Source: a virus
IMG/VR virus record: IMGVR_UViG_3300031992_000005
Coordinates: 288,001-352,000 of that record
Direction: 5' to 3' (one strand)
Length of the DNA stretch: 64,000 bases
Positions within the stretch are counted from its first letter, which is position 1. The number at the start of each line of letters is the position of its first letter. The translations under genes and the position numbers were made by a program. The notes beneath the pieces were generated by a model. That model was not told the origin of the DNA. It saw only the letters and a program-made list of their open reading frames with translations, and did not search any database. Of the stretch, positions 1-64,000 are shown in pieces.

Positions 1-70
1 TGATATTAATATTAGCATGAAATTCGAACATTACACAAGAGAGTTTAAGAATCTTTAATTTACAGGGTTT

Positions 71-95
71 GGGGTTAATGATTACAATTAACCCC
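71..95 (+). terminator. Stem-loop GGGGTTAAT(7-nt loop)ATTAACCCC, 22 nt upstream of the first gene
   Basis: Perfect 9-bp inverted repeat, 71-79 pairing with 87-95. No long T-run follows. Confidence 0.4.
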
Positions 96-117
96 TTACC
101 TCAATAAACTTAGAAAA

Positions 118-534
118 ATGATATTCAAACAAAAAACATATAGCCTTGGTGATAAGATTCACTTTACTAAATTTATTGGCATTTTAACTGGATTTAGCAA
201 TAAAGCTAAGAACTTACACTGGGCAGCCCCTGCTAAGAATATTCACACTTATCTGGATGACCTATATGGAATTATAAATGATTTTACAGATACTATAGCA
301 GAGGGGTACATGGGAATCCTAGGTAAAATGGGACCTAAGGATATAGTAGTCGTACCTTGTGAGGTAGGAGACGCTAGAACATTTATAGACGAACTCATAG
401 ACCAGACAAAAAAGTTTTATGAAGGTATCCCAGATTCAACTGAATTTAAGGGAATAACTAGTGAAACAGAAACCTTCATGCAGAACTGTCAAAAGTATCG
501 CTACTTGTTCAGCTTGTGCAGTAATGACTTCTAA
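118..534 (+). CDS. Dps/ferritin-like protein carrying N-terminal leader MIFKQKTYS
   Basis: 138-aa ORF. KAKNLHWAAPAKNIHTYLDDLYGIINDFTDTIAEGYMGILG parallels the Dps signature (..HW....nf..H..LD....DTMAE...LGG), including the His/His/Asp/Glu ferroxidase positions. Comparison made from memory of E. coli Dps. Confidence 0.55.
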   Translation: MIFKQKTYSLGDKIHFTKFIGILTGFSNKAKNLHWAAPAKNIHTYLDDLYGIINDFTDTIAEGYMGILGKMGPKDIVVVPCEVGDARTFIDELIDQTKKFYEGIPDSTEFKGITSETETFMQNCQKYRYLFSLCSNDF

Positions 535-540
535 GATAAA

Positions 541-1470
541 ATGATAATACTTAGACAAAAAGAGTTTTCCATTCTTCCCACATTAGATCTAGAGTATCAA
601 AGGTTTAGAAATAACCAGGCAATAAAAAAAGCCTATAAATCAAGGGATATAGATTGGGATAAAGAAACTTTAAAAAAACTTAAGGATCGAATTAAAAGAA
701 CTACCCCTATAAAAGAAAGTCCAGATCCTAATGCGCAAACTCAATTTGGAGGACCCTATTACACCAATAAATTTATCTTCGGTAAACTTAAAAGGGAAGA
801 TGTCATCCCTGGCCGTCAAACTCATTTAGGTGAAATCTTGGTTAATAAAGCTGACAAGGATAACCTAAGTGCAATATCACATGAATACGGGCATGCATTA
901 GATTATGCATCTACAGGAGGTAAAGATCGGTTCGTTGAAGGTATTTTATCAGGAGATGGGGTTGGTAATAAAAATTTCTTTGAAAGACCTTATAAGCAGC
1001 GCCTAAAATGTGAAAAACTTAATATAAAATCGGAAGGAACTGCTACAAAAAACGGGTTAAAAATTTTAAAGAAAATAGGTGCCAAACCAAAAGATATGGT
1101 TGAAGCTAGAAGAGCAGGAAAAGCTGCATTAGAATCTCATTTTAGAGCTAAGGAATTTGATCTAGCTAATAAGGCTATAGAAGACGGTTTAACTAACAAA
1201 GAGTATTTAAAACAATTACTTACTGATAGAAGACGACTCAGAAGAGATTATAGAAAAGCCGTTAGAGGCATTGAAATTTCCGGTAGAACAGGTGCAGAAA
1301 GACTTTACGATGCTTCTAAAATGTCTAAGGCTAGAAAAATGGGAAGAGCAGTAAAAGCAAATCTTCTAAAGAATGATACCCTCAGACATGCAGTAATAAA
1401 AGCAAATCGAACGGGAGAAAGAGCTAAAAAGAAAATAATAAAAAAAGCATTTAAACAACTAATTAAATAA
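541..1470 (+). CDS. Leader-bearing protein with HExxH zinc-metallopeptidase motif and strongly basic C-terminal third
   Basis: 309-aa ORF starting MIILRQKEFS. Contains AISHEYGHALDY (HExxH). The C-terminus is rich in K/R (RRRLRRDYRKAVRG...ERAKKKIIKKAFKQLIK). Confidence 0.55.
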   Translation: MIILRQKEFSILPTLDLEYQRFRNNQAIKKAYKSRDIDWDKETLKKLKDRIKRTTPIKESPDPNAQTQFGGPYYTNKFIFGKLKREDVIPGRQTHLGEILVNKADKDNLSAISHEYGHALDYASTGGKDRFVEGILSGDGVGNKNFFERPYKQRLKCEKLNIKSEGTATKNGLKILKKIGAKPKDMVEARRAGKAALESHFRAKEFDLANKAIEDGLTNKEYLKQLLTDRRRLRRDYRKAVRGIEISGRTGAERLYDASKMSKARKMGRAVKANLLKNDTLRHAVIKANRTGERAKKKIIKKAFKQLIK

Positions 1471-1874
1471 TGATAATTAGACAAAAAGAGTTCGGAAAAA
1501 AGACTGCGCGACTAACCAATAGGGATAAAAACTTTATTAAGAGTCTTGCTGAGGAAAAAGACCATAATAAAGTTTATAATAAACAGTCCTATAGAGCACT
1601 CCAGGGTTTTGGCGCTTTAACAGGTGGCGTAGGTGCAGCAGCTTTAATCAAAAAGCTAAGTAAAAGTAAAAAAGCCGGACTAATTGGTGGTGGAATCGCT
1701 AGCATTGGTACAGGTATTGCGCTAAATAAGCCTATTAAAGCTGCTATAGATAGAGCGAATTACAAGGAAGACGTTAAATACGTAAAGCGAAGAGGCGGTT
1801 TTATTTTCAGAGATCGTATCGATCGAGACCGTCTAATAGACAAACGTGAAAAAGAATTAAATCATCAAATATAG
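1470..1874 (+). CDS. Leader-bearing small protein with glycine-zipper hydrophobic segments
   Basis: 134-aa ORF starting MIIRQKEFG. TAATG overlap with the upstream stop. Contains GFGALTGGVGAAALI and GLIGGGIASIGTGIAL. Confidence 0.7.
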   Translation: MIIRQKEFGKKTARLTNRDKNFIKSLAEEKDHNKVYNKQSYRALQGFGALTGGVGAAALIKKLSKSKKAGLIGGGIASIGTGIALNKPIKAAIDRANYKEDVKYVKRRGGFIFRDRIDRDRLIDKREKELNHQI

Positions 1875-2116
1875 TTAGAGAAGCGAGGAAGGGGCTCACA
1901 AAGTAGGACTTAAAGGGGAAAAGCCGGATCGTTTGTGGTGTCAGTTGCCCGCATCAGTAAGTATCATAAAGTAAAAAATTTAGAAAAAAAATCACATTTT
2001 TAAATGAGATTTCTTTAAATAAAATTAGAACTAATTCTTACTTTAAAAAAAATGTCAAAGGAAAGTACGAATTAGAATTAAACATAACACAAATCCTTTG
2101 ACTCATTTAATGAAAT

Positions 2117-2629
2117 ATGTTGATTAAAAGAAGAGTTTATTTTTCGGCAATAGATGAAGAAACCGGAGAAGAAAGATTATTTAGTACTAACACTATTATG
2201 TCAGAAGAAGACTACCTTAAGACATTTTCTGATACATTAGAACAAAGAGAGTATGGTTTGAAATCTAAGGCACTAGCACTGGTTGCTCCTGGTGCTTATC
2301 AGGCAAAAGAAGCTGCTAAGTATGGATACGACGATGAAAATGAGTATAAGAAGGTAAGAGGCAAGTATGCATTAAAGGGTGCTTTTGCTCCTGGCGTTTC
2401 TACTTATATGAAGAAAGCGGCAGAAAAGATGCACAAAGAGGGTAAGTCTACAGAAGAGATTCGCGAATTTCTAGAAAATAAGGGCAAATACCATAACAAT
2501 GCTCGAGTAGCTGCAGGTATAGGTGAAGCACTTACTGGTAGTATGGGTGGAATTGGTCATGCTGCTGCTACGGCTGTAGGTGCATACGATGCACTGGAGA
2601 AGAGTAGAAAGAAATTCAATAAAGATTAA
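2117..2629 (+). CDS. Leader-bearing protein with Gly/Ala-rich C-terminal segment
   Basis: 170-aa ORF starting MLIKRRVYFS. C-terminal AAGIGEALTGSMGGIGHAAATAVGAY. Confidence 0.7.
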   Translation: MLIKRRVYFSAIDEETGEERLFSTNTIMSEEDYLKTFSDTLEQREYGLKSKALALVAPGAYQAKEAAKYGYDDENEYKKVRGKYALKGAFAPGVSTYMKKAAEKMHKEGKSTEEIREFLENKGKYHNNARVAAGIGEALTGSMGGIGHAAATAVGAYDALEKSRKKFNKD

Positions 2630-2704
2630 AATTGAATTAACCTAAGAATTACCCTTCTAGCTGAGTAATATATAGAATAACAGATCAATATTTAGTTTCA
2701 TTGG

Positions 2705-2741
2705 GGGAATTAGGGTACATGTAAGTTATATCCTAATTCCC
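2705..2741 (+). terminator. Stem-loop GGGAATTAGG(17-nt loop)CCTAATTCCC followed by TTT
   Basis: Perfect 10-bp inverted repeat, 2705-2714 pairing with 2732-2741. It lies between the 2117 gene and the 2757 gene. Confidence 0.5.
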
Positions 2742-2756
2742 TTTCACGAACAAAAA

Positions 2757-3143
2757 ATGGTAATATTAAGAAATAAATTTATTCATCTTCCTTGGACAAA
2801 AAATAATATTAATCTCTTTAAAAGAAAGGACAATCTTCTTTGTCATGCGAGAATAGGGAAGGACATTGATGGGGTTATTCTTACAAAGAATAATTTACTT
2901 GTTGGATATATTGCCTGGTCAAAAGAGTATATTATAGCTCTAGAAGTAATGCCTGAGTGGAGAAAACAAGGAATTGCAACATACTTAATTTCCTTATCTC
3001 CTGTTCAGAGACTTACCGTAAATAAAAATAACAATGAGGCTATAAAACTTTACCTAGATCTTGGATTCAGAGTAATTAAAGAAGATAATAGAATTCTCTA
3101 TATGGAAAACATTAACGCAGATAAAAAATGCGGAAAAAATTAA
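2757..3143 (+). CDS. GNAT-family N-acetyltransferase with leader-like N-terminus MVILRNKFIH
   Basis: 128-aa ORF. Acetyl-CoA motif A is WRKQGIATYLI (Q/R-x-x-G-x-A). Followed by NNEAIKLYLDLGFRVI, typical of the GNAT C-terminal strand-helix. Confidence 0.7.
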   Translation: MVILRNKFIHLPWTKNNINLFKRKDNLLCHARIGKDIDGVILTKNNLLVGYIAWSKEYIIALEVMPEWRKQGIATYLISLSPVQRLTVNKNNNEAIKLYLDLGFRVIKEDNRILYMENINADKKCGKN

Positions 3144-3254
3144 TAAAAACAGATAAATATATGGGCTTCTCAGATTGGGAAGACTCGGAAAAATATCATG
3201 TTACTTATGCGTGGTGTATTGTTCCAGGAACTACATGGAGAGATGACATAAAGA

Positions 3255-3437
3255 ATGGATTTATATATAAAAACGATGGAAGTAAATGATGGTTTTTCTA
3301 ACGGATTAGGGGGAGATACCTTAATAGAATCGTTCTATAATAAAATAAAATTAACTATGGGGGACTGGGAATTCCCACTAAAAAATAGCAAAGATTTAAA
3401 AGGAGTTGATAATTCCTCGAAAGAAAATAGGGAATAA
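3255..3437 (+). CDS. Small hypothetical protein, uncertain gene
   Basis: 60-aa ORF with no recognisable motif and no leader. It overlaps an alternative 43-codon ORF at 3161-3292. Confidence 0.3.
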   Translation: MDLYIKTMEVNDGFSNGLGGDTLIESFYNKIKLTMGDWEFPLKNSKDLKGVDNSSKENRE

Positions 3438-3501
3438 ATTACTCTAATACACTAAATACCAGATATAAATCTGGCAAAAAATATTAATAAAACAATTCAG
3501 G

Positions 3502-4488
3502 ATGTCATTAATAGTTAGATTGAAAAGAAAGATGTTTGCTTGGAATGACAATAAAGCAAACACTTATGAGTATTGCCTAAGAAATCCAGATAAGGATGAA
3601 AATGCCCAAAGAATAAAGGGGATGGAAGAAAAATATCCTGAAGAGACCGCTAGATTAAAAGAAAAATTGAAAGATCCTAACTTCACTACAAATAATACAA
3701 AAGCTAATAATAGTCAGAGGAATTCCTATTATGAAAATTATAAAGCGACAACTCCAGAAGGAATAAAGGTAGATAAGGATCTTAAAAGTGGTTTAGATAG
3801 TCTTAATAAACAGGCAAGAAAAGAAAATAAACAACTACTAAAAGCTATTCAAAGAAAAAAGAAAATAGCTAATATTGCAGGTATTGGAGGAGGAATTGCT
3901 GCAGCAGCAGGTTTAGGATATGGCCTAAAGAAAGCTCATGATAATAAAAAAGCTTGGGAAGAAGAGAAAAAGAATATTAAAGTAACTGATCCTTCTGGGA
4001 AAAAATTGACCCAAGAAGAACAAGACTATTTCAGAGGCAAGGAAACAAATAGTCAAAAAAATAGCCGCAAAGGTACTTCAAGTAGAATTCTTGGAGCTAC
4101 GGGAGCCGCAGGAAGCATGCTCGGAGTTGTTAGAGGCAAGAAAATAATAGATGGAGCTAATGATACAATACTTAGGCACATGGACCGTATTAGTAAAGAA
4201 CAAAACCTAGTTAATAGTGTTAAAGGTAAAATCAATGCTGATGTTGCTGCAGTCCAAAATAAATATATGCAAAAAATAGCTAATAAATCTATCAGCAAAC
4301 GAGCAGCTGCTGAACGTTTACAAAAAAGAGTTTTGAAAAAGGTAAATAAAAGTATGATAGGCGGTGTTTCTGCAGGATTATTAGGCGGTGCAGCATTAGC
4401 AGCTATGTATAATACTAATAAAAAGATTAAGAACGAGCGTCTTAATTCTAAAAGAAGATTGGCAGCTTTACAGAAAAGTGAAGCATAA
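3502..4488 (+). CDS. Leader-bearing glycine-zipper protein, paralog 1
   Basis: 328-aa ORF starting MSLIVRLKRKMFA. Contains IAGIGGGIAAAAGLGYGLKKAHDNKKAWEEEKK and a second Gly-rich segment near the C-terminus. Paralogous to 4504-5346. Confidence 0.8.
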   Translation: MSLIVRLKRKMFAWNDNKANTYEYCLRNPDKDENAQRIKGMEEKYPEETARLKEKLKDPNFTTNNTKANNSQRNSYYENYKATTPEGIKVDKDLKSGLDSLNKQARKENKQLLKAIQRKKKIANIAGIGGGIAAAAGLGYGLKKAHDNKKAWEEEKKNIKVTDPSGKKLTQEEQDYFRGKETNSQKNSRKGTSSRILGATGAAGSMLGVVRGKKIIDGANDTILRHMDRISKEQNLVNSVKGKINADVAAVQNKYMQKIANKSISKRAAAERLQKRVLKKVNKSMIGGVSAGLLGGAALAAMYNTNKKIKNERLNSKRRLAALQKSEA

Positions 4489-4503
4489 AAGAAAATTAAC
4501 ATT

Positions 4504-5346
4504 ATGTCATTAATAGTTAGATTGAAAAGAAAGTTGTTTGCTGCTTGGAATGAAAATCTCAGAACCGTATACGAACATGCATTAGATAACCAGGATAAAG
4601 AAGCTGAAAGAGAATATAGGTCATTGTTAGAGGAGAGATTCCCTAAACAAACATCTGGTATAAAAGATACGAGGAGATTCGTTAAAGACGTAAAAGACTC
4701 TTTTAGAGACATAGATAAGGCAGCAAGAAAAAAGAATAAGCGACTACTCAAAGTGGCTAAAGCAGCTAAAATTGCAGGTATTGGAGGAGGAATTGCAGCT
4801 GGAGCGGGATTAGCATATGGCTTAAAGAAAGCTCATGATAATAAAAAAGCTTGGGAAGAAGAGAAAAAAGGAATAACGGATCCCAATAAAATAAATTCAC
4901 TGAAAGAGAGCAAAGATCAGAAAAAAAATAGACAACTGGGTGAAGGGGCTATTGTAACTGCAGGAACACTTGGTGGTGCATTAACAGGTGCAGCTATCGT
5001 AGGTAGACAAAAAGCTAGAGCAGATAAGCTATATGATAGAAAATTCGATATCTACGGAAAGAAGATGCTCGAACGACATAAAAAATTTGATAGTTATGCA
5101 AGATCTTCACCATATGGCGTTGATAGGATAATAGATGCTGACAGCAAATTTGTGAATAAGCTATCTCAAGATTGGCGAAGTAAAGGTCTAGCTCTTGATC
5201 GACTAAATAGAAAGATAGGTAAAAAAGCTCCTGGTAAAGTACTAAAAGCTGCAGGATTAGGTTTAGCTGGAGGTGCTGCATTGGCTACTATGTATGGTAT
5301 TAATCAAAAAGTTGCCAATGAAAAGAAAAACTCCACGAACAAATAA
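4504..5346 (+). CDS. Leader-bearing glycine-zipper protein, paralog 2
   Basis: 280-aa ORF starting MSLIVRLKRKLFA. Contains IAGIGGGIAAGAGLAYGLKKAHDNKKAWEEEKK. Shares near-identical nucleotide blocks with 3502-4488. Confidence 0.8.
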   Translation: MSLIVRLKRKLFAAWNENLRTVYEHALDNQDKEAEREYRSLLEERFPKQTSGIKDTRRFVKDVKDSFRDIDKAARKKNKRLLKVAKAAKIAGIGGGIAAGAGLAYGLKKAHDNKKAWEEEKKGITDPNKINSLKESKDQKKNRQLGEGAIVTAGTLGGALTGAAIVGRQKARADKLYDRKFDIYGKKMLERHKKFDSYARSSPYGVDRIIDADSKFVNKLSQDWRSKGLALDRLNRKIGKKAPGKVLKAAGLGLAGGAALATMYGINQKVANEKKNSTNK

Positions 5347-5384
5347 AAAATTGTACAAAAAATAAACAATAAATACACTAAATT

Positions 5385-5798
5385 ATGATTATACTAAGAA
5401 CTAAAACTTATTCACGATTAGAAGATGAAGATTATCGTGATAAAATGTATGAAAAGAAGAGAGGCGTTAAGCACGCAAAGGCAACCGGTGCACTGGTAGG
5501 AGCCGGATTTGGAGCAAGTCTAGGTGGAACACTTGGTAGTGCAGCAGGTGGTAGAGGTGCACTAATTGGTGCCGGTATAGGAGGAGTTGCCGGAGGTGTA
5601 GGTGGTTATCATCTAGGCAGGAAAGAAAAAGATAGAGTTGAAAAAGAAGTTGCCAGAAAGCTAGATCGTTATGAAAATGCTAACGAAAAGGATAGAGCTT
5701 ATTTGAGAAGAAAAGAGGAAAAGGATGAAGAGATGGCACTTCGTAAACAGCAGGTAGCTGCTCAGACTCAAATGGCGATGAATTCTTATAGATGGTAA
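5385..5798 (+). CDS. Leader-bearing glycine-zipper protein
   Basis: 137-aa ORF starting MIILRTKTYS. Contains GALVGAGFGASLGGTLGSAAGGRGALIGAGIGGVAGGVGGY followed by a charged coiled-coil-like tail. Confidence 0.75.
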   Translation: MIILRTKTYSRLEDEDYRDKMYEKKRGVKHAKATGALVGAGFGASLGGTLGSAAGGRGALIGAGIGGVAGGVGGYHLGRKEKDRVEKEVARKLDRYENANEKDRAYLRRKEEKDEEMALRKQQVAAQTQMAMNSYRW

Positions 5799-5835
5799 AT
5801 TTAAAACAAACTAATTAAGAAAAATTAAAGGTAAA

Positions 5836-5867
5836 GTAAGAGTAGGCGTCTAAAGTACCCTACTCTT
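5836..5867 (+). terminator. Stem-loop TAAGAGTAGG(12-nt loop)CCTACTCTTA
   Basis: Perfect 10-bp inverted repeat in the 101-nt gap after the 5385 gene. No T-run follows. Confidence 0.45.
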
Positions 5868-5899
5868 ATCCCAAACAAAATTAATCAAAATTAACGAAA

Positions 5900-6655
5900 A
5901 TGAATATAGATGTTTCATTGTTACCTAGCGGAGGCATTGGGTATAATTTTCCCAGTGTGGTAATTAAGCCTCTCAATTTCTTAGAGATTACGCAATACTT
6001 ATCTAACCTACCAGGGGAGGATGATCCGTTAGGACGTTACCTATTCGATATGAACATGCTGAGGGATGATGATCCTAATATAGAAAATTGTTATATTATG
6101 GATATAGACTTTCTCATCTTCTATAAAAAGTTATGTACTGTCAGTGAAGACTTATCTTATCAAATTGAAGTTAGTTGTCCACATTGCGGTGCTACAATAA
6201 AGAAGACCATTTCCTTTGATAAGGATGTTCATTTCAAACAGATTGACCCTAATATTATGAATGGGGCCAAGATAGAACTAAATGGTCATCATTACGATAC
6301 TATTGTTCCTACATACAAAGACTTTATGAAAGTTTTTTCACTTTATCTTAGGTATAGAAAAATACAAGATCTAAAGATGATTAAAACGATTGCTCTTATT
6401 AAAGACTTTGATGTACAGGGAAATCAGATCGAAGATGACGTATTACACGCAAAGCATAACGACATTACCCTTCTTATGGCTCTAAGAGACCTCTATTATG
6501 ATAGAGTGGAACCAGTAGAGTTATTTTGTCCTAAATGCGATAAGCCCGAAGAAAGGAGGAGTGTGACAGTGAGTCTTGAAGGTCTCATTGTCGATTTCTT
6601 TCGAGAGCTCTATGTCAATAGCCCAATTGATGGAACTAAAATTCTTTTTAAATAA
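5900..6655 (+). CDS. Putative tail assembly chaperone-position protein with Cys4 zinc-ribbon
   Basis: 251-aa ORF two genes upstream of the tape measure. Has CPHCG ... CPKCD cysteine pairs. The functional call rests on gene position only. Confidence 0.4.
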   Translation: MNIDVSLLPSGGIGYNFPSVVIKPLNFLEITQYLSNLPGEDDPLGRYLFDMNMLRDDDPNIENCYIMDIDFLIFYKKLCTVSEDLSYQIEVSCPHCGATIKKTISFDKDVHFKQIDPNIMNGAKIELNGHHYDTIVPTYKDFMKVFSLYLRYRKIQDLKMIKTIALIKDFDVQGNQIEDDVLHAKHNDITLLMALRDLYYDRVEPVELFCPKCDKPEERRSVTVSLEGLIVDFFRELYVNSPIDGTKILFK

Positions 6656-6656
6656 A

Positions 6657-6893
6657 ATGTTAAAAGCGGATAATATAGAATATTATACGTTAGATGCATT
6701 AATTAAACTTAGAAAAGTCTATGACGAATTCTTAAGCAACAGTGATGGTGTAGATCCAGATTTTCCACTCATGAAGTTTGGAAATGGTGAAAAGAAAATC
6801 GCAGGTGTTAATAAGGCAAAGATAGAATTAGAGAACCAAGAACGTGGAATAGAGGAGCCACTGGGCATGAATAATTTCCTCAATAAACGATAA
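6657..6893 (+). CDS. Small protein immediately upstream of the tape measure, possible second chaperone ORF
   Basis: The ORF frame is open from 6576. The most plausible independent start is the ATG at 6657, 1 nt after the upstream TAA (6653-6655). The stop lies 2 nt before the tape-measure ATG. Confidence 0.5.
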   Translation: MLKADNIEYYTLDALIKLRKVYDEFLSNSDGVDPDFPLMKFGNGEKKIAGVNKAKIELENQERGIEEPLGMNNFLNKR

Positions 6894-6895
6894 AT

Positions 6896-9800
6896 ATGGC
6901 TAATAACAATCAAAATCAGCCAAAGAAAGACGAATCCTACGCTAACTATCAACAGGCAGGTCAGCAATTGCTTCAAATGAATGCTGAAAGACAGAAGAAC
7001 ATAGCTCTTCAGAGACAGGCTAATGCCAATCAGCAAGGGACTACTGAATTACTGTCACAAGCGGGCGCAATGGCAACTATGGGAGGAGGTGGTGCAGCAA
7101 TAAATCCACAGACTCAAGCTATGTTAAGGAAATATGGCTATGGTCAGCCTAAGGTACAAAGGGCTCAAGGTAGAGAAGTAAAAATTGTTCCGAATAATAT
7201 TGTTATTAATAACAACTATAACACAGTATCCAATAACAATGTTATTCCTCAACAAGGTGGTGGGAATGACGCTGCTAATAGTCAGAGTAGATTCAAGACT
7301 TGGATTAGTGGGATTTTTGCTAGACAGAAAGAGGAAACTGCTAAGAGAGACCGAGAATATCAAAAGCAAGAGTGGGCTATCGGTAAGAGCACTAATAGAA
7401 TGCTCAGACAGATGACTGATGCTGGCCGTAATGTAGCAAATGCAATAAATCCTAGAAATTTAGGTTCTTCTTTAGGTGGTCAAATAAAAACACTGCTCTT
7501 CCTATTTGGTATGAGATTTTTGTCTAAGAACTGGACTAAAATCTTGGATATAACTACTACCATAACTGGATATATAAAAGAAGGATTGGCCTTTTTTGGT
7601 ATAGGTGATGAAACTAGAGTAAAAGCCCTAGCAGCACAAGGTAAGGATTTTCGAGGCAGATTTATTTCATTTTTCACTGAACCTGCTAGAGCCAGGGATG
7701 GAAAAACTACAGTAATCAGTCTCATGAGGGAAATGATACAAAGCTTTGGAGATTACATTAAGACTTTCATTGAAGGTCAGATGGAACTTCGAGGTATCGC
7801 CATGAGAAGTATCAAATTCCCAAAAATAGACTTTAAACCTGCAGATTCGTCTGGTTGGAATCCATTAGCTAGTGCTATAAATAGTGCAATATCTAGTTTA
7901 GGTGATTCGTTGACAAATGCTCTTTCTGGCATGGGAACCTACATTGGTGATATATTTACTGCCTTTGTAAATCCTAAAGCTGGTGCAAGAAGAGCAATTG
8001 TTTCTAATGTTAGAAACTTAGGTACAGAAAATTCAAGAAAAAATCAGGAATACTATAGAAATGTAAATAGATTTACTGCAGTCAATGTATGGGATGGCGA
8101 TAAAGCAAATGGTTGGGCAGTAAATGCTGGAGACGCAGCGAATGAATTAGTAGGAGAAGATTATTATGATGCAGCGAATCATAGATACTTAAAGGGTAGT
8201 AGAAGATACGCACTCTTGGAGAATGCTCTAGAAGGTAATAGGTTAAGAAATACAGCTGGTTCTCAAATTAGCCAAGGTCGAGACTTGTTAGGTGCTATTA
8301 ATAATGCGAAAACACATGGTAGAATAGATACTGCTAGATTTGCAAGTGGTGTATCTAGACTCTATGAAGCAGCTAAGGAAAATGAAAATGGCGTAGTAGT
8401 TGACCAGGAATTTGTAAATACACTGATTGGAGAGAAACTAAAGAGAGATCTTACCTCAACTAGGGACTTAGTACCTGTTAAGATGAAGTATGTCGTAGCT
8501 GACCTAGATGCTTCAGAATACGGAAATCGAGGTTCAGAGTTATATAAGGAGGCTGCTGGAACTTCAGATGACTTGTTAGTTGGAAAAGTTCCATTATTAG
8601 GTTGGGGATTAAATGTAGCTACCGCAGGTATACAAAAATTAGGGAATTCACTTGCTACTCACCTTAATTCTAAAAAACTAATATTAGTTCCTGAATCAGA
8701 TCCTAGACCTGCAGTTACTAAGATTAAGGATGTTTGGGGTGCTAATACAACTGGTGATGTAAAAGACCTAGGAAAACCTGTCAGTACTTATTACCGATTG
8801 ACTCCAACTGCCATAGAGAAGATAATGCAACACCGCATTAGTAAGGACGCAGATATAGATAACTATGAAACATTCTTACCAGGTGTTGATAAGTTCTTAG
8901 TTCGTGCAGGTGGTGGAGAAGCAGCAGTTAATAAAAAATGGAGTGAAAGCCAGAAGAAAAACCTTCAGTTTACTCAAGAGCGTTTTGGAGGTAATCAGCG
9001 AGATTATGATATTACAAGCGGTTTTAATGAAATAAGACGTATTGAACTTGCTGAACAAAAATTACGATCTAAGATGGAGAATCATCCATTTATGGGTTAT
9101 GTTAATCGTGCTGTTAATAATGCAGAAAAACTGGTTAATAAAGGAGTTGAAGGTGTTAATAACGTTGTAAGGTGGTTTGGTACAACAGATCTTGGTAGAA
9201 ATCTTGCAACTGAGAGAGTTACTAATAAAACTGTTAGAGCTAATGCCCAAAGAATAATGGATTTCCTCATTAATGAGGGTGGATTTACTCCAGATCAAGC
9301 GATAGGAATTCTTGGAAACTTGTATATAGAATCAGGCAGATCCCTCAGTCCACGAGCAATAAATCCCAACGATAGTGGAAAAAGGTCTGTAGGCCTAGCT
9401 CAATGGAGAGACGATCGTGATAAGGCTCTTCAACAATTTGCTTCCAGTCGAGGAAAATCTTGGGATGATTTCGATACTCAGCTAGAGTTTCTTCTATGGG
9501 AACTTGGGAACAAAGAAAGAGCTGCAAACAATGCCGTTAGAAAATCGAATAATTTCCAGGAAGCTGCATATGCTTGGAGACTTTTTGAGAGATATGATGG
9601 CTGGGATACTGGCGGAAGAACTACGGGCTTGCATAAAGAACGACAGAAGGCCGCTTGGTCTATGTATAATATGCTCAAGAACGATGGATACTTTGAAGGA
9701 AAGAGATTAAGTGTTAATGGTTCTACAAGTAATGACGGCAGTGATCTAATGAATTCAAATATACCAGAAGGCTCTATCTTCATATCTACTGCACGCCCTG

Positions 9801-12490
9801 GAGCAAATACTTCGGGCGGATACAATTATTATAATTCACCTGGATCGTTCTCTATGCCTTCTACAGCAGCTGCTCCAAGCAATAATGGCTATTACTTACC
9901 ATTACAGAATAACTCTATGGTTATAACTTCACCTTTTGGTAATCGTGCAGATCCCGTTAATAAAGGTAAAGTACAATTTCATAAAGGTATCGATATTCGA
10001 GCTAATAATGAGAATATTTACGCCACAGAGAACGGAGGTAGAGTTGTTAAGGTAAACAATAATGCTGGCTCTGGTGGTGGAAAGTCTGTAACAGTAGAGT
10101 ATGATCGTGGTAACGGTAATAAAATACAAACCACCTATAGACACTTATCTAGCATTGGTGTACGAGAAGGTGAAGGTGTTCAGGCAGGTCAACAATTAGG
10201 TGTATCAGGAAATACTGGTCGTAGATCAACAGCACCACACTTACATTTCGAAGTTAGTACTATAGATAGTAACGGCAATTCACAAAAGGTAGATCCTACT
10301 GCATATCTTGCAGATATAAGTCAGGCAGGAGGATTATCTTTGAATATGTCTTATAAAAACGGAAGTGGAGGTATAGTAGTAAATGGTAGTTCTGAATCTA
10401 TTTTCGAAAATGATACTATTGAACGCCCTTTCGGTAAAGAAGATATCAAAACTGAAAAAGAACTAAAGCAACAAGAGGTAAAATCAGCCGTTGCTAGAGA
10501 AGCAATGAGGGTTTGGGAAAAATATCCGGAACTAAAAGAAGCTTTTGATGATTATGATCATTTCGAAAATTATTGGATTACAAAAGGTCCTAGTAAAAGA
10601 AAAAAGCTAATGAAAGGCTATATGGCTTATCATAATCATAAAAAAGCCATTGATGCAGACCCGAACCTATCTAAGTTAGGCGTACATCATTTTGCTGAAA
10701 TATGGGCTAGTAAATCAACAGAACCTTGGGAAGTGATAAACAGAGCTGAACAAGGTCGACAGTTTGAAAAGATAGAAGAAGGTGCTGATGCTTTTGCAAA
10801 GAAAATAGAAGAACAATCGAAAGACACTCTTTGGATAAGAAATGATTATAAGAGAGGTTCGGACAAAAAATGGAAAGATGAAGTAGATGCTATAGGAGAA
10901 AGCGGGGCCTACAAGAGACTTTATAAGGATATTCTAGAGGGAAGAAAAGGCTCTGGTTATGATGATAAGATAGCAGCATCTATTCTATTTGGAGATGATT
11001 ATAATAAATTACGAGAAGAGCTAAACGATACTAACACAGCTATTACTAATGCAAAGTACAGAGGCATTAATCACGACAAGGAAATTACGAAGAAAGACTT
11101 CCTGCAAAAAAAGTTAAGAAATTTTGAACAATCTGCATATAACTATACAACGCTAGCAAATAATGAAAGTAAATCTAAGAGAAAACAACTCTTTTCACAA
11201 AATCAAAAAATAGCCCAAATAAAAAATCAAATTTTAAGTTATGAGGAGGAGAGAAAAGCTATTACTGCAAAAGCTGAAAGACAACTACTTAATTGGCCTA
11301 ACATGACTGCAGAAGAGATTAATGAGCTAGAATTAAATACTGTAGCAGATATTGCTTGGATCAATGATAAGCAGGATAGTCTCCGACAACAACTATATAA
11401 GATAATGGATGGGCTAGGTGAAGATCAAGAGGAGTTTAAAATCAAGCTAGAGCAAGAAATTAAATTACAAACAAAGACAGGAGAAGAACTTTGGGGTGAA
11501 TTTAATAATATTATGGATAGCGGTAAATCTCAGATAGAGGCATTAGGTGAAATGATGCGTGAGTATGGAAAAGAAGTTCTTGAAAAAATGAGGAATGAAT
11601 TAGCAAAAACTATAACATTCTTCCAAGATCATGAACTTACTGAAAACATGTTCGATCCTAATTATAATCCTACTGCACAATTAACCGCCCTTGAAAAAAT
11701 ACAAGAACAGAAGAAAGCTTTAGTCGAAGAATATGGATCTTGGACAAAAGTTCTAGACGATAAAAGAATTCCACTTGAACTTGCGGAAAAAAATATAAAA
11801 CAAAACGCTGCAAATGTTCAAGTTACTATTCAAGGTAATCAAGCTCTATCTGAAAATGGATTGGCTGAACCTATAAAAAATGCAGATGAACTCAATACAA
11901 AAGCACAGGGAGTAATTAATAAAGTTGATAAGCTCTCTAATAGAAAAACCACTATGGAAATACTTCCAAAAGGTTGGGGAGGAACTGGGTATGATGAAAA
12001 TTATACAAGTAATAAGCCAGATGAAAAACCAGTCTTTACGTCTAAATATTATAATTCCGGATACATTGATGAGAAAACTGGTAAGATAAATGGTCCTCTG
12101 ACAGATTCCTCAGGATTTAATAAAAAGAGAAAAACGCCAGTCAAACTATCTAGTGGTAAAACTGTAGGAGGCTATACTGAACCGGGTAATCCACTAACCC
12201 CTTCTGGATATGTCCTTCACAAAGATGAGTTTGTAGTTAATTCTAAGTCTCTGAAAAACCCATTGATTAGTGATATTGTCCGAGCAATTGATGTTTATCA
12301 GGGAACTAATAAGGACTCAGTTAAGACACCAATCTCTAAAGAATCGATATTAACTGCAGAATCTTCAAAAATTACTGCAATTAACACCGCAGAAACAAAT
12401 GCTAGATTAGAGCAGTTAACTCAAGCTGTATTAAATTTAGGAAGAAGTGGAGGAACACCAAAAACTAAAGTTCCTTCTTATACACCATGA
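6896..12490 (+). CDS. Tail tape-measure-like protein with phage-tail-lysozyme-like and M23 peptidase domains
   Basis: 1864-aa ORF. Lysozyme-like domain at about 9241-9680: GILGNLYIESG...VGLAQWRDDR...QLEFLLWEL. M23 motifs at about 9924-10310: FHKGIDI ... TYRHL ... GNTGRRSTAPHLHFEV. The C-terminal half is long and coiled-coil-like, rich in E/K/Q. Positioned directly upstream of the baseplate genes. Confidence 0.75.
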   Translation: MANNNQNQPKKDESYANYQQAGQQLLQMNAERQKNIALQRQANANQQGTTELLSQAGAMATMGGGGAAINPQTQAMLRKYGYGQPKVQRAQGREVKIVPNNIVINNNYNTVSNNNVIPQQGGGNDAANSQSRFKTWISGIFARQKEETAKRDREYQKQEWAIGKSTNRMLRQMTDAGRNVANAINPRNLGSSLGGQIKTLLFLFGMRFLSKNWTKILDITTTITGYIKEGLAFFGIGDETRVKALAAQGKDFRGRFISFFTEPARARDGKTTVISLMREMIQSFGDYIKTFIEGQMELRGIAMRSIKFPKIDFKPADSSGWNPLASAINSAISSLGDSLTNALSGMGTYIGDIFTAFVNPKAGARRAIVSNVRNLGTENSRKNQEYYRNVNRFTAVNVWDGDKANGWAVNAGDAANELVGEDYYDAANHRYLKGSRRYALLENALEGNRLRNTAGSQISQGRDLLGAINNAKTHGRIDTARFASGVSRLYEAAKENENGVVVDQEFVNTLIGEKLKRDLTSTRDLVPVKMKYVVADLDASEYGNRGSELYKEAAGTSDDLLVGKVPLLGWGLNVATAGIQKLGNSLATHLNSKKLILVPESDPRPAVTKIKDVWGANTTGDVKDLGKPVSTYYRLTPTAIEKIMQHRISKDADIDNYETFLPGVDKFLVRAGGGEAAVNKKWSESQKKNLQFTQERFGGNQRDYDITSGFNEIRRIELAEQKLRSKMENHPFMGYVNRAVNNAEKLVNKGVEGVNNVVRWFGTTDLGRNLATERVTNKTVRANAQRIMDFLINEGGFTPDQAIGILGNLYIESGRSLSPRAINPNDSGKRSVGLAQWRDDRDKALQQFASSRGKSWDDFDTQLEFLLWELGNKERAANNAVRKSNNFQEAAYAWRLFERYDGWDTGGRTTGLHKERQKAAWSMYNMLKNDGYFEGKRLSVNGSTSNDGSDLMNSNIPEGSIFISTARPGANTSGGYNYYNSPGSFSMPSTAAAPSNNGYYLPLQNNSMVITSPFGNRADPVNKGKVQFHKGIDIRANNENIYATENGGRVVKVNNNAGSGGGKSVTVEYDRGNGNKIQTTYRHLSSIGVREGEGVQAGQQLGVSGNTGRRSTAPHLHFEVSTIDSNGNSQKVDPTAYLADISQAGGLSLNMSYKNGSGGIVVNGSSESIFENDTIERPFGKEDIKTEKELKQQEVKSAVAREAMRVWEKYPELKEAFDDYDHFENYWITKGPSKRKKLMKGYMAYHNHKKAIDADPNLSKLGVHHFAEIWASKSTEPWEVINRAEQGRQFEKIEEGADAFAKKIEEQSKDTLWIRNDYKRGSDKKWKDEVDAIGESGAYKRLYKDILEGRKGSGYDDKIAASILFGDDYNKLREELNDTNTAITNAKYRGINHDKEITKKDFLQKKLRNFEQSAYNYTTLANNESKSKRKQLFSQNQKIAQIKNQILSYEEERKAITAKAERQLLNWPNMTAEEINELELNTVADIAWINDKQDSLRQQLYKIMDGLGEDQEEFKIKLEQEIKLQTKTGEELWGEFNNIMDSGKSQIEALGEMMREYGKEVLEKMRNELAKTITFFQDHELTENMFDPNYNPTAQLTALEKIQEQKKALVEEYGSWTKVLDDKRIPLELAEKNIKQNAANVQVTIQGNQALSENGLAEPIKNADELNTKAQGVINKVDKLSNRKTTMEILPKGWGGTGYDENYTSNKPDEKPVFTSKYYNSGYIDEKTGKINGPLTDSSGFNKKRKTPVKLSSGKTVGGYTEPGNPLTPSGYVLHKDEFVVNSKSLKNPLISDIVRAIDVYQGTNKDSVKTPISKESILTAESSKITAINTAETNARLEQLTQAVLNLGRSGGTPKTKVPSYTP

Positions 12491-13710
12491 CAAGTAAAGA
12501 AATTAACTATAGCAATGGAGCTGACTTAGGCGATGGAGTTTCTGGTTTCTATTATGATAGCCAGTTGAATCTTGAAACTATGTCAGCTTCTCTTCACCCA
12601 AATTCCATCCTAGACAAAGATGGAATAAAATGGATATCTATACCAACAGATGAACAGGAATCTACGGATAATCAAATATACAGTGACACTAGAGTAACAA
12701 CCAAAACAGAGGAACAATACCCATATAGAGAGAAGCCTATTTGTAAAGCCATAATAAATGAAGAATTTCAAGTATCAATTGCCAATACTTATACGGGTTT
12801 TGGTGAAGATTTTATAGGCGGACTCTGGAGTAACCTAAAACCACTTGCACCATATGCCGGCGAAGCTGCAAAGTTCCTTGCAGATATAGCCAATCAAACG
12901 GAAAATTACTTTGCCGACAAAGTAGGTGAAGGCAAAAATATGAGCGAAAATGGAAATAAAGCCCTAAGTGCCTTTCTTAGTGTTATGAGGAATGCCTCAA
13001 ATTTTGCTGGTCAGGCTGGGGATTATTTAAACAGATCATTGGTAGTTCAAGGTAGTAGATTTTCTTATTACAATGGTACTGGTATTGATTTTGGTAATCT
13101 GGTTATGAAATTTACAGTATTCTCGGGATTTCATACTGTGGATGAATATGATGGGGAGAATCACAAGGTTATCAAAAAGGTTATTGAGTATAATAGTGTA
13201 TATAATCAAATTGCTGAAATTCTTCCATATGTAATAGGTGAATTTGTTCCTATAACGGACATAACGAAGAATTCTTCAGAGGAGGTAAAGCAGTTTGTCA
13301 GTGAATTCGCATCCTGGCAAATGCCGCCTGGTGGATATGTACCTTACTACAAGGACGTAGATACTGTTCACCCAGGAACGCTAAAACTTAGACTAGGCCC
13401 TTACTTTTCAGTAGAAAATCTTGTTATTAAATCCGCTCAGTTTACTTACTCTAAGGCTATGTCAAAAAATCCTACATATAGGGGTGATTCAAAAATATCT
13501 AAGGATACTCAAAATTATCTAGTACCATTATCCTGTGAGGTATTATTAAATCTAAGCCCTATTACTAAGCACTCAAGACAATCTCTTGAAAGATATATAA
13601 AGGGAACTTCCTCTAGAGGTACTAAGAAAATTTTAGAGGGAAAAATGGAAGATAGTCTTAGTAAAATAGAAGAAAGAACAAACGACATATCTAAGATTAG
13701 TAGAATTTAA
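12487..13710 (+). CDS. Tail/baseplate protein in the gpU / Mu gp43 position, function unknown
   Basis: 407-aa ORF. ATGA overlap with the tape-measure stop. Called by synteny only. Confidence 0.4.
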   Translation: MTSKEINYSNGADLGDGVSGFYYDSQLNLETMSASLHPNSILDKDGIKWISIPTDEQESTDNQIYSDTRVTTKTEEQYPYREKPICKAIINEEFQVSIANTYTGFGEDFIGGLWSNLKPLAPYAGEAAKFLADIANQTENYFADKVGEGKNMSENGNKALSAFLSVMRNASNFAGQAGDYLNRSLVVQGSRFSYYNGTGIDFGNLVMKFTVFSGFHTVDEYDGENHKVIKKVIEYNSVYNQIAEILPYVIGEFVPITDITKNSSEEVKQFVSEFASWQMPPGGYVPYYKDVDTVHPGTLKLRLGPYFSVENLVIKSAQFTYSKAMSKNPTYRGDSKISKDTQNYLVPLSCEVLLNLSPITKHSRQSLERYIKGTSSRGTKKILEGKMEDSLSKIEERTNDISKISRI

Positions 13711-14018
13711 TGTTTACCAAGTCATCTAAAATAAATTCTAGTAGAACAGATTTTTCAAACTATATTGAAGGATTTGATGTATATAATGCGAGGGTCTTTG
13801 ACTTAATGAAAGAATATGATGACCAGCGTGTTCTCTACAAGATTACAACAAAAAGCTACAGACCTGATCTCATAGCAAAAGATATTTATGGAAGTACTGA
13901 TTATCTTCCATTTCTTCTGATTGCATGTGCATCAGGTCTTAGTTATTATACAAAAGGAAATACTATCAGTATTTTCCCAAAAGATATTATTGATAAAGTT
14001 ATTGCCAGGTTAGCATGA
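13710..14018 (+). CDS. Tail protein X-like (LysM-like) protein
   Basis: 102-aa ORF. YRPDLIAKDIYGSTDYLPFLLIACASGLSYYTKGNTISIFP resembles the LysM/P2 gpX pattern (GDTLDAI..RYYG......L..N.GL.....G..V.LP). Sits between the U-position and D-like genes, as in R-type pyocin clusters. Confidence 0.45.
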   Translation: MFTKSSKINSSRTDFSNYIEGFDVYNARVFDLMKEYDDQRVLYKITTKSYRPDLIAKDIYGSTDYLPFLLIACASGLSYYTKGNTISIFPKDIIDKVIARLA

Positions 14019-15157
14019 GGATAGAAACGTCACATAAAATTTCAGTATTCTTTAGTCCTTGGTTTGGTGAAACTCCAGATGATGCTGGCGATTTTAGTTT
14101 TACAAAACTACATCTATATGAAGAATTAGGTGGTAGTATTGCCTATGGAGACATAGACCTAGTATCTCTAGGTACTGACAGAGCAAACGAGCTCCTACAA
14201 AAACAAAGAACTGGAGTAATACAAATTGAACAAGAGGAAAGAGTTTCTTATAATATTCCAGTCTGTATTACAAAAGTATCTATGTATAGTAATTTAATTT
14301 CGTTAGGTTTTGTTTGTTGTAAATCAAAAGATTTCTTCTCTAAGAGAAAAACAGATACCTTAGAAATGGATATCTCAAGTGCTATACAGAATCTCTATTC
14401 TGGGAATAGTGATATTAGGTGTGAATCTGATGTTCAAGGAAGTTTGAAATTTTATCAACAAATGGAAACTGACTTAAGTCTTTTGACTAGGTTATGTTAT
14501 TCCTATAAAAAAGATTCTATCTTTGGCCTGGGTTGGAATGGATTAGTTATAAAAGAAACTTTTGGCGAGAAGAATAGTAAAGGGAATAAAGAACCTGATG
14601 AAAATATGATTCTCCCATTAGATGCAGAAGTTTTCCAAAAAGAGGAAAGAACTGAAACTTATTATCCACAAAACTATAAACCCCCAGTTAATGTTTGGGA
14701 AGACACTGAAGGAAAAATAGCCACACAGGATTATACTCAGGATGAGCCTATTAATCCAAGGGTCATAATGAAGCAGACAGAAAATGGTATGCAAACTTTA
14801 ATGATGCATAAGGATTATTACCAAATGCACGAGAATTATACATACAATACTAATTTTATGGCCACTAAGATGTACTCTTCTATAAAAGTTGTTGATCCGA
14901 TTGCTATTCCTAAATATATGCTAGGAGATGTAGTAGAAGTAGATAAACAAAGTCTTAAGGCTGATAATCTAAATTGGCCTGTTAAGTACTACTTAGTTAA
15001 ATCAAATGAATTCTTCATATCAATAGACGGTTCTCAGTTTGTTGATGAGAATGGTGCTAATTTCTCATGGACATCAACTCTCTTAGGACTAGAGGAAATT
15101 GATGGTACGGTTGCTATTGGTAGTGAAGAAGATCCAAGGGATAAAGAAGAAAAATGA
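14015..15157 (+). CDS. Baseplate hub protein, P2 gpD / Mu gp44-like by position and size
   Basis: 380-aa ORF (P2 gpD is of similar size). ATGA-type overlaps on both sides. Called by synteny only. Confidence 0.45.
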   Translation: MRIETSHKISVFFSPWFGETPDDAGDFSFTKLHLYEELGGSIAYGDIDLVSLGTDRANELLQKQRTGVIQIEQEERVSYNIPVCITKVSMYSNLISLGFVCCKSKDFFSKRKTDTLEMDISSAIQNLYSGNSDIRCESDVQGSLKFYQQMETDLSLLTRLCYSYKKDSIFGLGWNGLVIKETFGEKNSKGNKEPDENMILPLDAEVFQKEERTETYYPQNYKPPVNVWEDTEGKIATQDYTQDEPINPRVIMKQTENGMQTLMMHKDYYQMHENYTYNTNFMATKMYSSIKVVDPIAIPKYMLGDVVEVDKQSLKADNLNWPVKYYLVKSNEFFISIDGSQFVDENGANFSWTSTLLGLEEIDGTVAIGSEEDPRDKEEK

Positions 15158-15849
15158 AAAAGAATTTTGGAGTAATAAAAAAAGTGATCGACCCGGATTT
15201 ATTTACAGTTGAGGTAGACATTCCGGGCGAAAATGAAGCGCTTAGAGCTTTTCCAAAAAGAGGAGAAGTGGATGAACCTAGGGTGGGCGATGTCGTTTGG
15301 TTAGAGGAAGTTGACCCACTCTATCATTCATACTACCTTTATGAGAAATTGAAGGAAAATAACTTCATCGGAATAAGAGCTCGTGGAAAAGTACTTAGAC
15401 TTAGTTCAGATGAGATATCAGTTGGCATTTTCGATCCATCTGACGAGTCATGGTATGATAAGCAAGACGGGGCCGATCCAACACCAGAGCCAACATCATG
15501 GATCAAGCTAGACAAGGACGGTAACATTGATATTAATGGGGAGAAAAATACTACCATTAATATAAAAGGTAATGTTACTATCAACGTAGATGGAGATGCA
15601 AAGATCGACGTAAAAGGTAATGCTGAAACTAACGTAGGTGGAGATTCAAAATTAACTGTTTCAGGGGACACTGAAATTAAATCACCTAATGTGAAGATTA
15701 ATAGTTCTTCTCAAGTTCAGATTACTGGAGGTGGATCATTTAACATGAGAGGTACTGCATCACCTAGTGTGAATGGACCAATGAATTGTCTTAAAATGTG
15801 CGTTTTTAGTGGAGCCGTACATGGCTCAGATACTTGTACAGGAATTTAA
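15154..15849 (+). CDS. Baseplate central spike, gpV / Mu gp45-like
   Basis: 231-aa ORF. N-terminal OB-like segment (RVGDVVWLEEVDP). Followed by beta-helix-type repeats NIKGNVTINVDGDAKIDVKGNAETNVGGDSKLTVSGDTEIKSPNVKINS. The tip is Cys/His-rich (CLKMCVFSGAVHGSDTCTG). Confidence 0.7.
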   Translation: MKKNFGVIKKVIDPDLFTVEVDIPGENEALRAFPKRGEVDEPRVGDVVWLEEVDPLYHSYYLYEKLKENNFIGIRARGKVLRLSSDEISVGIFDPSDESWYDKQDGADPTPEPTSWIKLDKDGNIDINGEKNTTINIKGNVTINVDGDAKIDVKGNAETNVGGDSKLTVSGDTEIKSPNVKINSSSQVQITGGGSFNMRGTASPSVNGPMNCLKMCVFSGAVHGSDTCTGI

Positions 15850-15859
15850 AATATAGATT

Positions 15860-16849
15860 ATGCTATTAAATAATATAGAAGTAAAAATACTATCTACTGC
15901 CAAATTAATAGATGTATATAACAATAATTTTCCTGAGGATTTTTTAATGAAAAACGTCATTTACTGTATACATAATGAAGTAAATGGAAAAAATTATATA
16001 GGGCAAACTATAAAAGTTAAAGATAGATTTAGTAGAACTTATGTCGGTCACTTTAAGGACTATGATAGGTTTATTAATGGAGAAATTAATGAAACTCGAG
16101 CTCTATATAGGGCTTGGAAAAAATACGGACTAGAATCGTTCACTGTTTTTGTTATTGATGTAGGTTCTAACAGAGAGGAATTAAATAAAAAGGAAATTTA
16201 CTGGATAAAAACACTACATACTTGCGTTAAAGATTCAGAATGTTTTGGATATAACTTAACATGGGGTGCTGATGATATGAGCGTTACTTGTAGGGAATCT
16301 ATTCAAAGATCTCTGGAGACAAGGAAGAATATGTATGGAGATTATTTTCCCAAATGCCACACTCAAGAAGCCTATAAAAAAGGAGACGAGACTAAAAAAG
16401 ATAGGTATGGTTATACTGGATTTATCAATGCATTTACGCCAGAAGCTAATTCAAAAAGAAAGCAAACTAATCTAGAAAGATATGGAACTTTACATGGGCC
16501 TAATATGTCTAAAGAGGCTATCAATAAGATGGTAGAAAAGAAAATAGATAAATATGGAGACCCTATGGGAGTTTGCAATACTCCAGAGAATCGAGAAAAA
16601 GCAAAAAAGAATTCAAGAATTACAAGAATATTTAATTCAATCTCTCGGAACTTAAATCTTCTTAAAGAAAAAGGTATCGACATTCAAAGTTGGGAACAGT
16701 ATAGCTCGTATATGATCCATAGATATCATAGTGTCAATCGTACAAACCTTCATCTAGAAAAGATAATGGAAAATATTACAGATCTTAGGTCAGATAGAAG
16801 GTGGTCAACTACTTATGAAAAGATATTTGTAGAATCTATAAACAAGTAA
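15860..16849 (+). CDS. GIY-YIG homing endonuclease, free-standing mobile gene
   Basis: 329-aa ORF. VIYCIHNEVNGKNYIGQT...RFS...H...LYRAWKKYGLESF...NKKEIYWIKTL matches the GIY-(10)-YIG / R / E core. The C-terminal half has repeated x-R/K-YG modules (KDRYGYTG, LERYGTLHG, IDKYGDPMG). Confidence 0.85.
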   Translation: MLLNNIEVKILSTAKLIDVYNNNFPEDFLMKNVIYCIHNEVNGKNYIGQTIKVKDRFSRTYVGHFKDYDRFINGEINETRALYRAWKKYGLESFTVFVIDVGSNREELNKKEIYWIKTLHTCVKDSECFGYNLTWGADDMSVTCRESIQRSLETRKNMYGDYFPKCHTQEAYKKGDETKKDRYGYTGFINAFTPEANSKRKQTNLERYGTLHGPNMSKEAINKMVEKKIDKYGDPMGVCNTPENREKAKKNSRITRIFNSISRNLNLLKEKGIDIQSWEQYSSYMIHRYHSVNRTNLHLEKIMENITDLRSDRRWSTTYEKIFVESINK

Positions 16850-16863
16850 AAAATTACAGAACA

Positions 16864-17367
16864 ATGATGACTATAAGTTCAATGGCAGACCACATAATCA
16901 GTAGTATAAATAAAACAACTGACCCTGCCACTGCAAATAATAGCTTTTATAGTGCCCTTTGTAGTTACGTAGAAGCAAATGCAGAAGTATATTATTCCTG
17001 GAAAGCAGCACTTACTAGTCCACCCTATTCGGTAGACCCAGTAGTAGTTATAAAACCCACTATTAAGACGAGTGGTACTTTAACTCCATCTGGGGCAACA
17101 GATCCTGGGGAGGCCATGAGTATATTTACACAGACATTAAATGCTAATATAGCAACATGGACAATGGTTTGGCCACCGGGTTTTACATTAACTCCTTGTT
17201 TTATACTGCCGTCGGTTACAATAACTCCATCTGGTGCCACTGATCAGAAATCTGCAATGGAGGCTGTCTGTGCACAAATTATAGCAGGGATATTATTAGC
17301 GACCCCTGCAGCTACTGGATCACATGCATCTTTTGTAGGGGCTGCCACTTTTACAAGCATATCTTAA
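16864..17367 (+). CDS. Baseplate-module protein with internal TPSGATD repeat, function unknown
   Basis: 167-aa ORF. Repeats are TLTPSGATDPGEAMSIFTQ and TITPSGATDQKSAMEAVCAQ. Lies between the spike and gp25-like genes. Confidence 0.6.
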   Translation: MMTISSMADHIISSINKTTDPATANNSFYSALCSYVEANAEVYYSWKAALTSPPYSVDPVVVIKPTIKTSGTLTPSGATDPGEAMSIFTQTLNANIATWTMVWPPGFTLTPCFILPSVTITPSGATDQKSAMEAVCAQIIAGILLATPAATGSHASFVGAATFTSIS

Positions 17368-17368
17368 T

Positions 17369-17695
17369 ATGAAATACTTACTCAGTACTGGAAGAAGTAC
17401 TACAAAAATAGAAAAATACATCCTAGACTTAATTAGACTACACATGAGTATTCAGCCAGGAGATATTCCTTTTTCTGATGCAGGTTTCAATTTTATTCTA
17501 ACCGACGTTAAGAAAGATCAAGCTGCCAGAGAAATTAAGTCTAGGATAACTAGTCTCATTGAAAGAATAGGCTCTAGATTCAAGGGAATTAGTATTAATT
17601 TAACCAACTTAGCCATAGTGGATGAGACTAGGGCTGAAGTTACAATAAGTATTGATGATTACAGTGATACTTATTCAATTAACTTATATGATTAA
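17369..17695 (+). CDS. Baseplate wedge protein, gpW / T4 gp25-like
   Basis: 108-aa ORF of the size typical for the family. IEKYILDLIRLHMSIQPGDIPFSDAGFNF fits the gp25-like N-terminal pattern. Followed by a J-like gene with a TAATG overlap. Confidence 0.6.
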   Translation: MKYLLSTGRSTTKIEKYILDLIRLHMSIQPGDIPFSDAGFNFILTDVKKDQAAREIKSRITSLIERIGSRFKGISINLTNLAIVDETRAEVTISIDDYSDTYSINLYD

Positions 17696-19389
17696 TGAAA
17701 ACAATTCAAGATTACATAGACCGTTATAGCACTGTAGCAAAAAACCTTGGATATAAAGGAGATGGAGTAGATGTATTAATACAGTTATTGGCAAATGCAT
17801 CTTATATCAGTGAAGTAGAAAATATATCCTATGTAACGGAAGCTTCATTGGAGAAAGCCACTCTCCTTAATTCAAAGATTCAGCATTGTGTAGATAACAT
17901 GTATTCCGTATTTAGAGGTTCTTGTCCGAGAGTGGTTCTGAACATTAAGCCTACTAAATATATAGCCTTAAATCCATACGATCTCATCATTTCCTCTAAT
18001 AACTTCAATGTATATTATCTTGGTTATTTTACTGAAAAGCCAGATGAAGATAAAGAAGAAACTCCTGGACAAGGTGAAGAGACGGATAAAGGAGTTATCA
18101 ACGAAATTACAGATACGAGTGGAAATGTCATTGATATAACTAATGGAACTGAGACTACTCCAGATGAAGGAGAGGATGAGGAAGGAGATGATAGCAGTAC
18201 TACTTCAGATATCTCTGGTGTTTGGGTTTATAATAGAACATTCTACTGCGATCCTGCACTAACAGATAAAGATACTCAGGTTATTATAGGTTTTATAGCT
18301 CCAAAAAGAACAGGAGAGAACTTAACAATAGATACAACAATAGGTGAAACAAATACCTATTATGTAGATTGTCCTGTAAATAACCTAAGTGATGATATGT
18401 ATATTAAAATAGGTAATGAGATAGTACCTAGGACAAGAATTTTTGCAGAACATATTCTAAATACTGGTGGAAAGAAAAGAATTTTTGATCTAACTCTACC
18501 ATCATTTGGTTCAAGATTATATCTTGCAAATTTCTACAAAGATGCTCAAGGAAGAGATAGTAGAGCAGTAGAAGGTATTGATACGAATACAAAAGTATTT
18601 GCTCAATACTTTGGATATTCTACTCTGGATGAATATAATGAACCAGAACTGAAAAGAATTCAATTACGTGGTGCAGAATTAATGCCATTCAGTGAGGAAT
18701 TCTTGAGAGCAAATTGTTTAACTCAATTAAATACTGGAATTTGTTATATAGATGCTACTCCAAGAGATGGATTAAACACTATTCATTACAAGGCTAACAG
18801 AGATAGATATGTAAGTAGCATTATTAGAAGTAACTCTGATATTGGTGTTGTCCTAGAAGAATGCTACCCAGAAATTGTAAGAACAGGAGGTACAAATTAT
18901 CTATTTGTTGCTAGTAGTGCAGAATCTAGAAATAGCTCAGTTACTATATTTTATATACCAAAGGTTGATGAAATATACTTAACTTCTGATCAAATTAGAA
19001 AATTTGCTGAAGATTACAGAGCATACTACATTATCACTAGTACTATTACAGTAACACCTGGAGAGAAATACTATGCCTATTTCAATATAGACCTAGAACT
19101 ATTCCAATCACTAAGTTCTGATAATTTTGATCAAACTATTGGAGAAGATATCTTAAAAGTTTCTTACGGAGAGAAATTTAATGTTAAGTTCGATGAAAGT
19201 ACTTTAAAAGAGATAGAGTCTTTAATCAGTAAACTATCTAATGTTAAAAAAATATCTAGCCTATCTGTTACATTTACTGATAGTAGTGGTAGAACAGCAG
19301 ATGTGTCCAGTCTTGATCCAGGTAGAATATATTATATTATAAAATATTCGATCAGAACCACTGTATCTCAAACTATAAATAATATATGA
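17695..19389 (+). CDS. Baseplate wedge protein, gpJ / T4 gp6-like by position, with acidic insert
   Basis: 564-aa ORF immediately after the gp25-like gene. Has an acidic low-complexity insert (PDEDKEETPGQGEETD...EGEDEEGDD). Confidence 0.5.
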   Translation: MKTIQDYIDRYSTVAKNLGYKGDGVDVLIQLLANASYISEVENISYVTEASLEKATLLNSKIQHCVDNMYSVFRGSCPRVVLNIKPTKYIALNPYDLIISSNNFNVYYLGYFTEKPDEDKEETPGQGEETDKGVINEITDTSGNVIDITNGTETTPDEGEDEEGDDSSTTSDISGVWVYNRTFYCDPALTDKDTQVIIGFIAPKRTGENLTIDTTIGETNTYYVDCPVNNLSDDMYIKIGNEIVPRTRIFAEHILNTGGKKRIFDLTLPSFGSRLYLANFYKDAQGRDSRAVEGIDTNTKVFAQYFGYSTLDEYNEPELKRIQLRGAELMPFSEEFLRANCLTQLNTGICYIDATPRDGLNTIHYKANRDRYVSSIIRSNSDIGVVLEECYPEIVRTGGTNYLFVASSAESRNSSVTIFYIPKVDEIYLTSDQIRKFAEDYRAYYIITSTITVTPGEKYYAYFNIDLELFQSLSSDNFDQTIGEDILKVSYGEKFNVKFDESTLKEIESLISKLSNVKKISSLSVTFTDSSGRTADVSSLDPGRIYYIIKYSIRTTVSQTINNI

Positions 19390-20012
19390 ACATATTTATC
19401 CCGAAATATTTAAGAGAGCGAGTAAAAATAATAGACCAGCTCTATAATATGATTAGGGCATATTATGAAGAATATTCTCAAACAAAAGAGGAAGATAGTT
19501 TTGATCAATTTAGATTCAGTCGAAGAAATGACTACGTAGTTAGATTTCTGGATTATGTAATTCCAACAAAATACATAACAACTGAAGTTAATGGAGAAAC
19601 TATAACAGTAGAAGATAAGACTACTAGAGAAACAGCTCTAAATTATCTCAGCAAGTTATTTTATAGTGTAAAGGGAACTTATAAAGTATTAGATTATCTT
19701 ATTGACTATAATATCTTAAATGCTGATGAAAATTGGTGGAATCTGAATAGCCTCAATAACAATAAAGTAGATATTTCCTATACGGCCAGAAGTATTGACA
19801 TTAAAGTCGATAAATTACCTGACGGATTAGATAGAGAATTATACTGTGATTACTTAGAGAAATTCTTATGTGCTCTCTTATATTTTGAATTTCTAACGAT
19901 AAACATTGGCAAGATGAGTACCTCCATGTCAGAAAAAACAGAAGTTTATCTTAATAGAGGACAATCATTTTATCAAGCCTTTGAAATAAATGCAGAGGAG
20001 GTAGAATTATGA
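19386..20012 (+). CDS. Baseplate protein, gpI / Mu gp48 position
   Basis: 208-aa ORF. ATGA overlaps on both sides. Called by size and position only. Confidence 0.4.
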   Translation: MNIFIPKYLRERVKIIDQLYNMIRAYYEEYSQTKEEDSFDQFRFSRRNDYVVRFLDYVIPTKYITTEVNGETITVEDKTTRETALNYLSKLFYSVKGTYKVLDYLIDYNILNADENWWNLNSLNNNKVDISYTARSIDIKVDKLPDGLDRELYCDYLEKFLCALLYFEFLTINIGKMSTSMSEKTEVYLNRGQSFYQAFEINAEEVEL

Positions 20013-21856
20013 GAATAACCTATCCAGGAGCAACAAATAATATTCCTCGATTTACTACGTTAGATAAAGTAATTCTATCTGGAGGAGAAGGCTTAGATAA
20101 CTTAACTTTATACTACGGAAGTGATACTAGCCTCTTAGACTTAGATGACTTCAATGAATATGGTTGGGAATTCTTAGTAAAGAAATATAGATATAACTCT
20201 TTCTGTCCACTAGGTCTTTTAACTACTCATGACAAAAAAGAGGTCGTAGGTTATAAGTCAACCGATATAGAAAACGTTAGTAAATGCTTTTTCCCATCTT
20301 TAGTAGAAGAGGAAGATACAACAGAGGGGGATCTTATTCAGTATTTTGGAACATTATCAGTGGGAAGACAAAAACTCACTATGATAAGAATTCCTCCAGG
20401 ATACTCTAATGCTGACATTCAGGATACAACTGATGAAAATCCTAGTAAGATAAACATTGAGTTTGAGGATAATGAGATCAAGTATTATAAAATAATCTGG
20501 TTTATCCTGACCCCAGGTGAAAAAAATAGATTAGTTGATATTAACCTATCCTATATCTCCTGGGAAATTAGCAATAATCCTTTCAGAAATCAAGATAAGT
20601 ATCTTCTTAGAGAAGAAGACAAGTTTGATATTGTTCATAACATAGATGTTGTAGAGAATATTGGAACAGTTTCTAACCCTCATTGGTTAGACCAAAGCTC
20701 AGGTACTATAATAGGTAACAGAAATACCAGCTCTCACCCACTTTTAGATTTAATTTGTAATTATTATAGGAATAATACTGATTGGGACGAGAACGTTTCT
20801 TATAAACGAGGCCAAGTTTGTTCGTATAACAATAATACCTGGATATCCTTAGAAAACAATAATAGGGGAAATAATCCCATCTTCAGTAACTTATGGTCAT
20901 TAGAGAGCTTATTCTCCAAGGATTTTACAATATCTAGAGCAGTAGTTACTACTAGACTGGAAGTGGATAATGAAACCGTTGATTATGGAGAAGTTACACC
21001 TACTATCCTAATTGCTACAACTTCTATAGAAGAGTATGAGCTGACTATATACTGTAGAAATGGATACGTGCCCTCTACTATAGAGAACGATCAAACAAAG
21101 GAGGTGATTGATCTCACTGGAGGTGATCCTGATGGTACCTCTATGTATTATTGGGATGCTTATACATCAGGGAATGGATTTTGTAAAGTTATTATTCCTA
21201 CATCTTTTGTTGAACATGCAGAGGAAATTATAATAACTTATAAACAATTTGTAGCTGAATGTTTATCCTTCTATGAGAATACCAATACCAACACTACTAC
21301 AGTTAGAGGATATGATATTTTCCATATTGGGGACATAGTCACTTTAAATTTCAACCTGGATTCTGGGAAAATTATAAAGGATATCCTAGTTGAGTGTACG
21401 GTAAATCAGAATGTAATAAAAACAGAAGTATTGCCAGTACCCGATGAATCCTCTGATGAACCAAATAAATATACCTTAACAGACTTTGAGATTAAATATC
21501 CAGCAATTTATCGCATTACTTGTAGATATATTGAGTCTGAATATTATACATTTAAGGTTCTTGAACATGAGGGATTCTTTGTAGATAGTATGACAAAGAA
21601 GACGCCTATTAATAATGTAGAAGTAGTTACGTTTAGTTTCTATCCAGAGGATGGTAGGTTTAGTAACTTTACTATAAACATTAAAGAGGGAGATACGCCT
21701 TATGTTAATTGGCCAGTCGACAATGAACCTAATCCTGGTAGTGTACTCATTGATGACACAATTTCTCTGAAATATATAAAAGATAAATGTTTCCAATTAA
21801 TCTTTGGAGAACCGTCAAATAATTATACTATAACATTCAATAAAAATGATAATTAA
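20009..21856 (+). CDS. Tail fibre/baseplate-periphery protein with CBM5/12-like carbohydrate-binding motif
   Basis: 615-aa ORF. WDENVSYKRGQVCSYNNNTWISLENNNRGNNPIFSNLW resembles the W..Y..GD.V.Y.G..Y......G..P....W motif. Confidence 0.5.
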   Translation: MRITYPGATNNIPRFTTLDKVILSGGEGLDNLTLYYGSDTSLLDLDDFNEYGWEFLVKKYRYNSFCPLGLLTTHDKKEVVGYKSTDIENVSKCFFPSLVEEEDTTEGDLIQYFGTLSVGRQKLTMIRIPPGYSNADIQDTTDENPSKINIEFEDNEIKYYKIIWFILTPGEKNRLVDINLSYISWEISNNPFRNQDKYLLREEDKFDIVHNIDVVENIGTVSNPHWLDQSSGTIIGNRNTSSHPLLDLICNYYRNNTDWDENVSYKRGQVCSYNNNTWISLENNNRGNNPIFSNLWSLESLFSKDFTISRAVVTTRLEVDNETVDYGEVTPTILIATTSIEEYELTIYCRNGYVPSTIENDQTKEVIDLTGGDPDGTSMYYWDAYTSGNGFCKVIIPTSFVEHAEEIIITYKQFVAECLSFYENTNTNTTTVRGYDIFHIGDIVTLNFNLDSGKIIKDILVECTVNQNVIKTEVLPVPDESSDEPNKYTLTDFEIKYPAIYRITCRYIESEYYTFKVLEHEGFFVDSMTKKTPINNVEVVTFSFYPEDGRFSNFTINIKEGDTPYVNWPVDNEPNPGSVLIDDTISLKYIKDKCFQLIFGEPSNNYTITFNKNDN

Positions 21857-23624
21857 TGACAAGAGTAATAAGGGATTTTACCTTTACTCTGATGAAGTAC
21901 AATTTGAGAAAGGAGATTTTGTAGTATATGATGGGATTATATACATGCCCAAAGCTAATGTGATGGGAAAAAATCCTGTTGACTACAATGAACTCTATGA
22001 TATATACTTAGGAGAGAACATAGCTGACTTAGAAGGAAAAGACTTTGCATCCTATATAAAAGGTGCAGGTCCAGATAAATTAGTAACAGCATACTCCGTC
22101 GGTAAGATATTAAATTCCTTTATAACAGGTTTTGATGAAAAAGGAATCATAAATAATGAAATTACTGCAGATTCAGTTACTCACCTAAGAGATTATTTCG
22201 GAGAAGAGACCACTTTGCTGGCAAGAACTAATCCACTGGATGCTGTAATGGCTGCCCCAGAACTAAATAACTGCATCTTTAAAGTAGATAGACGTGTAGT
22301 TCAAGATTTGTTTGGGACATCACAATTACAATTCACTAGTAGCTATATTCTTCTTAAGCAGTACACTTACATGGATAGAGAAGCTTCTCCTACTGGTCCC
22401 GCCGAATATATCCGAGTACAAGAACTAGTAGATGAGGAAACAGGTCTTACTAAATGGAGATATTCAACAAGTTCGAATAACTACGATTCAAGTATAGACT
22501 GGAACAGTGTTAATGCTAATGAGAAAGTCCTAGAGACAATCGATGAAATTATTAACTATTATCGTAATAAGCTAATCTCTTTTGAGAAGGAAAAAGCTGC
22601 AATGAAGAGTAATTTCAGATTTGTGGAAGTTCCTTTTGAATATGATAATGCTAATGGTATACTTAATGTTGATCATAAAGCTTTTCCAGGACTATACAAT
22701 AAAACTTTTACTGGAATTGCAGAAAATTACCCAATAACCATTGCAGTCAGTTGTTCTGTTCGAGAGTCTGCAGTAAGAGAAATGGCATCACTTACTGTTA
22801 ACCTTGGGAGAATTATTCAGATGGGAATAGAAAGTACTGAGACCTATAAATTAACTAATACTTGTAGTTTAAGAATTACCTATAAGAGTTCAGTTATTGA
22901 ATTTGCTTCAATTGGAGATTGTAGAGTTGAAAATATATATGCTAGAGGCTATGTAGAAAGTTCTTTAAATGCTACGAATAGTAATTCAATACAGATCAAC
23001 TTAACTTGCTACGACACTGAAGAGGGTCAAAATACCTCTAACAGTTTAATGGGGCATACCTTTTTAATCCCTCTAGACTATGGTTCACTAGGTTTGGATG
23101 AAGATATCATAAGAAGTGGTACTTTGATATTCAAAGGAAGATTAAAGTATTTTAATGATTACTTTAATGATACCGGTTGGGGTGGAGTGGTTCAAACTTT
23201 CCAACTGTCAATACCAATATCTGATATATTTAGAGTCCCAGACGAGGCTACTTCGAATAGCCCATATATTCCAAACTCCGCCGATGGTAGTTTATCTGAT
23301 GGAAATATGACTTGGGTATCTATGATAAATGGAGGTAATAGATTTAATGCTATGGTATTTATTAGTAAAAGCCATGAAGATTCTAGATACGACCAATACT
23401 TAAAGGATGATGATACTGAATATATTTGTATAATACCTACTAAGTATAATCCATATGAACCTACTGATATAACTACTGCAGGTGATTATAGAGTTATACC
23501 AGGAGGATTTCAGATACCTGCAAATGCTAGTGACGTTAATTTGGCGCTAGAACGTGCAAATACAGAAAGAAGAACCATGACTTGTGAAATAAGTACAGAT
23601 CAAGTATATTGTTTACTATCATGA
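21846..23624 (+). CDS. Tail fibre/structural protein with N-terminal CBM5/12-like motif
   Basis: 592-aa ORF with FEKGDFVVYDGIIYMPKANVMGKNPVDYNELY near the N-terminus. Confidence 0.45.
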   Translation: MIINDKSNKGFYLYSDEVQFEKGDFVVYDGIIYMPKANVMGKNPVDYNELYDIYLGENIADLEGKDFASYIKGAGPDKLVTAYSVGKILNSFITGFDEKGIINNEITADSVTHLRDYFGEETTLLARTNPLDAVMAAPELNNCIFKVDRRVVQDLFGTSQLQFTSSYILLKQYTYMDREASPTGPAEYIRVQELVDEETGLTKWRYSTSSNNYDSSIDWNSVNANEKVLETIDEIINYYRNKLISFEKEKAAMKSNFRFVEVPFEYDNANGILNVDHKAFPGLYNKTFTGIAENYPITIAVSCSVRESAVREMASLTVNLGRIIQMGIESTETYKLTNTCSLRITYKSSVIEFASIGDCRVENIYARGYVESSLNATNSNSIQINLTCYDTEEGQNTSNSLMGHTFLIPLDYGSLGLDEDIIRSGTLIFKGRLKYFNDYFNDTGWGGVVQTFQLSIPISDIFRVPDEATSNSPYIPNSADGSLSDGNMTWVSMINGGNRFNAMVFISKSHEDSRYDQYLKDDDTEYICIIPTKYNPYEPTDITTAGDYRVIPGGFQIPANASDVNLALERANTERRTMTCEISTDQVYCLLS

Positions 23625-24475
23625 CAAAAAGACTTACAATAATATCTCAGGGCAAGAAGGATAGTGGCTTATACATTAATAATGGAAATATTTCTTATAT
23701 TTCAGATAATAAAGTAGTTACCCTCAATAACTACCCAAGTAATGAAAAGCCACTCTTCTTATCCGAACTTTCTAAGAGACTAAAATATAGAAATTGGTGT
23801 ATGCCAGAAACAAAGGCTGTAGGTCGAATCTTATCTCCGGCCACAAATGGAGGTGGAGGAAACGGAAGACGTCCATTTATGAAAATTACCTATGTATTAT
23901 CTATAATAAAAAATGGACTTTCTTACAATAAACTGGACACTACCAATAATGTAAAGAACCTCTCTTGGAACGAAGAGGAAGAGGAAATATTGAAAACACC
24001 AATAACAGACCTCTCAGAAGAATTTAGCTCAGGTGAAGAGCTAAAAAAATTATTAGAACTACAAAAAACTGTTCAGGAAATGAAAGAAACTGATGGTAAA
24101 ACCTTCTATAATTCCTCTAAGATTATAGTAGACTTTCTTAGTAAATCCATTTCTATTGACCTGATGACAGACGATTCATATACAAATACAGTAAGCCTAG
24201 TCCCTATTATAGAATACCAAAAGACTCCAGGTCTTACTGCAAAGGCAGATCTTAGCATAAAATACTCAAAGGGAAATGAAACATGTGCTAGTGACCTGAC
24301 ATTTGAGGCATTTAGATATATTGGCTCAACACTTAGTACAAAAAATTATGTTAGAGATATAAACTCTGAAGTACTGGTTGAGTATTTAGATGGAGTAATT
24401 AGGGTTATTCCAAAGTCCTCACAAATAAATGAATGTATTATTAGTAACTGTGTTGTAACATATGGCTGTCTCTAA
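23621..24475 (+). CDS. Structural-module protein, function unknown
   Basis: The ORF is open from 23609. The ATG at 23621 forms an ATGA overlap with the upstream stop (23622-23624) and is preferred. Confidence 0.6.
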   Translation: MTKRLTIISQGKKDSGLYINNGNISYISDNKVVTLNNYPSNEKPLFLSELSKRLKYRNWCMPETKAVGRILSPATNGGGGNGRRPFMKITYVLSIIKNGLSYNKLDTTNNVKNLSWNEEEEEILKTPITDLSEEFSSGEELKKLLELQKTVQEMKETDGKTFYNSSKIIVDFLSKSISIDLMTDDSYTNTVSLVPIIEYQKTPGLTAKADLSIKYSKGNETCASDLTFEAFRYIGSTLSTKNYVRDINSEVLVEYLDGVIRVIPKSSQINECIISNCVVTYGCL

Positions 24476-26393
24476 AGTAACTGAACTTCTAGGTACTAAG
24501 AGTCTCAGTAGTAGCGATAGGCTTTTTGTCTATAATTCAAAGGCATTTACTAATGAAGCTATCGTAGCTGCACTTGGTTTTAGTGAGAGTATAGGAAAAT
24601 TACTTTCCGAGGCTCCTACAACTAGTACAATAGATGACTTCTATGTTCTTCTAGAAGCTACTGGTGCATTTGAGACTCTAGAAAAAGAAGAAACTCCTGA
24701 AGGAGATTCTACAACTCCATCTCCCCTGTCATTTATATATAGAAATAATCCTCTTAGTGTAGTCAGTGGCTACGGATTTGATACTATTATCTACTTAAGA
24801 GGTCAACAAATTATTGGATTTACAGTTCTCCTAAACCCTGTTGGAGCAACTATAACAACTAAAGGACAATCTTATTACTCACTTAGTAAAGATTACACCA
24901 TAGATGAGGTTCATATAACAATATCTACTGATAAAAACAATGATATTGTAGAAATTGACTCTGAAAAACTTGTATTATATCATAAAGTAGAAAGCCAGGC
25001 TAGAATAACTAAACCCACTGGTTATGTTACTGACCCAACGTACGAAACTAGGAGAAGTAATTATAGAATTGGAGTAAATTCACTACTGAAAAGTACTTCG
25101 CCCCTAGAAGTATTTACTGATGCTAGTATGTTAAGGCATGATAAAAATGAATTTACTTTATCAAAACTAGAGATTATTCGTGGGATAACTCTAGATGAAA
25201 TGTATGAAGATTTTGTTAATAAGCAAGTTGGTTTATATAAAGGAGATATAGTATTGTATCTTTGGGAAAATAAAACTTCGACTAATAACAAAATAAACTA
25301 CACGATACTATCCCTTACTAAATCAATGGGGGAATTATCTGAAAATACTGCTTTAGATAATTCACCTATTACCTATACTTCTAGCCTAAAAGATCTGACC
25401 ACTGGAAAGTATGTATCTACCGACTGTATGTGTACTCTCCCTGAATTTGACTCCGAAGATCCTATCAAAAGATTAGTTGAATTCCAGGGACCTTATGCTA
25501 AAGTAGAATTAACCTCTGGAGAAACTAGGATTTTTGATATAACAAAACAAGGTTCTCCTAAGTATAGTGGTTTTAATTACGACAGAGGTTGGGTAATAAA
25601 AGAAAAAACTTTTACGGGTAGAATTATAACAGTTAGTTGGAATGATGTAGACAAAATCTGGGAAGATAGTAGTGATGCAGTAACTGGCAATTATTATGAA
25701 AATGTTGACTTAATTCCAGGTACAGCAACTTCTAGAATAAAAGAGTATAATGTAACTTTTTTAACAGACTTTGTCTTAGACAATAAAGGAAAGTTAATTA
25801 AAAACACTTCTTGGCAGTCAATGGATAAAGCAAGAGAAGATTTTCCTCAATTAACAAATTCCTATGCAGATCTAACAATCGCCTTAGGTAAGCACGAAGG
25901 TTCCAGGATCGTGCAAAGAATAGGCGATTGGATAAAAGTATATTTCTCTGATAATAAAACTTACCTATATACAAATATGAGAACTTGTGTTTTGGTTGGT
26001 AAGGAAGAAATAGAACCTATTGTCATCAATAGCAGTTCTTTAATGACTGTAGAGACATTAGATAGAGAAACTTATACATATACCCTTTGTAGAAATAAAG
26101 GAAATTTTATAACAAAAAACTTAGCAAAAAGATTATTCGGGTGGTCTAGTGAATCAAATATAACAATGAATAGTGACTTTATTCACGGCACCTGGGAAAT
26201 AATCAAACATGAAGACCTAATATTTACCATGAACACTGGTAATGTTTCAGATTCCCCATTTATCTTAGGGAAAGGGTTTTTAAATAGATATCGACGAAAC
26301 GTTATTCCAAGATCTCTAGAAAACTTAAAGATAATAGGAGCAGTTGAAGGTCTTATTTTTTATGAACAAGAAAATATAGTTAATCTCTTATGA
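24462..26393 (+). CDS. Structural-module protein, function unknown
   Basis: 643-aa ORF, overlap-coupled to both neighbours. Confidence 0.65.
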   Translation: MAVSKVTELLGTKSLSSSDRLFVYNSKAFTNEAIVAALGFSESIGKLLSEAPTTSTIDDFYVLLEATGAFETLEKEETPEGDSTTPSPLSFIYRNNPLSVVSGYGFDTIIYLRGQQIIGFTVLLNPVGATITTKGQSYYSLSKDYTIDEVHITISTDKNNDIVEIDSEKLVLYHKVESQARITKPTGYVTDPTYETRRSNYRIGVNSLLKSTSPLEVFTDASMLRHDKNEFTLSKLEIIRGITLDEMYEDFVNKQVGLYKGDIVLYLWENKTSTNNKINYTILSLTKSMGELSENTALDNSPITYTSSLKDLTTGKYVSTDCMCTLPEFDSEDPIKRLVEFQGPYAKVELTSGETRIFDITKQGSPKYSGFNYDRGWVIKEKTFTGRIITVSWNDVDKIWEDSSDAVTGNYYENVDLIPGTATSRIKEYNVTFLTDFVLDNKGKLIKNTSWQSMDKAREDFPQLTNSYADLTIALGKHEGSRIVQRIGDWIKVYFSDNKTYLYTNMRTCVLVGKEEIEPIVINSSSLMTVETLDRETYTYTLCRNKGNFITKNLAKRLFGWSSESNITMNSDFIHGTWEIIKHEDLIFTMNTGNVSDSPFILGKGFLNRYRRNVIPRSLENLKIIGAVEGLIFYEQENIVNLL

Positions 26394-29300
26394 TAGTAGA
26401 ATTTGAGAATAAATTTAAAGTTGAATTAAAAACACCCGGAAATTCTTTTAAGCTCTGTACTTATCGTCTAGGGTCTGGTAATGACATCTCTAACTATTTT
26501 CAGTTTGAGTCCTTATGGGATCCAGATACTAGGATTCTGAATATGGCTCTAGACTTAAGTTTCCTCAGAAAAGATTTAGTTACTGATATTGATAGAACCT
26601 CCGACCTAACTATAGCCGAAAGCTGTACATACATTGATGTCTATTATTCTGATTTAAATGATAATATCATTGGCCTAGCCTTTAAGTTAAAAGGGGATAA
26701 TGAGAATGATCCACTAAACTTATGCTCATTTGAAGCAGGAAGAGAAATAACTGACCCTACTTTCTGGAGGAACATGAACTATATTAACCTAAGACTTCCA
26801 AAGGATACTAAGGCTAATATAGAGACCCTTGAGATTAATGAGAATACTGATTTTCTGGAACAATTAACGTCAACTGAAGGAATCAATACCTTCCTCGTAG
26901 AAGGAAATAAAGAGAATGATACTATATTAACTAAGAACTCTTTTGCCAAACATGTTAGAAACACTATATCTAAAAATAACTTCTCCCCAATGTATTTAGA
27001 CTATTTCGGAGAAAAAGTTCTAGATATAGAAACATTCAAATACTATAAAAAGATAGTAATTACATGTGTAGGTCCAGCAAAAGTAGAAACTCTTGAAAAC
27101 GGTACAGTAACTTGTAGTGTTAATAATAGATCTTCTGTTGCAATTAAGGGTTACTGTTTATTCGATAAGTACCAAGTCATCAATGATGAATATACTCTGA
27201 TTGAAGAAAACTTGAGAGAAGATCTTAGTAAAACAACATTAGTTAGGTTAATCGGTGGAATAGAAACATCTGACAATGTTGGAATAGAAATAGATCAATC
27301 GGGGAAACAGATAAACATTGATGATGTAGATGGAGTTAATTCCGAGATAAATATTGCAGCAAAACTTACCTTCACCAATAAGTTAGGGGAAGAGAAAGAG
27401 GAGATTACTATAGTTTCAAACATAGTACAGATTAATCTATTCTTCTCTTGGTATATCGAATATTTTACTTCATATACTCAAAAGGATGATTCAGGAACAA
27501 GTCATCCAGTAATACTGTTCGACACCACAAAAGAAAATGCTGGCTGGACAGAAGGATATAGAAGTGACGCAGATGAAGAAAATACTCCAGGTACGATCTT
27601 AGTTTATTCTAGTAAAAGAATTCCAGAAACTGGCATTAACGTCACTGCGGATGAGGGTGGTAGCAAACAAGGTATATTCGAGAGTTACTTCAGTGTAGAA
27701 ATCGAAGATAGAGGTTTTAGTGAAGAAGCCGACAAGTTCATCTATGCAATAAAAATAAAAACTAAGCTAGAGAATACGGAGGATATTTGGTGCCCAATTG
27801 ACCCATCAACTAAAGAGTCTACTCTAATCTTAATGAATATCAATATTGGTGAGTCAATACAGGAAGGTGAAGTTTCTGCACAGTTCTATTGCGTTCAAAG
27901 AGTAATCTCTCCATTAACAATAGGTAGAGCTGAGGTTAAGATAAAAGAACAAGACAACAGTAGATCTTATACCTGGATAGAGAATGGAGTTACTGAACTA
28001 ACTTTCGAGAGTGGTCTTGGCTTAACTTCACTGGATGGTTTATTTGTTTGTAACCCTAAGATAGGATATGAGCTTTGGGAAGTTATTTTAGACGATGAAG
28101 CCACTAAGAATCTAATATCTTATAACGTAAAGAATAATATTGAGACCTTTGGTGCAACACCTAAGGAAGATAACGAAATATTCTTCTATTCAAGAAGAAA
28201 CTCCGAGCTTATTGAAAGAACATTAGGAACCATAACCTTTAAGAGAATTAATAACGAAACTAAAAGTTATGACAATAGCTATTGGCAGGATAGGATATAC
28301 GGAGATGAATCTAACTGCGCAACGATAACTTTAAAAAGAGACGCACTAGATTCTGACAGTCTTTGGAATGTTAGAAGTAGTACACCATACTCTTACTCTG
28401 ATCCATTAGAAGGAGTTTCCAGACGACTATATATTTTAAGTGATCAAGAAACTCAAAGTTTTACTATTGAGAGCTCTCAGAGTTTGCTCAATCACCTCAG
28501 TGTTACCCTATGTAATTATGTAGAAACTCCTCCTGAAGGTTCTGGAATATATGCGGAAACATCTGAAGAACGAGAGGGGTTAGTAACAGAATTTAATAAA
28601 TACTTTAGAGTAGGAGAAGCTAATAGTAATAACGGTAATGTAGGTATTAAATATTCTGCTGATACATTATCTGCCACTATTACATTAAAAGCTATTAACC
28701 AAGATGAATACGATTGGCAACCTAAATGTAATAATGGAAAACCAATCCGAGTAAAAATATCCTACGGTTCAGAAGATGAATCTGATCCTCTTCTCGGAAG
28801 AGCTGAAACTTTCTATGCTATCGTTAGACCATCTTTTGCAGGAACAGATATAACATTCAGAGATACTAATTGGACTGATGAAGAGTATCCTATAATGGAA
28901 GAGTATACTTTCCCAGAAACTGGAGGAAATTTGCCAACCTATGTAGTAGCTCCAGTGGAAAGTGGAAGCGTCGGCGTATTTGATCATTGGATCGTTCTAA
29001 AGAAGGATCCCGAAATAACAGTCAAGTTCCAAGGAAAACCAGATGAAGGATCTGTTAACTACTCTTGCCTTCTTATAACAAAAGCACAACAGTCAATTTG
29101 GCCAGCACTTGGTTTACTAACAGAAATTTCAACTAAATCTAAGTCAGAGGATTCACTTTCTAGAGATTTTGATGACTTAGTTATCAGAAGAGCTGCAGGT
29201 GATTATGATAACATAGTTGAGTTTTATAGTGATTGGTTAAATCAAGTTTGTGATCATAGTAGCTCAAGACTCAAGTTAAGCCTTGGAGGAGCCGCTGAAA

Positions 29301-32300
29301 GTAAAACAGTAAAAGTATCCTATGAATGCGGAGGAGAAGACAATGAATCTATAGAAATGCATAATGATTCATTATTACCTCTCAGAGAAATTGGTATTTA
29401 TCGTCTTAGAATTAAGTGTGAGCATCCATTCCGCGTTACCTTAGTAGATAACAATGAAGAGAGAAGTAGTATAGGCTTTTATGATTCAGCCAATGATATC
29501 ATAAAAAGATCTACTATGCTTGACATAAATACCTATGATAATTTCGTCGGTACAGAAGTTGACCTCCTATTCCTAGGTCATGAAAACGACGAAGATAGTT
29601 TCTCTAAAAGTAATCCTACCCTAGAACTAAAAACTAGAATACAAGTAACAAACCTATATGATAATACGTCTGTTAGTTTTGGTTTAGAAAGAACTTACTA
29701 TAAAGTAGTAAGTGAAGAGAATTTTGAAGGATGGAAGGAAGTATTATATTCAAAAATCACTGCAATTGATCCAAGAACCTATAATATTTTCCTACCAGTA
29801 AATTCAAATGATGCTCTTCTTAAGTATACGTCAGCCATAGAAACTTTGAGAACTGTAGCCGGTCATAATGGAATTACTTGGACAAGAACTATAAAAGATA
29901 AGCCCAATTTTTCTAAGGACTTATATTACAGAAATCTTAGTTATGTAAATAGTCAAAATGCTGAAACTAATATTCCTGGACATGGATATAAGTATAATAG
30001 CTTAGATGTATCTGTGGGTCTTATTTCAAATATCGGAAATAGTTATCCAATTAAATGTTTTGGTGAGATTGAGCTAAGATACCAAGGAGACTATCTCGGA
30101 GAATACAAAACATATTACTTTTATAAACTCTTAGATGTTCCTACTGCAACTATAAAAACTACTTCAGAAGATACTTCTATTCCAGGTTTAGTTATTCCTT
30201 ACAATAGGTCAAGTGCAACCGTAGAAATAGAGCTACCTAATAATGGTAATTATAGGCTATTTTTCCAAAGAGCAGAAACGGCAGTAGAAACTGAGATAGC
30301 TAAGGATGATGATACCCTAGTTCCTATTACTGGCTCAACTACGTTAGACTTCTTTCCTATATCCGGAAGAAATAATGCATTCTCTGTATCTATTCAGGAT
30401 ATTAATAATACTGCAATAACTTTTTTAGGAACATTATATGCTAAAACGTTTGTAGATAAAAATAGTTTTGCGATAGATCAAAATGGAGAACCTCTAGTAT
30501 TTTCTGAACAAGAGGAAGTAAATAGAATAGCTGGAGTAAGTACATCTAATATTGTTAGTGTATATTGGGGAAATGGTGAAGGCGTAGCTGATTATATTAG
30601 TGGCAATTACTCATTACTATCCAGACAAGGAGAAACCAGAACCTTTATAATTCATAGAGCGGATGGAAGAATTAGTCAAAGTGAAATTGAAACCATAATG
30701 ACTAATTATAAAAGTATCTTAGGATCATTCTACTTTAATGGACAAGTATATGAAGGCTATAATATAGAGTGGAAAAGATTACTAGATCAAGCTCTCCAAT
30801 GTGGTAATGGAGTAAATCAGATATATACCTATTCAAATAATAATTATATTAAGCTATCAGATAGTATCTATTATGACTTTGATATAAATATTCGAAGAAA
30901 TCCATCTTCGTTTGCAAAGTTTAAATACTTACAAGAATTAAGAGGAAATTATAATCCTGGTGGAGATTCTATTGGACTTAATAAAACAATCATAATCGAT
31001 AACGATAATGATTTAAAGATTCCAATCGCACAGGAATGTTGGGAAAAAGGTATTGTTGCTAGAAGATTGGATGCTAATCGTCAGACTTTTACTTACCTTA
31101 AAAACGATACCACAATCACCACAGGAAGATACTTATACTTGGGAGAACAAAATAAGACTGTTAATATACTAGCTGGTGCTACGGACAAACATGTATACCT
31201 AGAAATATATTCCGTCCAACTCCCTGCAAAAAATATAGATACTACTTACGATGTAGTAGATGTAACAGCAGGAGATGAAGAAGGAAGACTTCTCCGAAGT
31301 ATCTTAAGTGAATACGGAGACGGATTGACAATAGAGTATGATGAGTATATGGGTATTGAAGTTGAAAAGTCTGTTTCTGCATTTACTGAAGTAAGTGATA
31401 ATGATTATAGAATATACTTAGATATCACTCTTCCTGAAAATAACTCTTTCTATAATTATGGTGATGATGAAAGTGAGTATGAAACTATTACTGACAGCTC
31501 CTATGGACCCTACGAGATAAGAGTGACTGATGGAGATTATAATAGTGTAACTTACTATATCTACGTCAGCCCTAGGAAAGAACTTAGCTTAGACTTATAT
31601 CAAGGACTCGCAGAGTATGATGATGTAGATAATTACTATATTGGACCTAATGACATAAAGGTTAAAACAGTCTTACTCAGTTCAAACGGAGATTTGTTCA
31701 GTATTATAGGTGAAAATATCAAGAATCATGAAATTAAGTTATTTTCCCAAGATTACTTCTATGCAGTTACTAATGCCACTGACGATATGATCAGGCGGGG
31801 ATTTTCAGTAAAATGTGATGAGCTAAGGGATGATGAATCATCTCCTTTCTGGAAATCACCTTATCCTGGTGAATATAAGTTCAAATATAATGTAACCATA
31901 CCTACTGAACAAAGTGTCACAGACCCATATGACCCAAATACTTTCTACGCTTACGACGAAAATGTTAGTGGTAATCTAAAGGAGAAAAAGATATCATATA
32001 CTCTTTTCCCTAACAGAGGCGTAAATGTAGACTTAAATAATAGGTTTGAATATGAATTCGTAAGTGAATATACAGTAGGTAGTGATAGAAAAAGAATTTA
32101 TAAAATAAAGTCAGTCAATCTTGGAGTTAGTAAAATATGGTCTCCATATAAAGAAGACTTATACTCTTCTATAGAAGTTCCGAAAGTAGATAGTAATGGC
32201 ATTATTGCTGCAAGACGTACTGGTACAGCTCCTGACTATACCTACAACAATGAGGTAGAAATAGTTGATGGAAATCCAACAAATAAGAAAGAAGAATTTC

Positions 32301-33559
32301 TTACTGGAATAATTGGTACAACAATAAGAATCCAAAAACAAGGAAGTGGAACATACATGCCAGTGACAAATGGAATTTATAGAATGAAATTAACCCTATC
32401 AATCGGAAATGCCAGAAAATCTAAGGGAGTGAGCCTTTGGGGTTATCATGGACACTGTAATATTCGACTTTCTACTCCAAGATCTCCATTCTTAAGTGTG
32501 AAACTCTATTCAGATACAATGTCTGCTCCTGGAATATATAACCTACTACCTAGTCCAATAACGGAGAAGTATGTATTATATGAACATGGATTAGATACTA
32601 ATAGTTCTTATAATGGGGTTCCACTAGGAGATCCAAGCGAATTTAAAAACTTCTATCAACCTGATTTTGAAACAGTATTATCTGCGAATTCTGACATATA
32701 CACAGACACTCGTAATGGAACGGAAGTATATTGTATAGATATGGATAATACTATTACTATTAACTATACTGCAAGTAGTACTTTCAAAAACCGAATCTTC
32801 TCTAAATATGGATTCCTGGGTGGATTCTTAATAAACAAGGTGACAAGAATTGAGTTCATTCATTATAGTGGTAGTAACACAGGTAGTTTCAATCTCTACA
32901 ATAACTCTACATTATTCTACGGAGATACGCATATAGAAGAGCGTATTCACTATGTTCAGGGAAATTCTAAAACTGGATTAGTACTAACCCCACTTAGCCC
33001 TACTACTGGATTAAGCGAAAGATATACATTATATCACACGGGGGATGATCCTACAACAGTAGTAAGAAGCCTTCCTGCAGGTGAGTTGTTCTTTGCGATG
33101 ACTAAGAAAATTTACCGAGATCACCTAGAAAATACAACCTTAAGGAGGAGAGTTAGAAGTGATAATCCTTGTACCATTAATTTCCTTAAGTGTTTCAAAT
33201 CATATGATCCAGGGATAGTTGTTATAAATGACGCAAATCCTACAAGTCCATCAGATAATTTTGAAGAAACCTATACCTCGGCCATAATTAATGGTAGAAA
33301 TGGTGACTCTGAATATGGAACAATCTACATTAGAGACATTATCACTGAGAAGAATGTAGGTACTAAGGTCTATGATGAATTAGGTCGTCCAGGAATTTTC
33401 TTAGATATTCCTAAATCAAAGTTTACTAACATAGGTAATAATATCTACGAATACGTAACAGATGAAATATATCTTAGTGATTTTATAACATTCAATAATG
33501 GTGATACATATAGTACACCTAAATCTCCAATAAGAATAAAAATACGAATTAAACTATAA
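26390..33559 (+). CDS. Giant structural protein (2389 aa), function unknown
   Basis: Uninterrupted 7.2-kb ORF in the structural operon with an ATGA overlap to the upstream gene. I recognise no catalytic motif. Confidence 0.7.
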   Translation: MIVEFENKFKVELKTPGNSFKLCTYRLGSGNDISNYFQFESLWDPDTRILNMALDLSFLRKDLVTDIDRTSDLTIAESCTYIDVYYSDLNDNIIGLAFKLKGDNENDPLNLCSFEAGREITDPTFWRNMNYINLRLPKDTKANIETLEINENTDFLEQLTSTEGINTFLVEGNKENDTILTKNSFAKHVRNTISKNNFSPMYLDYFGEKVLDIETFKYYKKIVITCVGPAKVETLENGTVTCSVNNRSSVAIKGYCLFDKYQVINDEYTLIEENLREDLSKTTLVRLIGGIETSDNVGIEIDQSGKQINIDDVDGVNSEINIAAKLTFTNKLGEEKEEITIVSNIVQINLFFSWYIEYFTSYTQKDDSGTSHPVILFDTTKENAGWTEGYRSDADEENTPGTILVYSSKRIPETGINVTADEGGSKQGIFESYFSVEIEDRGFSEEADKFIYAIKIKTKLENTEDIWCPIDPSTKESTLILMNINIGESIQEGEVSAQFYCVQRVISPLTIGRAEVKIKEQDNSRSYTWIENGVTELTFESGLGLTSLDGLFVCNPKIGYELWEVILDDEATKNLISYNVKNNIETFGATPKEDNEIFFYSRRNSELIERTLGTITFKRINNETKSYDNSYWQDRIYGDESNCATITLKRDALDSDSLWNVRSSTPYSYSDPLEGVSRRLYILSDQETQSFTIESSQSLLNHLSVTLCNYVETPPEGSGIYAETSEEREGLVTEFNKYFRVGEANSNNGNVGIKYSADTLSATITLKAINQDEYDWQPKCNNGKPIRVKISYGSEDESDPLLGRAETFYAIVRPSFAGTDITFRDTNWTDEEYPIMEEYTFPETGGNLPTYVVAPVESGSVGVFDHWIVLKKDPEITVKFQGKPDEGSVNYSCLLITKAQQSIWPALGLLTEISTKSKSEDSLSRDFDDLVIRRAAGDYDNIVEFYSDWLNQVCDHSSSRLKLSLGGAAESKTVKVSYECGGEDNESIEMHNDSLLPLREIGIYRLRIKCEHPFRVTLVDNNEERSSIGFYDSANDIIKRSTMLDINTYDNFVGTEVDLLFLGHENDEDSFSKSNPTLELKTRIQVTNLYDNTSVSFGLERTYYKVVSEENFEGWKEVLYSKITAIDPRTYNIFLPVNSNDALLKYTSAIETLRTVAGHNGITWTRTIKDKPNFSKDLYYRNLSYVNSQNAETNIPGHGYKYNSLDVSVGLISNIGNSYPIKCFGEIELRYQGDYLGEYKTYYFYKLLDVPTATIKTTSEDTSIPGLVIPYNRSSATVEIELPNNGNYRLFFQRAETAVETEIAKDDDTLVPITGSTTLDFFPISGRNNAFSVSIQDINNTAITFLGTLYAKTFVDKNSFAIDQNGEPLVFSEQEEVNRIAGVSTSNIVSVYWGNGEGVADYISGNYSLLSRQGETRTFIIHRADGRISQSEIETIMTNYKSILGSFYFNGQVYEGYNIEWKRLLDQALQCGNGVNQIYTYSNNNYIKLSDSIYYDFDINIRRNPSSFAKFKYLQELRGNYNPGGDSIGLNKTIIIDNDNDLKIPIAQECWEKGIVARRLDANRQTFTYLKNDTTITTGRYLYLGEQNKTVNILAGATDKHVYLEIYSVQLPAKNIDTTYDVVDVTAGDEEGRLLRSILSEYGDGLTIEYDEYMGIEVEKSVSAFTEVSDNDYRIYLDITLPENNSFYNYGDDESEYETITDSSYGPYEIRVTDGDYNSVTYYIYVSPRKELSLDLYQGLAEYDDVDNYYIGPNDIKVKTVLLSSNGDLFSIIGENIKNHEIKLFSQDYFYAVTNATDDMIRRGFSVKCDELRDDESSPFWKSPYPGEYKFKYNVTIPTEQSVTDPYDPNTFYAYDENVSGNLKEKKISYTLFPNRGVNVDLNNRFEYEFVSEYTVGSDRKRIYKIKSVNLGVSKIWSPYKEDLYSSIEVPKVDSNGIIAARRTGTAPDYTYNNEVEIVDGNPTNKKEEFLTGIIGTTIRIQKQGSGTYMPVTNGIYRMKLTLSIGNARKSKGVSLWGYHGHCNIRLSTPRSPFLSVKLYSDTMSAPGIYNLLPSPITEKYVLYEHGLDTNSSYNGVPLGDPSEFKNFYQPDFETVLSANSDIYTDTRNGTEVYCIDMDNTITINYTASSTFKNRIFSKYGFLGGFLINKVTRIEFIHYSGSNTGSFNLYNNSTLFYGDTHIEERIHYVQGNSKTGLVLTPLSPTTGLSERYTLYHTGDDPTTVVRSLPAGELFFAMTKKIYRDHLENTTLRRRVRSDNPCTINFLKCFKSYDPGIVVINDANPTSPSDNFEETYTSAIINGRNGDSEYGTIYIRDIITEKNVGTKVYDELGRPGIFLDIPKSKFTNIGNNIYEYVTDEIYLSDFITFNNGDTYSTPKSPIRIKIRIKL

Positions 33560-34273
33560 ATGTTCGATACAATATTTAATAGATTCAAGGACATCTGCAA
33601 TACGATAGTTACAGTTGAGCAGAAGATTGGATTTAGAAGCTTCAGACGTTACGTTATAATCCTTGTAGCAGCAGTTGTAGTATTGAAGTTCTCAACTTTT
33701 ACTAAGTCAACGGTTGAGTTCTTCGTTAATATGGTTGAAGAGTTACATGGAGAAAAAATGAGAATTCGTGACGAACTCATGTCTGAACTTAGACCAATCT
33801 TAACTGAGTTCCGTGCTACAACAGAAGCTGACCGAATCCTATATTTTGAATATCATAATTCAGAAGATAATCTTGATGGAATTCCTTTCAAGTTCTTTGA
33901 CCTTATGATGGGAAATAGTAGATTTGGTATTCCTGAAGTTCCCGGGCCAGTTTATAAAGATGTAGGGTCCTCTTTATACACAAATCTCTTTGATGATATA
34001 GGGGAAGGTAAAATCTTACACTGTTCAGGGGCAAAAGATATAGAATTTAGACAAACTTATGGTGGTGTCTTTGAATTTATAAATGAGACCGACTACTCTA
34101 GGCAACAGGTAATATTTAGTATTCCTGGGGTAAGAACACCAATAGGATTCATAATTCTAGAATGGATGTCTGACACAATTGATATTAACCTCAGGGAGGA
34201 AATATATCCTGCAGTTAATGTATATATACCTAGAATAAATGCTCTCTTAACATCAGCTAAAAATAAACTGTAA
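33560..34273 (+). CDS. N-terminally membrane-anchored protein, function unknown
   Basis: 237-aa ORF starting 1 nt after the giant ORF stop. Hydrophobic segment YVIILVAAVVVLKFSTF near the N-terminus. Followed by a strong terminator. Confidence 0.6.
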   Translation: MFDTIFNRFKDICNTIVTVEQKIGFRSFRRYVIILVAAVVVLKFSTFTKSTVEFFVNMVEELHGEKMRIRDELMSELRPILTEFRATTEADRILYFEYHNSEDNLDGIPFKFFDLMMGNSRFGIPEVPGPVYKDVGSSLYTNLFDDIGEGKILHCSGAKDIEFRQTYGGVFEFINETDYSRQQVIFSIPGVRTPIGFIILEWMSDTIDINLREEIYPAVNVYIPRINALLTSAKNKL

Positions 34274-34307
34274 AAACTCTGTTGGGAGAACTTAAAACTC
34301 TTATTAG

Positions 34308-34349
34308 GGAAAGAATAGATTGAATGATAACGTCTATTCTTTCCTTTTT
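34308..34349 (+). terminator. Rho-independent terminator
   Basis: Perfect 12-bp stem GGAAAGAATAGA (34308-34319) pairing with TCTATTCTTTCC (34333-34344), a 13-nt loop, then TTTTT (34345-34349). Confidence 0.8.
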
Positions 34350-34365
34350 ATTCTAAAAATATAAT

Positions 34366-36045
34366 ATGAAAACTGAAAGAAGAATACAGATTTCAAGAAG
34401 TAAGTATATAGAAGAATCCAGAGCAACTGCTATCCTACGCCTGAATAGATATGAATTTAGGAAAGGAGAACTTGTTACTGTCATCTATAAGAAACCTGAA
34501 GATTTCATGTCCCGCTTCAATAATCAAATTGATGGGGTGACTATCGTTGGTAATCTGGAGTATGGTAGTAATCCAGGGCTTGGGGCTCTCATAGCCGTTG
34601 GTATAGCTAATGGAAAGGGAGAGAAATACTATAGACTTATTAGCGGAGGAGGCGTAGTTAAAGTTAGAGGTGTACTTGAATATCTTGCTGATGTAGCCCT
34701 CCTAACAAATGCTATTAACCTAGATGTAGGAGAGGTTTATGTTTGTAAGAGTGATGGAGACGGAAAATGGTATTACGTATACAAGCCAAAAGACTCTGAC
34801 GAGCGTGTCCTAGAACCTATCACAGGCGGACCTTATATCTTCCTTGATACAGGAACGGGTTATAGATGGTTTTACAGTGGAGACTTCAATGAAGGTACAC
34901 AAGACTGTAAACGAGAAGATGATTTCTTAGCAGGAGCAAAGACTCAAAAAATCCTAGAGACGCTCCTAACAAGTAATCTAAAACTAAACTTAGAATCTCT
35001 TAGTGGTGATACTATTAATCCTGGAGATGAAGGGAATCCACTAATATTCAAAGCCTCTGCTTCAGATGAAACAAGCGGAGAAAATCTAACGGAAAAATGC
35101 AAATTCTACATTATTGTAGATGGACAAGAAAGAGAAATTACTCTTGATAGTGACGGAAGATTTACTATTCCAGGGAATTTCTTAGGAGAAGATGATACTG
35201 ATAAAACAATAACTGTTATTGCTAAATATGGTATCGTCGATGATTATTATACTGAAATAAAAAATACATACACTATCTTCAAGGGATTTGAAGTATATTT
35301 CTTCAAAGTAGAGAAAGATGAATTACCACCAGGCAATGCGTCTTCTTACGAAATAGTTAACAAACTACAGGGAATTGAACCAGTTATTAGGAAAAAAGAA
35401 AATATAAGTTGGGATGATATCATTCTGAATTACCAAAGAACTGGTGTTGCATTCCCTTCTATTTTTGGAAATATAAGTCATATCTATGATGATAATGGAC
35501 TAGATTATATTAGAACCTACACAGCCTATTCAATAACTCTGAATGGAGAAGATTATACTGTATTCATTAAAGATGACCCAGTTCAGATAGATTCATTCTA
35601 TCAGGAATATAGTTTTGATAGAGCCTCTCAGGATGAAAATGAAGAAGAGCTTAATGTAAACACCTTAAAAGAACTTCTCAATTCATGGAACAGTAGAAAT
35701 GGAGCACAGGGTCTTCTGATGCTGAATAATTATGGCAGAATTCCCGAAAGAATCTTTGATAATATTAGCATTGAGCAAGCTTTTCCTGTCATAAGGGGAT
35801 TTGTAGAAGAAGCTCCTACCAGTGGAATGGTAACCGGAGATGTTTATTACCTAACGGGACAGAAAAAGCTCTTTACTGCTACTAGCCCATCTAATGGGGT
35901 ATTATCAGACCTATCAACAAAAACAATATACTATTATAATGGAAAATTATATATTGTTAATAAATCAGGAGGATTAGGCCCAATTAGTAGTGAATCAGAT
36001 AATATGACTTCTAGAGTAATTAATAGTATTGTAGATATATTTTAA
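34366..36045 (+). CDS. Fibre-module protein sharing a C-terminal domain with 49672 and 51353 products
   Basis: 559-aa ORF. The C-terminal segment NYQRTGVAFPSIFGNISHIYDDNGLDYIRTYTAYSITLNGEDYTVFIK aligns with NYQKVCAAFPAYLGDVESIKDANGFEYIDSYTKTTLDIGGITYNVYVL of the 51353 product. Confidence 0.6.
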   Translation: MKTERRIQISRSKYIEESRATAILRLNRYEFRKGELVTVIYKKPEDFMSRFNNQIDGVTIVGNLEYGSNPGLGALIAVGIANGKGEKYYRLISGGGVVKVRGVLEYLADVALLTNAINLDVGEVYVCKSDGDGKWYYVYKPKDSDERVLEPITGGPYIFLDTGTGYRWFYSGDFNEGTQDCKREDDFLAGAKTQKILETLLTSNLKLNLESLSGDTINPGDEGNPLIFKASASDETSGENLTEKCKFYIIVDGQEREITLDSDGRFTIPGNFLGEDDTDKTITVIAKYGIVDDYYTEIKNTYTIFKGFEVYFFKVEKDELPPGNASSYEIVNKLQGIEPVIRKKENISWDDIILNYQRTGVAFPSIFGNISHIYDDNGLDYIRTYTAYSITLNGEDYTVFIKDDPVQIDSFYQEYSFDRASQDENEEELNVNTLKELLNSWNSRNGAQGLLMLNNYGRIPERIFDNISIEQAFPVIRGFVEEAPTSGMVTGDVYYLTGQKKLFTATSPSNGVLSDLSTKTIYYYNGKLYIVNKSGGLGPISSESDNMTSRVINSIVDIF

Positions 36046-36048
36046 ATT

Positions 36049-39000
36049 ATGGCAGAGGATACAAAATTACAAGGAACGAACATTGCCTCAAGAATTGTAC
36101 CATTCGATTCTCAGGATACCTTTCCTACCCACGAAGCCTTCTATGGTAGAGGTGGTTATAGAACAGTAGAGGACATTGCAAGCCGAGATGCCATTCCAGA
36201 ACAACGACTGGAAGAGGGTATGCTTGTGTACTGTAAAAATGACCCTACTGGCGTTCATACTTATAGATATATGGGTATGAAAGAAGGAACTAATACACGT
36301 ATTTGGAAAGAATTGAAGCTAGAGGGAACTGGAGTGCCTATCTATACTAATGCCAACGTCGAGGAGATGAGAGAAGCTGGTGTTAACGTAGATGAAATGG
36401 ATTACATAACTATTCCAGACGACGATGATATTGAGGGTGAGGTAACAAATAAAACTTATGAAACCACACAAAATGGTACTTATGTTGACATTCTATTCAA
36501 GGCACTTAGAGCATTACAATCCGAGGTTGCAAAACTTAAAAACTCGTTCCTTTATGGTATTGAGTCTTATAGCGGAACTGATACAGCAATGGCGGCTATA
36601 AGTGAAGAACTTGAAGAAGCCATAGCAGAAGAACCTCTTTGGGCAGTAGAAGAAGATGGACTTAGCAGCGTGTATGATTTGTTTGAAGCAGCCCCAGAAG
36701 CAATTCCAGCTGAATTTGAAGCAAGAGAGTCTAGTACTGTAGTTGCAACAGAAGATCATACCGGCGGACGATACTACGTTACAATCGACAGCCCTATAAA
36801 TATTCCAGTCACATGGAATGCGATCGAAAGAAGTGAGATAGGTAAAATAACCGATAGTAAACTATTTCTCTATCTAACTACTACTGGAGAGAATAATGCG
36901 GGGCTAAAATACGTTGTACATATTCAAGAGGACAGATTAGATGGAACCTCTAGAGAAATAGACTTCGACCTAAGACCATTAATAACTAGTGGTAGTATTA
37001 CATCTAGTAGTAAGGTATACAATACTTTAATTGTTATCAGTAGAAAACAAAAAGTAGCTACTTCTGCCAAAACAGATGAGGAGGGAAATATTTTACCACC
37101 TACTACCGAATATTATGGAAGTAATTTCATTTGGATAAGTGTATCAGACCCAGTTACAAATTCAACCATAAAGGAGGGATATTGGAAAGATAATACCATT
37201 TACGATGATCTTACCCAAGTCGATGAAGATACAGTATTTTACGATGGCATCCTTTCCTTAAGATCCGTTGATTTTTATAGTACTGTAATCTCTAAATTTC
37301 ACCTCTACTCCAAGTATCAAGATTTCACTAAAGGCGTAATACCTAGTAAACCATCAGATGATACTTGGAAATTTAAAGCTGCCCATATTACTATTAGGTC
37401 AGTTGATACTTTTGAAACATTAAAAGAGCTCAAAGATAAATTATTAAATAATGAATTAATATTAGTAGAGAGCTCATATACATTATATATAAAAATAGAT
37501 AATAAACTTGTTGCTATCGGCAGTCAATCTTCTCCAGGTGGAGGAGGGTCTAGCGAAGACGGAGGTAGTAGCGAAGATGAAGATACTGGTATGACAAAAA
37601 CAGAAATTATTCAATGGCTAAGTGAAAACGGAATAGTCGTTACAGAAAATGGAGGAGATCTTGTTCTTAATGATGTTGCGGACATAACATTTAAGCATGA
37701 GGGTACTGGGAAAACCTTCAAATTTACCGTTAATGAAAACGGTGAACTTGAAAGTCAGGAAATCCCCGATAAAACAATAAGCGAAGATTTAAAAGATTAT
37801 ACTCTCAAGGGAGACATGAATCTTCGAGGTTTTATTGCACAATATAGACTAAGAAGTAATGTCAATCAGACAGGTAATGCTAAACTAAAGAGTGATAGAT
37901 TAAAAATTGGTTCATTCTATGCACCTCTTAGTGGAGATGTTGTTCATGGATGTACTCACTCATTTATTGAGTTAGAAAATACTTCGGATATAGATATTCC
38001 ATTGAAAGGAATTTATCTACATGTAACTAAACCCGCGATTAATTCCTCAGGTGACGTAGTCCAAAACATATATAGTCTAGAATTAACAGGTATTATTCCA
38101 TCTGGAGGAACTTATTTAATAAGAGGCGCAAGACATGCAGAAGATGATGATGCTAATGCTTTTATAAAAGTAAAAACTTACGATCAAGAGTGGTATGTAG
38201 ACAGCCCTACTGATAGTGATAAGAAAGAATTACTTTCTCTAGAGATATTAGAAGATATTAATTACGGAGCTTCAGGAAATCCATATGGTCACGGTATTTG
38301 TCTAACTTATGGAAACTCTGGTTTTACTGGAGGAGATGGTGATAAAGTAGGACCTAGAACACAATTAGTTCGCGGAACTATAGCAAACGAAAAGTTTGAC
38401 AGTGTTACAATCATTGAATCCGGTGCATTGAAAAACAAAGAGGACTACCCTTATTGCTATCATAAAAACTTCATAGATGGTATATGTTACTATTTTGCAG
38501 TAAAATCAGGTAACTCTCCATATTGGGCAACTAATGCTATCGGTAAAAATGACGACAAGAGGACAATGTCTAATGTTATGTATAGAAATATGTTCGAACT
38601 TGATCCAGCTAATCAAGCCTATCAAGCATTGAATTCAAAAGATAGTTCAAGAAGAAGATGGGATAAGAACGGAACCGATGTTCAATTACTGGACTTATCT
38701 AAAGAATATATTTCTTTCCCAAAAACAGAAGACATCTACCCTTTATCTAAGTTTACTCCAAAAGCTTCTTGGGAACATCGCAATGTATGTACAGATAAAT
38801 CTAAGCTTGATCCTAACAAACCAAATATGGTAACTTGCTCCTTTGGTATTAATATCTATACCACTAGATGCTTTAACTGGATCTCCTTAGGATATTTTGA
38901 TGAATACATTTGGATAAAGAAAACGAAGGTTGGAAATAATTCTGTTAATGAGTCATGGAAAAGATTTGAATCTTACAAGGAAATAAGTGAGGAAACAGCT

Positions 39001-40995
39001 AACGCCAGCACTTATCCACGTAGAAAGGAATTTAACGTGACTGTAAACAATGCTATATATGCCAGAATAACTGGAAGATTTCCTGCTGACAATAGTTTCT
39101 ATACCGCACATAAGGTTATCATTGATATTACAGAAAATCCAGTTAGTACCAACCCAGAGGAGTATACCTATATAGTAGGTAGAGCAGATAAGAACGGTAA
39201 CCCTGATCCAGAACATACTTCTAGAGAACAAACCTTTACTTTATACCCAACTAGTTATACAACCAAGATCTATCAGATTACTGACCAACAGGGATTTCAC
39301 TGGATAGAGTATCAAGTCTGGGCAGCAGCTGCAGATAAGCTCAATGAAGTAATAGCAAGCGAAGTAGCAAGTTCCAATATAATACCTATTCTTGTTAATA
39401 CTGGTGATATGACTCAGAATGGTACTCGTATTAACGAATGGTTCGATTATTATCAGGCTGGTAGAAATCTATTCGATCACCTAGAACAAATGAACTGTGT
39501 GGGTAATAATGACTTATGTAACACTGATATAAATGCGCTAGGTACTGGAGATGATGAAGGTAAATCTAACTCCTACTATTTTCATGTATTCTATTGCTAT
39601 GAAGTAGATGTTACTAATAATATTCCCGTTCCACTATGTTCAGGTAGGAATGATGAATTCGATCCTAAATATATACCATCCCTATATTACTTTGATTCAA
39701 CTACTGATAGATTTTTAGTTATAAATAGTGAACTTACATCAGCCACTTCAAAGAACTGGTTTAAATTGATTCCTGACAATAATAGTAATACTAAATACAT
39801 CAATATTTATACAGGTTGGGAATTTGATACTAGTAATCCAGTAGTTCAGCATTACTATGGAGATGATTTTGTCCCTGTGTATAAAATAGTCTGGAATATA
39901 TTAAATGATGCAAGAACTAAAGGAAAAAAGACTATAGCAATCTGTCATGAAATGCCATTTACAGTTATTACCCATGCATCACTTGCCACAGGATCTGGTA
40001 ATGAATTAGTAGATAGATCAATTAGCTCTTCTAAACTTGTAGGCAGTCACTTAAACCAGATACATGCAAAAGAGTTAAGTAGCTCAGAGGGTAATGGTTA
40101 TACAATGAAGGGTACTTACTGGTTCAGTAGACTATTAGAATACTTTGACGTTAAATTAGTTATAGGTGGTCATAAGCATACATATGCATGTACTTATCCT
40201 ATTAGAGAAAACTATAATTACCTAGTAGATGGTAATATGGTAAATAGTTTAACCAATAAGATGGTAATGACGGAAGATACTCTAAAAGAGGATCCAATGA
40301 TCGTATTCGATGGCCAAACATCATCAAGTATAAAAAGAAATTTAACTAGATTCCCATATATAAAGAAAGATGATTTCGTAAGTCCTACGAATGATTCTAA
40401 TCACTTCTTCCCTTCTACTAATCTATACTCAGTAGGCGGAGGAGTAGCTTATGTAGAGGACCTTAACGTAAATTCAAATAATTTTGTTGGAGGAAATTTC
40501 TATAAGATAGTTCAGGGTCAATTCGTTGCAGCAGACACCTTTACGCAGGGTACAACTTATTACAAAAAGTTGACTGATTTTGATACTTTTGATGGTATTG
40601 TATATTTCATGTGTCAAGCTACTGGATATAAACTAAAGTCTAATAAAGAATTGCCATCAATTTTCCAAACCTTCTCAAAAATAATTCCAAAGACAGATAA
40701 TGCAGCTGGAGGAGATTCACCTAATAATAATCAATTACGTCCAATGTTTGCTAAGATAACGGTACAAAATGGTTCTTACAGTATAACCCTTTGTAGACTA
40801 GAAAACATTATGACTGAAAGAGAAGATCAAGGTTATAAATTTACTCAGACTGCATATGGAAAATCAGCTATCAAAATTAGTAATCTAGTAGTTAATTCTA
40901 CAAATAATTATGGAGATTGGATAGACGAAGACAATACTGATTATTCTACTCCAGAAAGTAGAGTTCTATTTAATAATAGTTATTTTACTGATTAA
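36049..40995 (+). CDS. Giant fibre-like protein (1648 aa) with lamin-tail-like (LTD) and metallophosphoesterase-like modules
   Basis: N-terminal fibre motif VEDIASRDAIPEQRLEEGMLVYCKND...WKEL. Gly/Ser/acidic linker SSPGGGGSSEDGGSSEDED. LTD-like segment at about 37890-38140: HSFIELENTSDIDIPLKGIYLHV...IPSGGTYLIRGA. Phosphoesterase-like motifs at about 39260-40210: GDMTQNG, VGNNDL, CHEMPF, GGHKHTY. Confidence 0.55.
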   Translation: MAEDTKLQGTNIASRIVPFDSQDTFPTHEAFYGRGGYRTVEDIASRDAIPEQRLEEGMLVYCKNDPTGVHTYRYMGMKEGTNTRIWKELKLEGTGVPIYTNANVEEMREAGVNVDEMDYITIPDDDDIEGEVTNKTYETTQNGTYVDILFKALRALQSEVAKLKNSFLYGIESYSGTDTAMAAISEELEEAIAEEPLWAVEEDGLSSVYDLFEAAPEAIPAEFEARESSTVVATEDHTGGRYYVTIDSPINIPVTWNAIERSEIGKITDSKLFLYLTTTGENNAGLKYVVHIQEDRLDGTSREIDFDLRPLITSGSITSSSKVYNTLIVISRKQKVATSAKTDEEGNILPPTTEYYGSNFIWISVSDPVTNSTIKEGYWKDNTIYDDLTQVDEDTVFYDGILSLRSVDFYSTVISKFHLYSKYQDFTKGVIPSKPSDDTWKFKAAHITIRSVDTFETLKELKDKLLNNELILVESSYTLYIKIDNKLVAIGSQSSPGGGGSSEDGGSSEDEDTGMTKTEIIQWLSENGIVVTENGGDLVLNDVADITFKHEGTGKTFKFTVNENGELESQEIPDKTISEDLKDYTLKGDMNLRGFIAQYRLRSNVNQTGNAKLKSDRLKIGSFYAPLSGDVVHGCTHSFIELENTSDIDIPLKGIYLHVTKPAINSSGDVVQNIYSLELTGIIPSGGTYLIRGARHAEDDDANAFIKVKTYDQEWYVDSPTDSDKKELLSLEILEDINYGASGNPYGHGICLTYGNSGFTGGDGDKVGPRTQLVRGTIANEKFDSVTIIESGALKNKEDYPYCYHKNFIDGICYYFAVKSGNSPYWATNAIGKNDDKRTMSNVMYRNMFELDPANQAYQALNSKDSSRRRWDKNGTDVQLLDLSKEYISFPKTEDIYPLSKFTPKASWEHRNVCTDKSKLDPNKPNMVTCSFGINIYTTRCFNWISLGYFDEYIWIKKTKVGNNSVNESWKRFESYKEISEETANASTYPRRKEFNVTVNNAIYARITGRFPADNSFYTAHKVIIDITENPVSTNPEEYTYIVGRADKNGNPDPEHTSREQTFTLYPTSYTTKIYQITDQQGFHWIEYQVWAAAADKLNEVIASEVASSNIIPILVNTGDMTQNGTRINEWFDYYQAGRNLFDHLEQMNCVGNNDLCNTDINALGTGDDEGKSNSYYFHVFYCYEVDVTNNIPVPLCSGRNDEFDPKYIPSLYYFDSTTDRFLVINSELTSATSKNWFKLIPDNNSNTKYINIYTGWEFDTSNPVVQHYYGDDFVPVYKIVWNILNDARTKGKKTIAICHEMPFTVITHASLATGSGNELVDRSISSSKLVGSHLNQIHAKELSSSEGNGYTMKGTYWFSRLLEYFDVKLVIGGHKHTYACTYPIRENYNYLVDGNMVNSLTNKMVMTEDTLKEDPMIVFDGQTSSSIKRNLTRFPYIKKDDFVSPTNDSNHFFPSTNLYSVGGGVAYVEDLNVNSNNFVGGNFYKIVQGQFVAADTFTQGTTYYKKLTDFDTFDGIVYFMCQATGYKLKSNKELPSIFQTFSKIIPKTDNAAGGDSPNNNQLRPMFAKITVQNGSYSITLCRLENIMTEREDQGYKFTQTAYGKSAIKISNLVVNSTNNYGDWIDEDNTDYSTPESRVLFNNSYFTD

Positions 40996-41000
40996 ATTTT

Positions 41001-44000
41001 ATGAAAAGACCTAATAAAAATAGTGCCACAAATGGTAATATCGTTTTCGACGACGATATTACCATGACTGGTACGAATAAAGCGTTTGGGAAAGATCTCC
41101 ATAGCGCGATGGAGAACCTTTGGTCAAGAACAGCTAAATTAGAAAATTACCTAAAATGGATCTATAAATACGGCGGCGTAGGTGGAACCGGCGGTGGAGG
41201 AGAGACTGCTACATCATATACAGTCTATGCAGAACTTAATCATAGGAAAGTTGTAGAAGATCCTACTGCATTTATCAACCTAGGTTCATCAGGTACTTTT
41301 CCACTTTTAATAAAAATTTCAAAACCAGGTGGAGCATCTTATAAAGTAAACTGTACTTTTACAGATAATACTGGATCTATTATAAACACTATTAATGAAA
41401 CATTAAACCTGGATAATAGTTATACGTTAGAAAGAGTTGTAAATATTTCTAAAAATGGTGTACTAAATATAAAAGTTACTGATAGTATCTATAATGAAAC
41501 TACACCACTCTCCACTAGATATATTACTGACCCATACAGATTTACGGGAGATTTAATAAATAATAGTGGTCGTGCATACTCAAATGAAATTTTTACGTCA
41601 GATATATTATCCAATGGACTATATCTAAGACTAAATTACCAGATATCAGTAGCGACTGAAGTATCCTATAAATTAAAAGTAACAACTCCTAAGTTAACTT
41701 TTAATAGCGAAGGCTTCACTGCGATGGAAGACTTAATAGTATCCAATACAGAGGAGGGTGATTATATAATTGATATTATACAGTTTCTGAGAAAATTTGA
41801 TTACGGCCTTACCGAGTCTAACTCAGGTAATTATAGTATTTCTGTCGAACTTCAAACAAAGATAGTTGGAGATCTAGAAACAAATTCTTATACTCCACTA
41901 AAGACGCCAATCTCTTTTACTATCGTTCCAAAAACACTATACCTACTAGTACAGTCTACTTCAGGTACACTATATCAAGTAGAACAAGAACCTGACTCAG
42001 TATCTACTGACGATCTATTCTCACCTGGTAGTATAACTTTTAAAGTTAAACCTTATTTTGAAAACGTTATAGGAAAAAGCTGTACTATCGACTATAAATT
42101 AGGAGATGAATTCGAATGGCAAACTATTTCAACTAACCTAAGAGATACCCAACAAATAACTATATATTCTACCAGACCTGGAGAGAATAGTATATCATTT
42201 GTTCTGAAATACGATAATAAAAAATATCCTACCCAAGAGCAATCCAATGTTGGTGAAGGTACCTACTATTTTTATATAAAAAATTCTACCTTTGACGGAG
42301 GCTGGTGGCATCAATTTGAGAAAAATACAGATAGACCTTTCTACGATGACCTAAACCATTACTTCAAAGTAACAGAGTGGTCACCAGAATTTAACCCGTT
42401 TAATGCTACGTTCGGTAGAAATCCAATAAAACAAACAGTAAATAAATCTCCTGTAACTTTAACGAATTTAACCTGTCCTACTGGATCTGACGGTTTTAAT
42501 ACGATAGTTAATATTGGTATTGAGTATAATACTATAAATGAAGATGGTGCACCAATACTAAAAATAACTGCATATGACGATACTGAATTAACACTTTATC
42601 AAAACAGAATTACCCTTGGGGCAAATTCCATTGAAGACGATAGATTATTCATTCCAAAAACAGACTACAGCTCTTTTACTGGATTAAATAATACAGAGGA
42701 CTATCACTTAATTTCTATTGTAAGTAGGCAAGTAAAGAAGTTAGGAAATACTGATAATCGTGGTAGAGAAGTAATTATTTACATAGATGGAGTCATTGAG
42801 GCTTGTTTTAAAACATTCCTTTATAGTCCAGGAACCCCATCAAATAACTTAACCGTAAAGGATATAAGTCTATATAGCGTCAACGCAAATTTCAACTTAT
42901 TTGATATAGCATACTTCAGTCCAATCGAGTCTAAGGTAAGTACGGAATATTATATTCCAGAAGATGTTACAATTTATCAATATTACTTGAAATATAAGGA
43001 AACACTCTTAAGCAAAACACTTACTGAAGAGGAAATTAACTTGCTGACTTACTACGACAATATTGATTTTAATCCAGAAAACGGAGACATTTTCTGTTCT
43101 GAGGATGCTATGAATAATATAGCGAGAAACCTCAATGTCCCTGTAATGGCTATTCTAGTAGATGATAATAAAAACGGTAATTATAAAGATTTATTAGGTG
43201 GCTATTATCTAGAGTCGAGTACAGAAGAACTTGAAACAAAAGCTACTTTAAAGTGGAGTGGATTAAAGGGAAAAACTTCGTTAACTGATATAAGCTTTCC
43301 AAATAGAACCATAAGTAACACAGGTAGTTATATAGACTGGACAAGTAATATCCATTTTTATGTAAAAATACAGGGTTCATCTACAAAGGGATATCATATT
43401 AAGAATTACACGCTTACCTTAAAAGATGATGAAAACCTATATATTCCGTTGTTTTCACCAAACTTTAAAAATAACGACACAACTACATTTCTCCCTGAAC
43501 ACTCATTTACTCTAAAAGCCGACGTAGTAGATTCCAGTCACTCTAATAATACTTCTATTGGAAATTTTGTTAATGACATCACTACTAAATTCAAAACAAG
43601 CCCTACTTCAGTGGATGATGCCTTCTCTGGATACATAAAAAACTGTTTGACAGGTTTTCCTTTTCTAATTTTCATGAAATTCATCGACCCAAACAAGTCG
43701 CCTGATGCTCAAGATGAAAATTACTACTATCATGGAGTATATAATTTTAACTTAGGTAGAGAATCCGAGTATAACCTGGGCTATAAAGATTACAATGTCT
43801 TCTGTGATAGTAACGGAAAAAGTATACTAGAAGATGCACCAGATTCTGGTGGATTTTCATTTCACATGGTCACTAAGTCCAGTAGTGTTGTAAAAAATGG
43901 AGTAATTACTGCAGAAATTCAAGGAAACAGCTCATTTCTAGACTTTTCACAATTTGATGAATCATTATTGTTCCAGAATGACAGTGTCTCTGACGAAAAC

Positions 44001-47000
44001 GTAACTACCATGTTCGGTAAAATTACAGATGAAAATCCGGACGTATCCTATATCAGAGGAGAAAACCTACAAAATCAAGATGCAAGAAATATCTTACAAA
44101 GATTTGTAGAAAAAGTAACCTATGCGGGTGGTTATGTCTTCACTCAGCTAAAGAAAACCTTTAGTGACGATGGGAGTGCAGGAGTCTTATATGGTTACGG
44201 ATCTAAGCCCCCACAAGGTTATAAAGCAGTTGGTAAGATAAAAGTTTGGAATGAAGATTTAGGTGAAATAGAAGAAAAAACCCTTCCATTAAACCAAGTC
44301 CCTAACTATCGACACCAATTTATTAGAACAGTCAGTGGAATTACGCCAAAAGCTGGTTTAACCAGACCAGGTACACTAAATGACCTCATGGATTTGGTTA
44401 GAAAAGACGAAAATGATCCTGATGCTGGAATTCCTTTACTAGACTTTGACAGCGTAAGTGAATATTATACTATCTGTATGGCATTTGGTTTGATAGACTC
44501 TGTCCAAAAGAATCTTACATTAAAAACATGGACCGCAGATAAGGAGAGCGGACTTGGTACTTTTTATGTAGCATTCTACGACATGGATACTTGCTTAGGA
44601 ATTGATAATGCTGGAAAGAAAGTGAACTACACTGCATTCTCTGATTATTGGACAAAGAATGAATCAGAATCAGATGGAACAAGTACTAGTGAAACAACCT
44701 CAAGTGGAACCGTAAGTTATAAAACAATTACACCAATTTCAGCTACAGTCTACAGAGACTATTCCCCTTCTGGAGGAGAATACTTCGACGTTGCTAGTTC
44801 CTACCTATTTGCGATACCTAAATACGCAACTTATATTGCAGGAAAACTTAATCTTAATGCAAGCGATAGTGCGTTTACAGAAAAAATTACAAACTGGCCA
44901 AGGCAACTCTGGGAAAAGTGGAGATCGAGAAGAAATCCGTCGGATCATAAAATAGGTTGTCTAGAATCCGCTGACTATTTTATAAAGACTTATTTCTCTA
45001 ATAACTTAGGATCAGTTGGCATTCCATTGATTAATGCAAATTACAGAGCAAAATATTTAGTTCAATTGTACTATTCAGGTGATACTACAAATTCTAAAGA
45101 TGAACTTGGTAAGTTTAATGGAACACGCATCGCTAGAGTAAAAGAGTGGTTAAATAATCGTCTTCACCTCCTAGATGCATATTTTAACATAGCAAGAGGT
45201 GTAAATAATCCTATAATGTTCTATAGAGAATGTAATGAGGAAATAGATGGAGAAATGCAGACATTCTATAAGTATACTTCTACGGAAGAAGATACTAGCG
45301 CAGACCATTATATGTCAGAACCTACTATTTCAGAATACACGTCCGCTACTAACCCAGATGTTTATATAAACTCGGATATTTTTGATAAGCTTTCTCTACA
45401 ATCAAGTATACCTTTTGTCGTTACTGTACGTGCTAAAGAAAACTCACCTCTTATTATAACATGTGCAAACTGGACGAAGAGATATCTTATTGGTGGTAAT
45501 AATTATTATCAAATCCCAGTCCCTGTATCAGGAACCCAGGCATATAGATTATTAGGTTCAAAAAACTGGACCTATATGGACAGTATTAATGGATTTCACT
45601 TAGATGGTACATTTTATATAAACACTCAATATATAGATCAACTTGTGGGAGATGATAATTCATCAGAGGCGAAAGAACTGACCTTTGATAATAGCGCTAC
45701 CGATAATATCCTTATGCCTTCATTGAAGACAATCAGTTTAACTAGTCCTAAATATAAAGGTACACTTAAATTAGTTGGTACAAACTATACTAACTTAGGT
45801 ACAATTGATTTAAGTAATTCTAGAATAGGTTTAAACATGCAAAACACTACTTGTACGGAACTTAATCTATCTAACGTAAATGGGTCAAATAATCAGTATA
45901 ATATAGTGGATTGTCTAAATCTTTCAAAAATTACAATCGTGAGTGCCTATATGTCCTCGCTAATAATAAAGCCTATCCATCCAGATATTATTACTAAAAA
46001 CTGTGAAACAAGCTTTGGTAAGGTAACTAGTAGTAATGTAATTAACCTAGCAAATATTACACCTACTACTTCCAATAATCAAAACACTCCTTTTGGAAAA
46101 ACAGGCTCTGGATTTTATCTAAAAAATACTCATATTCGTGAAATAAATATATCGAATACTAAAATTAATGAAGATAGATCCAGAATAGAGATTGATGGAG
46201 ACGACACCTTGTATAGCATAACGATTGCAGGATTTTCGGTGGTTGTGATAAAGAATTGTCAGAATCTTAATAAGATAAACATATCCGACCCTGAAGCAGG
46301 TATTGGTGGCGATAAGCTGAGAAGACTATGTATTCAAAATTGTGGTAATGCTGGTACAGACTTAACTATAAATTCTACAGAAAGAGGACATCTGAATTTA
46401 ACGGATTTCTCTGACCTAAACTTTGTGAATTTTAGAGAATGTACCAACATAACTAGCATTGAGTTTAGCAATACAGGGGTTTATCTGGACTATGACGCTT
46501 TCTATTCCGACAGTAATCTAAGTACCATTGATGGAAAAGCCTATATAATAGGTACTACTACCACTGGAACAAGGATCAGACCTACCTTCTATCTTTGTAA
46601 AAACTTTAAACTAACGAAAAGTAATGGAACTACTTGCTGTGATTTATTTGTCATAGAACAAGCAGTATCTCTTAATAGTACATTCTCTATTGGAAATAGT
46701 ATTTCAAAAGAAGGCGAAGGAAAAATAACACGAACTTTGGCTAAAACATTTATAGAAAGAATCCCAACAAATAACAACATTACCGATATAACCAACATGT
46801 TTTGTGGAAATAGAATTGAGTATAATGAAACACTATTAGTTAGTGACATAAAATCTACGAAAAACTACATAGACATGTCGGTTTTTAAGAAAGTAACAAA
46901 CGTAAGTGGGGCTTTTAACTATAATTTGATTAGTGCTTGGCATCCTAAATGGTTCTCATTCGGAGCAGACGTCGATACCATTAATTCCTTTGAAAACTAC

Positions 47001-49652
47001 ATGGGTAGAGAGACTTCTACTACAGTTACCACAGTAATGAATGTTTTCTATGATATTATAGAAAAAATTAGAACAATAGGAGCAAATAACGCCAATACCT
47101 CTGGATACCAGTATGTTAGATTAAAGATAATCTCGGATAATAAAAGCAATCCTACAGTCATAGACCATTTTAAAGCATCTGACTTCTTCTTCCCAAGTAA
47201 AGAAGAAACAACACGTTACCCTACTAAGGTAGAGACCCTACAGCTCATTAGTTTTAGTGGTGATGCTATAGTAGATTTTAGTGGTTTGTTTAGTTACGGA
47301 CATTGGAATAGTCTAAATACGATCTATAGATTTGAATTTGAAACTACCAATACAAGCGGAAATAGTATTAGAGTAAATAATATTATGGGCTTAGACGGTC
47401 TATTCAATCTTGGATATCTTGAAGTAACCTTGCCTCCTTTAGAAGGAGGTATTTTGGACTCTTTTAGAGTAGATTTCGATTCTCCGTTAACAATTACCAG
47501 TAGATTGGATGGTTTAACTTATACAGGACAAACTTTTATTGATCTATATGGTTTTGTAGCTTGGGAAAATTACAGAGGCAAGACTGTAGATTTCTTTAGA
47601 AGAGAATATACTTCAAGTGGATACTCAGATTGGGATGAGGGTAACTTCACAATAAGAAAGTACATATCCTACGATAACTTTAAAAGTCTGTGTGGAATAC
47701 TATTTAACAGTAATTGTAATTGGACCGGATTTAGTAACCTATTTAGAAATTGTACAGTCGTGGCTAGTCCAGATCAGCACGTTGTTATAGAACTTACTGA
47801 TAAAGATACTAGTGAAGATGATAGTTTAAGCATGACGGGGGTTAAGTCAATTAATTCAATGTTTGATAATTTCCGTATCATCAGAAAACAACCTGGCTAC
47901 ACTATTACAAAGGAAGATTTAGTTGATAGCAATTATTTAGAAAGTGAATACGTAGAATTTAACTATGATAGACTATTAGGTATCTTTCCAAGCCTGACAA
48001 GTGCTGCTTTTGCGTTTAGAAACGTGAAATTTAAAAGAGCATTGCCAATTGATTTTTGGAGGAAAAGGAAAAAAACAACTGAAGACGTTTATATAAAAAT
48101 AGATGATAGTGGGTTGGATATATATCAAAGTCCTGATGAAAACTATTTTAATAATGAAGTTTTAGGAAGATATTTTAAAAAAGCCACGCTATACACGTAT
48201 AGTTATAACCTAGATTTAGAAAACCTACAGAGCTGTTTTTATAATACTAAGTGGTTTTATGGAATAGAAAATGGAGAGACTATTCAGGCTAAAAACTTTA
48301 ATCCAGAACAACTAAGTGATGTTCCTAAAAACTCAATAGTTATTGATTCTACTGGAGAAGTTATAGATGAGGTTGGCTACTACTATTATAAGTTGGCAAG
48401 TGGAAGTAACAATGCCGAAATTGGCGGCACTATTACAAAAATCTATTATTGGACACTTACAAAGCAAGTAAATGGTCTGGAATCATCTACGGAATTCTCT
48501 GACATAGCAGAATTAACTCCAGAATCTAATCCTGAGGGTATAGGAGAATATGTAGAAGAGTGTACAATAAACGGATCGGGAGACACTATTAAGAACTACT
48601 CAGTATCAAATACTGCTAACGCCATTAGTAGATCCTTCATTGCACCAGATATCCTTTATCCAATAAAACCTAACTGTTCACTTAGAAACACGTTCTATTC
48701 AGATGGTTCAGATTCAATGGAGGGATTGATTCCTAAAAATCTATTAAAAAATTCAACTTCACCTAATATTAACGGATTATTGACTAACCAATCCATTATT
48801 CCTAGGAAAATAGGCGTTCTTGAACAGACTGACTCGTCAAATCCTCCTAAAGTGGAAAGAGTTAGCTATTATACATTCGTTCCCGAGAACTTTACTCGAA
48901 TAACATCATTAGAGGGCGCATTTAAGTTTAAAATACTATTACCTAATAGTAGCACAGAAAGTGGTGATACTATTTCATACAGTAAATACTACATATTGCT
49001 GAATACTTCTTTTAAGAATAATAGGTCAAGTATTACAGCTTTCAGAAATCCTTTCCCAGAATACTGCATAGATGGTGACAATACAACGGTGGGACTCTGG
49101 AGAACTAGTACGAATGGATGGTATAACACTGCGAATACTTCATATGATAAAGTCCTCTACTACGGTTTAATGTATAACCCAGAATACGATACTAATGGTG
49201 TTTTGGTAGGAGGTTCGGAAGGTATTGATATTTCAACCAGTGGATTTAGAAATGCAACCTTCGACAATATGTTAACAGCTGGAGGAACGAGTAATAAAGG
49301 TAAAGGTACTGTAATAATGAGATACTTAACAGGTTATTTATTTAGTTATAATACAACACTAAACCAAATCAAGAGAGCTGCAACCAGTTCTTCTAGTTCG
49401 ACTCTTAATCCTATATTTGGTACTTTCTATCATTATCAGTATCAAAATTGTGAAAACTTTACTAACAAAGCACTAATTCTTCCAGGAATAACGGGACAGC
49501 CAGGAGCATTTAATAATAGTAACTTTATAGCATTCAGTTATGACTTTTTAGTACATAAATCACAATTACCTCAAGGAAATAAGAATAATTATGACGAGTT
49601 TATAAAAAGTTCTGACCCTAATGCAAAAGTCGTACTATATCCTCGAGATTAA
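41001..49652 (+). CDS. Giant tail protein (2883 aa) with CotH-like and leucine-rich-repeat-like regions
   Basis: CotH-like region at about 43240-45190: VKIQGSSTKGYHIKNYTLTLK...FTLKADVVDSSHSNN...FYVAFYDMDTCLGIDN...RIARVKEWLNNRLHLLDAYF. LRR-like region at about 45680-46560: LNLSNVNGSNNQYNIVDCLNLSKITI..., NCQNLNKINISD..., FRECTNITSIEFSNTGVYLDYDAFYSDSNLSTIDG. Confidence 0.5.
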   Translation: MKRPNKNSATNGNIVFDDDITMTGTNKAFGKDLHSAMENLWSRTAKLENYLKWIYKYGGVGGTGGGGETATSYTVYAELNHRKVVEDPTAFINLGSSGTFPLLIKISKPGGASYKVNCTFTDNTGSIINTINETLNLDNSYTLERVVNISKNGVLNIKVTDSIYNETTPLSTRYITDPYRFTGDLINNSGRAYSNEIFTSDILSNGLYLRLNYQISVATEVSYKLKVTTPKLTFNSEGFTAMEDLIVSNTEEGDYIIDIIQFLRKFDYGLTESNSGNYSISVELQTKIVGDLETNSYTPLKTPISFTIVPKTLYLLVQSTSGTLYQVEQEPDSVSTDDLFSPGSITFKVKPYFENVIGKSCTIDYKLGDEFEWQTISTNLRDTQQITIYSTRPGENSISFVLKYDNKKYPTQEQSNVGEGTYYFYIKNSTFDGGWWHQFEKNTDRPFYDDLNHYFKVTEWSPEFNPFNATFGRNPIKQTVNKSPVTLTNLTCPTGSDGFNTIVNIGIEYNTINEDGAPILKITAYDDTELTLYQNRITLGANSIEDDRLFIPKTDYSSFTGLNNTEDYHLISIVSRQVKKLGNTDNRGREVIIYIDGVIEACFKTFLYSPGTPSNNLTVKDISLYSVNANFNLFDIAYFSPIESKVSTEYYIPEDVTIYQYYLKYKETLLSKTLTEEEINLLTYYDNIDFNPENGDIFCSEDAMNNIARNLNVPVMAILVDDNKNGNYKDLLGGYYLESSTEELETKATLKWSGLKGKTSLTDISFPNRTISNTGSYIDWTSNIHFYVKIQGSSTKGYHIKNYTLTLKDDENLYIPLFSPNFKNNDTTTFLPEHSFTLKADVVDSSHSNNTSIGNFVNDITTKFKTSPTSVDDAFSGYIKNCLTGFPFLIFMKFIDPNKSPDAQDENYYYHGVYNFNLGRESEYNLGYKDYNVFCDSNGKSILEDAPDSGGFSFHMVTKSSSVVKNGVITAEIQGNSSFLDFSQFDESLLFQNDSVSDENVTTMFGKITDENPDVSYIRGENLQNQDARNILQRFVEKVTYAGGYVFTQLKKTFSDDGSAGVLYGYGSKPPQGYKAVGKIKVWNEDLGEIEEKTLPLNQVPNYRHQFIRTVSGITPKAGLTRPGTLNDLMDLVRKDENDPDAGIPLLDFDSVSEYYTICMAFGLIDSVQKNLTLKTWTADKESGLGTFYVAFYDMDTCLGIDNAGKKVNYTAFSDYWTKNESESDGTSTSETTSSGTVSYKTITPISATVYRDYSPSGGEYFDVASSYLFAIPKYATYIAGKLNLNASDSAFTEKITNWPRQLWEKWRSRRNPSDHKIGCLESADYFIKTYFSNNLGSVGIPLINANYRAKYLVQLYYSGDTTNSKDELGKFNGTRIARVKEWLNNRLHLLDAYFNIARGVNNPIMFYRECNEEIDGEMQTFYKYTSTEEDTSADHYMSEPTISEYTSATNPDVYINSDIFDKLSLQSSIPFVVTVRAKENSPLIITCANWTKRYLIGGNNYYQIPVPVSGTQAYRLLGSKNWTYMDSINGFHLDGTFYINTQYIDQLVGDDNSSEAKELTFDNSATDNILMPSLKTISLTSPKYKGTLKLVGTNYTNLGTIDLSNSRIGLNMQNTTCTELNLSNVNGSNNQYNIVDCLNLSKITIVSAYMSSLIIKPIHPDIITKNCETSFGKVTSSNVINLANITPTTSNNQNTPFGKTGSGFYLKNTHIREINISNTKINEDRSRIEIDGDDTLYSITIAGFSVVVIKNCQNLNKINISDPEAGIGGDKLRRLCIQNCGNAGTDLTINSTERGHLNLTDFSDLNFVNFRECTNITSIEFSNTGVYLDYDAFYSDSNLSTIDGKAYIIGTTTTGTRIRPTFYLCKNFKLTKSNGTTCCDLFVIEQAVSLNSTFSIGNSISKEGEGKITRTLAKTFIERIPTNNNITDITNMFCGNRIEYNETLLVSDIKSTKNYIDMSVFKKVTNVSGAFNYNLISAWHPKWFSFGADVDTINSFENYMGRETSTTVTTVMNVFYDIIEKIRTIGANNANTSGYQYVRLKIISDNKSNPTVIDHFKASDFFFPSKEETTRYPTKVETLQLISFSGDAIVDFSGLFSYGHWNSLNTIYRFEFETTNTSGNSIRVNNIMGLDGLFNLGYLEVTLPPLEGGILDSFRVDFDSPLTITSRLDGLTYTGQTFIDLYGFVAWENYRGKTVDFFRREYTSSGYSDWDEGNFTIRKYISYDNFKSLCGILFNSNCNWTGFSNLFRNCTVVASPDQHVVIELTDKDTSEDDSLSMTGVKSINSMFDNFRIIRKQPGYTITKEDLVDSNYLESEYVEFNYDRLLGIFPSLTSAAFAFRNVKFKRALPIDFWRKRKKTTEDVYIKIDDSGLDIYQSPDENYFNNEVLGRYFKKATLYTYSYNLDLENLQSCFYNTKWFYGIENGETIQAKNFNPEQLSDVPKNSIVIDSTGEVIDEVGYYYYKLASGSNNAEIGGTITKIYYWTLTKQVNGLESSTEFSDIAELTPESNPEGIGEYVEECTINGSGDTIKNYSVSNTANAISRSFIAPDILYPIKPNCSLRNTFYSDGSDSMEGLIPKNLLKNSTSPNINGLLTNQSIIPRKIGVLEQTDSSNPPKVERVSYYTFVPENFTRITSLEGAFKFKILLPNSSTESGDTISYSKYYILLNTSFKNNRSSITAFRNPFPEYCIDGDNTTVGLWRTSTNGWYNTANTSYDKVLYYGLMYNPEYDTNGVLVGGSEGIDISTSGFRNATFDNMLTAGGTSNKGKGTVIMRYLTGYLFSYNTTLNQIKRAATSSSSSTLNPIFGTFYHYQYQNCENFTNKALILPGITGQPGAFNNSNFIAFSYDFLVHKSQLPQGNKNNYDEFIKSSDPNAKVVLYPRD

Positions 49653-49671
49653 TCTAACTAAACATTAAGCA

Positions 49672-50763
49672 ATGCCAAGTTATATAGGAACAAATTTCGC
49701 ATATGATGCCAAAGACTTCCTAGATGACCGTATATCAAAGGCTCGCAGTAAGGCAGACTTGAAGAACTGGGACACTGATGTTCCAGAGGGATTTGAGATC
49801 TGTCTCTGCGAGTCCCCTGATACGGGAGGAGTCTGGTATTATTATGATTCAACAAAGAGCTTGGAAGAAACTGGGCATTGGATTCCTAGGGTATCTAGTA
49901 GCAGTGAGAATTACGTAAGTGATAATCAAGCTGCTAGTATTTCCCTAGTCCAATCCGTAGTTGATTCAAGTCTCTCAGATTTTAAAAGTAAACCAACGAT
50001 AAAGGATATTAAGGTTATTGGTACTAATCCAGTGGAAGTAGGAAGTACTGGGCCACAACAGAAATTACAATGGGCAATCGAATATTCTAAGCTAACCTGG
50101 AGTGCAGATACGTCTGGTACTGTTAGGTGGAAATTAGAGAAAGACGAAAGCTCTGATATACAGCCACAGTCTATTACAATTACAGAAAATGGAGTTGTTG
50201 CCGCTACCTTAGCAGAAAATAGTACTAGTTTCGCAACCACTACTTCTCCAAATTATTGGATAAATAATTTTAATCTTAATGGGAGTAGTACGTTAAAAAC
50301 AGGAGAAGTAAAAAGTTTCACCTATAACGTAAGTTATGTAATAAAAGACCTAGGTATTACACTATCTGGAGGAGCAACTTATTATGTAAGACTTAGAAGA
50401 TATCGTGGATTAGCTAAGGGAGATAGTTTAAGAGGTATAGTAGTAGGAAATACTTATGATTATTACAGTAGTAATGGCCCTTTTGTATATAACGTAAGCA
50501 AAAGCAGTGACCTTAATGAAGGATATAGCTCCTGGAATGTAACCTTTAATTGTAATGGTGGATATCACCCTTACTTTCTTATTCCTGTAGCTAATTATGG
50601 CAGTGTCATTCCAGAAAATACAAAAATGAATGTTGGTGGTTTTGACATGACTGATTTTACAGTAAAGAGCATCAATATAATTAATCAGCATGGAGTGACT
50701 GAGCCTTATTACCTACTATATCTAAACAACGAACAGAACGGTACTTTAACAATAAAATATTAA
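49672..50763 (+). CDS. Tail-fibre-like protein with shared N- and C-terminal modules
   Basis: 363-aa ORF. N-terminal FLDDRISKARSKADLKNWDTDVPEGFEICLCES..GGVWYYYDS...GHW. The C-terminal PYFLIPVANYGSVIPE...GGFDMTDFTVKSINIINQHGVTEPYYLLYL resembles the C-termini of the 34366 and 51353 products. Confidence 0.55.
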   Translation: MPSYIGTNFAYDAKDFLDDRISKARSKADLKNWDTDVPEGFEICLCESPDTGGVWYYYDSTKSLEETGHWIPRVSSSSENYVSDNQAASISLVQSVVDSSLSDFKSKPTIKDIKVIGTNPVEVGSTGPQQKLQWAIEYSKLTWSADTSGTVRWKLEKDESSDIQPQSITITENGVVAATLAENSTSFATTTSPNYWINNFNLNGSSTLKTGEVKSFTYNVSYVIKDLGITLSGGATYYVRLRRYRGLAKGDSLRGIVVGNTYDYYSSNGPFVYNVSKSSDLNEGYSSWNVTFNCNGGYHPYFLIPVANYGSVIPENTKMNVGGFDMTDFTVKSINIINQHGVTEPYYLLYLNNEQNGTLTIKY

Positions 50764-50766
50764 TTT

Positions 50767-51360
50767 ATGTTAGTAATTTTAGATCCAGCGCACGGAAGCA
50801 ATGTATCTGGTAAATGTAGTCCAGATAAGAAATTAAGAGAATATCTTTGGTCCAGAGAAATGCTGGGGAGAATAGAGAAGAGATTAAAAGCTGTTGGAAT
50901 TGATTCTGTCTGGGATTGGACAGGAACAACTGAACCTGGCCTGACAAAGAGATGTACCTTAGCTAATGCTATCGCTAAGAATCACTCGGGTAAATCAATC
51001 TTTATCTCTTTTCACGTTAATGCAGCAGGAAGTGATGGAAAATGGCATACAGGCAAAGGATGGGAAATTTATGTTTCCAATAATGCCAGCTCATCTTCCA
51101 AAAAGCTTGCTTCATATATAGCAAATGCTGCCAAAGCAACAGGTCTTAAGATAAGAACAGAAGATCCTGGCCGCTTATATAAAGTTGCTAGGTTTACTGT
51201 TCTGCAGAAAACTTCCATGCCAGCTGTTTTGGTTGAAAACTTATTCCAGGATAATAAGGAAGAAGTTGATTACCTATTAAGTGAAAAAGGAAAAAATACT
51301 CTAACAGAAATTGTAATTAAAGGAGTATGTGATTACTTTGGAGTAGAATATCATGAGTAA
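50767..51360 (+). CDS. N-acetylmuramoyl-L-alanine amidase (Amidase_3 family), endolysin candidate
   Basis: 197-aa ORF. LVILDPAHGSNVSGK, ISFHVNAAG and AVLVENLFQDNKEE match the Zn-ligand and fold motifs of MurNAc-LAA amidases. Confidence 0.8.
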   Translation: MLVILDPAHGSNVSGKCSPDKKLREYLWSREMLGRIEKRLKAVGIDSVWDWTGTTEPGLTKRCTLANAIAKNHSGKSIFISFHVNAAGSDGKWHTGKGWEIYVSNNASSSSKKLASYIANAAKATGLKIRTEDPGRLYKVARFTVLQKTSMPAVLVENLFQDNKEEVDYLLSEKGKNTLTEIVIKGVCDYFGVEYHE

Positions 51361-52282
51361 AACAATACAAGTTATAAGTCAAGGAGGAGTAGATATTTTT
51401 CCTGCTACGGTAGTTGATGGAGTTGGATTTGAGCCCGCTAGATGTTCATTATCCAAACTCCTCGACACCTATAATGTTTCAACTCTTTGGCCATTGGAGG
51501 AAGGTTATTATACAATAGGAACCGCAGTAACAGTTCTAGAGGATAACCTAGAATCTTCTCAAAAGATTCCTGGAACTAAAGTGGGATTCCTAAACTCTAA
51601 TGGCTCTTATGAAGAGTGGGAATATTTCGGCGGCAACTTTGCATTTACAAATACTAGTGGATGGAAACGAGTAGATTCTATGGTACTACAGGATCTCCTA
51701 GATACCGTGTATCCCTTAGAATCTACTATATCAGCATCAATTGACCTCGTTGGAGTAGGGGAATCTTTACAAGGAAGACTCTCTTGGTCTGTTAGTAGAG
51801 GAGGAGCTGATGTAAGTGGAGCCGCAGTGAAGAAATTAAATGGTGCCGTAGTAGATGAAACAGATGGAAAAAATTTAACACTCTTCTCTAATACTAATAA
51901 GACTGATGCATATACATTTTCTGCCACATATCAGGGAGTTGAAAGTACTAGTACAGTAGAAATAGCTTATGTACACAAAAGCTACGTAGGTTTAATTAAT
52001 GCAGATATTGAAGAGCCTACCGAAAACCAAGTAACAGGACTAGACAGCTATACTATAAAAGAAACAAACTTCTCAAGAACATTCCCTAACCTAAATTATC
52101 AGAAAGTATGTGCAGCATTTCCCGCATACCTAGGAGATGTAGAGTCTATAAAAGATGCCAATGGATTTGAGTACATTGACTCCTATACTAAAACAACTCT
52201 AGACATAGGCGGAATAACTTATAATGTCTATGTCCTAACTAATGCAACGACAATTACAAACTTTACACAAGTATGGCTCTAA
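51353..52282 (+). CDS. Fibre-module protein with shared C-terminal domain
   Basis: 309-aa ORF, overlap-coupled to its neighbours. Its C-terminal domain is paralogous to that of 34366-36045. Confidence 0.6.
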   Translation: MSKTIQVISQGGVDIFPATVVDGVGFEPARCSLSKLLDTYNVSTLWPLEEGYYTIGTAVTVLEDNLESSQKIPGTKVGFLNSNGSYEEWEYFGGNFAFTNTSGWKRVDSMVLQDLLDTVYPLESTISASIDLVGVGESLQGRLSWSVSRGGADVSGAAVKKLNGAVVDETDGKNLTLFSNTNKTDAYTFSATYQGVESTSTVEIAYVHKSYVGLINADIEEPTENQVTGLDSYTIKETNFSRTFPNLNYQKVCAAFPAYLGDVESIKDANGFEYIDSYTKTTLDIGGITYNVYVLTNATTITNFTQVWL

Positions 52283-53613
52283 AAATAGGTGATAATATAA
52301 GTTATCAAGGTAAACAACCCAATTTTTCCAGGGATACATTTACAGAGCTTCAAGAAATGGTAAGATTTCCTGAAACCTCCCTAGATGAAGGCCATATTTC
52401 TTTGTGCCTAGAAACTGGAAAACGTTATATCTTCTATTCCACGAATACGATAGATCCTGTTCTTGGAAGATGGAGATTAGTTGTTGACACTGCATTGGAC
52501 GCCACCTCTGAAAATCCTGTACAAAATAAAGTTATATATCAAAAATTTCAAGACCTAGAAACAAATACCAGCGATTCTCATACTGAGCTAGAGCAAAGGG
52601 TTATTGATAATGAATTAGTAAACTCTGCCAGCTTAAATGACCTAAATGATAGGCTGAATGATACCGAAGAAGTCTTAACTACTGCAATAAATGAAATTAA
52701 GTCGGACTTAGATACAGAATATACGATAAACGGTCATCCCCTGAATGAAAAATCTATAAATCTTACTGCAGAAGATATAGGACTTGGTAATTATGCTGAC
52801 TATACAAATCCCCTTGACTTACCTATTTCGAGAGCTACACAAGAGGCTCTTACTACAAAAGTTGATAAGGTAGAAGGAAGTAGATTAATTACAGAAACAG
52901 AAGCTACTCAACTTGCTAATCACCTAGAAGATAATAATAACCCTCACCAAGTTACAAAAAGTCAACTAGGTCTTGGCAGCTATCCAGAGAATCCACTAGA
53001 CCTTCCTATCTCAACTGCTACACAAAATGCTCTTAATGATAAACTTCCTAAGACTGCAAAAGTAAATGGTCACACTTTCTCCACCGATTCAATACCAGAG
53101 ATTACACTAAGTAAAGCTGATGTTGGCCTAGGTAGTGTTAATAATACCGCAGACCTAAATAAACCAGTGTCACTTGATACTCTGGCTGCTCTTGATAAAA
53201 AAGTTGATAAGGTAGAAGGTAGTAGATTATTAACCAGTGAAGAAGCTGAAATAATTGCTGGAATAGAAGATAACGAAAAAGTTACTGCTGCAGCATTAAT
53301 CGACTTAGAAAATAGGAAAGTTGATAAGGTAGATGGAGGTAGATTAATCAATGAAGAAGAAATAGCTAAGATAGCAGGTTTAGCTAAGAAAGAGAAAGTA
53401 ATTGCTGCCGCTTTGGTTGACCTAGAAGAGAAAAAAGTCGATAAAGTTGAGGGAAGTAGACTTATTAATGAAGACGAAATAGAAGAAATCGCCGGAATTA
53501 AGGATACTGAAAAAGTTGTAGCAAATGCAATCCTAGACCTTAATGAAAGACTAGTTGCTCAGGAAAGAATTCTACCCATTACACACGAAATGATAGATTA
53601 TATGATGCTATGA
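52273..53613 (+). CDS. Tail fibre protein with phage-tail-fibre repeats
   Basis: 446-aa ORF. Three GLG..(N)..DL.KP(I/V)S..T..AL motifs: IGLGNYADYTNPLDLPISRATQEAL, LGLGSYPENPLDLPISTATQNAL, VGLGSVNNTADLNKPVSLDTLAAL. Four KVDKVEGSRLI motifs. Confidence 0.8.
   Translation: MALKIGDNISYQGKQPNFSRDTFTELQEMVRFPETSLDEGHISLCLETGKRYIFYSTNTIDPVLGRWRLVVDTALDATSENPVQNKVIYQKFQDLETNTSDSHTELEQRVIDNELVNSASLNDLNDRLNDTEEVLTTAINEIKSDLDTEYTINGHPLNEKSINLTAEDIGLGNYADYTNPLDLPISRATQEALTTKVDKVEGSRLITETEATQLANHLEDNNNPHQVTKSQLGLGSYPENPLDLPISTATQNALNDKLPKTAKVNGHTFSTDSIPEITLSKADVGLGSVNNTADLNKPVSLDTLAALDKKVDKVEGSRLLTSEEAEIIAGIEDNEKVTAAALIDLENRKVDKVDGGRLINEEEIAKIAGLAKKEKVIAAALVDLEEKKVDKVEGSRLINEDEIEEIAGIKDTEKVVANAILDLNERLVAQERILPITHEMIDYMML
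53200..53553 (+). repeat. Three tandem 117-bp (39-aa) coding repeats inside the tail fibre gene
   Basis: The GTTGATAAGGTAGA-type unit starts at 53203, 53320 and 53437, exactly 117 nt apart. A more distant copy lies at 52861. Confidence 0.85.
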
Positions 53614-54065
53614 AACTAATAGGCGCTGGTTTAAAAGTAACAAGTCCCGCTGGATTATGGGAATATCCACAATTAATTGGGGCTTCTGTTAAGATTGCAA
53701 GTAAGTCTGTAAGTAGTGGATTCTTTGCTGTAGATTCAGAGGATATCTATACAATAAAAGAAATTGGTTTTAGAATATCTAAGTATGGTAAATCCTATAC
53801 AGTGGTTACATTAAATGAACTACCTGGAAAAGAATTTGCTTGGAAAGACTTAGAAATAATAGGTCTCCCATTCTGTATATACTGTCCCGCCATTTGTGGA
53901 GGATTTTGCTGTGGAGGAGCTATCTGTGGCTATAACATAGGTAACATCCCAGGAGAACACGAAATTAATGTTGCCGATTATGACAACTTTGAGAGAGTTA
54001 ATGAAGGTGGATATATGTATAGAATCTATGGATATGGAGACAGCGGTGTAAAAAATAAAGAATAA
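53610..54065 (+). CDS. Cys-cluster protein downstream of the fibre gene, possible fibre chaperone/accessory
   Basis: 151-aa ORF with an ATGA overlap to the fibre stop. Contains CIYCPAICGGFCCGGAICGY. The functional suggestion rests on position only. Confidence 0.5.
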   Translation: MKLIGAGLKVTSPAGLWEYPQLIGASVKIASKSVSSGFFAVDSEDIYTIKEIGFRISKYGKSYTVVTLNELPGKEFAWKDLEIIGLPFCIYCPAICGGFCCGGAICGYNIGNIPGEHEINVADYDNFERVNEGGYMYRIYGYGDSGVKNKE

Positions 54066-54067
54066 AT

Positions 54068-54098
54068 AGGTGTATCTCCAATAAAAGGGGATACACCT
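54068..54098 (+). terminator. Stem-loop AGGTGTATC(13-nt loop)GATACACCT
   Basis: 9-bp inverted repeat directly after the 53610 gene stop and 20 nt before the next ATG. No T-run follows. Confidence 0.4.
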
Positions 54099-54117
54099 CT
54101 CCTAAGAAATATTAAAC

Positions 54118-54387
54118 ATGAAGACTTATCAGAAAACAAAGTGGGTGGATAATAAGACACCAGTTAATGCTAAGAACCTAAATAAAATAGAAGATGCTAT
54201 TAGTGACCTATATGACTCTATGGGTAACGGAAATGCCGTACAGTCACAGACAGTAAAGAAACTAGAATGGGTTACAGGAACAGTAGAAGAACCTGAAGAT
54301 AATGTCCTCTATTTTATTTTATCAGAAGAAACAGGAAAACTATCTTCAATCCAAATCGGATCGAACACAATATATACGGTTGAATAA
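54118..54387 (+). CDS. Small fibre-module protein
   Basis: 89-aa ORF. The N-terminus KWVDNKTPVNAKNLNKIEDAISDL resembles the W.D..TP..A..LN.IE.GI motif common at N-termini of phage fibre/structural proteins. Confidence 0.55.
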   Translation: MKTYQKTKWVDNKTPVNAKNLNKIEDAISDLYDSMGNGNAVQSQTVKKLEWVTGTVEEPEDNVLYFILSEETGKLSSIQIGSNTIYTVE

Positions 54388-54815
54388 TGGCAAATACAGA
54401 ATACAGATTAGACTATGAAGGACTTTCCTACTTTTGGAATAAACTGAAAACTTATATCGGTGATCAGACTGGAGAACTAGAAGCTGCACTGGAGGATACT
54501 CTTGAAGCTATCAATACGTTAAAGTCTGGGGTAGAAACACATGAAAATACTGATACAGTAATTGCTTCTCTGACACCAAATGTTTTACATACCTGGGGAG
54601 AAATTACCTCATTAACAATACAAGCATTAGCTACTCCTACGGACAACACTAGATATAATGAATATATGATACAGTTTTCCAGTGGCTCTACCGCAACCGT
54701 TCTCGACTTTCCACCAACATTAACGTGGCTGGGAGGAGTACAACCTACTACGAGAGCAGGAAAAACATATCAAATTAGTATAGTAAATAACTTAGCCGTA
54801 ATGGGAGAATTTTAA
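54387..54815 (+). CDS. Fibre-module protein, function unknown
   Basis: 142-aa ORF with a TAATG overlap to the upstream gene. Confidence 0.6.
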   Translation: MANTEYRLDYEGLSYFWNKLKTYIGDQTGELEAALEDTLEAINTLKSGVETHENTDTVIASLTPNVLHTWGEITSLTIQALATPTDNTRYNEYMIQFSSGSTATVLDFPPTLTWLGGVQPTTRAGKTYQISIVNNLAVMGEF

Positions 54816-54841
54816 TTATGAAAAATTTTAACAGCTATAGA

Positions 54842-54851
54842 GGGGGGGGGG
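54842..54851. repeat. G10 homopolymer tract in an intergenic region
   Basis: Ten consecutive G in an otherwise AT-rich 82-nt spacer, 47 nt upstream of the ATG at 54898. Confidence 0.9.
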
Positions 54852-54897
54852 AAAATTTAAATCCCTATAATAGTCATTCCCTAGAAGGGAGGACTAT

Positions 54898-55122
54898 ATG
54901 AGCGAGTTTAGAAGAAGATTGTTAGCGGCAAATGCACCTTATAGGCTCATAGACTATATCGTTAATAGCAATCAGAGCTCACGAATAATTACTAACTGTG
55001 CGCCATTAGACGACAATAACTATAAGTTTGAAGTTGATTGTTATGTAGAAGCAAGAGATACAAGCAGAGAATGGGGTATAATTTTTGCCAATGCTGGTAC
55101 TGATACAGTAAATAAAAAGTGA
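54898..55122 (+). CDS. N-terminal part of a fibre-associated family protein, ends at an in-frame TGA
   Basis: 74 codons. YRLIDYIVNSNQSSRIITNCAPLDDNNYKFEVDCYV resembles the LEYIESTGTQYIDTG..P...T+VE.D family N-terminus. It is in the same frame as 55150-55497 with no other stop between them. Confidence 0.6.
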   Translation: MSEFRRRLLAANAPYRLIDYIVNSNQSSRIITNCAPLDDNNYKFEVDCYVEARDTSREWGIIFANAGTDTVNKK

Positions 55123-55149
55123 CGCGTAAATTTTAATAATAGTAATAAT

Positions 55150-55497
55150 ATGTTAAGAGCATTACTAAATTCAAATTCTAGTCAAAATGTATATATTAGT
55201 AATGGCACCAGTTATGTAGGAAAAAGACTGTTTATCACATTAACACCAACACAATTTAAGGTAAATAATCAAATAGCAAATGCATCTAGTAATAAAGGTG
55301 GAACTTGGATTGCAGATAATTTTATGCAAATAAATGAAGATACAACCAATGCTCCTATAATAAGATACTATGCTATAAATGCATATTATAACAATAATCT
55401 CATTCACCAATATAAACCTTGCATTACATCTAATGGTATATATACAATGGTTGATGTAATAAATAATTATATATGTGAAGTTAACGGTAATGCTTAG
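55150..55497 (+). CDS. C-terminal part of the same fibre-associated family protein
   Basis: 115 codons. IRYYAINAYYNNNLIHQYKPCITSNGIYTMVDVINNYICEVNGNA resembles the family C-terminus (K+Y...IY.NG.LV.DF.PC....G..G+YD.V...FY.N.G.G). Confidence 0.6.
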   Translation: MLRALLNSNSSQNVYISNGTSYVGKRLFITLTPTQFKVNNQIANASSNKGGTWIADNFMQINEDTTNAPIIRYYAINAYYNNNLIHQYKPCITSNGIYTMVDVINNYICEVNGNA

Positions 55498-55574
55498 AGC
55501 GGTAACTAAACTCATACACCCTCAATAGGCTTAACATTAATTAAAAGCGATTTATTATAAATAATAACAATAAA

Positions 55575-56294
55575 ATGATTGGAAATTATAAAATAGACTT
55601 ATCCAATGAACATCAGCCAGAGATACAATTAATAGGTACCTCAGGTAAATATAATACCTGGCGAATATACTTCTTAGTAGAAGAACTTGAGCCTAGAGTA
55701 GAGACAAAGACCGTCTATGAAGAGGTTCATACAGGTATACCGGAGCCAGAACCAAATGTTGATTCATCTTTTGACGGTTCAGAGGATAAAACAGTTGTAT
55801 CATCATCTTGGGACTTAGGAGAAACTCATACAGTATCAAGAGTTATTGAATATACTGTAAGAACATTTAAGGCTAAGTATGTTGATGTAGAAAAACACAT
55901 TAGCATAACAAATCCAGACCCAGTTGAACTCCTGAAGGAAGTCATGTTTGCCCAAATTGATGTATATGATAAGAGTGAAGAAGTAAATAGTTTCTTCCTA
56001 AATGGGGCTAAAGTTTGGCTAGATAAAGATACTAGGGTTGGTCTCATGAATAGTATTTCTATTCAGAAACAGATGGGAATGGAAAGTACCACACTTTGGC
56101 TTAATACAACGCCCTTCACATTAAATTGTGCCCTAGCATTACAATTACTAGGGGCCTTAGAAATATATGCTTGTGAATGTTTCAATAAAACCGCAGAGCA
56201 TAAACTAGGAGTACAACTATTAAGTACCTTGGATGAAGTTGCTTCTTATGATTTCAAACAAGGTTACCCAGAAAAATTAAACTTAACAGTATGA
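55575..56294 (+). CDS. Fibre-module protein with DUF4376-like C-terminal region, tentative
   Basis: 239-aa ORF. The C-terminal VWLDKDTRVGLMNSISIQKQ...LWLNTTPFTLNCALALQLLGALEIYACECFNKTAEHK...LSTLDEVASYDF resembles a domain frequently found in phage tail-fibre accessory proteins. Comparison made from memory. Confidence 0.4.
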   Translation: MIGNYKIDLSNEHQPEIQLIGTSGKYNTWRIYFLVEELEPRVETKTVYEEVHTGIPEPEPNVDSSFDGSEDKTVVSSSWDLGETHTVSRVIEYTVRTFKAKYVDVEKHISITNPDPVELLKEVMFAQIDVYDKSEEVNSFFLNGAKVWLDKDTRVGLMNSISIQKQMGMESTTLWLNTTPFTLNCALALQLLGALEIYACECFNKTAEHKLGVQLLSTLDEVASYDFKQGYPEKLNLTV

Positions 56295-56800
56295 TAACTA
56301 CAATAGCCTCCTTTATTATATTTATCCTATATATAATTTATATCTTATTGAAGGCTAAAGAAATTCCTATTTCAGTATCCAGAACATACTATTACTTAAC
56401 ATGGAAACCAGCTTTTACTCTCATAATATGGCTCGTTGGTCTATTACTCCTCCCAGAATTTATGGATGCAGCTAAAAATGCTCCCACACAGGTTATACCA
56501 TTTGCTACTATCTTTGGTGTGTTCTTAGTGGGTGCTTCTCCACAAATTCTAGAGGATAAGGCTGAAAAACAGGTACATATGATAGGAGCTGGCCTAGCAG
56601 GAATATTCTCCCAACTATGGGTTATGTTATATGGAAACCAATTATTTCTATTTGATTGGATATTACCTGGAGCGATACTATTCTGGACACTAGGGAAGAA
56701 AAAAACTAATAACCTAGAGGAAGAATTAGATAAATTTAAATTCACCTTCTGGGTTGAATTAATATGTTTCATTAATATTTACCTCAGCTTATTATGTTAA
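56291..56800 (+). CDS. Multi-pass membrane protein, holin or other membrane function
   Basis: 169-aa ORF with about 5 hydrophobic segments (IASFIIFILYIIYILL, FTLIIWLVGLLLL, IPFATIFGVFLVGA, IGAGLAGIFSQLWVML, WILPGAILFW, VELICFINIYLSLL). Confidence 0.6.
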   Translation: MITTIASFIIFILYIIYILLKAKEIPISVSRTYYYLTWKPAFTLIIWLVGLLLLPEFMDAAKNAPTQVIPFATIFGVFLVGASPQILEDKAEKQVHMIGAGLAGIFSQLWVMLYGNQLFLFDWILPGAILFWTLGKKKTNNLEEELDKFKFTFWVELICFINIYLSLLC

Positions 56801-57078
56801 ATAAAATATTAGATTTTCTTGGAACTATTCCACAGAGTAAAATTCTACATTTTACTGCAGGATTGATAATATTTCTCATTGTATATGGAATAGGAAATCT
56901 CTTGGGTTTTATAAATATAAACCACGCTAGGGTTATAGCCCTAGTATCAGTAGTTATAATAGGAACCTGGAAAGATTGGTACTATGATAAGAAATTTGGG
57001 AGAAAGTCAGATTGTTGTGAAATGACAGCTACCGATATAGGTGGTTTTGCTGGACTAATAATTAGCTATCTCTTATAA
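56794..57078 (+). CDS. Small membrane protein, holin candidate
   Basis: 94-aa ORF with three hydrophobic segments (FTAGLIIFLIVYGIGNLLGF, VIALVSVVIIG, IGGFAGLIISYLL). Confidence 0.55.
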   Translation: MLNKILDFLGTIPQSKILHFTAGLIIFLIVYGIGNLLGFININHARVIALVSVVIIGTWKDWYYDKKFGRKSDCCEMTATDIGGFAGLIISYLL

Positions 57079-57088
57079 AAATTACTTG

Positions 57089-57120
57089 GGTAATCCTAGG
57101 GAAATTACTCTGGGATTACC
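57089..57120 (+). terminator. Stem-loop GGTAATCC(16-nt loop)GGATTACC
   Basis: Perfect 8-bp inverted repeat immediately after the 56794 gene. Confidence 0.4.
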
Positions 57121-57158
57121 TTAATTCCTTACGTGTGTATTATAAAATTTCAAGAAAC

Positions 57159-57890
57159 ATGAAAACAGAAAAATTATTAATTGTACCAGATGTTCATGGA
57201 AGAACGTTTTGGAAAGAACCAGTTTACAAGTGGAATGGAGACATCGTATTTCTTGGCGATTATCTAGACCCTTATCCAGACGAAGATATTAGCTTCAATA
57301 CAGCTCTTCGCGGATTAAGAGATATAATTGAATTAAAAGAAGCAAATCCGAGTAGAATTACGCTTCTCTTAGGAAATCACGATATTCATTACATCTGGGA
57401 AGAAGCTCCAGTCAGCACAAGATTTTCGAGAATGTTCGAAGACGAAGTAGCTACTTTATTCAATGATTATCGTCCAGATTTTCAAGTAGCGAAGATGATT
57501 GAACAGGACGGCAAATTCTTTCTCCTTACTCATGCTGGTCTAGTCAAGGGCTGGTTTGATCAGAATGAATTGACTGTACCTGAGAAGACCGAGATAGAAG
57601 ATATGCTAAATAGGATGGCAGAGACTAGTAAGGGAAAAGCGATGCTCAGTCAAGTAGGTTATAGTAGATGGGGAGACTCTCCGTTTGGAGGACCAATGTG
57701 GGCAGATTTCTTTGAAGATCACCTGGATTATCCTATCATACCTGATATATATCAGATTGTAGGTCATACGGGTAGTGTTTATGGATATGACGAACAGGCT
57801 TGTATGAAAAAGAACATTGCCTGCATTGACAGGAGAAAAGCGTATATATTAGAAGGAGGAAAATTAAAAAATGCTACTGGAGAAAACTGA
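57159..57890 (+). CDS. Serine/threonine protein phosphatase-family metallophosphoesterase (lambda PP / ApaH-like)
   Basis: Contains LLIVPDVHGR (DxHG), VFLGDYLDPYPD (GDxxD), LLLGNHDIHY (GNHD), LTHAG and VGHTGS. The ORF track starts at GTG 57135. The ATG at 57159 (MKTEKLLIVPDVHG) is the more plausible start. Confidence 0.85.
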   Translation: MKTEKLLIVPDVHGRTFWKEPVYKWNGDIVFLGDYLDPYPDEDISFNTALRGLRDIIELKEANPSRITLLLGNHDIHYIWEEAPVSTRFSRMFEDEVATLFNDYRPDFQVAKMIEQDGKFFLLTHAGLVKGWFDQNELTVPEKTEIEDMLNRMAETSKGKAMLSQVGYSRWGDSPFGGPMWADFFEDHLDYPIIPDIYQIVGHTGSVYGYDEQACMKKNIACIDRRKAYILEGGKLKNATGEN

Positions 57891-58131
57891 AGGATGTGTA
57901 TGTTGGGGTAGGTATGTAGATGATAAATCCCTCGAAGAATTATCAGAAGAAGAGAAAAATAATTTACTTCAAGTCTTAAAAGATCAATTAACTTTAAGCG
58001 ACTTAAATGAAGTATTTGACTTAATCTTAGATAATCATTATACAGATTACGAATCCGACGACAAACCATGTGAATGCTGCGGAGATTACGTATGCACATG
58101 GAAACTTGAAATAAAAAACCTAGGGAATTAA
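57871..58131 (+). CDS. Small acidic protein with CxC / CxCCxxxxC cysteine clusters
   Basis: 86-aa ORF overlapping the phosphatase 3' end by 20 nt. Cysteine clusters are GCVCWG and PCECCGDYVC. Confidence 0.55.
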   Translation: MLLEKTEGCVCWGRYVDDKSLEELSEEEKNNLLQVLKDQLTLSDLNEVFDLILDNHYTDYESDDKPCECCGDYVCTWKLEIKNLGN

Positions 58132-58149
58132 TCCCTAGGTAATTTTTTT
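58118..58149. terminator. Bidirectional terminator hairpin between convergent genes
   Basis: ACCTAGGGA (58118-58126) pairs with TCCCTAGGT (58132-58140) around a 5-nt loop. Followed by AATTTTTTT on the plus strand, with an A-run upstream. Both convergent ORFs end inside or next to the hairpin. Confidence 0.7.
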
Positions 58150-58757
58150 AATCTTCCTTTAACATAAATAATCATTCCGTCATTTTCGGCTAAACTATCT
58201 CTCTTTTCAATAAATTTTGTAGGTAAATTAGAAATAGTTCCCAAGAACTTCGGACAATAGCACTGAAGAAATCTTATAAGTGGTGGAGTATACTCATTCA
58301 CTTCCCTACCCACATCATGAATATACATAGACAATACACAACCATTATATCTCGACATAGGGAATTGAAAATCTATATAAGGTAAATGCTCCTTACCACC
58401 AGTAACTTCACTTTTGTAATAAATCCTATCAGTACAACAACTAGTTATAGTATTTTCCGCAATATTAATAACAATTGGTTTCTCTATCGTACTATGGGGC
58501 ATGAAGAGCAATAATTCAAATTTAAGCTTATGAATAGAAACATAAAATTCTGAACTCTTATCATAGATTATAGTAGCGCCTAATTTAATTATTCTCATCA
58601 AGATATCATCAGTTGAAACTGCAATTCTATCTTCCGTAAGGAGAAACCAATCCATTGATTCTAGGAATTTCTCTAATCCTAATATATCATTGTCAGTTAA
58701 TTTACGGCTAACTACATATGTCTTTTCTATTTTAGCCAAGTTTACCCTACTTAACAT
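58128..58757 (-). CDS. Family-B paralog 1 (B1), function unknown
   Basis: The ORF is open to 58811. The ATG at 58757 gives MLSRVNLAKIEKTYVVS, which aligns with the N-termini of the other B members. Shared motif WFLLTEDRIAVSTDDI. Confidence 0.65.
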   Translation of the reverse strand: MLSRVNLAKIEKTYVVSRKLTDNDILGLEKFLESMDWFLLTEDRIAVSTDDILMRIIKLGATIIYDKSSEFYVSIHKLKFELLLFMPHSTIEKPIVINIAENTITSCCTDRIYYKSEVTGGKEHLPYIDFQFPMSRYNGCVLSMYIHDVGREVNEYTPPLIRFLQCYCPKFLGTISNLPTKFIEKRDSLAENDGMIIYVKGRLKKLPRD

Positions 58758-58794
58758 ATTCTTACACATATGTAGAGAATATGTAACACTAACC

Positions 58795-59406
58795 TTAAAT
58801 GACGAACTCATTGCAACCTCCTCTAAAATATATTCTAAACTGTTCTGGAATTATAGGAGAATGTGCTAGGATTACATTATAACACTTACTCTTCAAGAAA
58901 TTAGGACATACCTTATATAGCATACTAAGTATACCTAAACAGGTAAAACTATACTTTTCCCTTATTTGATTATAATCAGAGTAACCATCAACAAAATAAT
59001 ACTCTGCTTTTACACCACTATCAATTCCAGTATGATGTAAGAACCAATAATCACCAAAGCCGTCATCCTTAAAAAATACTCTGGGAAATTGTTCCTTATA
59101 TCCTTCAGTATCTAAATACCAGATATCTGAAAGTATATCATCTAAGAGACTAACTTCTGGAGTAACATAATATGTTTTTGTAGAAGTCAGGAATATAAAA
59201 TTCCCTGGCATCCAGTCAAGCCGATTAGCCTGACATAACCAATCATCCACATTTATTGCCACTTTATCATCCTTGTAGATAAACCACTTGATATCTTTAG
59301 ATGTTAAGTGCTCCGTTAACTTAAATATATCTTGGAACTCAGTATTATAAAATGCAGTAGTTACAAAATATACTTCCTGAATATCTGCCAAAAGTAATTC
59401 TATCAT
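58795..59406 (-). CDS. Family-B paralog 2 (B2), function unknown
   Basis: 203-aa ORF with EVYFVTTAFYN...KWFIYKDDKVAINVDDW. ATGA overlap with B3. Confidence 0.75.
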   Translation of the reverse strand: MIELLLADIQEVYFVTTAFYNTEFQDIFKLTEHLTSKDIKWFIYKDDKVAINVDDWLCQANRLDWMPGNFIFLTSTKTYYVTPEVSLLDDILSDIWYLDTEGYKEQFPRVFFKDDGFGDYWFLHHTGIDSGVKAEYYFVDGYSDYNQIREKYSFTCLGILSMLYKVCPNFLKSKCYNVILAHSPIIPEQFRIYFRGGCNEFVI

Positions 59407-60044
59407 AGTTCTATTTCTTCTCCATCAAATATCGCTTCTACATCCTTTGTGAAGATTTCTTGACTTAATCCAAACAAAGAGGCCGTCAACCTTGATGCTA
59501 TATAAGCATAATCATCTGGCAATTCATCTGAATTTAAGTCCTGGTGCCTACATATAACTTGTTTAGTATACCCATCACCTACTTCCATAAAAGATCGTAT
59601 CTTAAAATGTTCATCATTGAACAAAGAAACATTTCTTGATGGCACAGATACATAGGTCTTTTCCATCTTAGAAAAATCTGACATAACATGGATTTCTTCG
59701 ACACTGCTTTTAGGATCCTCTTTATGAATTAAATCATAAAGATTTTTCCAAATGTATTCACCCTGATAATATTTTCCACTAATCCCAATAACTAATTGAA
59801 TAGGTCCACAAATATCCCAAATATATCTGGACTTTTCAGAAAGTGAACTGATTAATTTATAGTTTCTTAACCGAGTAATATCACCTGCTGTAATAGCAAC
59901 TCTATCACTCTTACTCAAGAACCACCTAGCACCAACAAGATCAAGTGCATCACACCTGTAAGTTAATGCACCGTAATCTCTATACCTTTGAAGTAAGAAA
60001 TAAGTTTCTATCTCTTCTTTTGCTCTAAAGTTTATCATTATCAT
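59403..60044 (-). CDS. Family-B paralog 3 (B3), function unknown
   Basis: 213-aa ORF with ETYFLLQRYRD...RWFLSKSDRVAITAGDI. Confidence 0.75.
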   Translation of the reverse strand: MIMINFRAKEEIETYFLLQRYRDYGALTYRCDALDLVGARWFLSKSDRVAITAGDITRLRNYKLISSLSEKSRYIWDICGPIQLVIGISGKYYQGEYIWKNLYDLIHKEDPKSSVEEIHVMSDFSKMEKTYVSVPSRNVSLFNDEHFKIRSFMEVGDGYTKQVICRHQDLNSDELPDDYAYIASRLTASLFGLSQEIFTKDVEAIFDGEEIEL

Positions 60045-60561
60045 GATGTAATGGGTTTACTAAATCTAATAATTCAAAGAAATTAAAAATATTTAAAGGT
60101 AATGAACTGGCAGGAATCGTGATTAGAGGATACGATGATGTATAATCAGCTCTCACAGCAGTATCCGATATCCTATTCTCTAGGTATACTCGATACTCAT
60201 ATAATAACGAGATTTGACAACCAATATAATCCTGTTTCGCAAAAAAGTTATTTATATCAAGATTAGTATGAACTAACTTTTCCTCTCCATTAGTACTAAT
60301 TAGGATAAGGTGTCGTATATATACACTTTTAATTAGTAAACTTTGAATTATATCTGGGATTATTGCCTTCAACTGTATATAGTGAATCGCAGAAATCATG
60401 ATAACATCCGGATCATATTCAATTCCACCTGAATAAGGAATACCTAATTTCTCCAATTCCATGGCGAAATTAAACTGATGTTCATCCTTATCTTTGCCAT
60501 GAAATCTCATTTCAATAAACGAATTTCTTCTATGTTTATCTAAAATAATTTCTTCTTCCAT
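60025..60561 (-). CDS. Family-A paralog 1 (A1), function unknown
   Basis: 178-aa ORF with DKHRRNSFIEMRFHGKDKDEHQFNFAMELEKLGIPYSGGIEYDPDVIMISAIHYIQLK. Confidence 0.75.
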   Translation of the reverse strand: MEEEIILDKHRRNSFIEMRFHGKDKDEHQFNFAMELEKLGIPYSGGIEYDPDVIMISAIHYIQLKAIIPDIIQSLLIKSVYIRHLILISTNGEEKLVHTNLDINNFFAKQDYIGCQISLLYEYRVYLENRISDTAVRADYTSSYPLITIPASSLPLNIFNFFELLDLVNPLHHDNDKL

Positions 60562-61130
60562 AGTCTATACCCTTCTCGTCTTTTCATGTACGATTTATAA
60601 AACTCAGTGTCTAGTATACCTAATCTATACATACTTAAGAAAGCATAGACATCCATATTTGTCTCTACACTATTAAAGATCGTGTCTGGAGTTATGGCAG
60701 CCTTAAGTTCCTGACCAACCTCTCGATATATAACAGTTGCCTTGTTATTACTAATATCTACCCAATAAGAAGTTACTACATTTAGATCTACTATTATAAA
60801 CTTACCTGTTGCACGATATGCACTAATGAAAAAATCCCAATCTACAACTTCGCTTTCATCATCCTTCAAGTAAAAATGTTCAACTTTTACATCCAAAGGA
60901 ATTTTCTTATACTCTGGATATATACTACATAACTGTATATAATTAACCATAGATATAACTATAGCATCTGGATTATATACAATTCCGCCTGAATAAGAAA
61001 TTCCCAATTTCTCTAAGTCCTCTACCAGACCTAATTGCATGACATCTTTACTTTTTCCCGTAAATATAAATCTAATATAGTAAGGCCTTCTAAATTTATC
61101 TATAAGGATACTTCCTATAGATTCAGGCAT
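60540..61130 (-). CDS. Family-A paralog 2 (A2), function unknown
   Basis: The ORF is open to 61157. The ATG at 61130 forms a TAATG overlap with the A3 stop and gives MPESIGSILIDKFRRPYYIRFIF...LEKLGISYSGGIVYNPDAIVISMVNYIQL. Confidence 0.7.
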   Translation of the reverse strand: MPESIGSILIDKFRRPYYIRFIFTGKSKDVMQLGLVEDLEKLGISYSGGIVYNPDAIVISMVNYIQLCSIYPEYKKIPLDVKVEHFYLKDDESEVVDWDFFISAYRATGKFIIVDLNVVTSYWVDISNNKATVIYREVGQELKAAITPDTIFNSVETNMDVYAFLSMYRLGILDTEFYKSYMKRREGYRLWKKKLF

Positions 61131-61729
61131 TAATAAGTATTTTTCTGCTCTATCCATTCTTCACCTAAGATATCAAGGTTTAATAGATCTCGATAAACTT
61201 TCTCAAATGTTACTCTCATTGAGAATATACGTAAATTGTTGTGAACTTTAATTATCTCAGACTTACGAAAATCATCCTCGTAATACTTAATAATATATCT
61301 TCCTGCGCATGCTCCCCAAAGATAAACCCTAAACGTTACTCTAACAGTTTTATTATCCTTAGTTCCAAGTTTAATTGATTGACTAATTTCAATAAAACAT
61401 TCATCTGCAAAATAATTTCCCAGACTACATGAAAGTCTAAAAGGTATCTCAACATTGTTCACTAGGTCTATCTTACAGTAACTAATATCTACTGTTAAAG
61501 CAGGAGAGCTTAAGATCATTAATTTATATTTAGGTAACAGTTCTCTAAGTTGAATATAATTCACCGTAGATAACATAATAGTGTCTGGATCTTCATCAAT
61601 TCCATTTGAGTACCCAATTCCTAATTTCTCTAAGTCACCTACAAATGAAAGTTGAGCGGGATCTTTACACTCACCACTAAACTTTAGCTTAACATAAGAA
61701 TTTCTCCTACAACTATCTAATTGTACCAT
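61130..61729 (-). CDS. Family-A paralog 3 (A3), function unknown
   Basis: 199-aa ORF with SCRRNSYVKLKFSGECKDPAQLSFVGDLEKLGIGYSNGIDEDPDTIMLSTVNYIQLR. Confidence 0.75.
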   Translation of the reverse strand: MVQLDSCRRNSYVKLKFSGECKDPAQLSFVGDLEKLGIGYSNGIDEDPDTIMLSTVNYIQLRELLPKYKLMILSSPALTVDISYCKIDLVNNVEIPFRLSCSLGNYFADECFIEISQSIKLGTKDNKTVRVTFRVYLWGACAGRYIIKYYEDDFRKSEIIKVHNNLRIFSMRVTFEKVYRDLLNLDILGEEWIEQKNTY

Positions 61730-62298
61730 ACATATCTTTCATGTATTATTTCTGAAAATTTATCGCATAATACGTCAAATCTCAGAAGATCACTTAAAAT
61801 AGAAAAAGGCAACTCCTCAATATGTTCTGGTAAAATCTGATCAACATATTTTACACCTGTATCACCACCTTTTCTCAGAATATGCTTAGATTTACCCTTA
61901 CTTAAGTCAATCCAATATGAGTCTATCTCTCCTTCATCACAAATAATATAATTCTGCAATGCTTTGTAACGTCTTAATTTACTTTCCAACTTAAAAGGAA
62001 CCTCAACGTTATTGATATAATCGATAGAACAAAACCCTAATATTGAAAAATCACCCCACAACTTCGTACGATAGCATTGAACTAGCTCTCTTATCTGAAG
62101 ATAATGAACCGTAGATAACATAATAGTATTCGGATCGTAAACAATGCCCCCTGAATAGGGTATACTATACTTTTCCAGGACTCCAGCAAAGTATAGTTGA
62201 TTCTCCTCCTTCTTAAATTTCAACTTAATATAAGAATTTCTCTTAAACTGATCTATTAACACGTAATTATTATTCCCAACATTAATTGCAGCAGTCAT
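61717..62298 (-). CDS. Family-A paralog 4 (A4), function unknown
   Basis: 193-aa ORF with DQFKRNSYIKLKFKKEENQLYFAGVLEKYSIPYSGGIVYDPNTIMLSTVHYLQIR. Confidence 0.75.
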   Translation of the reverse strand: MTAAINVGNNNYVLIDQFKRNSYIKLKFKKEENQLYFAGVLEKYSIPYSGGIVYDPNTIMLSTVHYLQIRELVQCYRTKLWGDFSILGFCSIDYINNVEVPFKLESKLRRYKALQNYIICDEGEIDSYWIDLSKGKSKHILRKGGDTGVKYVDQILPEHIEELPFSILSDLLRFDVLCDKFSEIIHERYVWYN

Positions 62299-62920
62299 TG
62301 TAAACTATCTCGTAATTAAACTTAATGGGTATATCTCTTACACGTCCATTTAAATAATTAGACCCAAGTATATCTAGGTGAACCTTTGCCTGCTCGAACC
62401 CAAGCTTGTTATTTTCATTAGCATTAAATTCAGCCAACTTTCGTGTACTTCCTCCTTCATACGAAAAGAAAATATCGTCTGTCAAAGTTATAATAAAATT
62501 TTCTTTGATATATTTATAATTAATTATATCTCGAATACTATAATATTCAATTGATCTTATAGATTCATCAGGTAACGATAAATTACGAGTTAGATCTAAA
62601 GATAGCTTACCTTTTTGTTGATTTGCTATAACACGTAATAGTCCCTCCTCCGCAGAAGGATAACTTAGGTAACCCTTACCTCTAAAATCTATCAATAACT
62701 CCCTATTACACAGGGGTAATGGTAAATTTCCCCAAAGATAAGGATCACTTATGTATTTATGTGTAGGTATTAATATATACTTTTCATCCCTCGATAAACT
62801 CCAGGGGAACTGATAAATATCAAACTCTTCTGTAATTGCTATTAACCGAGGATAATTATTTTTAGTTTCAATTGCAAAAAATGACTCTAAAATTTCTTCT
62901 CGTTTTAATTCTACTACCAT
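62282..62920 (-). CDS. Family-B paralog 4 (B4, most divergent), first gene of the minus-strand operon
   Basis: 212-aa ORF with ESFFAIETKNN...PWSLSRDEKYILIPTHKYI, aligning with the B-family N-terminal pattern. Confidence 0.65.
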   Translation of the reverse strand: MVVELKREEILESFFAIETKNNYPRLIAITEEFDIYQFPWSLSRDEKYILIPTHKYISDPYLWGNLPLPLCNRELLIDFRGKGYLSYPSAEEGLLRVIANQQKGKLSLDLTRNLSLPDESIRSIEYYSIRDIINYKYIKENFIITLTDDIFFSYEGGSTRKLAEFNANENNKLGFEQAKVHLDILGSNYLNGRVRDIPIKFNYEIVYNDCCN

Positions 62921-62952
62921 AAATATTATAAATAATTAACATAAATAAGGGA

Positions 62953-63987
62953 ATGAAACCCTTACTACTGTACTATAAATTTCAAGCTATTATGTTAAAA
63001 TCTACAGAACCAAAGTATTCCTATGGCGATATTTTTATTAAGCCAGCAGTACTCAGTGACGTCAAGCATAGAATTGATTGTCACGCTTACACTAGTGAAG
63101 GATCTCTCCCTATTTTTACAGCACCTATGGATACTGTAGTTGGGAAGAACTCCTTTAACATTTGGAAAGAAAATAAGATTATTCCCATTTATCCAAGAAC
63201 TATTTCTTATTCTGAAAGAATTCGCTTTATGGAAAATGGTGACTGGACTAGTTTTGGGTTAGATGAATTTGTACAACTAACCACGAGCTATAATAAAGAA
63301 CTGAAAGGAAAGATTCTAATTGAAATGGCTAATGGTCACCTGGAAGATCTTTATAAAATTGCAGGTGAAGCAAAAGAAAAGTTTCCTAACCTAACTTTAA
63401 TGGTAGGAAATATAGGAAATGCTGAAACTTACAACATAGCCTGTGATTGTGAGATTGATTATATCAGACTTGGTATTGGCGGTGGATCTGGATGTATTAC
63501 TGCGACACAAACTGGTATACATTATCCAATGGCAAGCTTAATACATGAAGCAGCAAGTAGAAAAATGATGAGGTTACAAGGTTTTCGTACAAAAATCATA
63601 GCCGACGGAGGAATTAGGAGCTATAAAGATATCTGCGTAGCTCTTGCCTTAGGTGCGGATTATGTAATGATTGGCGGATTATTATGCGGATTAAAAGAAT
63701 CTGAAGCACCAATCATTGAAAACGAAGATGGATCCCTCTCAAAGAAATTCTATGGCATGGCATCTAGAGAAGGACAGACTGCTATGTATGGATCAAAAAT
63801 AAAAACAGTTGAAGGAAAATCTAAACTTGTACCTATAACAGGAACTATTCCTGGATGGGTTGAGAATGCTACTGATTACATTAGATCTATGATGTCTTAT
63901 ATTGGGGCAAAAAACTTAGAGGAAATATATGAAAAGGCAGAATGTATAATAGGATCACAGGATACGCTCAACCGAATTAATAAGTAA
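62953..63987 (+). CDS. GMP reductase / IMP dehydrogenase-family (TIM-barrel, no CBS insert) enzyme
   Basis: Contains IFTAPMDTVV, LGIGGGSGCITATQTG (catalytic Cys loop), IIADGGIRSYKDICVALALGADYVMIGG and FYGMAS. About 330-344 aa without a CBS subdomain, which fits GuaC-type enzymes. An alternative start at ATG 62992 (MLKSTEPKYSYGDIFIKP) aligns better with known N-termini. Confidence 0.7.
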   Translation: MKPLLLYYKFQAIMLKSTEPKYSYGDIFIKPAVLSDVKHRIDCHAYTSEGSLPIFTAPMDTVVGKNSFNIWKENKIIPIYPRTISYSERIRFMENGDWTSFGLDEFVQLTTSYNKELKGKILIEMANGHLEDLYKIAGEAKEKFPNLTLMVGNIGNAETYNIACDCEIDYIRLGIGGGSGCITATQTGIHYPMASLIHEAASRKMMRLQGFRTKIIADGGIRSYKDICVALALGADYVMIGGLLCGLKESEAPIIENEDGSLSKKFYGMASREGQTAMYGSKIKTVEGKSKLVPITGTIPGWVENATDYIRSMMSYIGAKNLEEIYEKAECIIGSQDTLNRINK

Positions 63988-64000
63988 CCTCTCAATGCCT

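Follow-up and report, generated by a model that had tools for sequence, protein, structure and literature searches.

Tagged genes of the window

The window, a stretch of 64,000 nucleotides of viral DNA, begins in the 3' end of a tail tube gene and carries, ahead of putative chaperone and tape measure genes, eight genes whose products all start with a short leader of the consensus M-[I/L/V]2-3-[R/K]-x-[K/R]-x-[F/Y]↓[S/A/G], the arrow marking the proposed cut between P1 and P1'. The eight N-termini quoted in the initial annotation are exact, and each starts at the first ATG of its open reading frame. For their predicted role these genes are called cargo genes in the following list, in which the window position equals the L003 position minus 9883 and the scores in bits refer to a position matrix (PSSM) trained on 27 leaders from relatives, none of them from the window.

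1-58, + strand: 3' end of the tail tube gene, without leader, given as context (L003 9348-9941, 197 aa; matches PHROG 45 and 4542, tail tube)
118-534, + strand: cargo gene 1, Dps-like/DUF5856 protein (Pfam DUF5856, E 9e-9; PHROG 858); leader MIFKQKTY↓S at 118-141, 15.8 bits
541-1470, + strand: cargo gene 2, basic 309-aa protein with the HExxH motif HEYGH; leader MIILRQKEF↓S at 541-567, 28.4 bits
1470-1874, + strand: cargo gene 3, basic 134-aa glycine-zipper protein (Gly-zipper segments); leader MIIRQKEF↓G at 1470-1493, 16.4 bits
2117-2629, + strand: cargo gene 4, 170-aa protein; leader MLIKRRVYF↓S at 2117-2143, 15.4 bits
2757-3143, + strand: cargo gene 5, GNAT acetyltransferase (Pfam Acetyltransf_7/10/1); degenerate leader MVILRNKF↓I at 2757-2780, 6.2 bits
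3128-3289 and 3255-3437, + strand: two small ORFs without leader between genes 5 and 6 (94% and 72% identity to L009; -0.5 bits or lower)
3502-4488, + strand: cargo gene 6, basic 328-aa glycine-zipper protein (PHROG 2990); long-type leader MSLIVRLKRKMF↓A at 3502-3537, 11.1 bits
4504-5346, + strand: cargo gene 7, paralogue of gene 6; leader MSLIVRLKRKLF↓A at 4504-4539, 14.0 bits
5385-5798, + strand: cargo gene 8, 137-aa glycine-zipper protein (Pfam Gly-zipper_Omp, E 2e-6); leader MIILRTKTY↓S at 5385-5411, 21.9 bits
5900-6893, + strand: putative tail assembly chaperone pair (251 aa, then 78-105 aa), without leader, assigned by its position directly 5' of the tape measure gene
6896-12490, + strand: tape-measure-like protein with lysozyme and M23 peptidase domains (PHROG and Pfam matches), without leader

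The cargo genes form a single run, as initially described, but they are not strictly consecutive, since the two small leaderless ORFs lie between genes 5 and 6. Similarly, their mature parts are mostly unrelated, with the exception of the paralogous products of genes 6 and 7 (33% identity, E 6e-23) and of the glycine-zipper segments that recur in five of the eight proteins. The product of gene 2 has a net charge of +35 and found no match in family searches including PHROG and Pfam, and its HEYGHALD motif is kept in an L009 orthologue of 44% identity. The leader of the GNAT protein deviates in being shorter by one residue and in having Ile at P1'; its homologue in L120 starts with MILLRDKY↓T. 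For the chaperone pair, the family search gave nothing beyond a weak Zn-ribbon match. A Shine-Dalgarno-like core precedes only 8 of 49 genes, and this sparse use, together with a Dps gene common to crAss-like phages that infect Bacteroides, suggests a host from the Bacteroidota; the host is probably not a Firmicute.

Plasticity of the cassette and portability of the leader

The cargo cassette is hypervariable between near-identical relatives. The flanking tube, Dps-like and chaperone genes of the window and of L009 are 99% identical (99.6% for the chaperone pair), whereas within the L009 cassette four genes, including genes 4 and 6, are missing, one is duplicated (gene 8, as two diverged copies) and the others are 44-69% identical, gene 3 marking the upper end of this range. 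The internal-protein loci of T-even phages have also been described as hypervariable among close relatives (PMC3012670, PMC9026906), which matches the behaviour of this cassette.

The leader, in turn, comes and goes independently of the domain that follows it. Dps homologues of crAss-like phages are 55% identical to cargo gene 1 and lack the leader, which is present in 28 of 120 members of the Dps-like family, all of them among the closest matches, and the GNAT domain likewise has relatives without it. On these comparisons the leader is portable, having apparently been gained as a whole unit by unrelated domains, and the proposal of a portable signal in the initial annotation is borne out by the leaderless Dps homologues of other phages.

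Leader sequence and boundary

Within the window the leader is confined to the eight genes, in agreement with the original claim: seven of them score 11.1-28.4 bits and the degenerate GNAT leader somewhat lower, as listed, while the remaining 48 called genes reach at most 4.2 bits, and none of 20,251 internal positions exceeds 12 bits in the PSSM scan. The consensus obtained from 233 unique leaders is M-I-I-L-R-x-K-x-[FY]↓[SAGT]. The length from M to P1 is nine residues in 195 of the 233 (range 8-12), P1 is F or Y in 97%, and the positions P9 to P1' are rich in information, which amounts to only 0.2-0.4 bit from P2' onward, a drop that places the boundary exactly at the proposed cut. Cleavage of the phiKZ/SPN3US type, after (A/S/G)-X-E and with mostly long propeptides, does not describe leaders of this length and P1 residue.

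A similarity at the 5' end of coding sequences might also stem from a recombination site or from an RNA motif that acts in regulation or translation initiation, the peptide likeness being a by-product. The leaders are AT-rich, and some pairs are near-identical as DNA, namely those at 3502 and 4504 (97% over the 39-nt leader, with a further patch of 110 nt at 91%) and those at 541 and 1470 (87% over 31 nt). However, synonymous codons are used freely at conserved residues: Leu at P6 is encoded by five codons from both families (CTN and TTR), Ser at P1' by TCN 22 times and AGY 10 times, and Phe by TTC in 22 and TTT in 31 cases, which argues for selection on the peptide. Neither a conserved motif nor an enrichment of the T4 late-promoter consensus was found upstream of the leader genes, an Rfam search gave no match, and the same peptide motif lies in the interior of the scaffold, protease and capsid proteins described below, so that we give a nucleic acid element hardly any credence.

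Sec, Tat and lipoprotein signals consist of an n-region, a hydrophobic core of at least about seven residues and then a signal-peptidase site, lipobox or twin-arginine. A secretion or membrane-targeting function of this kind would fit the N-terminal position of the leader, its hydrophobic and basic residues and the glycine-zipper or membrane-like segments of many cargo proteins. In contrast to such signals, the leader has just 2-4 aliphatic residues, followed rather than preceded by basic ones, within a total of nine, it contains neither a lipobox cysteine nor a twin arginine, and its motif also occurs inside cytoplasmic scaffold and capsid proteins. A signal peptide was rejected on this basis and appears extremely improbable.

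Head genes: candidate protease, scaffold-like protein and capsid protein

The evidence on head genes is drawn from 96-97% identical relatives rather than from the window's own contig. There, a protein of predicted prohead-protease fold is encoded immediately upstream of a zinc-ribbon core protein, an acidic repeat scaffold and the major capsid protein. The last was recognized by Foldseek matches to major capsid proteins (E 4e-16, from a model of low pLDDT, 53) and by a gp23-like C-terminal motif.

The core motif of the leader, [KR]x[FY][SAGT], occurs 17 times in the very acidic scaffold-like protein against 0.9 expected, a count reached in 0 of 2000 shuffles, and 6 times in the 284-aa core protein against 0.5 expected. 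In the protease, four of four sites fall within a disordered linker, and in the capsid protein three of three lie within residues 32-62, the mature part of 420 residues having none. Among 40 aligned homologues with 29 distinct N-termini, two of the capsid sites are invariant or near-invariant, namely EYAKMF↓S and NLLQKTF↓SGYAETPLL. The motif is not enriched in the sheath, tube, tape measure (5 observed, 5.0 expected) and giant proteins, and the distribution of the simple [FY]S dipeptide agrees with that of the core motif. The motif is therefore concentrated at the very proteins that a prohead protease would be expected to cut.

The candidate protease is a 428-aa protein in which H51, S144 and the KxFS sites of the linker are invariant; distant homologues retain F/Y-S sites in the linker. 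Its AF2 model (pLDDT 76), compared with BFVD by Foldseek, matches an entry named 'Peptidase U9, T4 prohead protease' (E 1.9e-7) as well as other prohead and capsid-maturation proteases, and in a weak hhalign alignment (E 0.008-0.07) H51 falls on the catalytic His85 of T4 gp21. Pfam Peptidase_S77/U9 gave no match, nor did the PDB by sequence or by Foldseek. We regard the protein as a putative Ser/His prohead protease of the gp21 type, a class with the HK97/herpes assemblin fold. The initial annotation had proposed to look elsewhere in the genome for a prohead protease, and this candidate is encoded beside the scaffold and capsid genes of relatives.

The location of the tagged genes could also be taken to mean that the leader is a tag for the tail lumen or for tail assembly, by which cargo is loaded into the tail tube or baseplate together with the tape measure protein and not into the head. 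The eight window genes do have the tube gene on one side and the chaperone and tape measure genes on the other, two further tagged genes adjoin the sheath gene, and the PHROG search matched the protein encoded at 5385 to the glycine-zipper regions of tape measure proteins. Yet the motif accumulates in the scaffold-like protein, the linker of the putative prohead protease and the capsid propeptide and not in tape measure, sheath or tube, and about 18 further tagged genes flank the head genes of the 96-97% identical relatives, which makes a tail tag quite improbable.

The initial annotation had named, as a second precedent, processing by Prp, in which a host or phage DUF464 cysteine protease would trim an L27-like extension, as it does for capsid and scaffold proteins of 80alpha. 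Prp is a Cys-His protease, usually host-encoded, and acts on the motif MLxx(D/N)LQ(F/L)F'A(S/H)KK; long L27 forms are reported from Firmicutes, Tenericutes and Fusobacteria (PMC9405229). The leader shares with this system a short N-terminal peptide of 8-12 residues whose final, aromatic residue precedes a small one (F↓A, compare ...LQFF↓A; PMC9405229). It lacks the (D/N)LQ(F/L)F core, however, and has conserved basic residues instead, while the capsid protein site is internal (residue 61) rather than N-terminal, and the candidate protease has a predicted HK97/T4 prohead-protease fold. No Prp/DUF464 domain was detected in 43 other window proteins or in the precomputed Pfam lists of flanking loci, and the suggested Bacteroidota host lies outside the groups with long L27. 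This precedent thus finds no support here, and Prp-type processing is considered very unlikely.

A closer relative of the preferred reading holds that the leader does no more than mark where the prohead protease cuts, perhaps in a step of activation or release, and has no sorting role, the cargo reaching the prohead by other means. Since the internal sites of scaffold, protease and capsid protein need just [KR]x[FY]↓[SAGT], cleavage alone would suffice to explain the conservation from P3 to P1'. However, the N-terminal leaders are far more constrained, with M at P9, I at P8 and P7, L or F at P6, R or K at P5 and their nearly uniform length, unrelated domains gain the whole unit, and the equivalent 10 residues of T4 hold separable targeting and processing determinants (PMC9026906). 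We therefore judge a pure cleavage site to be unlikely, though worth keeping in mind.

Clade and spread of the leader

The window phage, read as a huge myovirus, is a member of an uncultured, T4-like clade of huge phages from animal guts, with contigs of up to about 420 kb, and its identity as a crAss-like phage was rejected. Homologues of its capsid protein and protease are found on contigs of 310-427 kb; a search of the GenBank phage collection found no cultured relative. The set of eight leaders initially described is real but forms part of a far larger one, with at least 28 leader genes around the head and tail modules of close relatives, so that the tagged genes, rather than standing in one block of eight ahead of the tail genes, are scattered through the whole head-tail module. 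Immediately ahead of the window lies a ninth leader gene (MIKFKKKEF↓T), and the same area of a relative holds a tenth (MIILRQKEY↓A). In L011 and L012, homologues of cargo gene 4 that begin with that gene's leader lie upstream of the head genes.

A scan of IMG/VR for the leader returned 105 loci, mostly on contigs of 200-401 kb, 89 of which contain at least two leader ORFs and 42 of which carry homologues of the sheath, tube, capsid protein or protease; leader matches include contigs of 340-401 kb, and the leader is a trait of the clade. Cellular genomes totalling 596 Gbp gave 60 leader matches, 50 of them away from the start of an ORF.

Proposed mechanism and comparison with known systems

From the motif and its distribution, the modelled fold of the protease and the analogy to T4, it is likely that the leader is a propeptide and targeting tag resembling the capsid-targeting sequence (CTS) of T4, cut by a gp21-like protease with an unusual preference for an aromatic P1. 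We infer the cleavage, targeting, packaging and ejection of the tagged proteins as follows. Proteins starting with M-I-I-L-R-x-K-x-F/Y would join the prohead core during assembly, where the basic, hydrophobic leader probably binds the acidic scaffold. The protease would then cut after the aromatic residue in [L/I/F]-[R/K]-x-[K/R]-x-[F/Y]↓[S/A/G/T], so that removal of the 8-12-residue leader frees the cargo, while the scaffold would be cut to small fragments and the capsid protein would shed about 61 residues. The trimmed cargo, which in the window presumably comprises the Dps-like, HExxH and GNAT proteins besides numerous basic proteins with glycine zippers, would remain beside the DNA inside the head, and infection would probably carry it into the host.

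The initial reading of a sorting or cleavage tag for virion cargo with the T4 CTS as precedent is supported by the motif at the scaffold, in the protease linker and in the N-terminal 62 residues of the capsid protein, by the neighbouring protein of predicted prohead-protease fold, by the leaderless Dps homologues and by the hypervariable cassette. In T4, too, a peptide of about 10 residues from Met1, removed by gp21, is common to unrelated, mostly basic proteins (IPI/II/III and Alt), and the gene order protease-scaffold-capsid protein equals gp21-gp22-gp23 (PMC9026906, PMC3012670). In both systems the tag ends at a motif of the phage's own prohead protease, which in T4 also degrades the scaffold core, trims the capsid N-terminus and cuts itself (here suggested by motif statistics only), and enzymes are among the cargo, Alt in T4 and the GNAT and HExxH proteins here. 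The sequences are unrelated, however: the T4 protease cuts after Glu in L/I-x-E, whereas the present leader reads MIILRxKx[FY]↓S and has an aromatic P1 in place of Glu. Since the consensus is not that of T4, the leader would be an analogue or variant rather than the same signal. The systems also differ in scale, as T4 has about 4-5 tagged genes and this clade about 28 or more per genome. Here, moreover, the tagged genes are placed within the head-tail module, and the candidate protease, which lacks the Pfam S77/U9 match, has double the length of its T4 counterpart and a helical domain at its C-terminus. The system would thus amount to T4-like capsid tagging on a far larger scale, with the same nine-residue tag on dozens of unrelated proteins predicted to be packaged.

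A second comparison is offered by the giant myoviruses phiKZ (gp175) and SPN3US (gp245), where, as predicted here, one prohead protease serves many head proteins. It cuts itself and removes N-terminal propeptides from ejection proteins, acting after Glu in A/S/G-X-E (PMC10052503). Unlike the uniform tag described here, these propeptides mostly span 111-254 residues (two have 20-24) and share no portable unit, and SPN3US has 9 known substrates. A chymotrypsin-like P1-aromatic specificity has, to our knowledge, not been described for any characterised prohead protease.

In a bolder form of the proposal, to which we would give slightly less than an even chance, the leader serves as a universal tag for capsid loading throughout an abundant, uncultured clade of gut phages of 350-420 kb, and is read by a chymotrypsin-like, P1-aromatic prohead protease. 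It would define an 'ejectome' of about 30 proteins per genome, kept in rapidly shuffling cassettes, which would be injected together with the DNA and act as effectors of host takeover or anti-defence. If this is true, the ejectome could be read from sequence alone, including enzymes, DNA-binding proteins and membrane-active glycine-zipper proteins. The Jug (jumbo gut) phages resemble the window phage in being huge and T4-like; they measure 360-402 kb, come from the guts of humans and animals and have relatives in ruminants. Their G+C content is 27-30%, compared with 31-38% in the window, and the paper describing them does not mention an N-terminal leader (PMC12880540).

The scaffold sites and the leaders have only P3, P1 and P1' in common, and the extra conservation from P9 to P5 could serve a purpose other than capsid targeting. 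Many tagged genes stand among tail genes, so that some of their products may be located in the tail, and several resemble glycine-zipper segments of tape measure proteins.

The leader and the genes that carry it

The initial annotation had described eight consecutive genes whose otherwise unrelated products share one N-terminal leader, and the ORF listing reproduced these genes and their N-termini exactly as quoted (gene numbers are start positions):

Gene 118, + strand, N-terminus MIFKQKTYS
Gene 541, + strand, N-terminus MIILRQKEFS
Gene 1470, + strand, N-terminus MIIRQKEFG
Gene 2117, + strand, N-terminus MLIKRRVYFS
Gene 2757, + strand, N-terminus MVILRNKFIH
Gene 3502, + strand, N-terminus MSLIVRLKRKMFA
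Gene 4504, + strand, N-terminus MSLIVRLKRKLFA
Gene 5385, + strand, N-terminus MIILRTKTYS

To avoid circularity, a position matrix covering P8 to P1' (P1|P1' being the predicted cut junction) was trained on 27 leaders that all came from related contigs. Seven of the eight genes scored 11.1-28.4 bits and the GNAT gene 6.2 bits; the remaining 48 called genes of the window peaked at 4.2 bits, and none of the 20,251 internal positions scored in the window exceeded 12 bits. The genes are not strictly consecutive, since the run is broken by two small leaderless ORFs (3128-3289 and 3255-3437), both of which are kept in a relative. The domain calls (DUF5856/Dps-like, GNAT and glycine zipper) were all correct, the HEYGH motif of the gene 541 product is kept in a 44%-identical orthologue, and an NCBIfam search of the cargo proteins returned nothing new. 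The mature parts had been called unrelated, which does not hold for the products of 3502 and 4504, which are paralogues (33% identity, E 6e-23), nor for the glycine-zipper segments common to five of the eight. Most of the cargo proteins are strongly basic, with net charges of up to +35.

Consensus and selection on the peptide

Of 233 unique leaders, 195 have exactly nine residues counted from M through P1, and from P2' onward the information content is only 0.2-0.4 bit. Longer leaders of 11-12 residues form another subtype, φ-[RK]-L-K-R-K-x-[FY]|[GA], which is found mostly on glycine-zipper proteins, those of 3502 and 4504 among them.

Leader consensus from 233 unique leaders
P9: M
P8: I (0.75)
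P7: I/K/V
P6: L/F
P5: R (0.80) / K (0.19)
P4: Q/N/R
P3: K (0.91)
P2: any residue
P1: F (0.70) / Y (0.27)
P1': S (0.61), A, G or T

At the conserved residues synonymous codons vary freely: Leu is encoded by five codons from both families, Ser by AGY as well as TCN, and Phe by TTT and TTC. Selection therefore acts on the peptide and not on the RNA, which excludes an RNA-level element as the origin of the conservation. A signal peptide is excluded by the length and layout of the leader. The T4 late-promoter consensus TATAAATA was not enriched (13 observed vs 15.6 expected), promoter and terminator counts in window positions 1-7000 were at chance level, the window contains no tRNA genes or Rfam families, and the G+C-rich spacer 1872-1975 folded no better than its shuffles (z -1.1). 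G+C-rich hairpins do occur in spacers bounding genes of the cassette, the run of leader genes between the tail tube gene and a chaperone-like pair, at 66-100 (after the tube gene), ~2705-2741 (before the GNAT gene) and ~5838-5866 (after the last cargo gene); they carry no T-runs and were not called as terminators.

Spread of the leader in a huge-phage clade

The eight genes are preceded by the tail tube gene and a second large structural protein and followed by the chaperone-like pair, a tape-measure-like protein of 1864 aa that contains lysozyme and M23 domains and, further 3', by very large ORFs and genes for baseplate and gp5-like proteins. The proposed picture of one eight-gene set just upstream of the tail genes is not supported: the set is much larger and interspersed with structural genes throughout the head-tail module. 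Directly 5' of the window a 535-aa protein starts with MIKFKKKEF|T, and the relative encodes there a 184-aa protein that starts with MIILRQKEY|A. Relatives with 96-97% identity have ten leader genes 3' of the gene for the capsid protein, besides seven or eight 5' of the head genes, so that a stretch of about 47 kb holds 28 tagged genes or more. Interspersed among them are leaderless structural genes encoding the capsid protein, a 360-aa protein, the sheath, a 716-aa protein and the tube. This arrangement of tagged genes recurs in more distant relatives, whose capsid protein is 80% and whose protease is 71% identical.

A DNA pattern encoding M-I-I-L-R-x-K-x-[FY]-S was run over IMG/VR and over 596 Gbp of bacterial and archaeal genomes. 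IMG/VR yielded 105 loci, mostly on contigs of 200-401 kb; 89 of them have at least two leader ORFs and 42 also encode homologues of sheath, tube, capsid protein, protease or window cargo genes. In the bacterial and archaeal genomes the pattern matched 60 times, each time singly and at scattered places; 50 of these matches do not lie at an ORF start, and the exceptions look like mis-binned phage contigs. One contig binned as 'uncultured Mycoplasmatota bacterium' (CASEGV010000001.1, 370,971 bp; loci L133 and L142) has several leader ORFs and is probably a mis-binned huge-phage genome, and a 5-kb 'Bacillales' contig (L164) has leader ORFs together with a chaperone homologue.

The Dps-like protein has identical copies on an ENA contig of 185 kb and on others longer than 200 kb, gut samples from animals and humans yielded homologues of the capsid protein and protease on 310-427 kb contigs, and no capsid protein homologue was found in the GenBank phage collection. 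The window is therefore a member of an uncultured huge-phage clade. The T4-like 'Jug' phages of the gut and the ruminant phages akin to them (PMC12880540) are possible relatives of this clade. A crAss-like origin, prompted by the giant ORFs and by DNA matches of the Dps-like gene to crAss-like DpsA genes (70% identity), was rejected, as the window has sheath, tube, tape measure and baseplate genes and its contigs measure at least 185 kb, in a clade that extends to about 420 kb. A Shine-Dalgarno-like core is present in only 8 of 49 genes, which, together with a gene held in common with Bacteroides-infecting crAss-like phages, suggests a Bacteroidota host, probably one of the Bacteroidales.

Probable head-maturation genes and the predicted cleavage motif

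In the 96-97% identical relatives, a 428-aa protein, a 284-aa zinc-ribbon protein, a 924-aa acidic repeat protein and a 483-aa protein are encoded in an order that mirrors gp21-gp22-gp23 of T4. The 428-aa protein (P0121) is probably the prohead protease. Its AF2 model (pLDDT 76) matches 'Peptidase U9, T4 prohead protease' in BFVD (E 1.9e-7) as well as prohead core serine proteases and capsid maturation proteases, and a weak hhalign match (E 0.008-0.07) aligns H51 with the catalytic His85 of gp21; the tie to gp21 comes from these two comparisons only, with no match in Pfam, PHROGs or the PDB (phmmer and Foldseek). H51 (LTHRGRS) and S144 (LTCSLVV) are invariant, as are K-x-F-S, KVKx[FY]-S and LKxKEF-S sites in a disordered linker. 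A profile search against 1.84 billion representative proteins found only 233 relatives, and the distant ones, likewise without a Pfam match, retain both motifs (His and Ser) along with the F/Y-S sites of the linker.

The major capsid protein is probably the 483-aa product, judging from a C-terminal motif in common with T4 gp23 and from Foldseek matches to major capsid proteins (E 4e-16 and 5e-9) and a gp23 (4e-4), which, given a poor AF2 model (pLDDT 53), count as supporting evidence only; a profile search against the PDB found nothing. The scaffold-like 924-aa protein (positions 7199-9973 of L011, a relative's locus) has 248 D+E vs 58 K+R and three tandem repeats of ~113 aa, each with three full [KR]x[FY]|[ST] sites and additional F-S and F-T pairs.

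Occurrence of the core motif [KR]-x-[FY]-[SAGT] in head proteins
Scaffold-like protein, 924 aa: 17 observed, 0.9 expected; 17 reached in 0 of 2000 shuffles
Core protein, 284 aa: 6 observed, 0.5 expected; N-terminus MKRLKIFS..PRRKIFS
Protease, 428 aa: 4 observed, 1.3 expected; every site in the linker
Capsid protein, 483 aa: 3 observed, 1.3 expected; every site in residues 32-62, the mature 420 residues being free of the motif

The motif is not enriched in the sheath, tube, tape measure or giant ORFs. Among 40 aligned capsid protein homologues with 29 distinct N-termini, the sites EYAKMF|S and NL[LFMV]QKTF|SGYAETPLL are invariant or nearly so, and cuts at the core-motif sites of the scaffold would give fragments of 11-165 residues. 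This concentration in head-assembly proteins argues against the leader being a tail-lumen tag, although individual proteins may have that role. The suggested parallel to the capsid-targeting sequence (CTS) of T4 is strengthened, as the motif is enriched in the scaffold, the protease linker and the capsid N-terminus, and a gp21-like fold is encoded beside them. The second suggested precedent, Prp processing of L27, shares with the leader the aromatic-small junction and nothing else: the Prp/L27 consensus MLxx(D/N)LQ(F/L)F'A(S/H)KK (PMC9405229) is unmatched, no DUF464 domain was found in the window, and the likely host phylum lacks a long L27. It is possible that the leader serves cleavage without sorting. 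However, P9-P5 are far more constrained in the N-terminal leaders than at internal sites, where P3, P1 and P1' are conserved, which argues for a role beyond cleavage.

Proposed route and comparison with known systems

We infer every step beyond the motif statistics. A gp21-like Ser/His prohead protease would recognise φ-[R/K]-x-[K/R]-x-[F/Y]|[S/A/G/T], and the full nine-residue leader would recruit its proteins to the prohead core. Direct binding of the leader to the scaffold is plausible, since it would bring together a basic, hydrophobic peptide and an extremely acidic protein; in T4, internal proteins co-purify with gp22, and targeting and processing determinants of the CTS lie at different positions (PMC9026906). 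Removal of the leader would then coincide with fragmentation of the scaffold, with trimming of the capsid protein by about 61 residues and with self-cleavage of the protease in its linker. Once mature, the basic/glycine-zipper proteins and the enzymes would stay with the DNA and would probably be ejected. Predicted mature N-termini, starting at P1', are SILPTLDLEYQR for gene 541 and SGYAETPLL... for the capsid protein, and MIILRQKEFSILPT, NLLQKTFSGYAE and KAKEFSSV would be candidate substrate peptides of the protease.

Such a system would work much like CTS and gp21 in T4 and the broad proteolysis of phiKZ and SPN3US (PMC10052503), from which it is set apart by its motif, the aromatic P1 and the uniform nine-residue tag. 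About 30 genes per genome are tagged here, whereas T4 has 4-5 CTS proteins and SPN3US has 9 substrates known so far. No description of the leader was found in the literature on crassviruses, Jug phages and jumbo phages, and the crassvirus structural atlas does not mention it.

If the proposal is correct, the N-terminal rule M-I-I-L-R-x-K-x-F/Y|S would list packaged and probably injected proteins across an abundant uncultured clade of gut huge phages from sequence alone, which is otherwise possible only via virion proteomics on a cultured phage. These proteins would form a large, fast-evolving effector arsenal that includes an acetyltransferase, an HExxH protein and Dps-like proteins, analogous to those internal proteins of T4 that counter host restriction. 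The predicted aromatic-P1 specificity would distinguish the prohead protease from those of T4, phiKZ and HK97, and the leader would be a candidate tag for loading foreign proteins into these capsids.

Portability of the leader and plasticity of the cassette

The Dps-like domain is 55% identical to crAss-like DpsA proteins, which are longer by some 10 residues and have other starts (MEYGLLTPIE..., MFDEILLTPMGS...). In a set of 120 family members, MIxFKQKxY|S heads the proteins closest to that of the window, many of them on contigs of 274-385 kb, whereas crAss-type members (contigs of 92-105 kb) are without the leader. The crAss-like homologues (L001 11885-12331; L002 3848-4294; proteins P0422-P0507) have a conserved N-terminal extension of their own, M..(D/E).LLTP....

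L009, a relative's locus, shares 99% identity with the window in its tube, Dps-like and chaperone genes, yet its cassette is different: the HExxH and 1470 orthologues are 44% and 69% identical, genes 2117, 2757, 3502 and 4504 are missing, and the 5385 type is duplicated. In other relatives a 2117 homologue lies 5' of the head genes. Between the paralogues 3502 and 4504, the 39-nt leader (3502-3540 vs 4504-4542) shows 97% DNA identity and a 110-nt internal patch (3862-3971 vs 4759-4868) 91%, despite only 33% protein identity, which suggests gene conversion or mosaic recombination inside the cassette.

Other features of the window and its upstream side

Directly 5' of the tape measure gene, ORFs 5900-6655 and 6576/6657-6893 overlap or abut in different frames, where a tail-chaperone frameshift pair would sit; the upstream ORF weakly matches a zinc ribbon. 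A GIY-YIG homing endonuclease gene (15860-16849; PHROG 314/7168, Pfam GIY-YIG) lies within the baseplate block. The giant ORFs 26390-33559, 36049-40995 and 41001-49652 (2389, 1648 and 2883 aa), 3' of the baseplate genes, have no Pfam family, no leader and no excess of the cleavage motif. An N-acetylmuramoyl-L-alanine amidase (Amidase_3; 50767-51360) is located among the distal tail genes and an IMPDH/GMP-reductase-like gene (62953-63987) at the window's end (both positions deduced; the Pfam run gave families for the 43-protein set as a whole). On the minus strand, 58128-62920 holds eight tandem genes of about 180-230 aa each, four of which (60025-62298) are clear paralogues with 36-47% identity. 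Upstream of the window, between leader genes and a sheath-like gene, the overlapping locus L003 (2601-7211) encodes a 1536-aa protein with about 25 tandem 'ELHD(D/E)STITKI(E/Q)PSPEEV' units.

Follow-up and report, generated by a model that had tools for sequence, protein, structure and literature searches.

A predicted lamin-tail-like and purple-acid-phosphatase-type metallophosphoesterase protein in the tail module of a large phage

The window analysed here (64,000 nt of the viral record IMGVR_UViG_3300031992_000005, positions 288,001 to 352,000) contains an intact ORF at 36049..40995 on the + strand, taken from the ORF listing and encoding 1648 aa. The catalytic part of its product is, in the predicted structure, a metallophosphoesterase fold of the purple acid phosphatase (PAP) type, with an Fn3-like N-domain before the catalytic domain. 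The protein is a new divergent member of a phage family and not a new kind of protein; new here is the constant two-gene cassette that the phosphoesterase gene forms with the gene of a giant CotH-like/LRR protein. The reading that we prefer, with a probability of about 0.55, is that of a modular tail appendage of a large phage, which would bind the host surface, hydrolyse a conserved phosphoester component and act with the CotH-like partner. The features considered are the following, each with the evidence used to define it.

36049..40995, + strand: whole ORF, lamin-tail-like domain (LTD) plus PAP-type metallophosphoesterase, tail module (ORF listing, full-length homologues)
36133..36423, + strand: N-terminal alpha/beta domain (aa ~29-125), putative fibre attachment/anchor module (PHROG 23630, N-terminal identity)
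36466..36558, + strand: conserved helix (aa ~140-170), probable trimerisation element (conservation, model, PF20010 in homologues)
36646..37323, + strand: variable jelly-roll beta-sandwich (aa ~200-425), lectin/CBM-like, putative glycan-binding module (model, Foldseek)
37846..38253, + strand: lamin-tail-like Ig-fold domain (aa ~600-735) (sub-threshold Pfam LTD, Foldseek)
38794..39243, + strand: Fn3-like domain (aa ~916-1065), counterpart of the PAP N-terminal domain (Foldseek, alignment to phage G gp352)
39244..40368, + strand: metallophosphoesterase catalytic domain (aa ~1066-1440) (Pfam Metallophos, motif conservation, PAP fold match)
40369..40995, + strand: C-terminal beta-rich region (aa ~1441-1648) (conservation profile, secondary structure of the model)
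41001..49652, + strand: downstream partner, giant CotH-like/LRR protein of 2883 aa (BLASTP, conserved adjacency)

Domain architecture

An earlier note, made from the letters of the window, had proposed a fibre-like protein with a metallophosphoesterase-like domain. All the motifs that it quoted were found in place: FIELEN at aa 639 (nt 37963) and GGTYLIRGA at aa 686 (nt 38104) for the LTD, and GDMTQNG at aa 1119 (nt 39403), GNNDL at aa 1152 (nt 39502), CHEMP at aa 1299 (nt 39943) and GGHKH at aa 1373 (nt 40165) for the enzyme. The enzyme domain itself was borne out by Pfam Metallophos (PF00149), which matched aa 1073-1379 with its full-length profile above the cut-off (23.3 bits vs 21.5, E = 9.6e-5) and scored 20.6-51.8 bits in relatives, and by a PAP fold match in Foldseek. 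The AlphaFold model of the 1648-aa protein has a pLDDT of 84.3 and a pTM of 0.88. The top Foldseek matches were all PAPs (E 7e-15 to 4e-10, TM 0.62-0.64 normalised to the target), with alignments that spanned both PAP domains; precisely, 3zk4 was matched with E 7e-15 and 1kbp with E 5.6e-11 and a TM of 0.63 normalised to the target. A weaker match (E 3.4e-4) was to 2xmo, an unannotated PDB deposit of Lmo2642, which is a cyclic-nucleotide phosphodiesterase. The Fn3-like domain gave no direct Pfam match to Pur_ac_phosph_N (PF16656) in the window protein; the region of phage G gp352 with which it aligns reaches 49.1 bits for this profile (cut-off 30).

When PDB sequences were searched with the whole protein and with the family profiles, nothing significant was found; the best PDB match of the catalytic profile was Dbr1 (E ~0.15), a marginal similarity to solved metallophosphoesterases. 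An NCBIfam search of the window protein gave no match. A chance resemblance of the motifs was considered and rejected, because their conservation together with the fold rules chance out.

The LTD resemblance, which the same note had pointed out, also holds, more weakly than that of the enzyme domain. Pfam LTD (PF00932) matched aa 638-697 at 17.3 bits, below its cut-off of 34.3, and such sub-threshold matches recurred at the same relative position in 11 of the 13 family members scanned (18.6-29.9 bits in the relatives, all below the cut-off). Foldseek matched the Ig domains of lamin B1 and lamin A/C (3jt0, 1ifr, 6rpr, 7crg) with a probability of 0.92-0.97 and E values from 2e-3 to 2e-2, at a TM of ~0.4 normalised to the target and for a kind of fold, the Ig-like one, that is common. 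The sole match of an LTD-profile search of PDB sequences was a spurious integrase, and no lamin was among them. As modelled, an LTD probably precedes the phosphoesterase domain.

The description of the N-terminus as a typical fibre anchor motif was borne out only in part. Over residues 7-65 the protein shows 54% identity to the very start of gp29 of the Tunturiibacter phage Tunturi_5, annotated as 'tail fiber protein'; no curated fibre-anchor family matched the N-terminus. The only PHROGs match on the window protein was PHROG 23630 (function unknown), over aa 29-118, and the model reaches a pLDDT of 82-91 for aa 40-90. This N-terminal module recurs at the N-termini of large proteins of DAC phages, of Vibrio pVp-1 and of huge phages. 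A fold search of the N-terminal half returned lectin-like jelly rolls only, and no solved fibre anchor.

The segment that follows, aa ~140-170, is among the most conserved of the N-terminal half (mean column identity 0.78) and is modelled as a helix at aa 145-169. At the equivalent position Pfam Collagen_trimer (PF20010) matches, in homologues only (for P0115, 28.2 bits vs a cut-off of 23.8), and we consider this helix to be probably a trimerisation element. The jelly roll downstream from it is modelled with a pLDDT of ~90 and was matched by Foldseek to legume lectins, to the Hc-N domain of BoNT and to CBM11/22 (E 3e-4 to 1e-2); conservation within the family is lowest here. At the other end of the protein, the C-terminal region includes an insertion specific to the lineage (aa ~1451-1520) as well as the block YxMCQAxGYKLxSNKELP, which is conserved.

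The candidate metal site

The family signatures are TDQQGF, GDMTQNG, GNND, CHEMP and GGHKHTY. Assigned by motif order, the candidate ligands are D1079, D1120, Q1123, N1153, H1300, H1375 and H1377, and their motifs stand in the expected order D / GD1120 / GN1153 / H1300 / GH1375-K-H1377. All of these except Q1123 are invariant or nearly so, both among 124 homologues and among ~250 homologues; as the ~250 sequences compared are only 33-59% identical, this indicates purifying selection on the metal site. The earlier note had named as findings against it the lack of a metallophosphoesterase or LTD fold, or of conserved ligands in homologues; the candidate ligands being almost perfectly conserved, its domain assignments are retained.

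The first motif, which had been left as unclear, can now be assigned as [ST]-D1079-Q-Q-G-F-[H/N]-W (nt 39283 onwards), that is, as a PAP-like aspartate motif of the GDxG type (D-QQGF-[H/N/T/Y/D]), and not as a DxH motif. H1084 was considered as the equivalent of the canonical DxH His ligand and rejected, because its column varies (H in 164 sequences, N in 49, T in 10, Y in 5 and D in 4). In the family alignment (~250 sequences) both the canonical DxH of motif I and the His of GNH[DE] are absent, with GNND in place of GNH[DE] in 253 of 254 sequences. The position of the Fe(III)-ligand Tyr of the PAP motif GDxxY, mapped by motif order to Q1123, is occupied by Gln in 244 of 253 sequences (~96%) and by Tyr in 7, the latter in agreement with the position of the PAP ligand.

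Mutation of the GNH[DE] His strongly lowers the activity of lambda phosphatase, Mre11 and PAPs; active metallophosphoesterases without this His do exist, such as LpxH (GNRD) and YfcE (GNCD). As the family has neither the GNH[DE] His nor the DxH His, hydrolysis could be slow, specialised or lost. If it were lost, the domain could be a pseudo-enzyme that keeps its metal site and serves as a receptor-binding head for a phosphate ligand (LPS/lipid A phosphate, a phosphoglycan or a phospholipid head group), with no turnover. The family-wide replacement of the general-acid His by GNND, the change of the PAP Tyr to Gln and the variable motif-I His would all suit such a binding module, as would the place of the domain in the fibre-like protein, towards the C-terminus, which is the usual site of receptor-binding heads. 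Against this, six ligands, and with them many second-shell residues, stay invariant across a wide divergence that includes phage G, a pattern more typically seen in catalytic centres that work, and within a fibre it is normally the receptor-binding head that varies most, whereas here the domain is the most conserved part. Hence we regard a mere binding role as rather unlikely and prefer a catalytic one.

Relatives, gene neighbourhood and known systems

Full-length homologues, 35-59% identical, were found in crAss-like phages, Lak phages and metagenomic phage contigs; the best database match of the window protein is 59% identical over part of the length. Among 50,697 phage records, 35 carry the phosphoesterase gene. 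When the LTD-metallophosphoesterase core was compared by tblastn with 33 records of the annotated family, E values ranged from 0 to 1e-47 with a core coverage >90%. In 185,579 species genomes only 10 loci of the family were found, each of them on a MAG contig of phage size; on these counts an origin from cells or prophages was rejected, and the family appears, as far as sequence searches go, to be restricted to phages. A megablast of 14 kb of the window vs phage genomes gave no match, thus the phage of the window is not a catalogued one. A tRNA scan of the window found none.

Homologues are already annotated as 'phosphatase' in crAss-like phages and as 'metallophosphoesterase' in Bacillus phage G, and a 2023 review lists phosphatase domains among the tail-spike annotations of Crassvirales (PMC10136315). 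This one-line mention was the only one that we found in the literature on crAss/Lak tail phosphatases, on crAss-like calcineurin-like domains and on the proteomics of phage G gp352/gp353, where no activity, substrate or virion location is reported for any family member. Moreover, bacteria are known to have cell-surface proteins in which an LTD is fused with a calcineurin-like phosphoesterase, such as ShfP (PMC11488536). The novelty claimed in the earlier note was therefore overstated.

The closest systems are the 'phosphatase' tail-module proteins of Crassvirales (cr124_1 gp20, cr7_1, crAss002 gp19, IAS virus) and their counterparts in Lak and DAC-type Bacteroides phages, which are direct homologues. 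Those of cr124_1, cr7_1 and Lak are 36-40% identical to the window protein over the full length; in the Crassvirales, Lak and DAC homologues the catalytic region is 47-50% identical, the active-site signature is identical, a giant CotH-like/LRR gene comes next and the position in the structural module is as in the window. Their N-terminal parts differ by lineage. The crAss002 and cr109-type proteins have only aa ~617-1415 in common with the window protein, while the DAC-type proteins share the first ~75 residues and the core, and lineage-specific insertions (e.g. aa ~1451-1520) also set the window protein apart from these homologues.

PAPs, i.e. kidney-bean PAP (1kbp), lupin PPD1 (3zk4) and wheat phytase (6gja), are the best structural matches, being alike in the layout of Fn3-like and metallophosphoesterase domains and in the motif order D / GDxx[Y] / GN / H / GHxH. 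In the family the last motif ends in GHxHxY, which resembles the PAP GHVHAYER. Unlike PAPs, the family has Gln for the Fe(III) Tyr, GNND for GNH[DE] and an extra residue in motif I (DQQG); the window protein is only 8-12% identical to them in sequence and carries the domain inside a fibre-like phage protein of 1648 aa.

ShfP-like proteins, compared by their published description, also combine an LTD, beta-sandwich adhesion domains along with a phosphoesterase of the calcineurin-like type in one polypeptide, and the logic predicted for them is similar: adhesion to a matrix, followed by phosphoester cutting in (lipo)teichoic acid, eDNA or lipid head groups (PMC11488536). Bacterial enzymes of the cell surface in which an LTD or Fn3 domain is joined to a calcineurin-like domain act on surface polymers: glycerol release by ShfP depends on its active-site residues, and teichoic acid is cleaved by PhoD (PMC11488536). 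ShfP has the canonical NHD997-999 and a signal peptide, whereas the phage family has NND, a fibre-type N-terminus and, apparently, phage genomes as its only location.

Among the members of this cassette, the pair gp352 plus gp353 of phage G is the most distant. gp352 has an LTD, Pur_ac_phosph_N and Metallophos (49.3 bits) and keeps TDQQG, GDxxQN, GNND and GHxH, and gp353 combines CotH with a ConA-like lectin domain and LRRs. gp352 differs from the window protein in its length (866 aa), in an Mtd_N-type N-terminal element, in the Gram-positive host of its phage and in the location of the cassette outside an obvious tail module. A further parallel is given by the staphylococcal phage baseplates, which carry GDPD-type teichoic-acid hydrolases (TIM-barrel): the concept, cutting of phosphodiester-linked surface polymers by the virion, is the same, and the fold is unrelated to that of metallophosphoesterases.

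As for the partner, both genes are present in the same 35 of 35 phage records, always adjacent and with the partner directly downstream as in the window. By BLASTP the partner matched crAss002 gp20 (3e-18) and DAC16 gp86 (2e-21). Direct tests for CotH on the window partner were negative (Pfam at E <= 1, phmmer against the PDB, a 4-sequence profile); we call it CotH-like because of the depositor annotation and of its transitive homology to gp353, its phage G counterpart, which is a clear match to Pfam CotH (60.3 bits). LRR and ConA-like lectin domains occur in the partner family.

Upstream in the window there is a 1864-aa protein with lysozyme and M23 domains that resembles a tape measure or tail lysin, and the phosphoesterase gene is placed after baseplate-like genes. 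The gene order is the same in a 375-kb phage contig, and the crAss-like homologue is found downstream of the portal and major capsid genes, within a structural block. Bacillus phage G has the cassette among non-structural genes, together with nucleic-acid enzymes and a GGDEF cyclase.

Proposed role and alternatives

A location of the protein on the tail is supported by the N-terminus shared with a fibre, by the trimerisation-domain match in homologues and by the position in the structural block. We propose that the exchangeable N-terminal attachment domain and the trimerisation helix, by which the protein would form a trimer, would fix it to the tail, and that the variable lectin-like jelly roll and the lamin-tail-like Ig domain would hold the appendage on the host surface or matrix. 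During adsorption, the Fn3-like domain and the PAP-type binuclear metallophosphoesterase domain would then hydrolyse phosphoester or phosphodiester (possibly pyrophosphate) links in some constituent of the extracellular matrix or of the host envelope, and the giant CotH-like/LRR protein, whose gene is obligatorily adjacent, may act with them. It is reasonable to infer, with the earlier note, a virion-borne phosphoesterase that attacks phosphodiester polymers of the surface or extracellular nucleic acid. In the conservation profile no part of the protein is better conserved across Crassvirales, Lak, DAC-type and jumbo phages than the enzyme domain, and the N-terminal half varies; such conservation across very different lineages argues against a classical strain-specific depolymerase, and because of it the substrate would probably be a conserved rather than a strain-variable component.

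An extension of this proposal, which we put forward as speculative and distinctly unlikely, would be a tail-borne phosphoryl-transfer module of two enzymes, in which the phosphoesterase and the atypical kinase fold of the CotH-like protein edit a conserved component of the envelope or matrix during adsorption or entry, and which crAss-like, Lak, DAC-type and other jumbo phages share horizontally. If true, it would add or remove phosphate, or cut phosphodiester or pyrophosphate links; we know of no phage described with such a two-enzyme entry chemistry.

The substrate could instead be extracellular DNA, which the LTD would bind and the metallophosphoesterase cut, easing passage of the virion through biofilm, mucus or an eDNA-rich matrix. 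With so universal a substrate, it would be understandable that the enzyme domain is strongly conserved and that the cassette occurs in phages of Bacteroidota as well as of Bacillus. There is also a precedent for the fusion in ExeM, an LTD joined to an extracellular nuclease, where removal of the LTD lowers DNA degradation in vitro (PMC6085458), and for LTDs a binding to eDNA or analogous polymers has been predicted (PMC11488536); the nuclease domain of ExeM, however, has the EEP fold and not that of metallophosphoesterases (PMC6085458). We consider a nuclease quite improbable, in that the closest folds are PAPs, phytase and PPD1, which act on small molecules or diphosphonucleotides, Mre11/SbcD-type nucleases are not among the close Foldseek matches, and the constant pairing with a giant CotH-like/LRR/lectin protein would be left unexplained.

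Very improbable is an ejected or intracellular effector that dephosphorylates host proteins or degrades nucleotide signals as a counter-defence, with the CotH-like kinase as co-effector: Crassvirales are described as ejecting cargo proteins (PMC10136315), the match to 2xmo (3.4e-4) and the phage G neighbourhood of nucleic-acid enzymes and GGDEF cyclase would agree with it, but the architecture is one of surface adhesion (fibre-type N-terminus, trimerisation helix, lectin-like jelly roll, LTD, Fn3), the partner has LRR and ConA-like lectin domains and the place after baseplate-like genes fits a tail appendage.

A tail appendage that cuts a conserved phosphoester component, the reading that we prefer, would concern phages (Crassvirales and Lak) that are among the most abundant and the largest of the human and animal gut, and whose recognition and breaching of the host envelope are little understood. 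The family is one of the few tail-module proteins common to otherwise unrelated phage lineages, and it combines a strictly conserved non-canonical metal centre with a constant CotH-like pairing. As cultured carriers exist (crAss002, DAC16, phage G), it is experimentally tractable; its study could reveal a receptor or substrate that is possibly conserved, and would clarify a branch of the metallophosphoesterases with an unusual active site (GNND, Gln for Tyr).

The phosphoesterase gene and its neighbourhood

The phosphoesterase ORF is intact, and all the motifs quoted for it in the earlier note lie in its protein where they had been reported: FIELEN (aa 639), GGTYLIRGA (aa 686), GDMTQNG (aa 1119), GNNDL (aa 1152), CHEMP (aa 1299) and GGHKH (aa 1373). 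The gene sits within a co-directional block of large genes, of which the following are considered here (window positions):

6896-12490, + strand: lysozyme and M23 protein, 1864 aa (PF18013 phage-tail lysozyme, 99 bits; M23 peptidase, 72 bits)
26390-33559, + strand: giant protein, 2389 aa, in a tail-module position, with a syntenic 2005-aa counterpart on a 375-kb metagenomic phage contig
36049-40995, + strand: uninterrupted phosphoesterase ORF, 1648 aa
41001-49652, + strand: downstream partner, 2883 aa, homologous to crAss002 gp20 (3e-18) and DAC16 gp86 (2e-21)

The 1864-aa protein is probably a tape measure or a tail-associated lysin, and the tail module starts with it. Next come a series of ORFs of 200-640 aa, then proteins of 2389, 237 and 559 aa, the phosphoesterase and the 2883-aa protein; the 375-kb contig, which carries a phosphoesterase homologue, keeps this local order (2005, 237, 499, 1585 and 2690 aa, then an Amidase_3 gene). 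The 2389-aa protein had no match in Pfam or PHROGs. Since the window had no DNA-level match among the catalogued phages and its nearest protein relatives are on contigs of up to ~400 kb, its source is most likely a large uncultured phage.

At ~58 kb there are a strand switch and a GC-skew reversal, with a run of eight ORFs of ~180-230 aa (58128-62920, - strand). Four of them (60025-62298, - strand) form a tandem set of paralogues, 36-47% identical (E 1e-18 to 1e-28); the first two are weakly related to each other.

Fold, active site and accessory domains

The whole Pfam Metallophos profile (PF00149) was matched at aa 1073-1379 (E = 9.6e-5, 23.3 bits vs a cut-off of 21.5). Searches of NCBIfam and of PDB sequences gave no matches, and similarity to solved metallophosphoesterases by sequence was marginal, the only one being Dbr1 (E ~0.15), with CHEMP aligned to its motif IV. 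We modelled aa 590-1648 with 49 sequences as input, and the model was confident (pLDDT 84.3, pTM 0.88). In a Foldseek search against the PDB the first 19 matches were purple acid phosphatases (PAPs), hence the "purple-acid-type" guess of the earlier note was right. Precisely, the best match was lupin PPD1 (3zk4, 7e-15), and the others included wheat purple acid phytase (6gja, 1.3e-11) and the kidney-bean and sweet-potato PAPs (about 1e-10 to 1e-11, TM 0.62-0.64 normalised to the target); Listeria Lmo2642 (2xmo) was found at 3.4e-4. Curated profiles on a distant relative, gp352 of Bacillus phage G, confirm the PAP-type two-domain layout: gp352 matches Pur_ac_phosph_N (49.1 bits, cut-off 30), Metallophos (49.3), LTD, the lamin tail domain (29.9), and Mtd_N (25.1), and aa ~916-1160 of the window protein align to the part of gp352 that matches Pur_ac_phosph_N.

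The candidate metal ligands were assigned, and the geometry deduced, from the order of the motifs. In the family alignment the conservation of these putative ligands is close to absolute: D1079 is kept in 246/246 sequences, D1120 and N1153-N1154-D1155 each in 253/254, H1300 in 249/249, and H1375 and H1377 in essentially all. Judged from sequence, three non-canonical features define the family. The first is motif I, [ST]-D-Q-Q-G-F-x-W, which is not a DxH motif because the residue after F varies (H 164, N 49, T 10, Y 5, D 4). The second is Gln, in 244 of 253 sequences, at the position of the PAP Tyr ligand (GDxxY); the seven sequences with Tyr support this positional mapping. The third is GNND where the canon has GNH[DE]. 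By comparison with other metallophosphoesterases, GNND without the general-acid His may mean that the substrates have good leaving groups. Phage G gp352 bears the same signature (VTDQQGW, NTGDIAQN, VGNNDL, GHHHCY), which is hence old and selectively maintained.

Just after GNND there is an acidic, Gly-rich loop, LGTGDDxGKSN (window 39538-39570, aa 1164-1174), family-specific and nearly invariant. The canonical metallophosphoesterase motifs do not include it, and it could serve to bind an additional metal or the substrate.

The LTD assignment is probable. Pfam LTD (PF00932) matched aa 638-697 below threshold (17.3 bits vs 34.3), and 11 of 13 proteins scanned had matches at the same relative position, at 17-30 bits, none reaching the cut-off. 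A profile of the region found no lamin by sequence; in the model, this segment resembles the Ig-fold domains of lamin B1 and lamin A/C (Foldseek probability 0.92-0.97). The domain interpretation of the earlier note, an LTD-like followed by a metallophosphoesterase-like domain, was thus largely right on the basis of Pfam, Foldseek and ligand conservation.

The N-terminal half was modelled separately (pLDDT 71.5). A small alpha/beta domain (aa ~36-125) is confident, and the sole PHROGs match of the protein, to a family of unknown function, lies at aa 29-118. A long helix (aa 145-169) falls within the best-conserved N-terminal stretch, and its equivalents in homologues match the Pfam "Collagen trimerization domain" (28.2 bits vs 23.8 in the homologue P0115). 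The jelly roll at aa ~200-425, also modelled with confidence, is where the family varies most, and it resembles legume lectins, the lectin-like BoNT Hc-N domain and CBM11/22 (E 3e-4 to 1e-2). The N-terminus had been taken for a typical fibre anchor. Residues 7-65 do share 54% identity with the very start of a Tunturiibacter phage protein of 1469 aa that is annotated "tail fiber protein". Such an N-terminus is also found on large proteins from DAC phages, from a T5-like Vibrio phage and from huge uncultured phages, which fits a swappable fibre-attachment module; no curated fibre-anchor family was matched.

Distribution of the family and its CotH-like partner

A tblastn search of 50,697 phage genomes found homologues of nearly full length (36-40% identity) in the crAss-like phages cr124_1 and cr7_1, annotated "phosphatase", and in 14/14 Lak megaphage records. 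Homologues of the LTD-metallophosphoesterase core only (aa ~617-1415) were found in crAss002 (gp19), cr52/60/107/109/113 and IAS virus, all annotated "phosphatase", and in a Bohxovirus; the DAC16-type 178-kb Bacteroides phages have the first ~75 residues and the core in common with the window protein. The distant match in phage G is annotated "metallophosphoesterase". A large protein database held at least 206 relatives. When 1.84 billion cluster representatives were scanned exhaustively with HMMER, only 400 clusters passed E <= 1e-3; the family is hence compact and set apart from generic metallophosphoesterases. Among 185,579 prokaryotic species (one genome each) there were 10 loci, every one on a MAG contig with the length of a phage genome (~101 kb for "Segatella copri" bins and 157-400 kb for the remaining bins), so the family appears to be phage-only.

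Contigs carrying both the phosphoesterase and the partner gene (~101 kb, 157 kb and 360-400 kb) were binned as Segatella copri, Anaeroplasmataceae, Erysipelotrichaceae and Bacilli. Probably they are phage sequences that ended up in bacterial bins, and the labels are hence unreliable as host assignments.

By tblastn, the 2883-aa partner and the phosphoesterase core hit an identical set of 35 phage records, and in all of them the partner is immediately downstream on the same strand: the two are strictly paired. Depositors annotated the partners "spore coat protein/CotH kinase/internalin-like". CotH was not confirmed directly on the window, crAss002 and DAC16 partners, for which only LRR and ConA-like lectin matches were obtained, and the window partner itself had no Pfam, PHROG or NCBIfam match. 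Phage G gp353 has a clear CotH match (60.3 bits, E = 3e-16) with Laminin_G_3 (ConA-like lectin) and LRR domains, and aa 757-932 of the window partner align to it inside the CotH region. Four diverse members of the partner family have the blocks QGSSxxxxxKN, TLKADVVDSxHxNN and FYDMDTxxGxxN without any variation. CotH-family domains in phages have been described as unstudied (PMC8008677).

In phage G (4139-17384) gp352/gp353 are flanked by a GGDEF diguanylate cyclase (gp350), a GIY-YIG endonuclease and an SbcD-like nuclease, which are not obvious tail genes. In cr124_1 (11854-23510) there are in-frame TAG codons, 24 in the phosphatase gene and 60 in the CotH-like gene, and the genes terminate at TGA. 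TAG reassignment is reported for some crAss-like phages, and these codons fit it; the window genes have zero in-frame stops under the standard code.

Proposed role

Beyond the folds, conservation, family, context and gene pair established here, the best-supported reading of the phosphoesterase protein is a trimeric tail appendage, whose oligomeric state and virion location we infer. Its N-terminus would dock on the tail, the lectin-like domain and the LTD would keep the appendage on the host surface or matrix, and a PAP-type binuclear centre would hydrolyse a phosphoester, phosphodiester or pyrophosphate bond, possibly in cooperation with the CotH-like partner. Across phages of different families conservation is highest in the catalytic domain, whereas the N-terminal half is variable, so the target is probably a conserved component and not a capsule that differs between strains; LPS/LOS or lipid A phosphates, the head groups of membrane phospho- or sphingolipids, and eDNA are among the candidates.

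A review of Crassvirales reports lectin, glycosyl-hydrolase, phosphatase and CHAP domains in the annotations of tail-spike subunits, and infers receptor-binding and depolymerase roles (PMC10136315); our literature search found no functional or structural study of Crassvirales/Lak-type tail phosphatases. In bacteria, the fusion of LTD and calcineurin-like phosphoesterase is a recognised cell-surface architecture: B. subtilis ShfP (LTD, Ig domains, calcineurin-like domain) releases glycerol, probably from lipoteichoic acid, and needs its active-site residues and, in part, its LTD, and PhoD (Fn3 and calcineurin-like) cleaves teichoic acid (PMC11488536). The extracellular nuclease ExeM carries an LTD that enhances DNA degradation (PMC6085458). 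The attack on surface polymers or eDNA proposed in the earlier note is plausible. As rivals, the metallophosphoesterase-fold domain may be a non-catalytic head binding a phosphate ligand, or the protein may be specifically an eDNA nuclease or an ejected intracellular effector.

The window protein adds a divergent new member to a family that phage records already label "phosphatase" or "metallophosphoesterase". What is new here is the PAP-type two-domain assignment, an active-site signature that is invariant though non-canonical, two probable modules (LTD and lectin-like), the apparently phage-only distribution and the strict pairing with a CotH-like partner.

Follow-up and report, generated by a model that had tools for sequence, protein, structure and literature searches.

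The locus and its protein family

The window (the whole 64-kb stretch of viral DNA that was analysed) carries, on the plus strand, an open reading frame with an ATG start that encodes a protein of 2,883 amino acids and is directly preceded by a second large gene. The features of these two genes are as follows, with the evidence for each in brackets.

36049–40995, plus strand: cassette partner, 1,648 aa, with a calcineurin-like metallophosphoesterase domain at aa 1073–1379 (Pfam, motifs)
41001–49652, plus strand: giant protein with a CotH-type fold and leucine-rich repeats (LRRs), 2,883 aa (ATG start, whole ORF)
41001–41210, plus strand: conserved N-terminal segment, a probable coiled coil followed by the Gly-rich KW(I/L)YKYGGxGGxGGGG (conservation in the whole-family profile A6, weak profile matches)
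41211–43076, plus strand: beta-rich N-terminal region, aa ~70–692, without assignable family (scans, conserved motifs)
43077–45257, plus strand: predicted CotH-type atypical protein-kinase fold, aa 693–1419, core about 780–1400 (hhalign, AF2, Foldseek)
43368–43550, plus strand: N-lobe motifs QGSSTxxYxxKN (aa 791–802) and FTLKADVVDSSHxNN (aa 836–850) (alignment to the CotH subfamily profile)
43368–43424, 43506–43550, 44562–44609 and 45135–45185, plus strand: the four CotH-like strings of the original prediction (translation of 41001–49652)
44496–44591, plus strand: predicted catalytic loop D1166-S-V-Q-K1170-N1171 and metal-binding F-Y-D1194-M-D1196-T (alignment to B. cereus CotH)
45612–46826, plus strand: irregular BspA/LRR_5-like LRR solenoid, aa ~1538–1942, possibly extending to ~2170 (family-profile matches)
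46827–49652, plus strand: C-terminal ~940 aa, fold not assignable, without a variable repeat of a diversity-generating retroelement (DGR) (searches, homology)

An identical protein is encoded on five metagenomic contigs, two of which belong to the 0.2–1 Mb class, and the encoding phage is an uncultured gut phage, probably of the jumbo type. The family to which the protein belongs comprises at least 1,938 protein clusters at 50% identity, with homologues carried by crAss-like, DAC16-like, Lak and other phages. Among 50,697 phage records, megablast found no match to the gene, and nothing relevant was returned when the whole protein and four fragments were scanned against Pfam, PHROGs and NCBIfam.

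Of the 41 columns that are invariant in the 2,883-aa family alignment, about 40 fall inside or just before the CotH module. The four strings that had been quoted as CotH-like are present in the ORF (at aa 790–808, 836–850, 1188–1203 and 1379–1395) and hold residues whose conservation among 139 diverse family representatives is complete or reaches 90% or more, namely Q791, G792, K801, N802 and K839, together with D841, D844, S845, N850, F1192–T1197 and N1203 and, in the last string, W1383, R1387 and D1392. Judging from this alignment, the strings are not a chance similarity.

A divergent CotH-type kinase fold

Neither the whole protein nor aa 701–1433 matched the Pfam CotH family (PF08757, gathering score 23.8 bits), even at E≤10, and just one of 20 diverse relatives touched this model (E=0.69). 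Searches of PDB sequences by phmmer and hmmsearch, using the fragment and the family profiles A2 and A4, likewise gave no CotH match; the CotH-subfamily profile A5 alone reached 5jd9 (E=0.0046). Membership of the CotH family therefore rests on profile–profile and structural evidence. P0170, a bona fide Pfam-CotH protein (60.4 bits; cutoff 23.8), matched family profile A4 with E=9.4e-9, and hhalign aligned A4 with P0170 at 97.1% and with the CotH alignment A5 at 98.5% (E=3.8e-15). When the 139-sequence family was compared with 114 Pfam-CotH proteins, hhalign returned 99.6% in global mode (E=1e-22) and 98.5% in local mode (E=3.6e-15), over an alignment of 336–383 columns that spans both lobes. 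Reversed and shuffled controls gave 0.6% or less.

The domain was also modelled. A first AlphaFold run, made with a shallow alignment of fragmentary homologues, had a pLDDT of 47.5 and was discarded. The AF2 model used here (pLDDT 73.7, pTM 0.81) was compared with the PDB by Foldseek, and the only significant matches were to the B. cereus CotH kinase, 5jd9 and 5jda (E=6.7e-6 and 9.7e-6, probability 1.00, target-normalised TM 0.63–0.65), the next match having E=0.42. The overlap is partial (query-normalised TM 0.35, rmsd 7.8 Å), because the window domain carries insertions that add roughly 300 residues to the compact CotH fold. Additionally, matches in BFVD include several phage proteins named CotH kinase.

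The original prediction had proposed a CotH-like region with an atypical kinase fold in this protein, and the hhalign comparisons, the link through P0170 and the Foldseek result bear it out for about aa 780–1400. Structure and profile comparisons of the region around residues 740–1400 agree, the former in matching 5jd9/5jda and the latter with profile–profile values of 98.5–99.6%. On the evidence of profiles and a model, aa ~780–1400 are a divergent CotH atypical protein-kinase fold. A spurious similarity, limited to short motifs on an unrelated fold, would accord with the lack of a direct Pfam or PDB sequence match for the window protein or the family profile. However, it is contradicted by an alignment of that length through both lobes, by the failure of the scrambled controls, by a structure search in which CotH alone was significant and by the CotH kinase names in BFVD, and we consider it barely conceivable.

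Conservation of the catalytic site

Via the CotH subfamily profile, the two N-lobe motifs align to 'YRGAHIREFEKKSY' and 'EFHLNSEFMDPSLIRN' of B. cereus CotH, and they contain the invariant residues Q791, G792, K801, N802, K839, D841, D844, S845 and N850. Further downstream, D1166, N1171, D1194 and D1196 align to 'FDGFVHN' ... 'WDYD' of the same protein. The spacing of 23 between the Asp residues in this alignment is that of D228 and D251 in B. subtilis CotH, which is inactivated by D228Q and by D251A (PMC7821199, our source for the roles of CotH residues). Across 25 diverse family members, the residues of the catalytic loop and the metal-binding motif do not vary, among them D1166, K1170, N1171, D1194 and D1196. 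Thus, the catalytic Asp and Lys positions are kept: D1166 and D1194 are present and invariant, and K801 and K839 are invariant also. With this set of residues, the CotH-type core most likely still catalyses phosphoryl transfer.

Alternatively, the CotH fold might be a binding scaffold only, and the protein a long receptor-binding fibre. CotH proteins of fungi have been described as invasins, and for those of Mucorales a role as binding scaffold has been proposed; LRRs are binding modules, and an extracellular site would lack ATP. Yet the residues that stay invariant among the 139 representatives, at 28–40% identity (D1166, K1170, N1171, D1194, D1196, K801, K839, D841 and R920), are charged or polar residues of the catalytic site and not a surface patch, whereas pseudokinases normally lose catalytic-site residues. 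A purely adhesive role thus seems very improbable to us.

Leucine-rich repeats and the terminal regions

The whole-family profile A6 matched the solved structures 4fs7 (E=1.9e-5), 9h2l (1.5e-4) and 4gt6 (6.8e-4), with about 25 further LRR structures among the 36 matches at E≤1. The 4fs7 segment aligned to A6 is Pfam LRR_5 (E=9e-106), and Pfam LRR models are also matched by relatives of the window protein (LRR_4 by 3 of 17, LRR_EndoS by 2 of 17). No Pfam LRR model matched the window protein itself or its fragment aa 1501–1933. A simple LRR-unit pattern occurs eight times in the window protein versus 3.9 ± 1.9 times in shuffled sequences, 85 of 2,000 shuffles reaching eight; it is enriched 3.3-fold in aa 1560–1990, barely above the shuffles. 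The BspA/LRR_5-like repeats that had been predicted at 45680–46560 (aa 1560–1853) therefore stand at the level of the family profile, but the signal in the window sequence alone is weak. After the CotH module, the best solved-structure matches are BspA-type LRR surface proteins of gut bacteria (LRR_5, 4fs7, 4gt6); compared with these, the window protein has irregular, degenerate repeats, which by themselves fall below every Pfam LRR threshold.

At the N terminus, A6 shows K52, W53, G58, G61 and G62 to be conserved, and profile positions 11–108 weakly match coiled-coil spike fusion cores (E=0.005–0.018). It is possible that this segment (41001–41210) is an oligomerisation or attachment region. 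The beta-rich region that follows contains the motifs YHL..I and YIDG..E (with G597), as well as N632 and D655, and these three numbered residues are invariant or nearly so. A Pfam scan of this fragment of the window protein gave no match; Laminin_G_3 was matched by one of 17 relatives (E=5.4e-5), which faintly suggests a ConA/LamG-like domain at about aa 440–690. At the other end of the protein, PDB and Pfam searches beyond profile position 1955 gave no match. The last ~940 aa have homologues (23–28% identity) in the C-terminal parts of cr7_1 gp22 and the Lak proteins, and recurrent 'F.N...IP..F'-type motifs suggest that they contain more degenerate repeats.

A conserved cassette with a phosphoesterase-like gene

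The partner gene (36049–40995) lies on the same strand, with 5 nt between its end and the start codon of the CotH gene. Its N terminus resembles a tail fibre, residues 7–65 being 54% identical to an annotated one. The LTD domain that had been assigned to this adjacent gene did not hold up, since the Pfam match is sub-threshold (17.3 bits versus a cutoff of 34.3). The well-supported domain of the adjacent gene is a calcineurin-like phosphoesterase, which had not been part of the prediction. It scores 23.3 bits against Pfam Metallophos (cutoff 21.5) and has the motifs GD, GNND and GHKH; PDB and NCBIfam searches with the partner gave nothing beyond this marginal Pfam match. Because Asn replaces His in the GNH[D/E] motif, its phosphoesterase activity is uncertain.

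In 75 of 78 related viral loci, a Metallophos-type homologue precedes the CotH gene on the same strand, and the same gene order is found in crAss002, DAC16, cr7_1, cr52_1, Lak, IAS virus and phage G. The CotH–LRR and metallophosphoesterase-like genes form a conserved two-gene cassette, which is new here.

Such tight linkage of a kinase-fold to a phosphoesterase-fold gene would fit a write/erase pair acting during assembly: the kinase would phosphorylate virion proteins or itself in the cytoplasm, so patterning or maturing the tail appendages, and the phosphoesterase would reverse or edit this. ATP is present at that stage, and Bacillus CotH acts on coat proteins while the spore coat is assembled; phosphorylating the structural coat proteins CotB and CotG is the one function of a bacterial CotH that has been characterised biochemically (PMC7821199). 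Against this, the LRRs and the long C-terminal region would be left unexplained, and we regard an assembly-time kinase as distinctly unlikely.

Genomic context

Upstream of the CotH–LRR gene, the window encodes a tape-measure-like protein of 1,864 aa with an M23 peptidase domain, and there is a weak match to the gp5-C spike; downstream of the CotH–LRR gene are an endolysin and a fibre-like repeat protein. A position between tape-measure-like and lysis genes is compatible with a tail protein. All-against-all BLASTP revealed no N-terminal anchor shared among the giant proteins of the window.

We also considered the 41001–49652 product as a DGR target. No template/variable repeat pair involving this gene was present within the 64-kb window, whose sole 110-nt repeat pair has mismatches of all kinds, whereas the template and variable repeats of a DGR differ at adenines; a scan of ORFs identified no reverse transcriptase. 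On these grounds the candidate was rejected, although the genome extends beyond the window and a distant template repeat might lie there. A DGR-like pair was seen in one of the 78 related loci (L030), where it lies downstream of the CotH gene and in another reading frame.

Relationship to known proteins

The original prediction had called such a module unusual on a phage tail, a view that the analysis does not support. Homologues in crAss-like phages are already annotated as 'similar to spore coat protein/internalin/CotH kinase', BFVD contains phage proteins so named, and many Pfam-CotH proteins bear phage tail N-terminal modules, with CotH domains joined to the BppU_N baseplate module and to collagen modules. 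Phage proteins of more than 2,000 aa with CotH active-site motifs and LRRs have been reported in the DGR literature (PC_00012 of Roux et al.; 'domain group 3' of Macadangdang et al.; also noted by Benler et al.). The 2,883-aa protein is one more member of a family flagged by annotation and by this literature. Literature searches turned up no experiments with phage CotH or with gp19/gp20 of crAss002.

With the Bacillus CotH spore-coat kinase (PF08757, 5JD9/5JDA), the window domain is predicted to share the bilobal atypical kinase fold, as well as the motif order RG..S..KKSY / L....DPS..RN / D....N / WD.D. In contrast, only about 10% of the sequence is identical; with insertions both between the lobes and inside them, the window domain has roughly double the length, and it is embedded in an LRR-bearing phage protein, without a spore context or a known CotB/CotG-like substrate. 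The family also has almost every invariant residue of its CotH core in common with short CotH proteins of the phage tail-fibre type (the P0170 group, about 400–900 aa). These differ from the window family in having a compact core (about 390 columns) that is detected by Pfam and lies C-terminally; they lack LRRs and are not giant, and some have BppU_N or collagen N termini.

True homologues are the giant proteins of crAss-like phages (cr7_1 gp22, cr124_1, cr52_1 gp11, PhicrAss002 gp20 and that of IAS virus), variously labelled 'spore coat protein-like', 'internalin-like' or 'transferase', and the DAC16-type and Lak homologues. Their CotH modules are 28–41% identical to that of the window protein (E down to 7e-129), and homology extends through the LRRs and the C-terminal part. 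They are of similar size (2,500–2,660 aa) and have the same phosphatase-like gene upstream, although the window protein is somewhat longer than these relatives, and its partner has 1,648 aa compared with about 1,120–1,180 aa. The phages concerned are podoviruses of ~95–104 kb, phages of ~178 kb and megaphages of ~540 kb; that of the window has a tape-measure-like gene. The published DGR CotH proteins of gut Bacteroidota phages and prophages, compared here by their descriptions, likewise exceed 2,000 aa and have CotH motifs, LRRs and carbohydrate-binding motifs. Unlike the window protein, which has no template/variable pair in the 64 kb, they end in a hypervariable C-type-lectin region.

A model for the function of the cassette

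We favour, with rather more confidence than doubt, a model in which the 2,883-aa product is a giant modular structural protein that combines a catalytically equipped CotH core with a ligand-binding LRR/C-terminal part, and is encoded by the second gene of a horizontally spread cassette. From the features described above we infer a catalytic activity, a substrate, a virion location and a role in adsorption for the CotH–LRR protein. Both cassette proteins would be late-expressed virion proteins, located in the tail or in a baseplate appendage. The LRR solenoid and the C-terminal ~940 aa would most likely bind a ligand and so set the protein on the Bacteroidota cell envelope, where the kinase-fold domain and its phosphoesterase partner may act, during adsorption or entry, on an envelope or virion substrate that bears phosphate or can be phosphorylated. 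A kinase working outside the cell would have no obvious supply of ATP, which counts against this model. According to a review, phosphatase domains are found among Crassvirales tail-spike annotations (PMC10136315).

The place of action is where a competing explanation applies. PhicrAss002 encodes the cassette (gp19/gp20, one protein of 1,153 aa and one of 2,622 aa), yet its tail is described as simple and without obvious appendages (PMC8042965), so that an internal or ejected protein fits as well as an external one. The pair could thus be packaged inside the particle and, in the manner of N4 vRNAP or crassvirus cargo proteins, be ejected into the host before the DNA or together with it; the kinase would then phosphorylate host or phage proteins for takeover, and the phosphoesterase would oppose or complement it. 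The cytoplasm contains the ATP that kinase chemistry needs, ejection of very large and partly unfolded cargo proteins is established for Crassvirales (PMC10136315), and manipulation of host signalling has been proposed by Roux et al. for DGR targets that bear CotH. However, LRRs, a possible LamG domain and modules of the carbohydrate-binding type are typical of surface-binding proteins, and in published relatives the part diversified by DGRs is a lectin fold at the C terminus, a sign that this end is exposed and binds ligands. Moreover, the partner has a tail-fibre-like N terminus, and the window gene follows baseplate-like genes and is not in a head or cargo module. We therefore think ejection of the pair unlikely.

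Returning to the model of a structural, ligand-binding protein with a catalytic core, its intact catalytic residues and its phosphoesterase partner suggest that a phage structural module carries phosphoryl-transfer chemistry, beyond glycan hydrolysis. The carriers of the cassette include crAss-like phages, which rank among the most abundant of the human gut (and comprise the cultured PhicrAss002), the laboratory-grown B. thetaiotaomicron phages DAC16 to DAC23 and SJC03, and the Lak megaphages. Since cultured phages carry it, the question of its function is directly testable. We can also offer, tentatively and with considerable doubt, a wider reading, whereby the kinase-fold and phosphoesterase-fold proteins are a virion-borne enzymatic module that moves horizontally among unrelated Bacteroidota phages (crAss-like podoviruses, ~180 kb phages, Lak megaphages and the phage of the window) and edits phosphates of the host envelope (capsule, LPS or surface proteins), or of host proteins once ejected, as an obligatory step of infection. 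If this were true, these phages would use phosphoryl-transfer chemistry for entry or takeover, a strategy without characterised precedent.

A divergent CotH-type fold with an apparently complete active site

An ORF scan of the window (G+C ~31-38%) placed nearly all of the long ORFs on the plus strand, as far as ~57.9 kb, among them the ATG-initiated ORF studied here:

41001-49652, plus strand: giant protein, 2,883 aa

The four short strings originally read as CotH-like are indeed present in this protein, at aa 790-808, 836-850, 1188-1203 and 1379-1395 (nt 43368-45185). Searched whole and as fragments, it matched nothing in Pfam, PHROGs or NCBIfam, the CotH and LRR models failing even at E<=10, and aa 701-1433 gave no PDB sequence match. 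Since these direct tests were negative, plain profile searching, taken alone, would seem to speak against the original prediction.

A profile of the family's CotH-like module (A4) retrieved the metagenomic protein P0170 with E=9.4e-9, a value scaled to 5.8 billion database sequences. P0170 scores 60.4 bits against Pfam CotH (cutoff 23.8), and hhalign placed the window's DSVQKN...FYDMDT on its NDALARN...AYDMDT, within the Pfam match, with 97.1% probability. For a broader comparison set we used 120 proteins with precomputed PF08757 matches, from which 114 CotH-domain sequences were aligned. Profile-profile alignment of these domains with 139 sequences of the window family yielded 99.6% (E=1e-22, 383 columns) in global mode and 98.5% (E=3.6e-15, 336 columns) in local mode, compared with <=0.6% for reversed and column-shuffled templates; hhalign of A4 against the CotH-subfamily profile A5 gave 98.5% (E=3.8e-15). 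An AlphaFold2 model of the region, built from a diverse 20-sequence alignment (pLDDT 73.7, pTM 0.81), had a single significant PDB match by Foldseek, the B. cereus CotH kinase (5jd9, E=6.7e-6; 5jda, E=9.7e-6; probability 1.00; TM 0.63-0.65 normalised to target), the next match lying at E=0.42. Fold matches in BFVD were crAss homologues, phage G gp353 and uncultured-phage proteins labelled 'Spore coat protein H kinase fold' or 'CotH kinase protein'. The predicted structure and the profile alignments thus bear out a CotH-type fold, and chance similarity, contradicted by alignments of 336-383 columns, by the failure of the scrambled controls and by the Foldseek result, is exceedingly improbable. 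By these comparisons the module has a divergent CotH fold and exceeds compact CotH domains by ~300 residues; since it stays below the Pfam threshold, it is better placed on a remote branch of the CotH superfamily than among the members that Pfam defines.

The two aspartates of 5jd9 aligned by the subfamily profile are 23 residues apart, like D228 and D251 of B. subtilis CotH, which is inactivated by D228Q and D251A substitutions (PMC7821199). Via A5 they correspond to D1166 and D1194 of the window protein, both invariant in the family, with N1171 at D+5. In the N-lobe, the A5 and 5jd9 alignments equate YRGAHIREFEKKSY and EFHLNSEFMDPSLIRN with IQGSSTKGYHIKNY and SFTLKADVVDSSHSNN. Judged from these alignments, the active site is apparently complete.

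Conservation and distribution of the family

With E<=1e-3 as the limit, an exhaustive profile search put at least 1,938 cluster representatives in the family, 359 of them at E<=1e-30. The 150 best are nearly all 2,400-3,100 aa in length and carry the module at ~aa 650-1400; the family has one conserved giant architecture. Across 25 full-length, diverse members, which share 20-30% identity with the window protein, ~40 of 41 invariant columns fall within or just before aa 791-1392, the only ones outside being D655, just upstream, and P2601. They include Q791, G792, K801, N802, E833, K839, D841, D844, S845, N850, R920, E972, D1166, S1167, K1170, N1171, F1192-T1197, N1203, D1263, R1308, K1351, R1387 and D1392; 139 family representatives show the same pattern. 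That these charged and polar residues are invariant suggests the active site of an enzyme, and the invariance of the catalytic ones makes it improbable that the protein is a non-catalytic adhesin.

By tblastn, the CotH-like fragment matched 36 phage records. The crAss-like phages cr7_1 and cr124_1 (40% identity, E=7e-129) were accompanied by cr52_1, cr60_1, cr109_1, cr113_1, cr107_1, PhicrAss002 and IAS virus, by the B. thetaiotaomicron phages DAC16, 19, 20, 22, 23 and SJC03, by all Lak megaphages of Prevotella and, more distantly, by Bacillus phage G gp353. The LRR and C-terminal 1,383 aa also have homologues in cr7_1 and Lak proteins. The exact 2,883-aa protein occurs on five contigs (sample SRR9006730 for the contig shown), and IMG/VR contig 3300032030_000046 encodes an identical CotH-like module. 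Because two of the five contigs are of the 0.2-1 Mb class, the window phage is probably a jumbo phage.

A conserved phosphoesterase-CotH cassette

Immediately upstream lies a second large gene:

36049-40995, plus strand: cassette partner, 1,648 aa, with a calcineurin-like phosphoesterase domain
39196-40185 (partner aa 1050-1379): metallophosphoesterase domain with GD, GNND and GHKH motifs

The partner scores 23.3 bits against Pfam Metallophos (cutoff 21.5), whereas the LTD domain previously proposed for this neighbour is sub-threshold only (17.3 bits versus 34.3). Its GNND departs from the canonical GNH[D/E] in having Asn for His, which makes catalytic competence uncertain. Residues 1-65 share 54% identity with a protein annotated as a tail fibre; phosphatase domains are listed among tail-spike annotations in a Crassvirales review (PMC10136315).

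By tblastn the partner matches essentially the same phage records as the CotH-like fragment, and in every phage locus examined its homologue lies directly upstream of the CotH-module gene.

Phosphoesterase-CotH cassettes in named phages
crAss002: gp19/gp20
DAC16: DAC16_85/86
cr7_1: gp20(+21)/gp22
cr52_1: gp10/gp11
Lak-A1: phosphoesterase 118899-123536, then CotH module at 126072
phage G: gp352/gp353

We used the CotH module to retrieve 78 IMG/VR loci, on contigs of ~90 kb to >550 kb. Of these, 76 contain the phosphoesterase core (one of the two exceptions has an upstream flank of only 1.2 kb); in 75 the core precedes the module on the same strand, the median distance being 2.8 kb, as expected from direct adjacency of the two genes. 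Since this pairing extends to crAss-like, DAC16-like and Lak phages and phage G, the unit of inheritance is a two-gene cassette common to very different phage types. We found no mention of the gene pair in the literature searched.

Leucine-rich repeats and sequence diversification

When PDB sequences were searched with a family profile of the entire protein (A6), 36 matched at E<=1; LRR proteins account for nearly all of them, at profile positions 1398-1955 (window aa ~1538-2173). The top match was 4fs7 (E=1.9e-5), whose aligned segment is Pfam LRR_5, the BspA type (E=9.1e-106), followed by the NLR 9h2l (1.5e-4) and by 4gt6, a 'cell surface protein' (6.8e-4). Against Pfam, 17 full-length relatives gave LRR_4 in three, LRR_EndoS in two (2.3e-5) and a weak LRR_5 in one; the window protein matched no Pfam LRR model. 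Matches to a simple LRR-unit pattern are 3.3 times as dense in aa 1560-1990 as in the rest of the protein, but their number only marginally exceeds that in shuffles (8 versus 3.9 +/- 1.9, with 85 of 2,000 shuffles reaching 8). Thus the proposed BspA/LRR_5-like repeats hold at the level of the family, and those of the window protein itself are irregular. No fold could be assigned to the last ~700-940 aa.

The original prediction, right about the folds, was wrong in calling them unusual on a phage. The crAss relatives already carry such annotations: 'Similar to spore coat protein/internalin/CotH kinase' (cr7_1 gp22), 'internalin-like' (cr52_1 gp11) and 'transferase/internalin-J, leucine rich repeat' (crAss002 gp20). 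Phage proteins with CotH and LRRs also appear in work on diversity-generating retroelements (DGRs): Roux et al. described the viral DGR-target cluster PC_00012, one of whose proteins, 2,284 aa long, has a CotH-like domain, and Macadangdang et al. reported Bacteroides variable proteins of >2,000 aa with CotH (5JDA) active-site motifs beside carbohydrate-binding motifs and LRRs. Many bona fide Pfam-CotH metagenome proteins of our comparison set (P0170-P0289) are phage tail-type, with BppU_N (PF10651), collagen repeats, CBM_5_12 or SLH as fusion partners. CotH domains thus seem to be a common component of phage appendages.

No template/variable repeat pair in the window touches the CotH gene, and DGR diversification of its product was rejected. 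The sole long repeat pair (110 nt, 91% identity) lies in adjacent paralogues at 3502-4488 and 4504-5346, both phrog_2990, and has mismatches of all kinds, so it is not a DGR pair. Among the 78 related loci, an adenine-specific, DGR-like pair occurs only in L030 (IMGVR_UViG_3300026526_000463), at 19426-19543 and 20195-20312. Its 118-nt copies share 82% identity, and 20 of the 21 mismatches between them coincide with adenines in the second one; the pair is situated downstream of the ORF with the CotH module, in a different reading frame. The window's branch is thus not generally DGR-diversified. The ORFs of L030 are fragmented in-frame, which may mean stop-codon recoding.

Genomic setting and proposed role

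In the window the cassette has these neighbours:

6896-12490: upstream, tape-measure-like protein, 1,864 aa, with an internal M23 peptidase/endolysin-type domain (aa ~1000-1150)
15154-15849: upstream, gp5-C spike ORF, sub-threshold match to the T4 gp5 C-terminal beta-helix
Downstream: Amidase_3 endolysin
Downstream: repeat-containing fibre-like protein

Overlapping ORFs (5900-6655 and 6576-6893) occupy the site expected for a tail-chaperone frameshift pair, just upstream of the tape-measure-like gene. Directly after the gp5-C ORF, the putative baseplate module carries an inserted homing-endonuclease gene (15860-16849; phrog_314, E=3.9e-20). The same gene block includes, upstream of the cassette, a giant ORF (26390-33559, 2,389 aa) with no significant Pfam, PHROGs or NCBIfam match. 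At 58128-62920 on the minus strand, opposite to the structural genes, are eight tandem paralogous ORFs of ~180-227 aa with a common 90-nt repeat family (69-79% identity).

By position, the cassette would lie where baseplate appendages are usual. We infer as most likely, with some reserve, that the window protein belongs to the structural module, is expressed late and is carried on the virion; its LRR and C-terminal part would bind the host envelope, and the kinase-fold core would perform phosphoryl transfer, working with the phosphoesterase partner. A less likely reading, in which the pair is ejected and acts in the cytoplasm, would solve the ATP problem and would fit the simple tail of PhicrAss002, to which no tail or receptor-binding proteins are assigned (PMC8042965). 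Less likely again, by analogy with spore-coat CotH, is a kinase that would modify virion proteins during assembly.

We found no experimental study of a CotH-fold or cassette protein of these phages in the literature searched, and the window protein adds to a known but functionally unstudied phage protein family. What these results chiefly offer is the conserved cassette of a kinase-fold and a phosphoesterase-fold gene, together with its presence in cultured phages, which makes experiments feasible.
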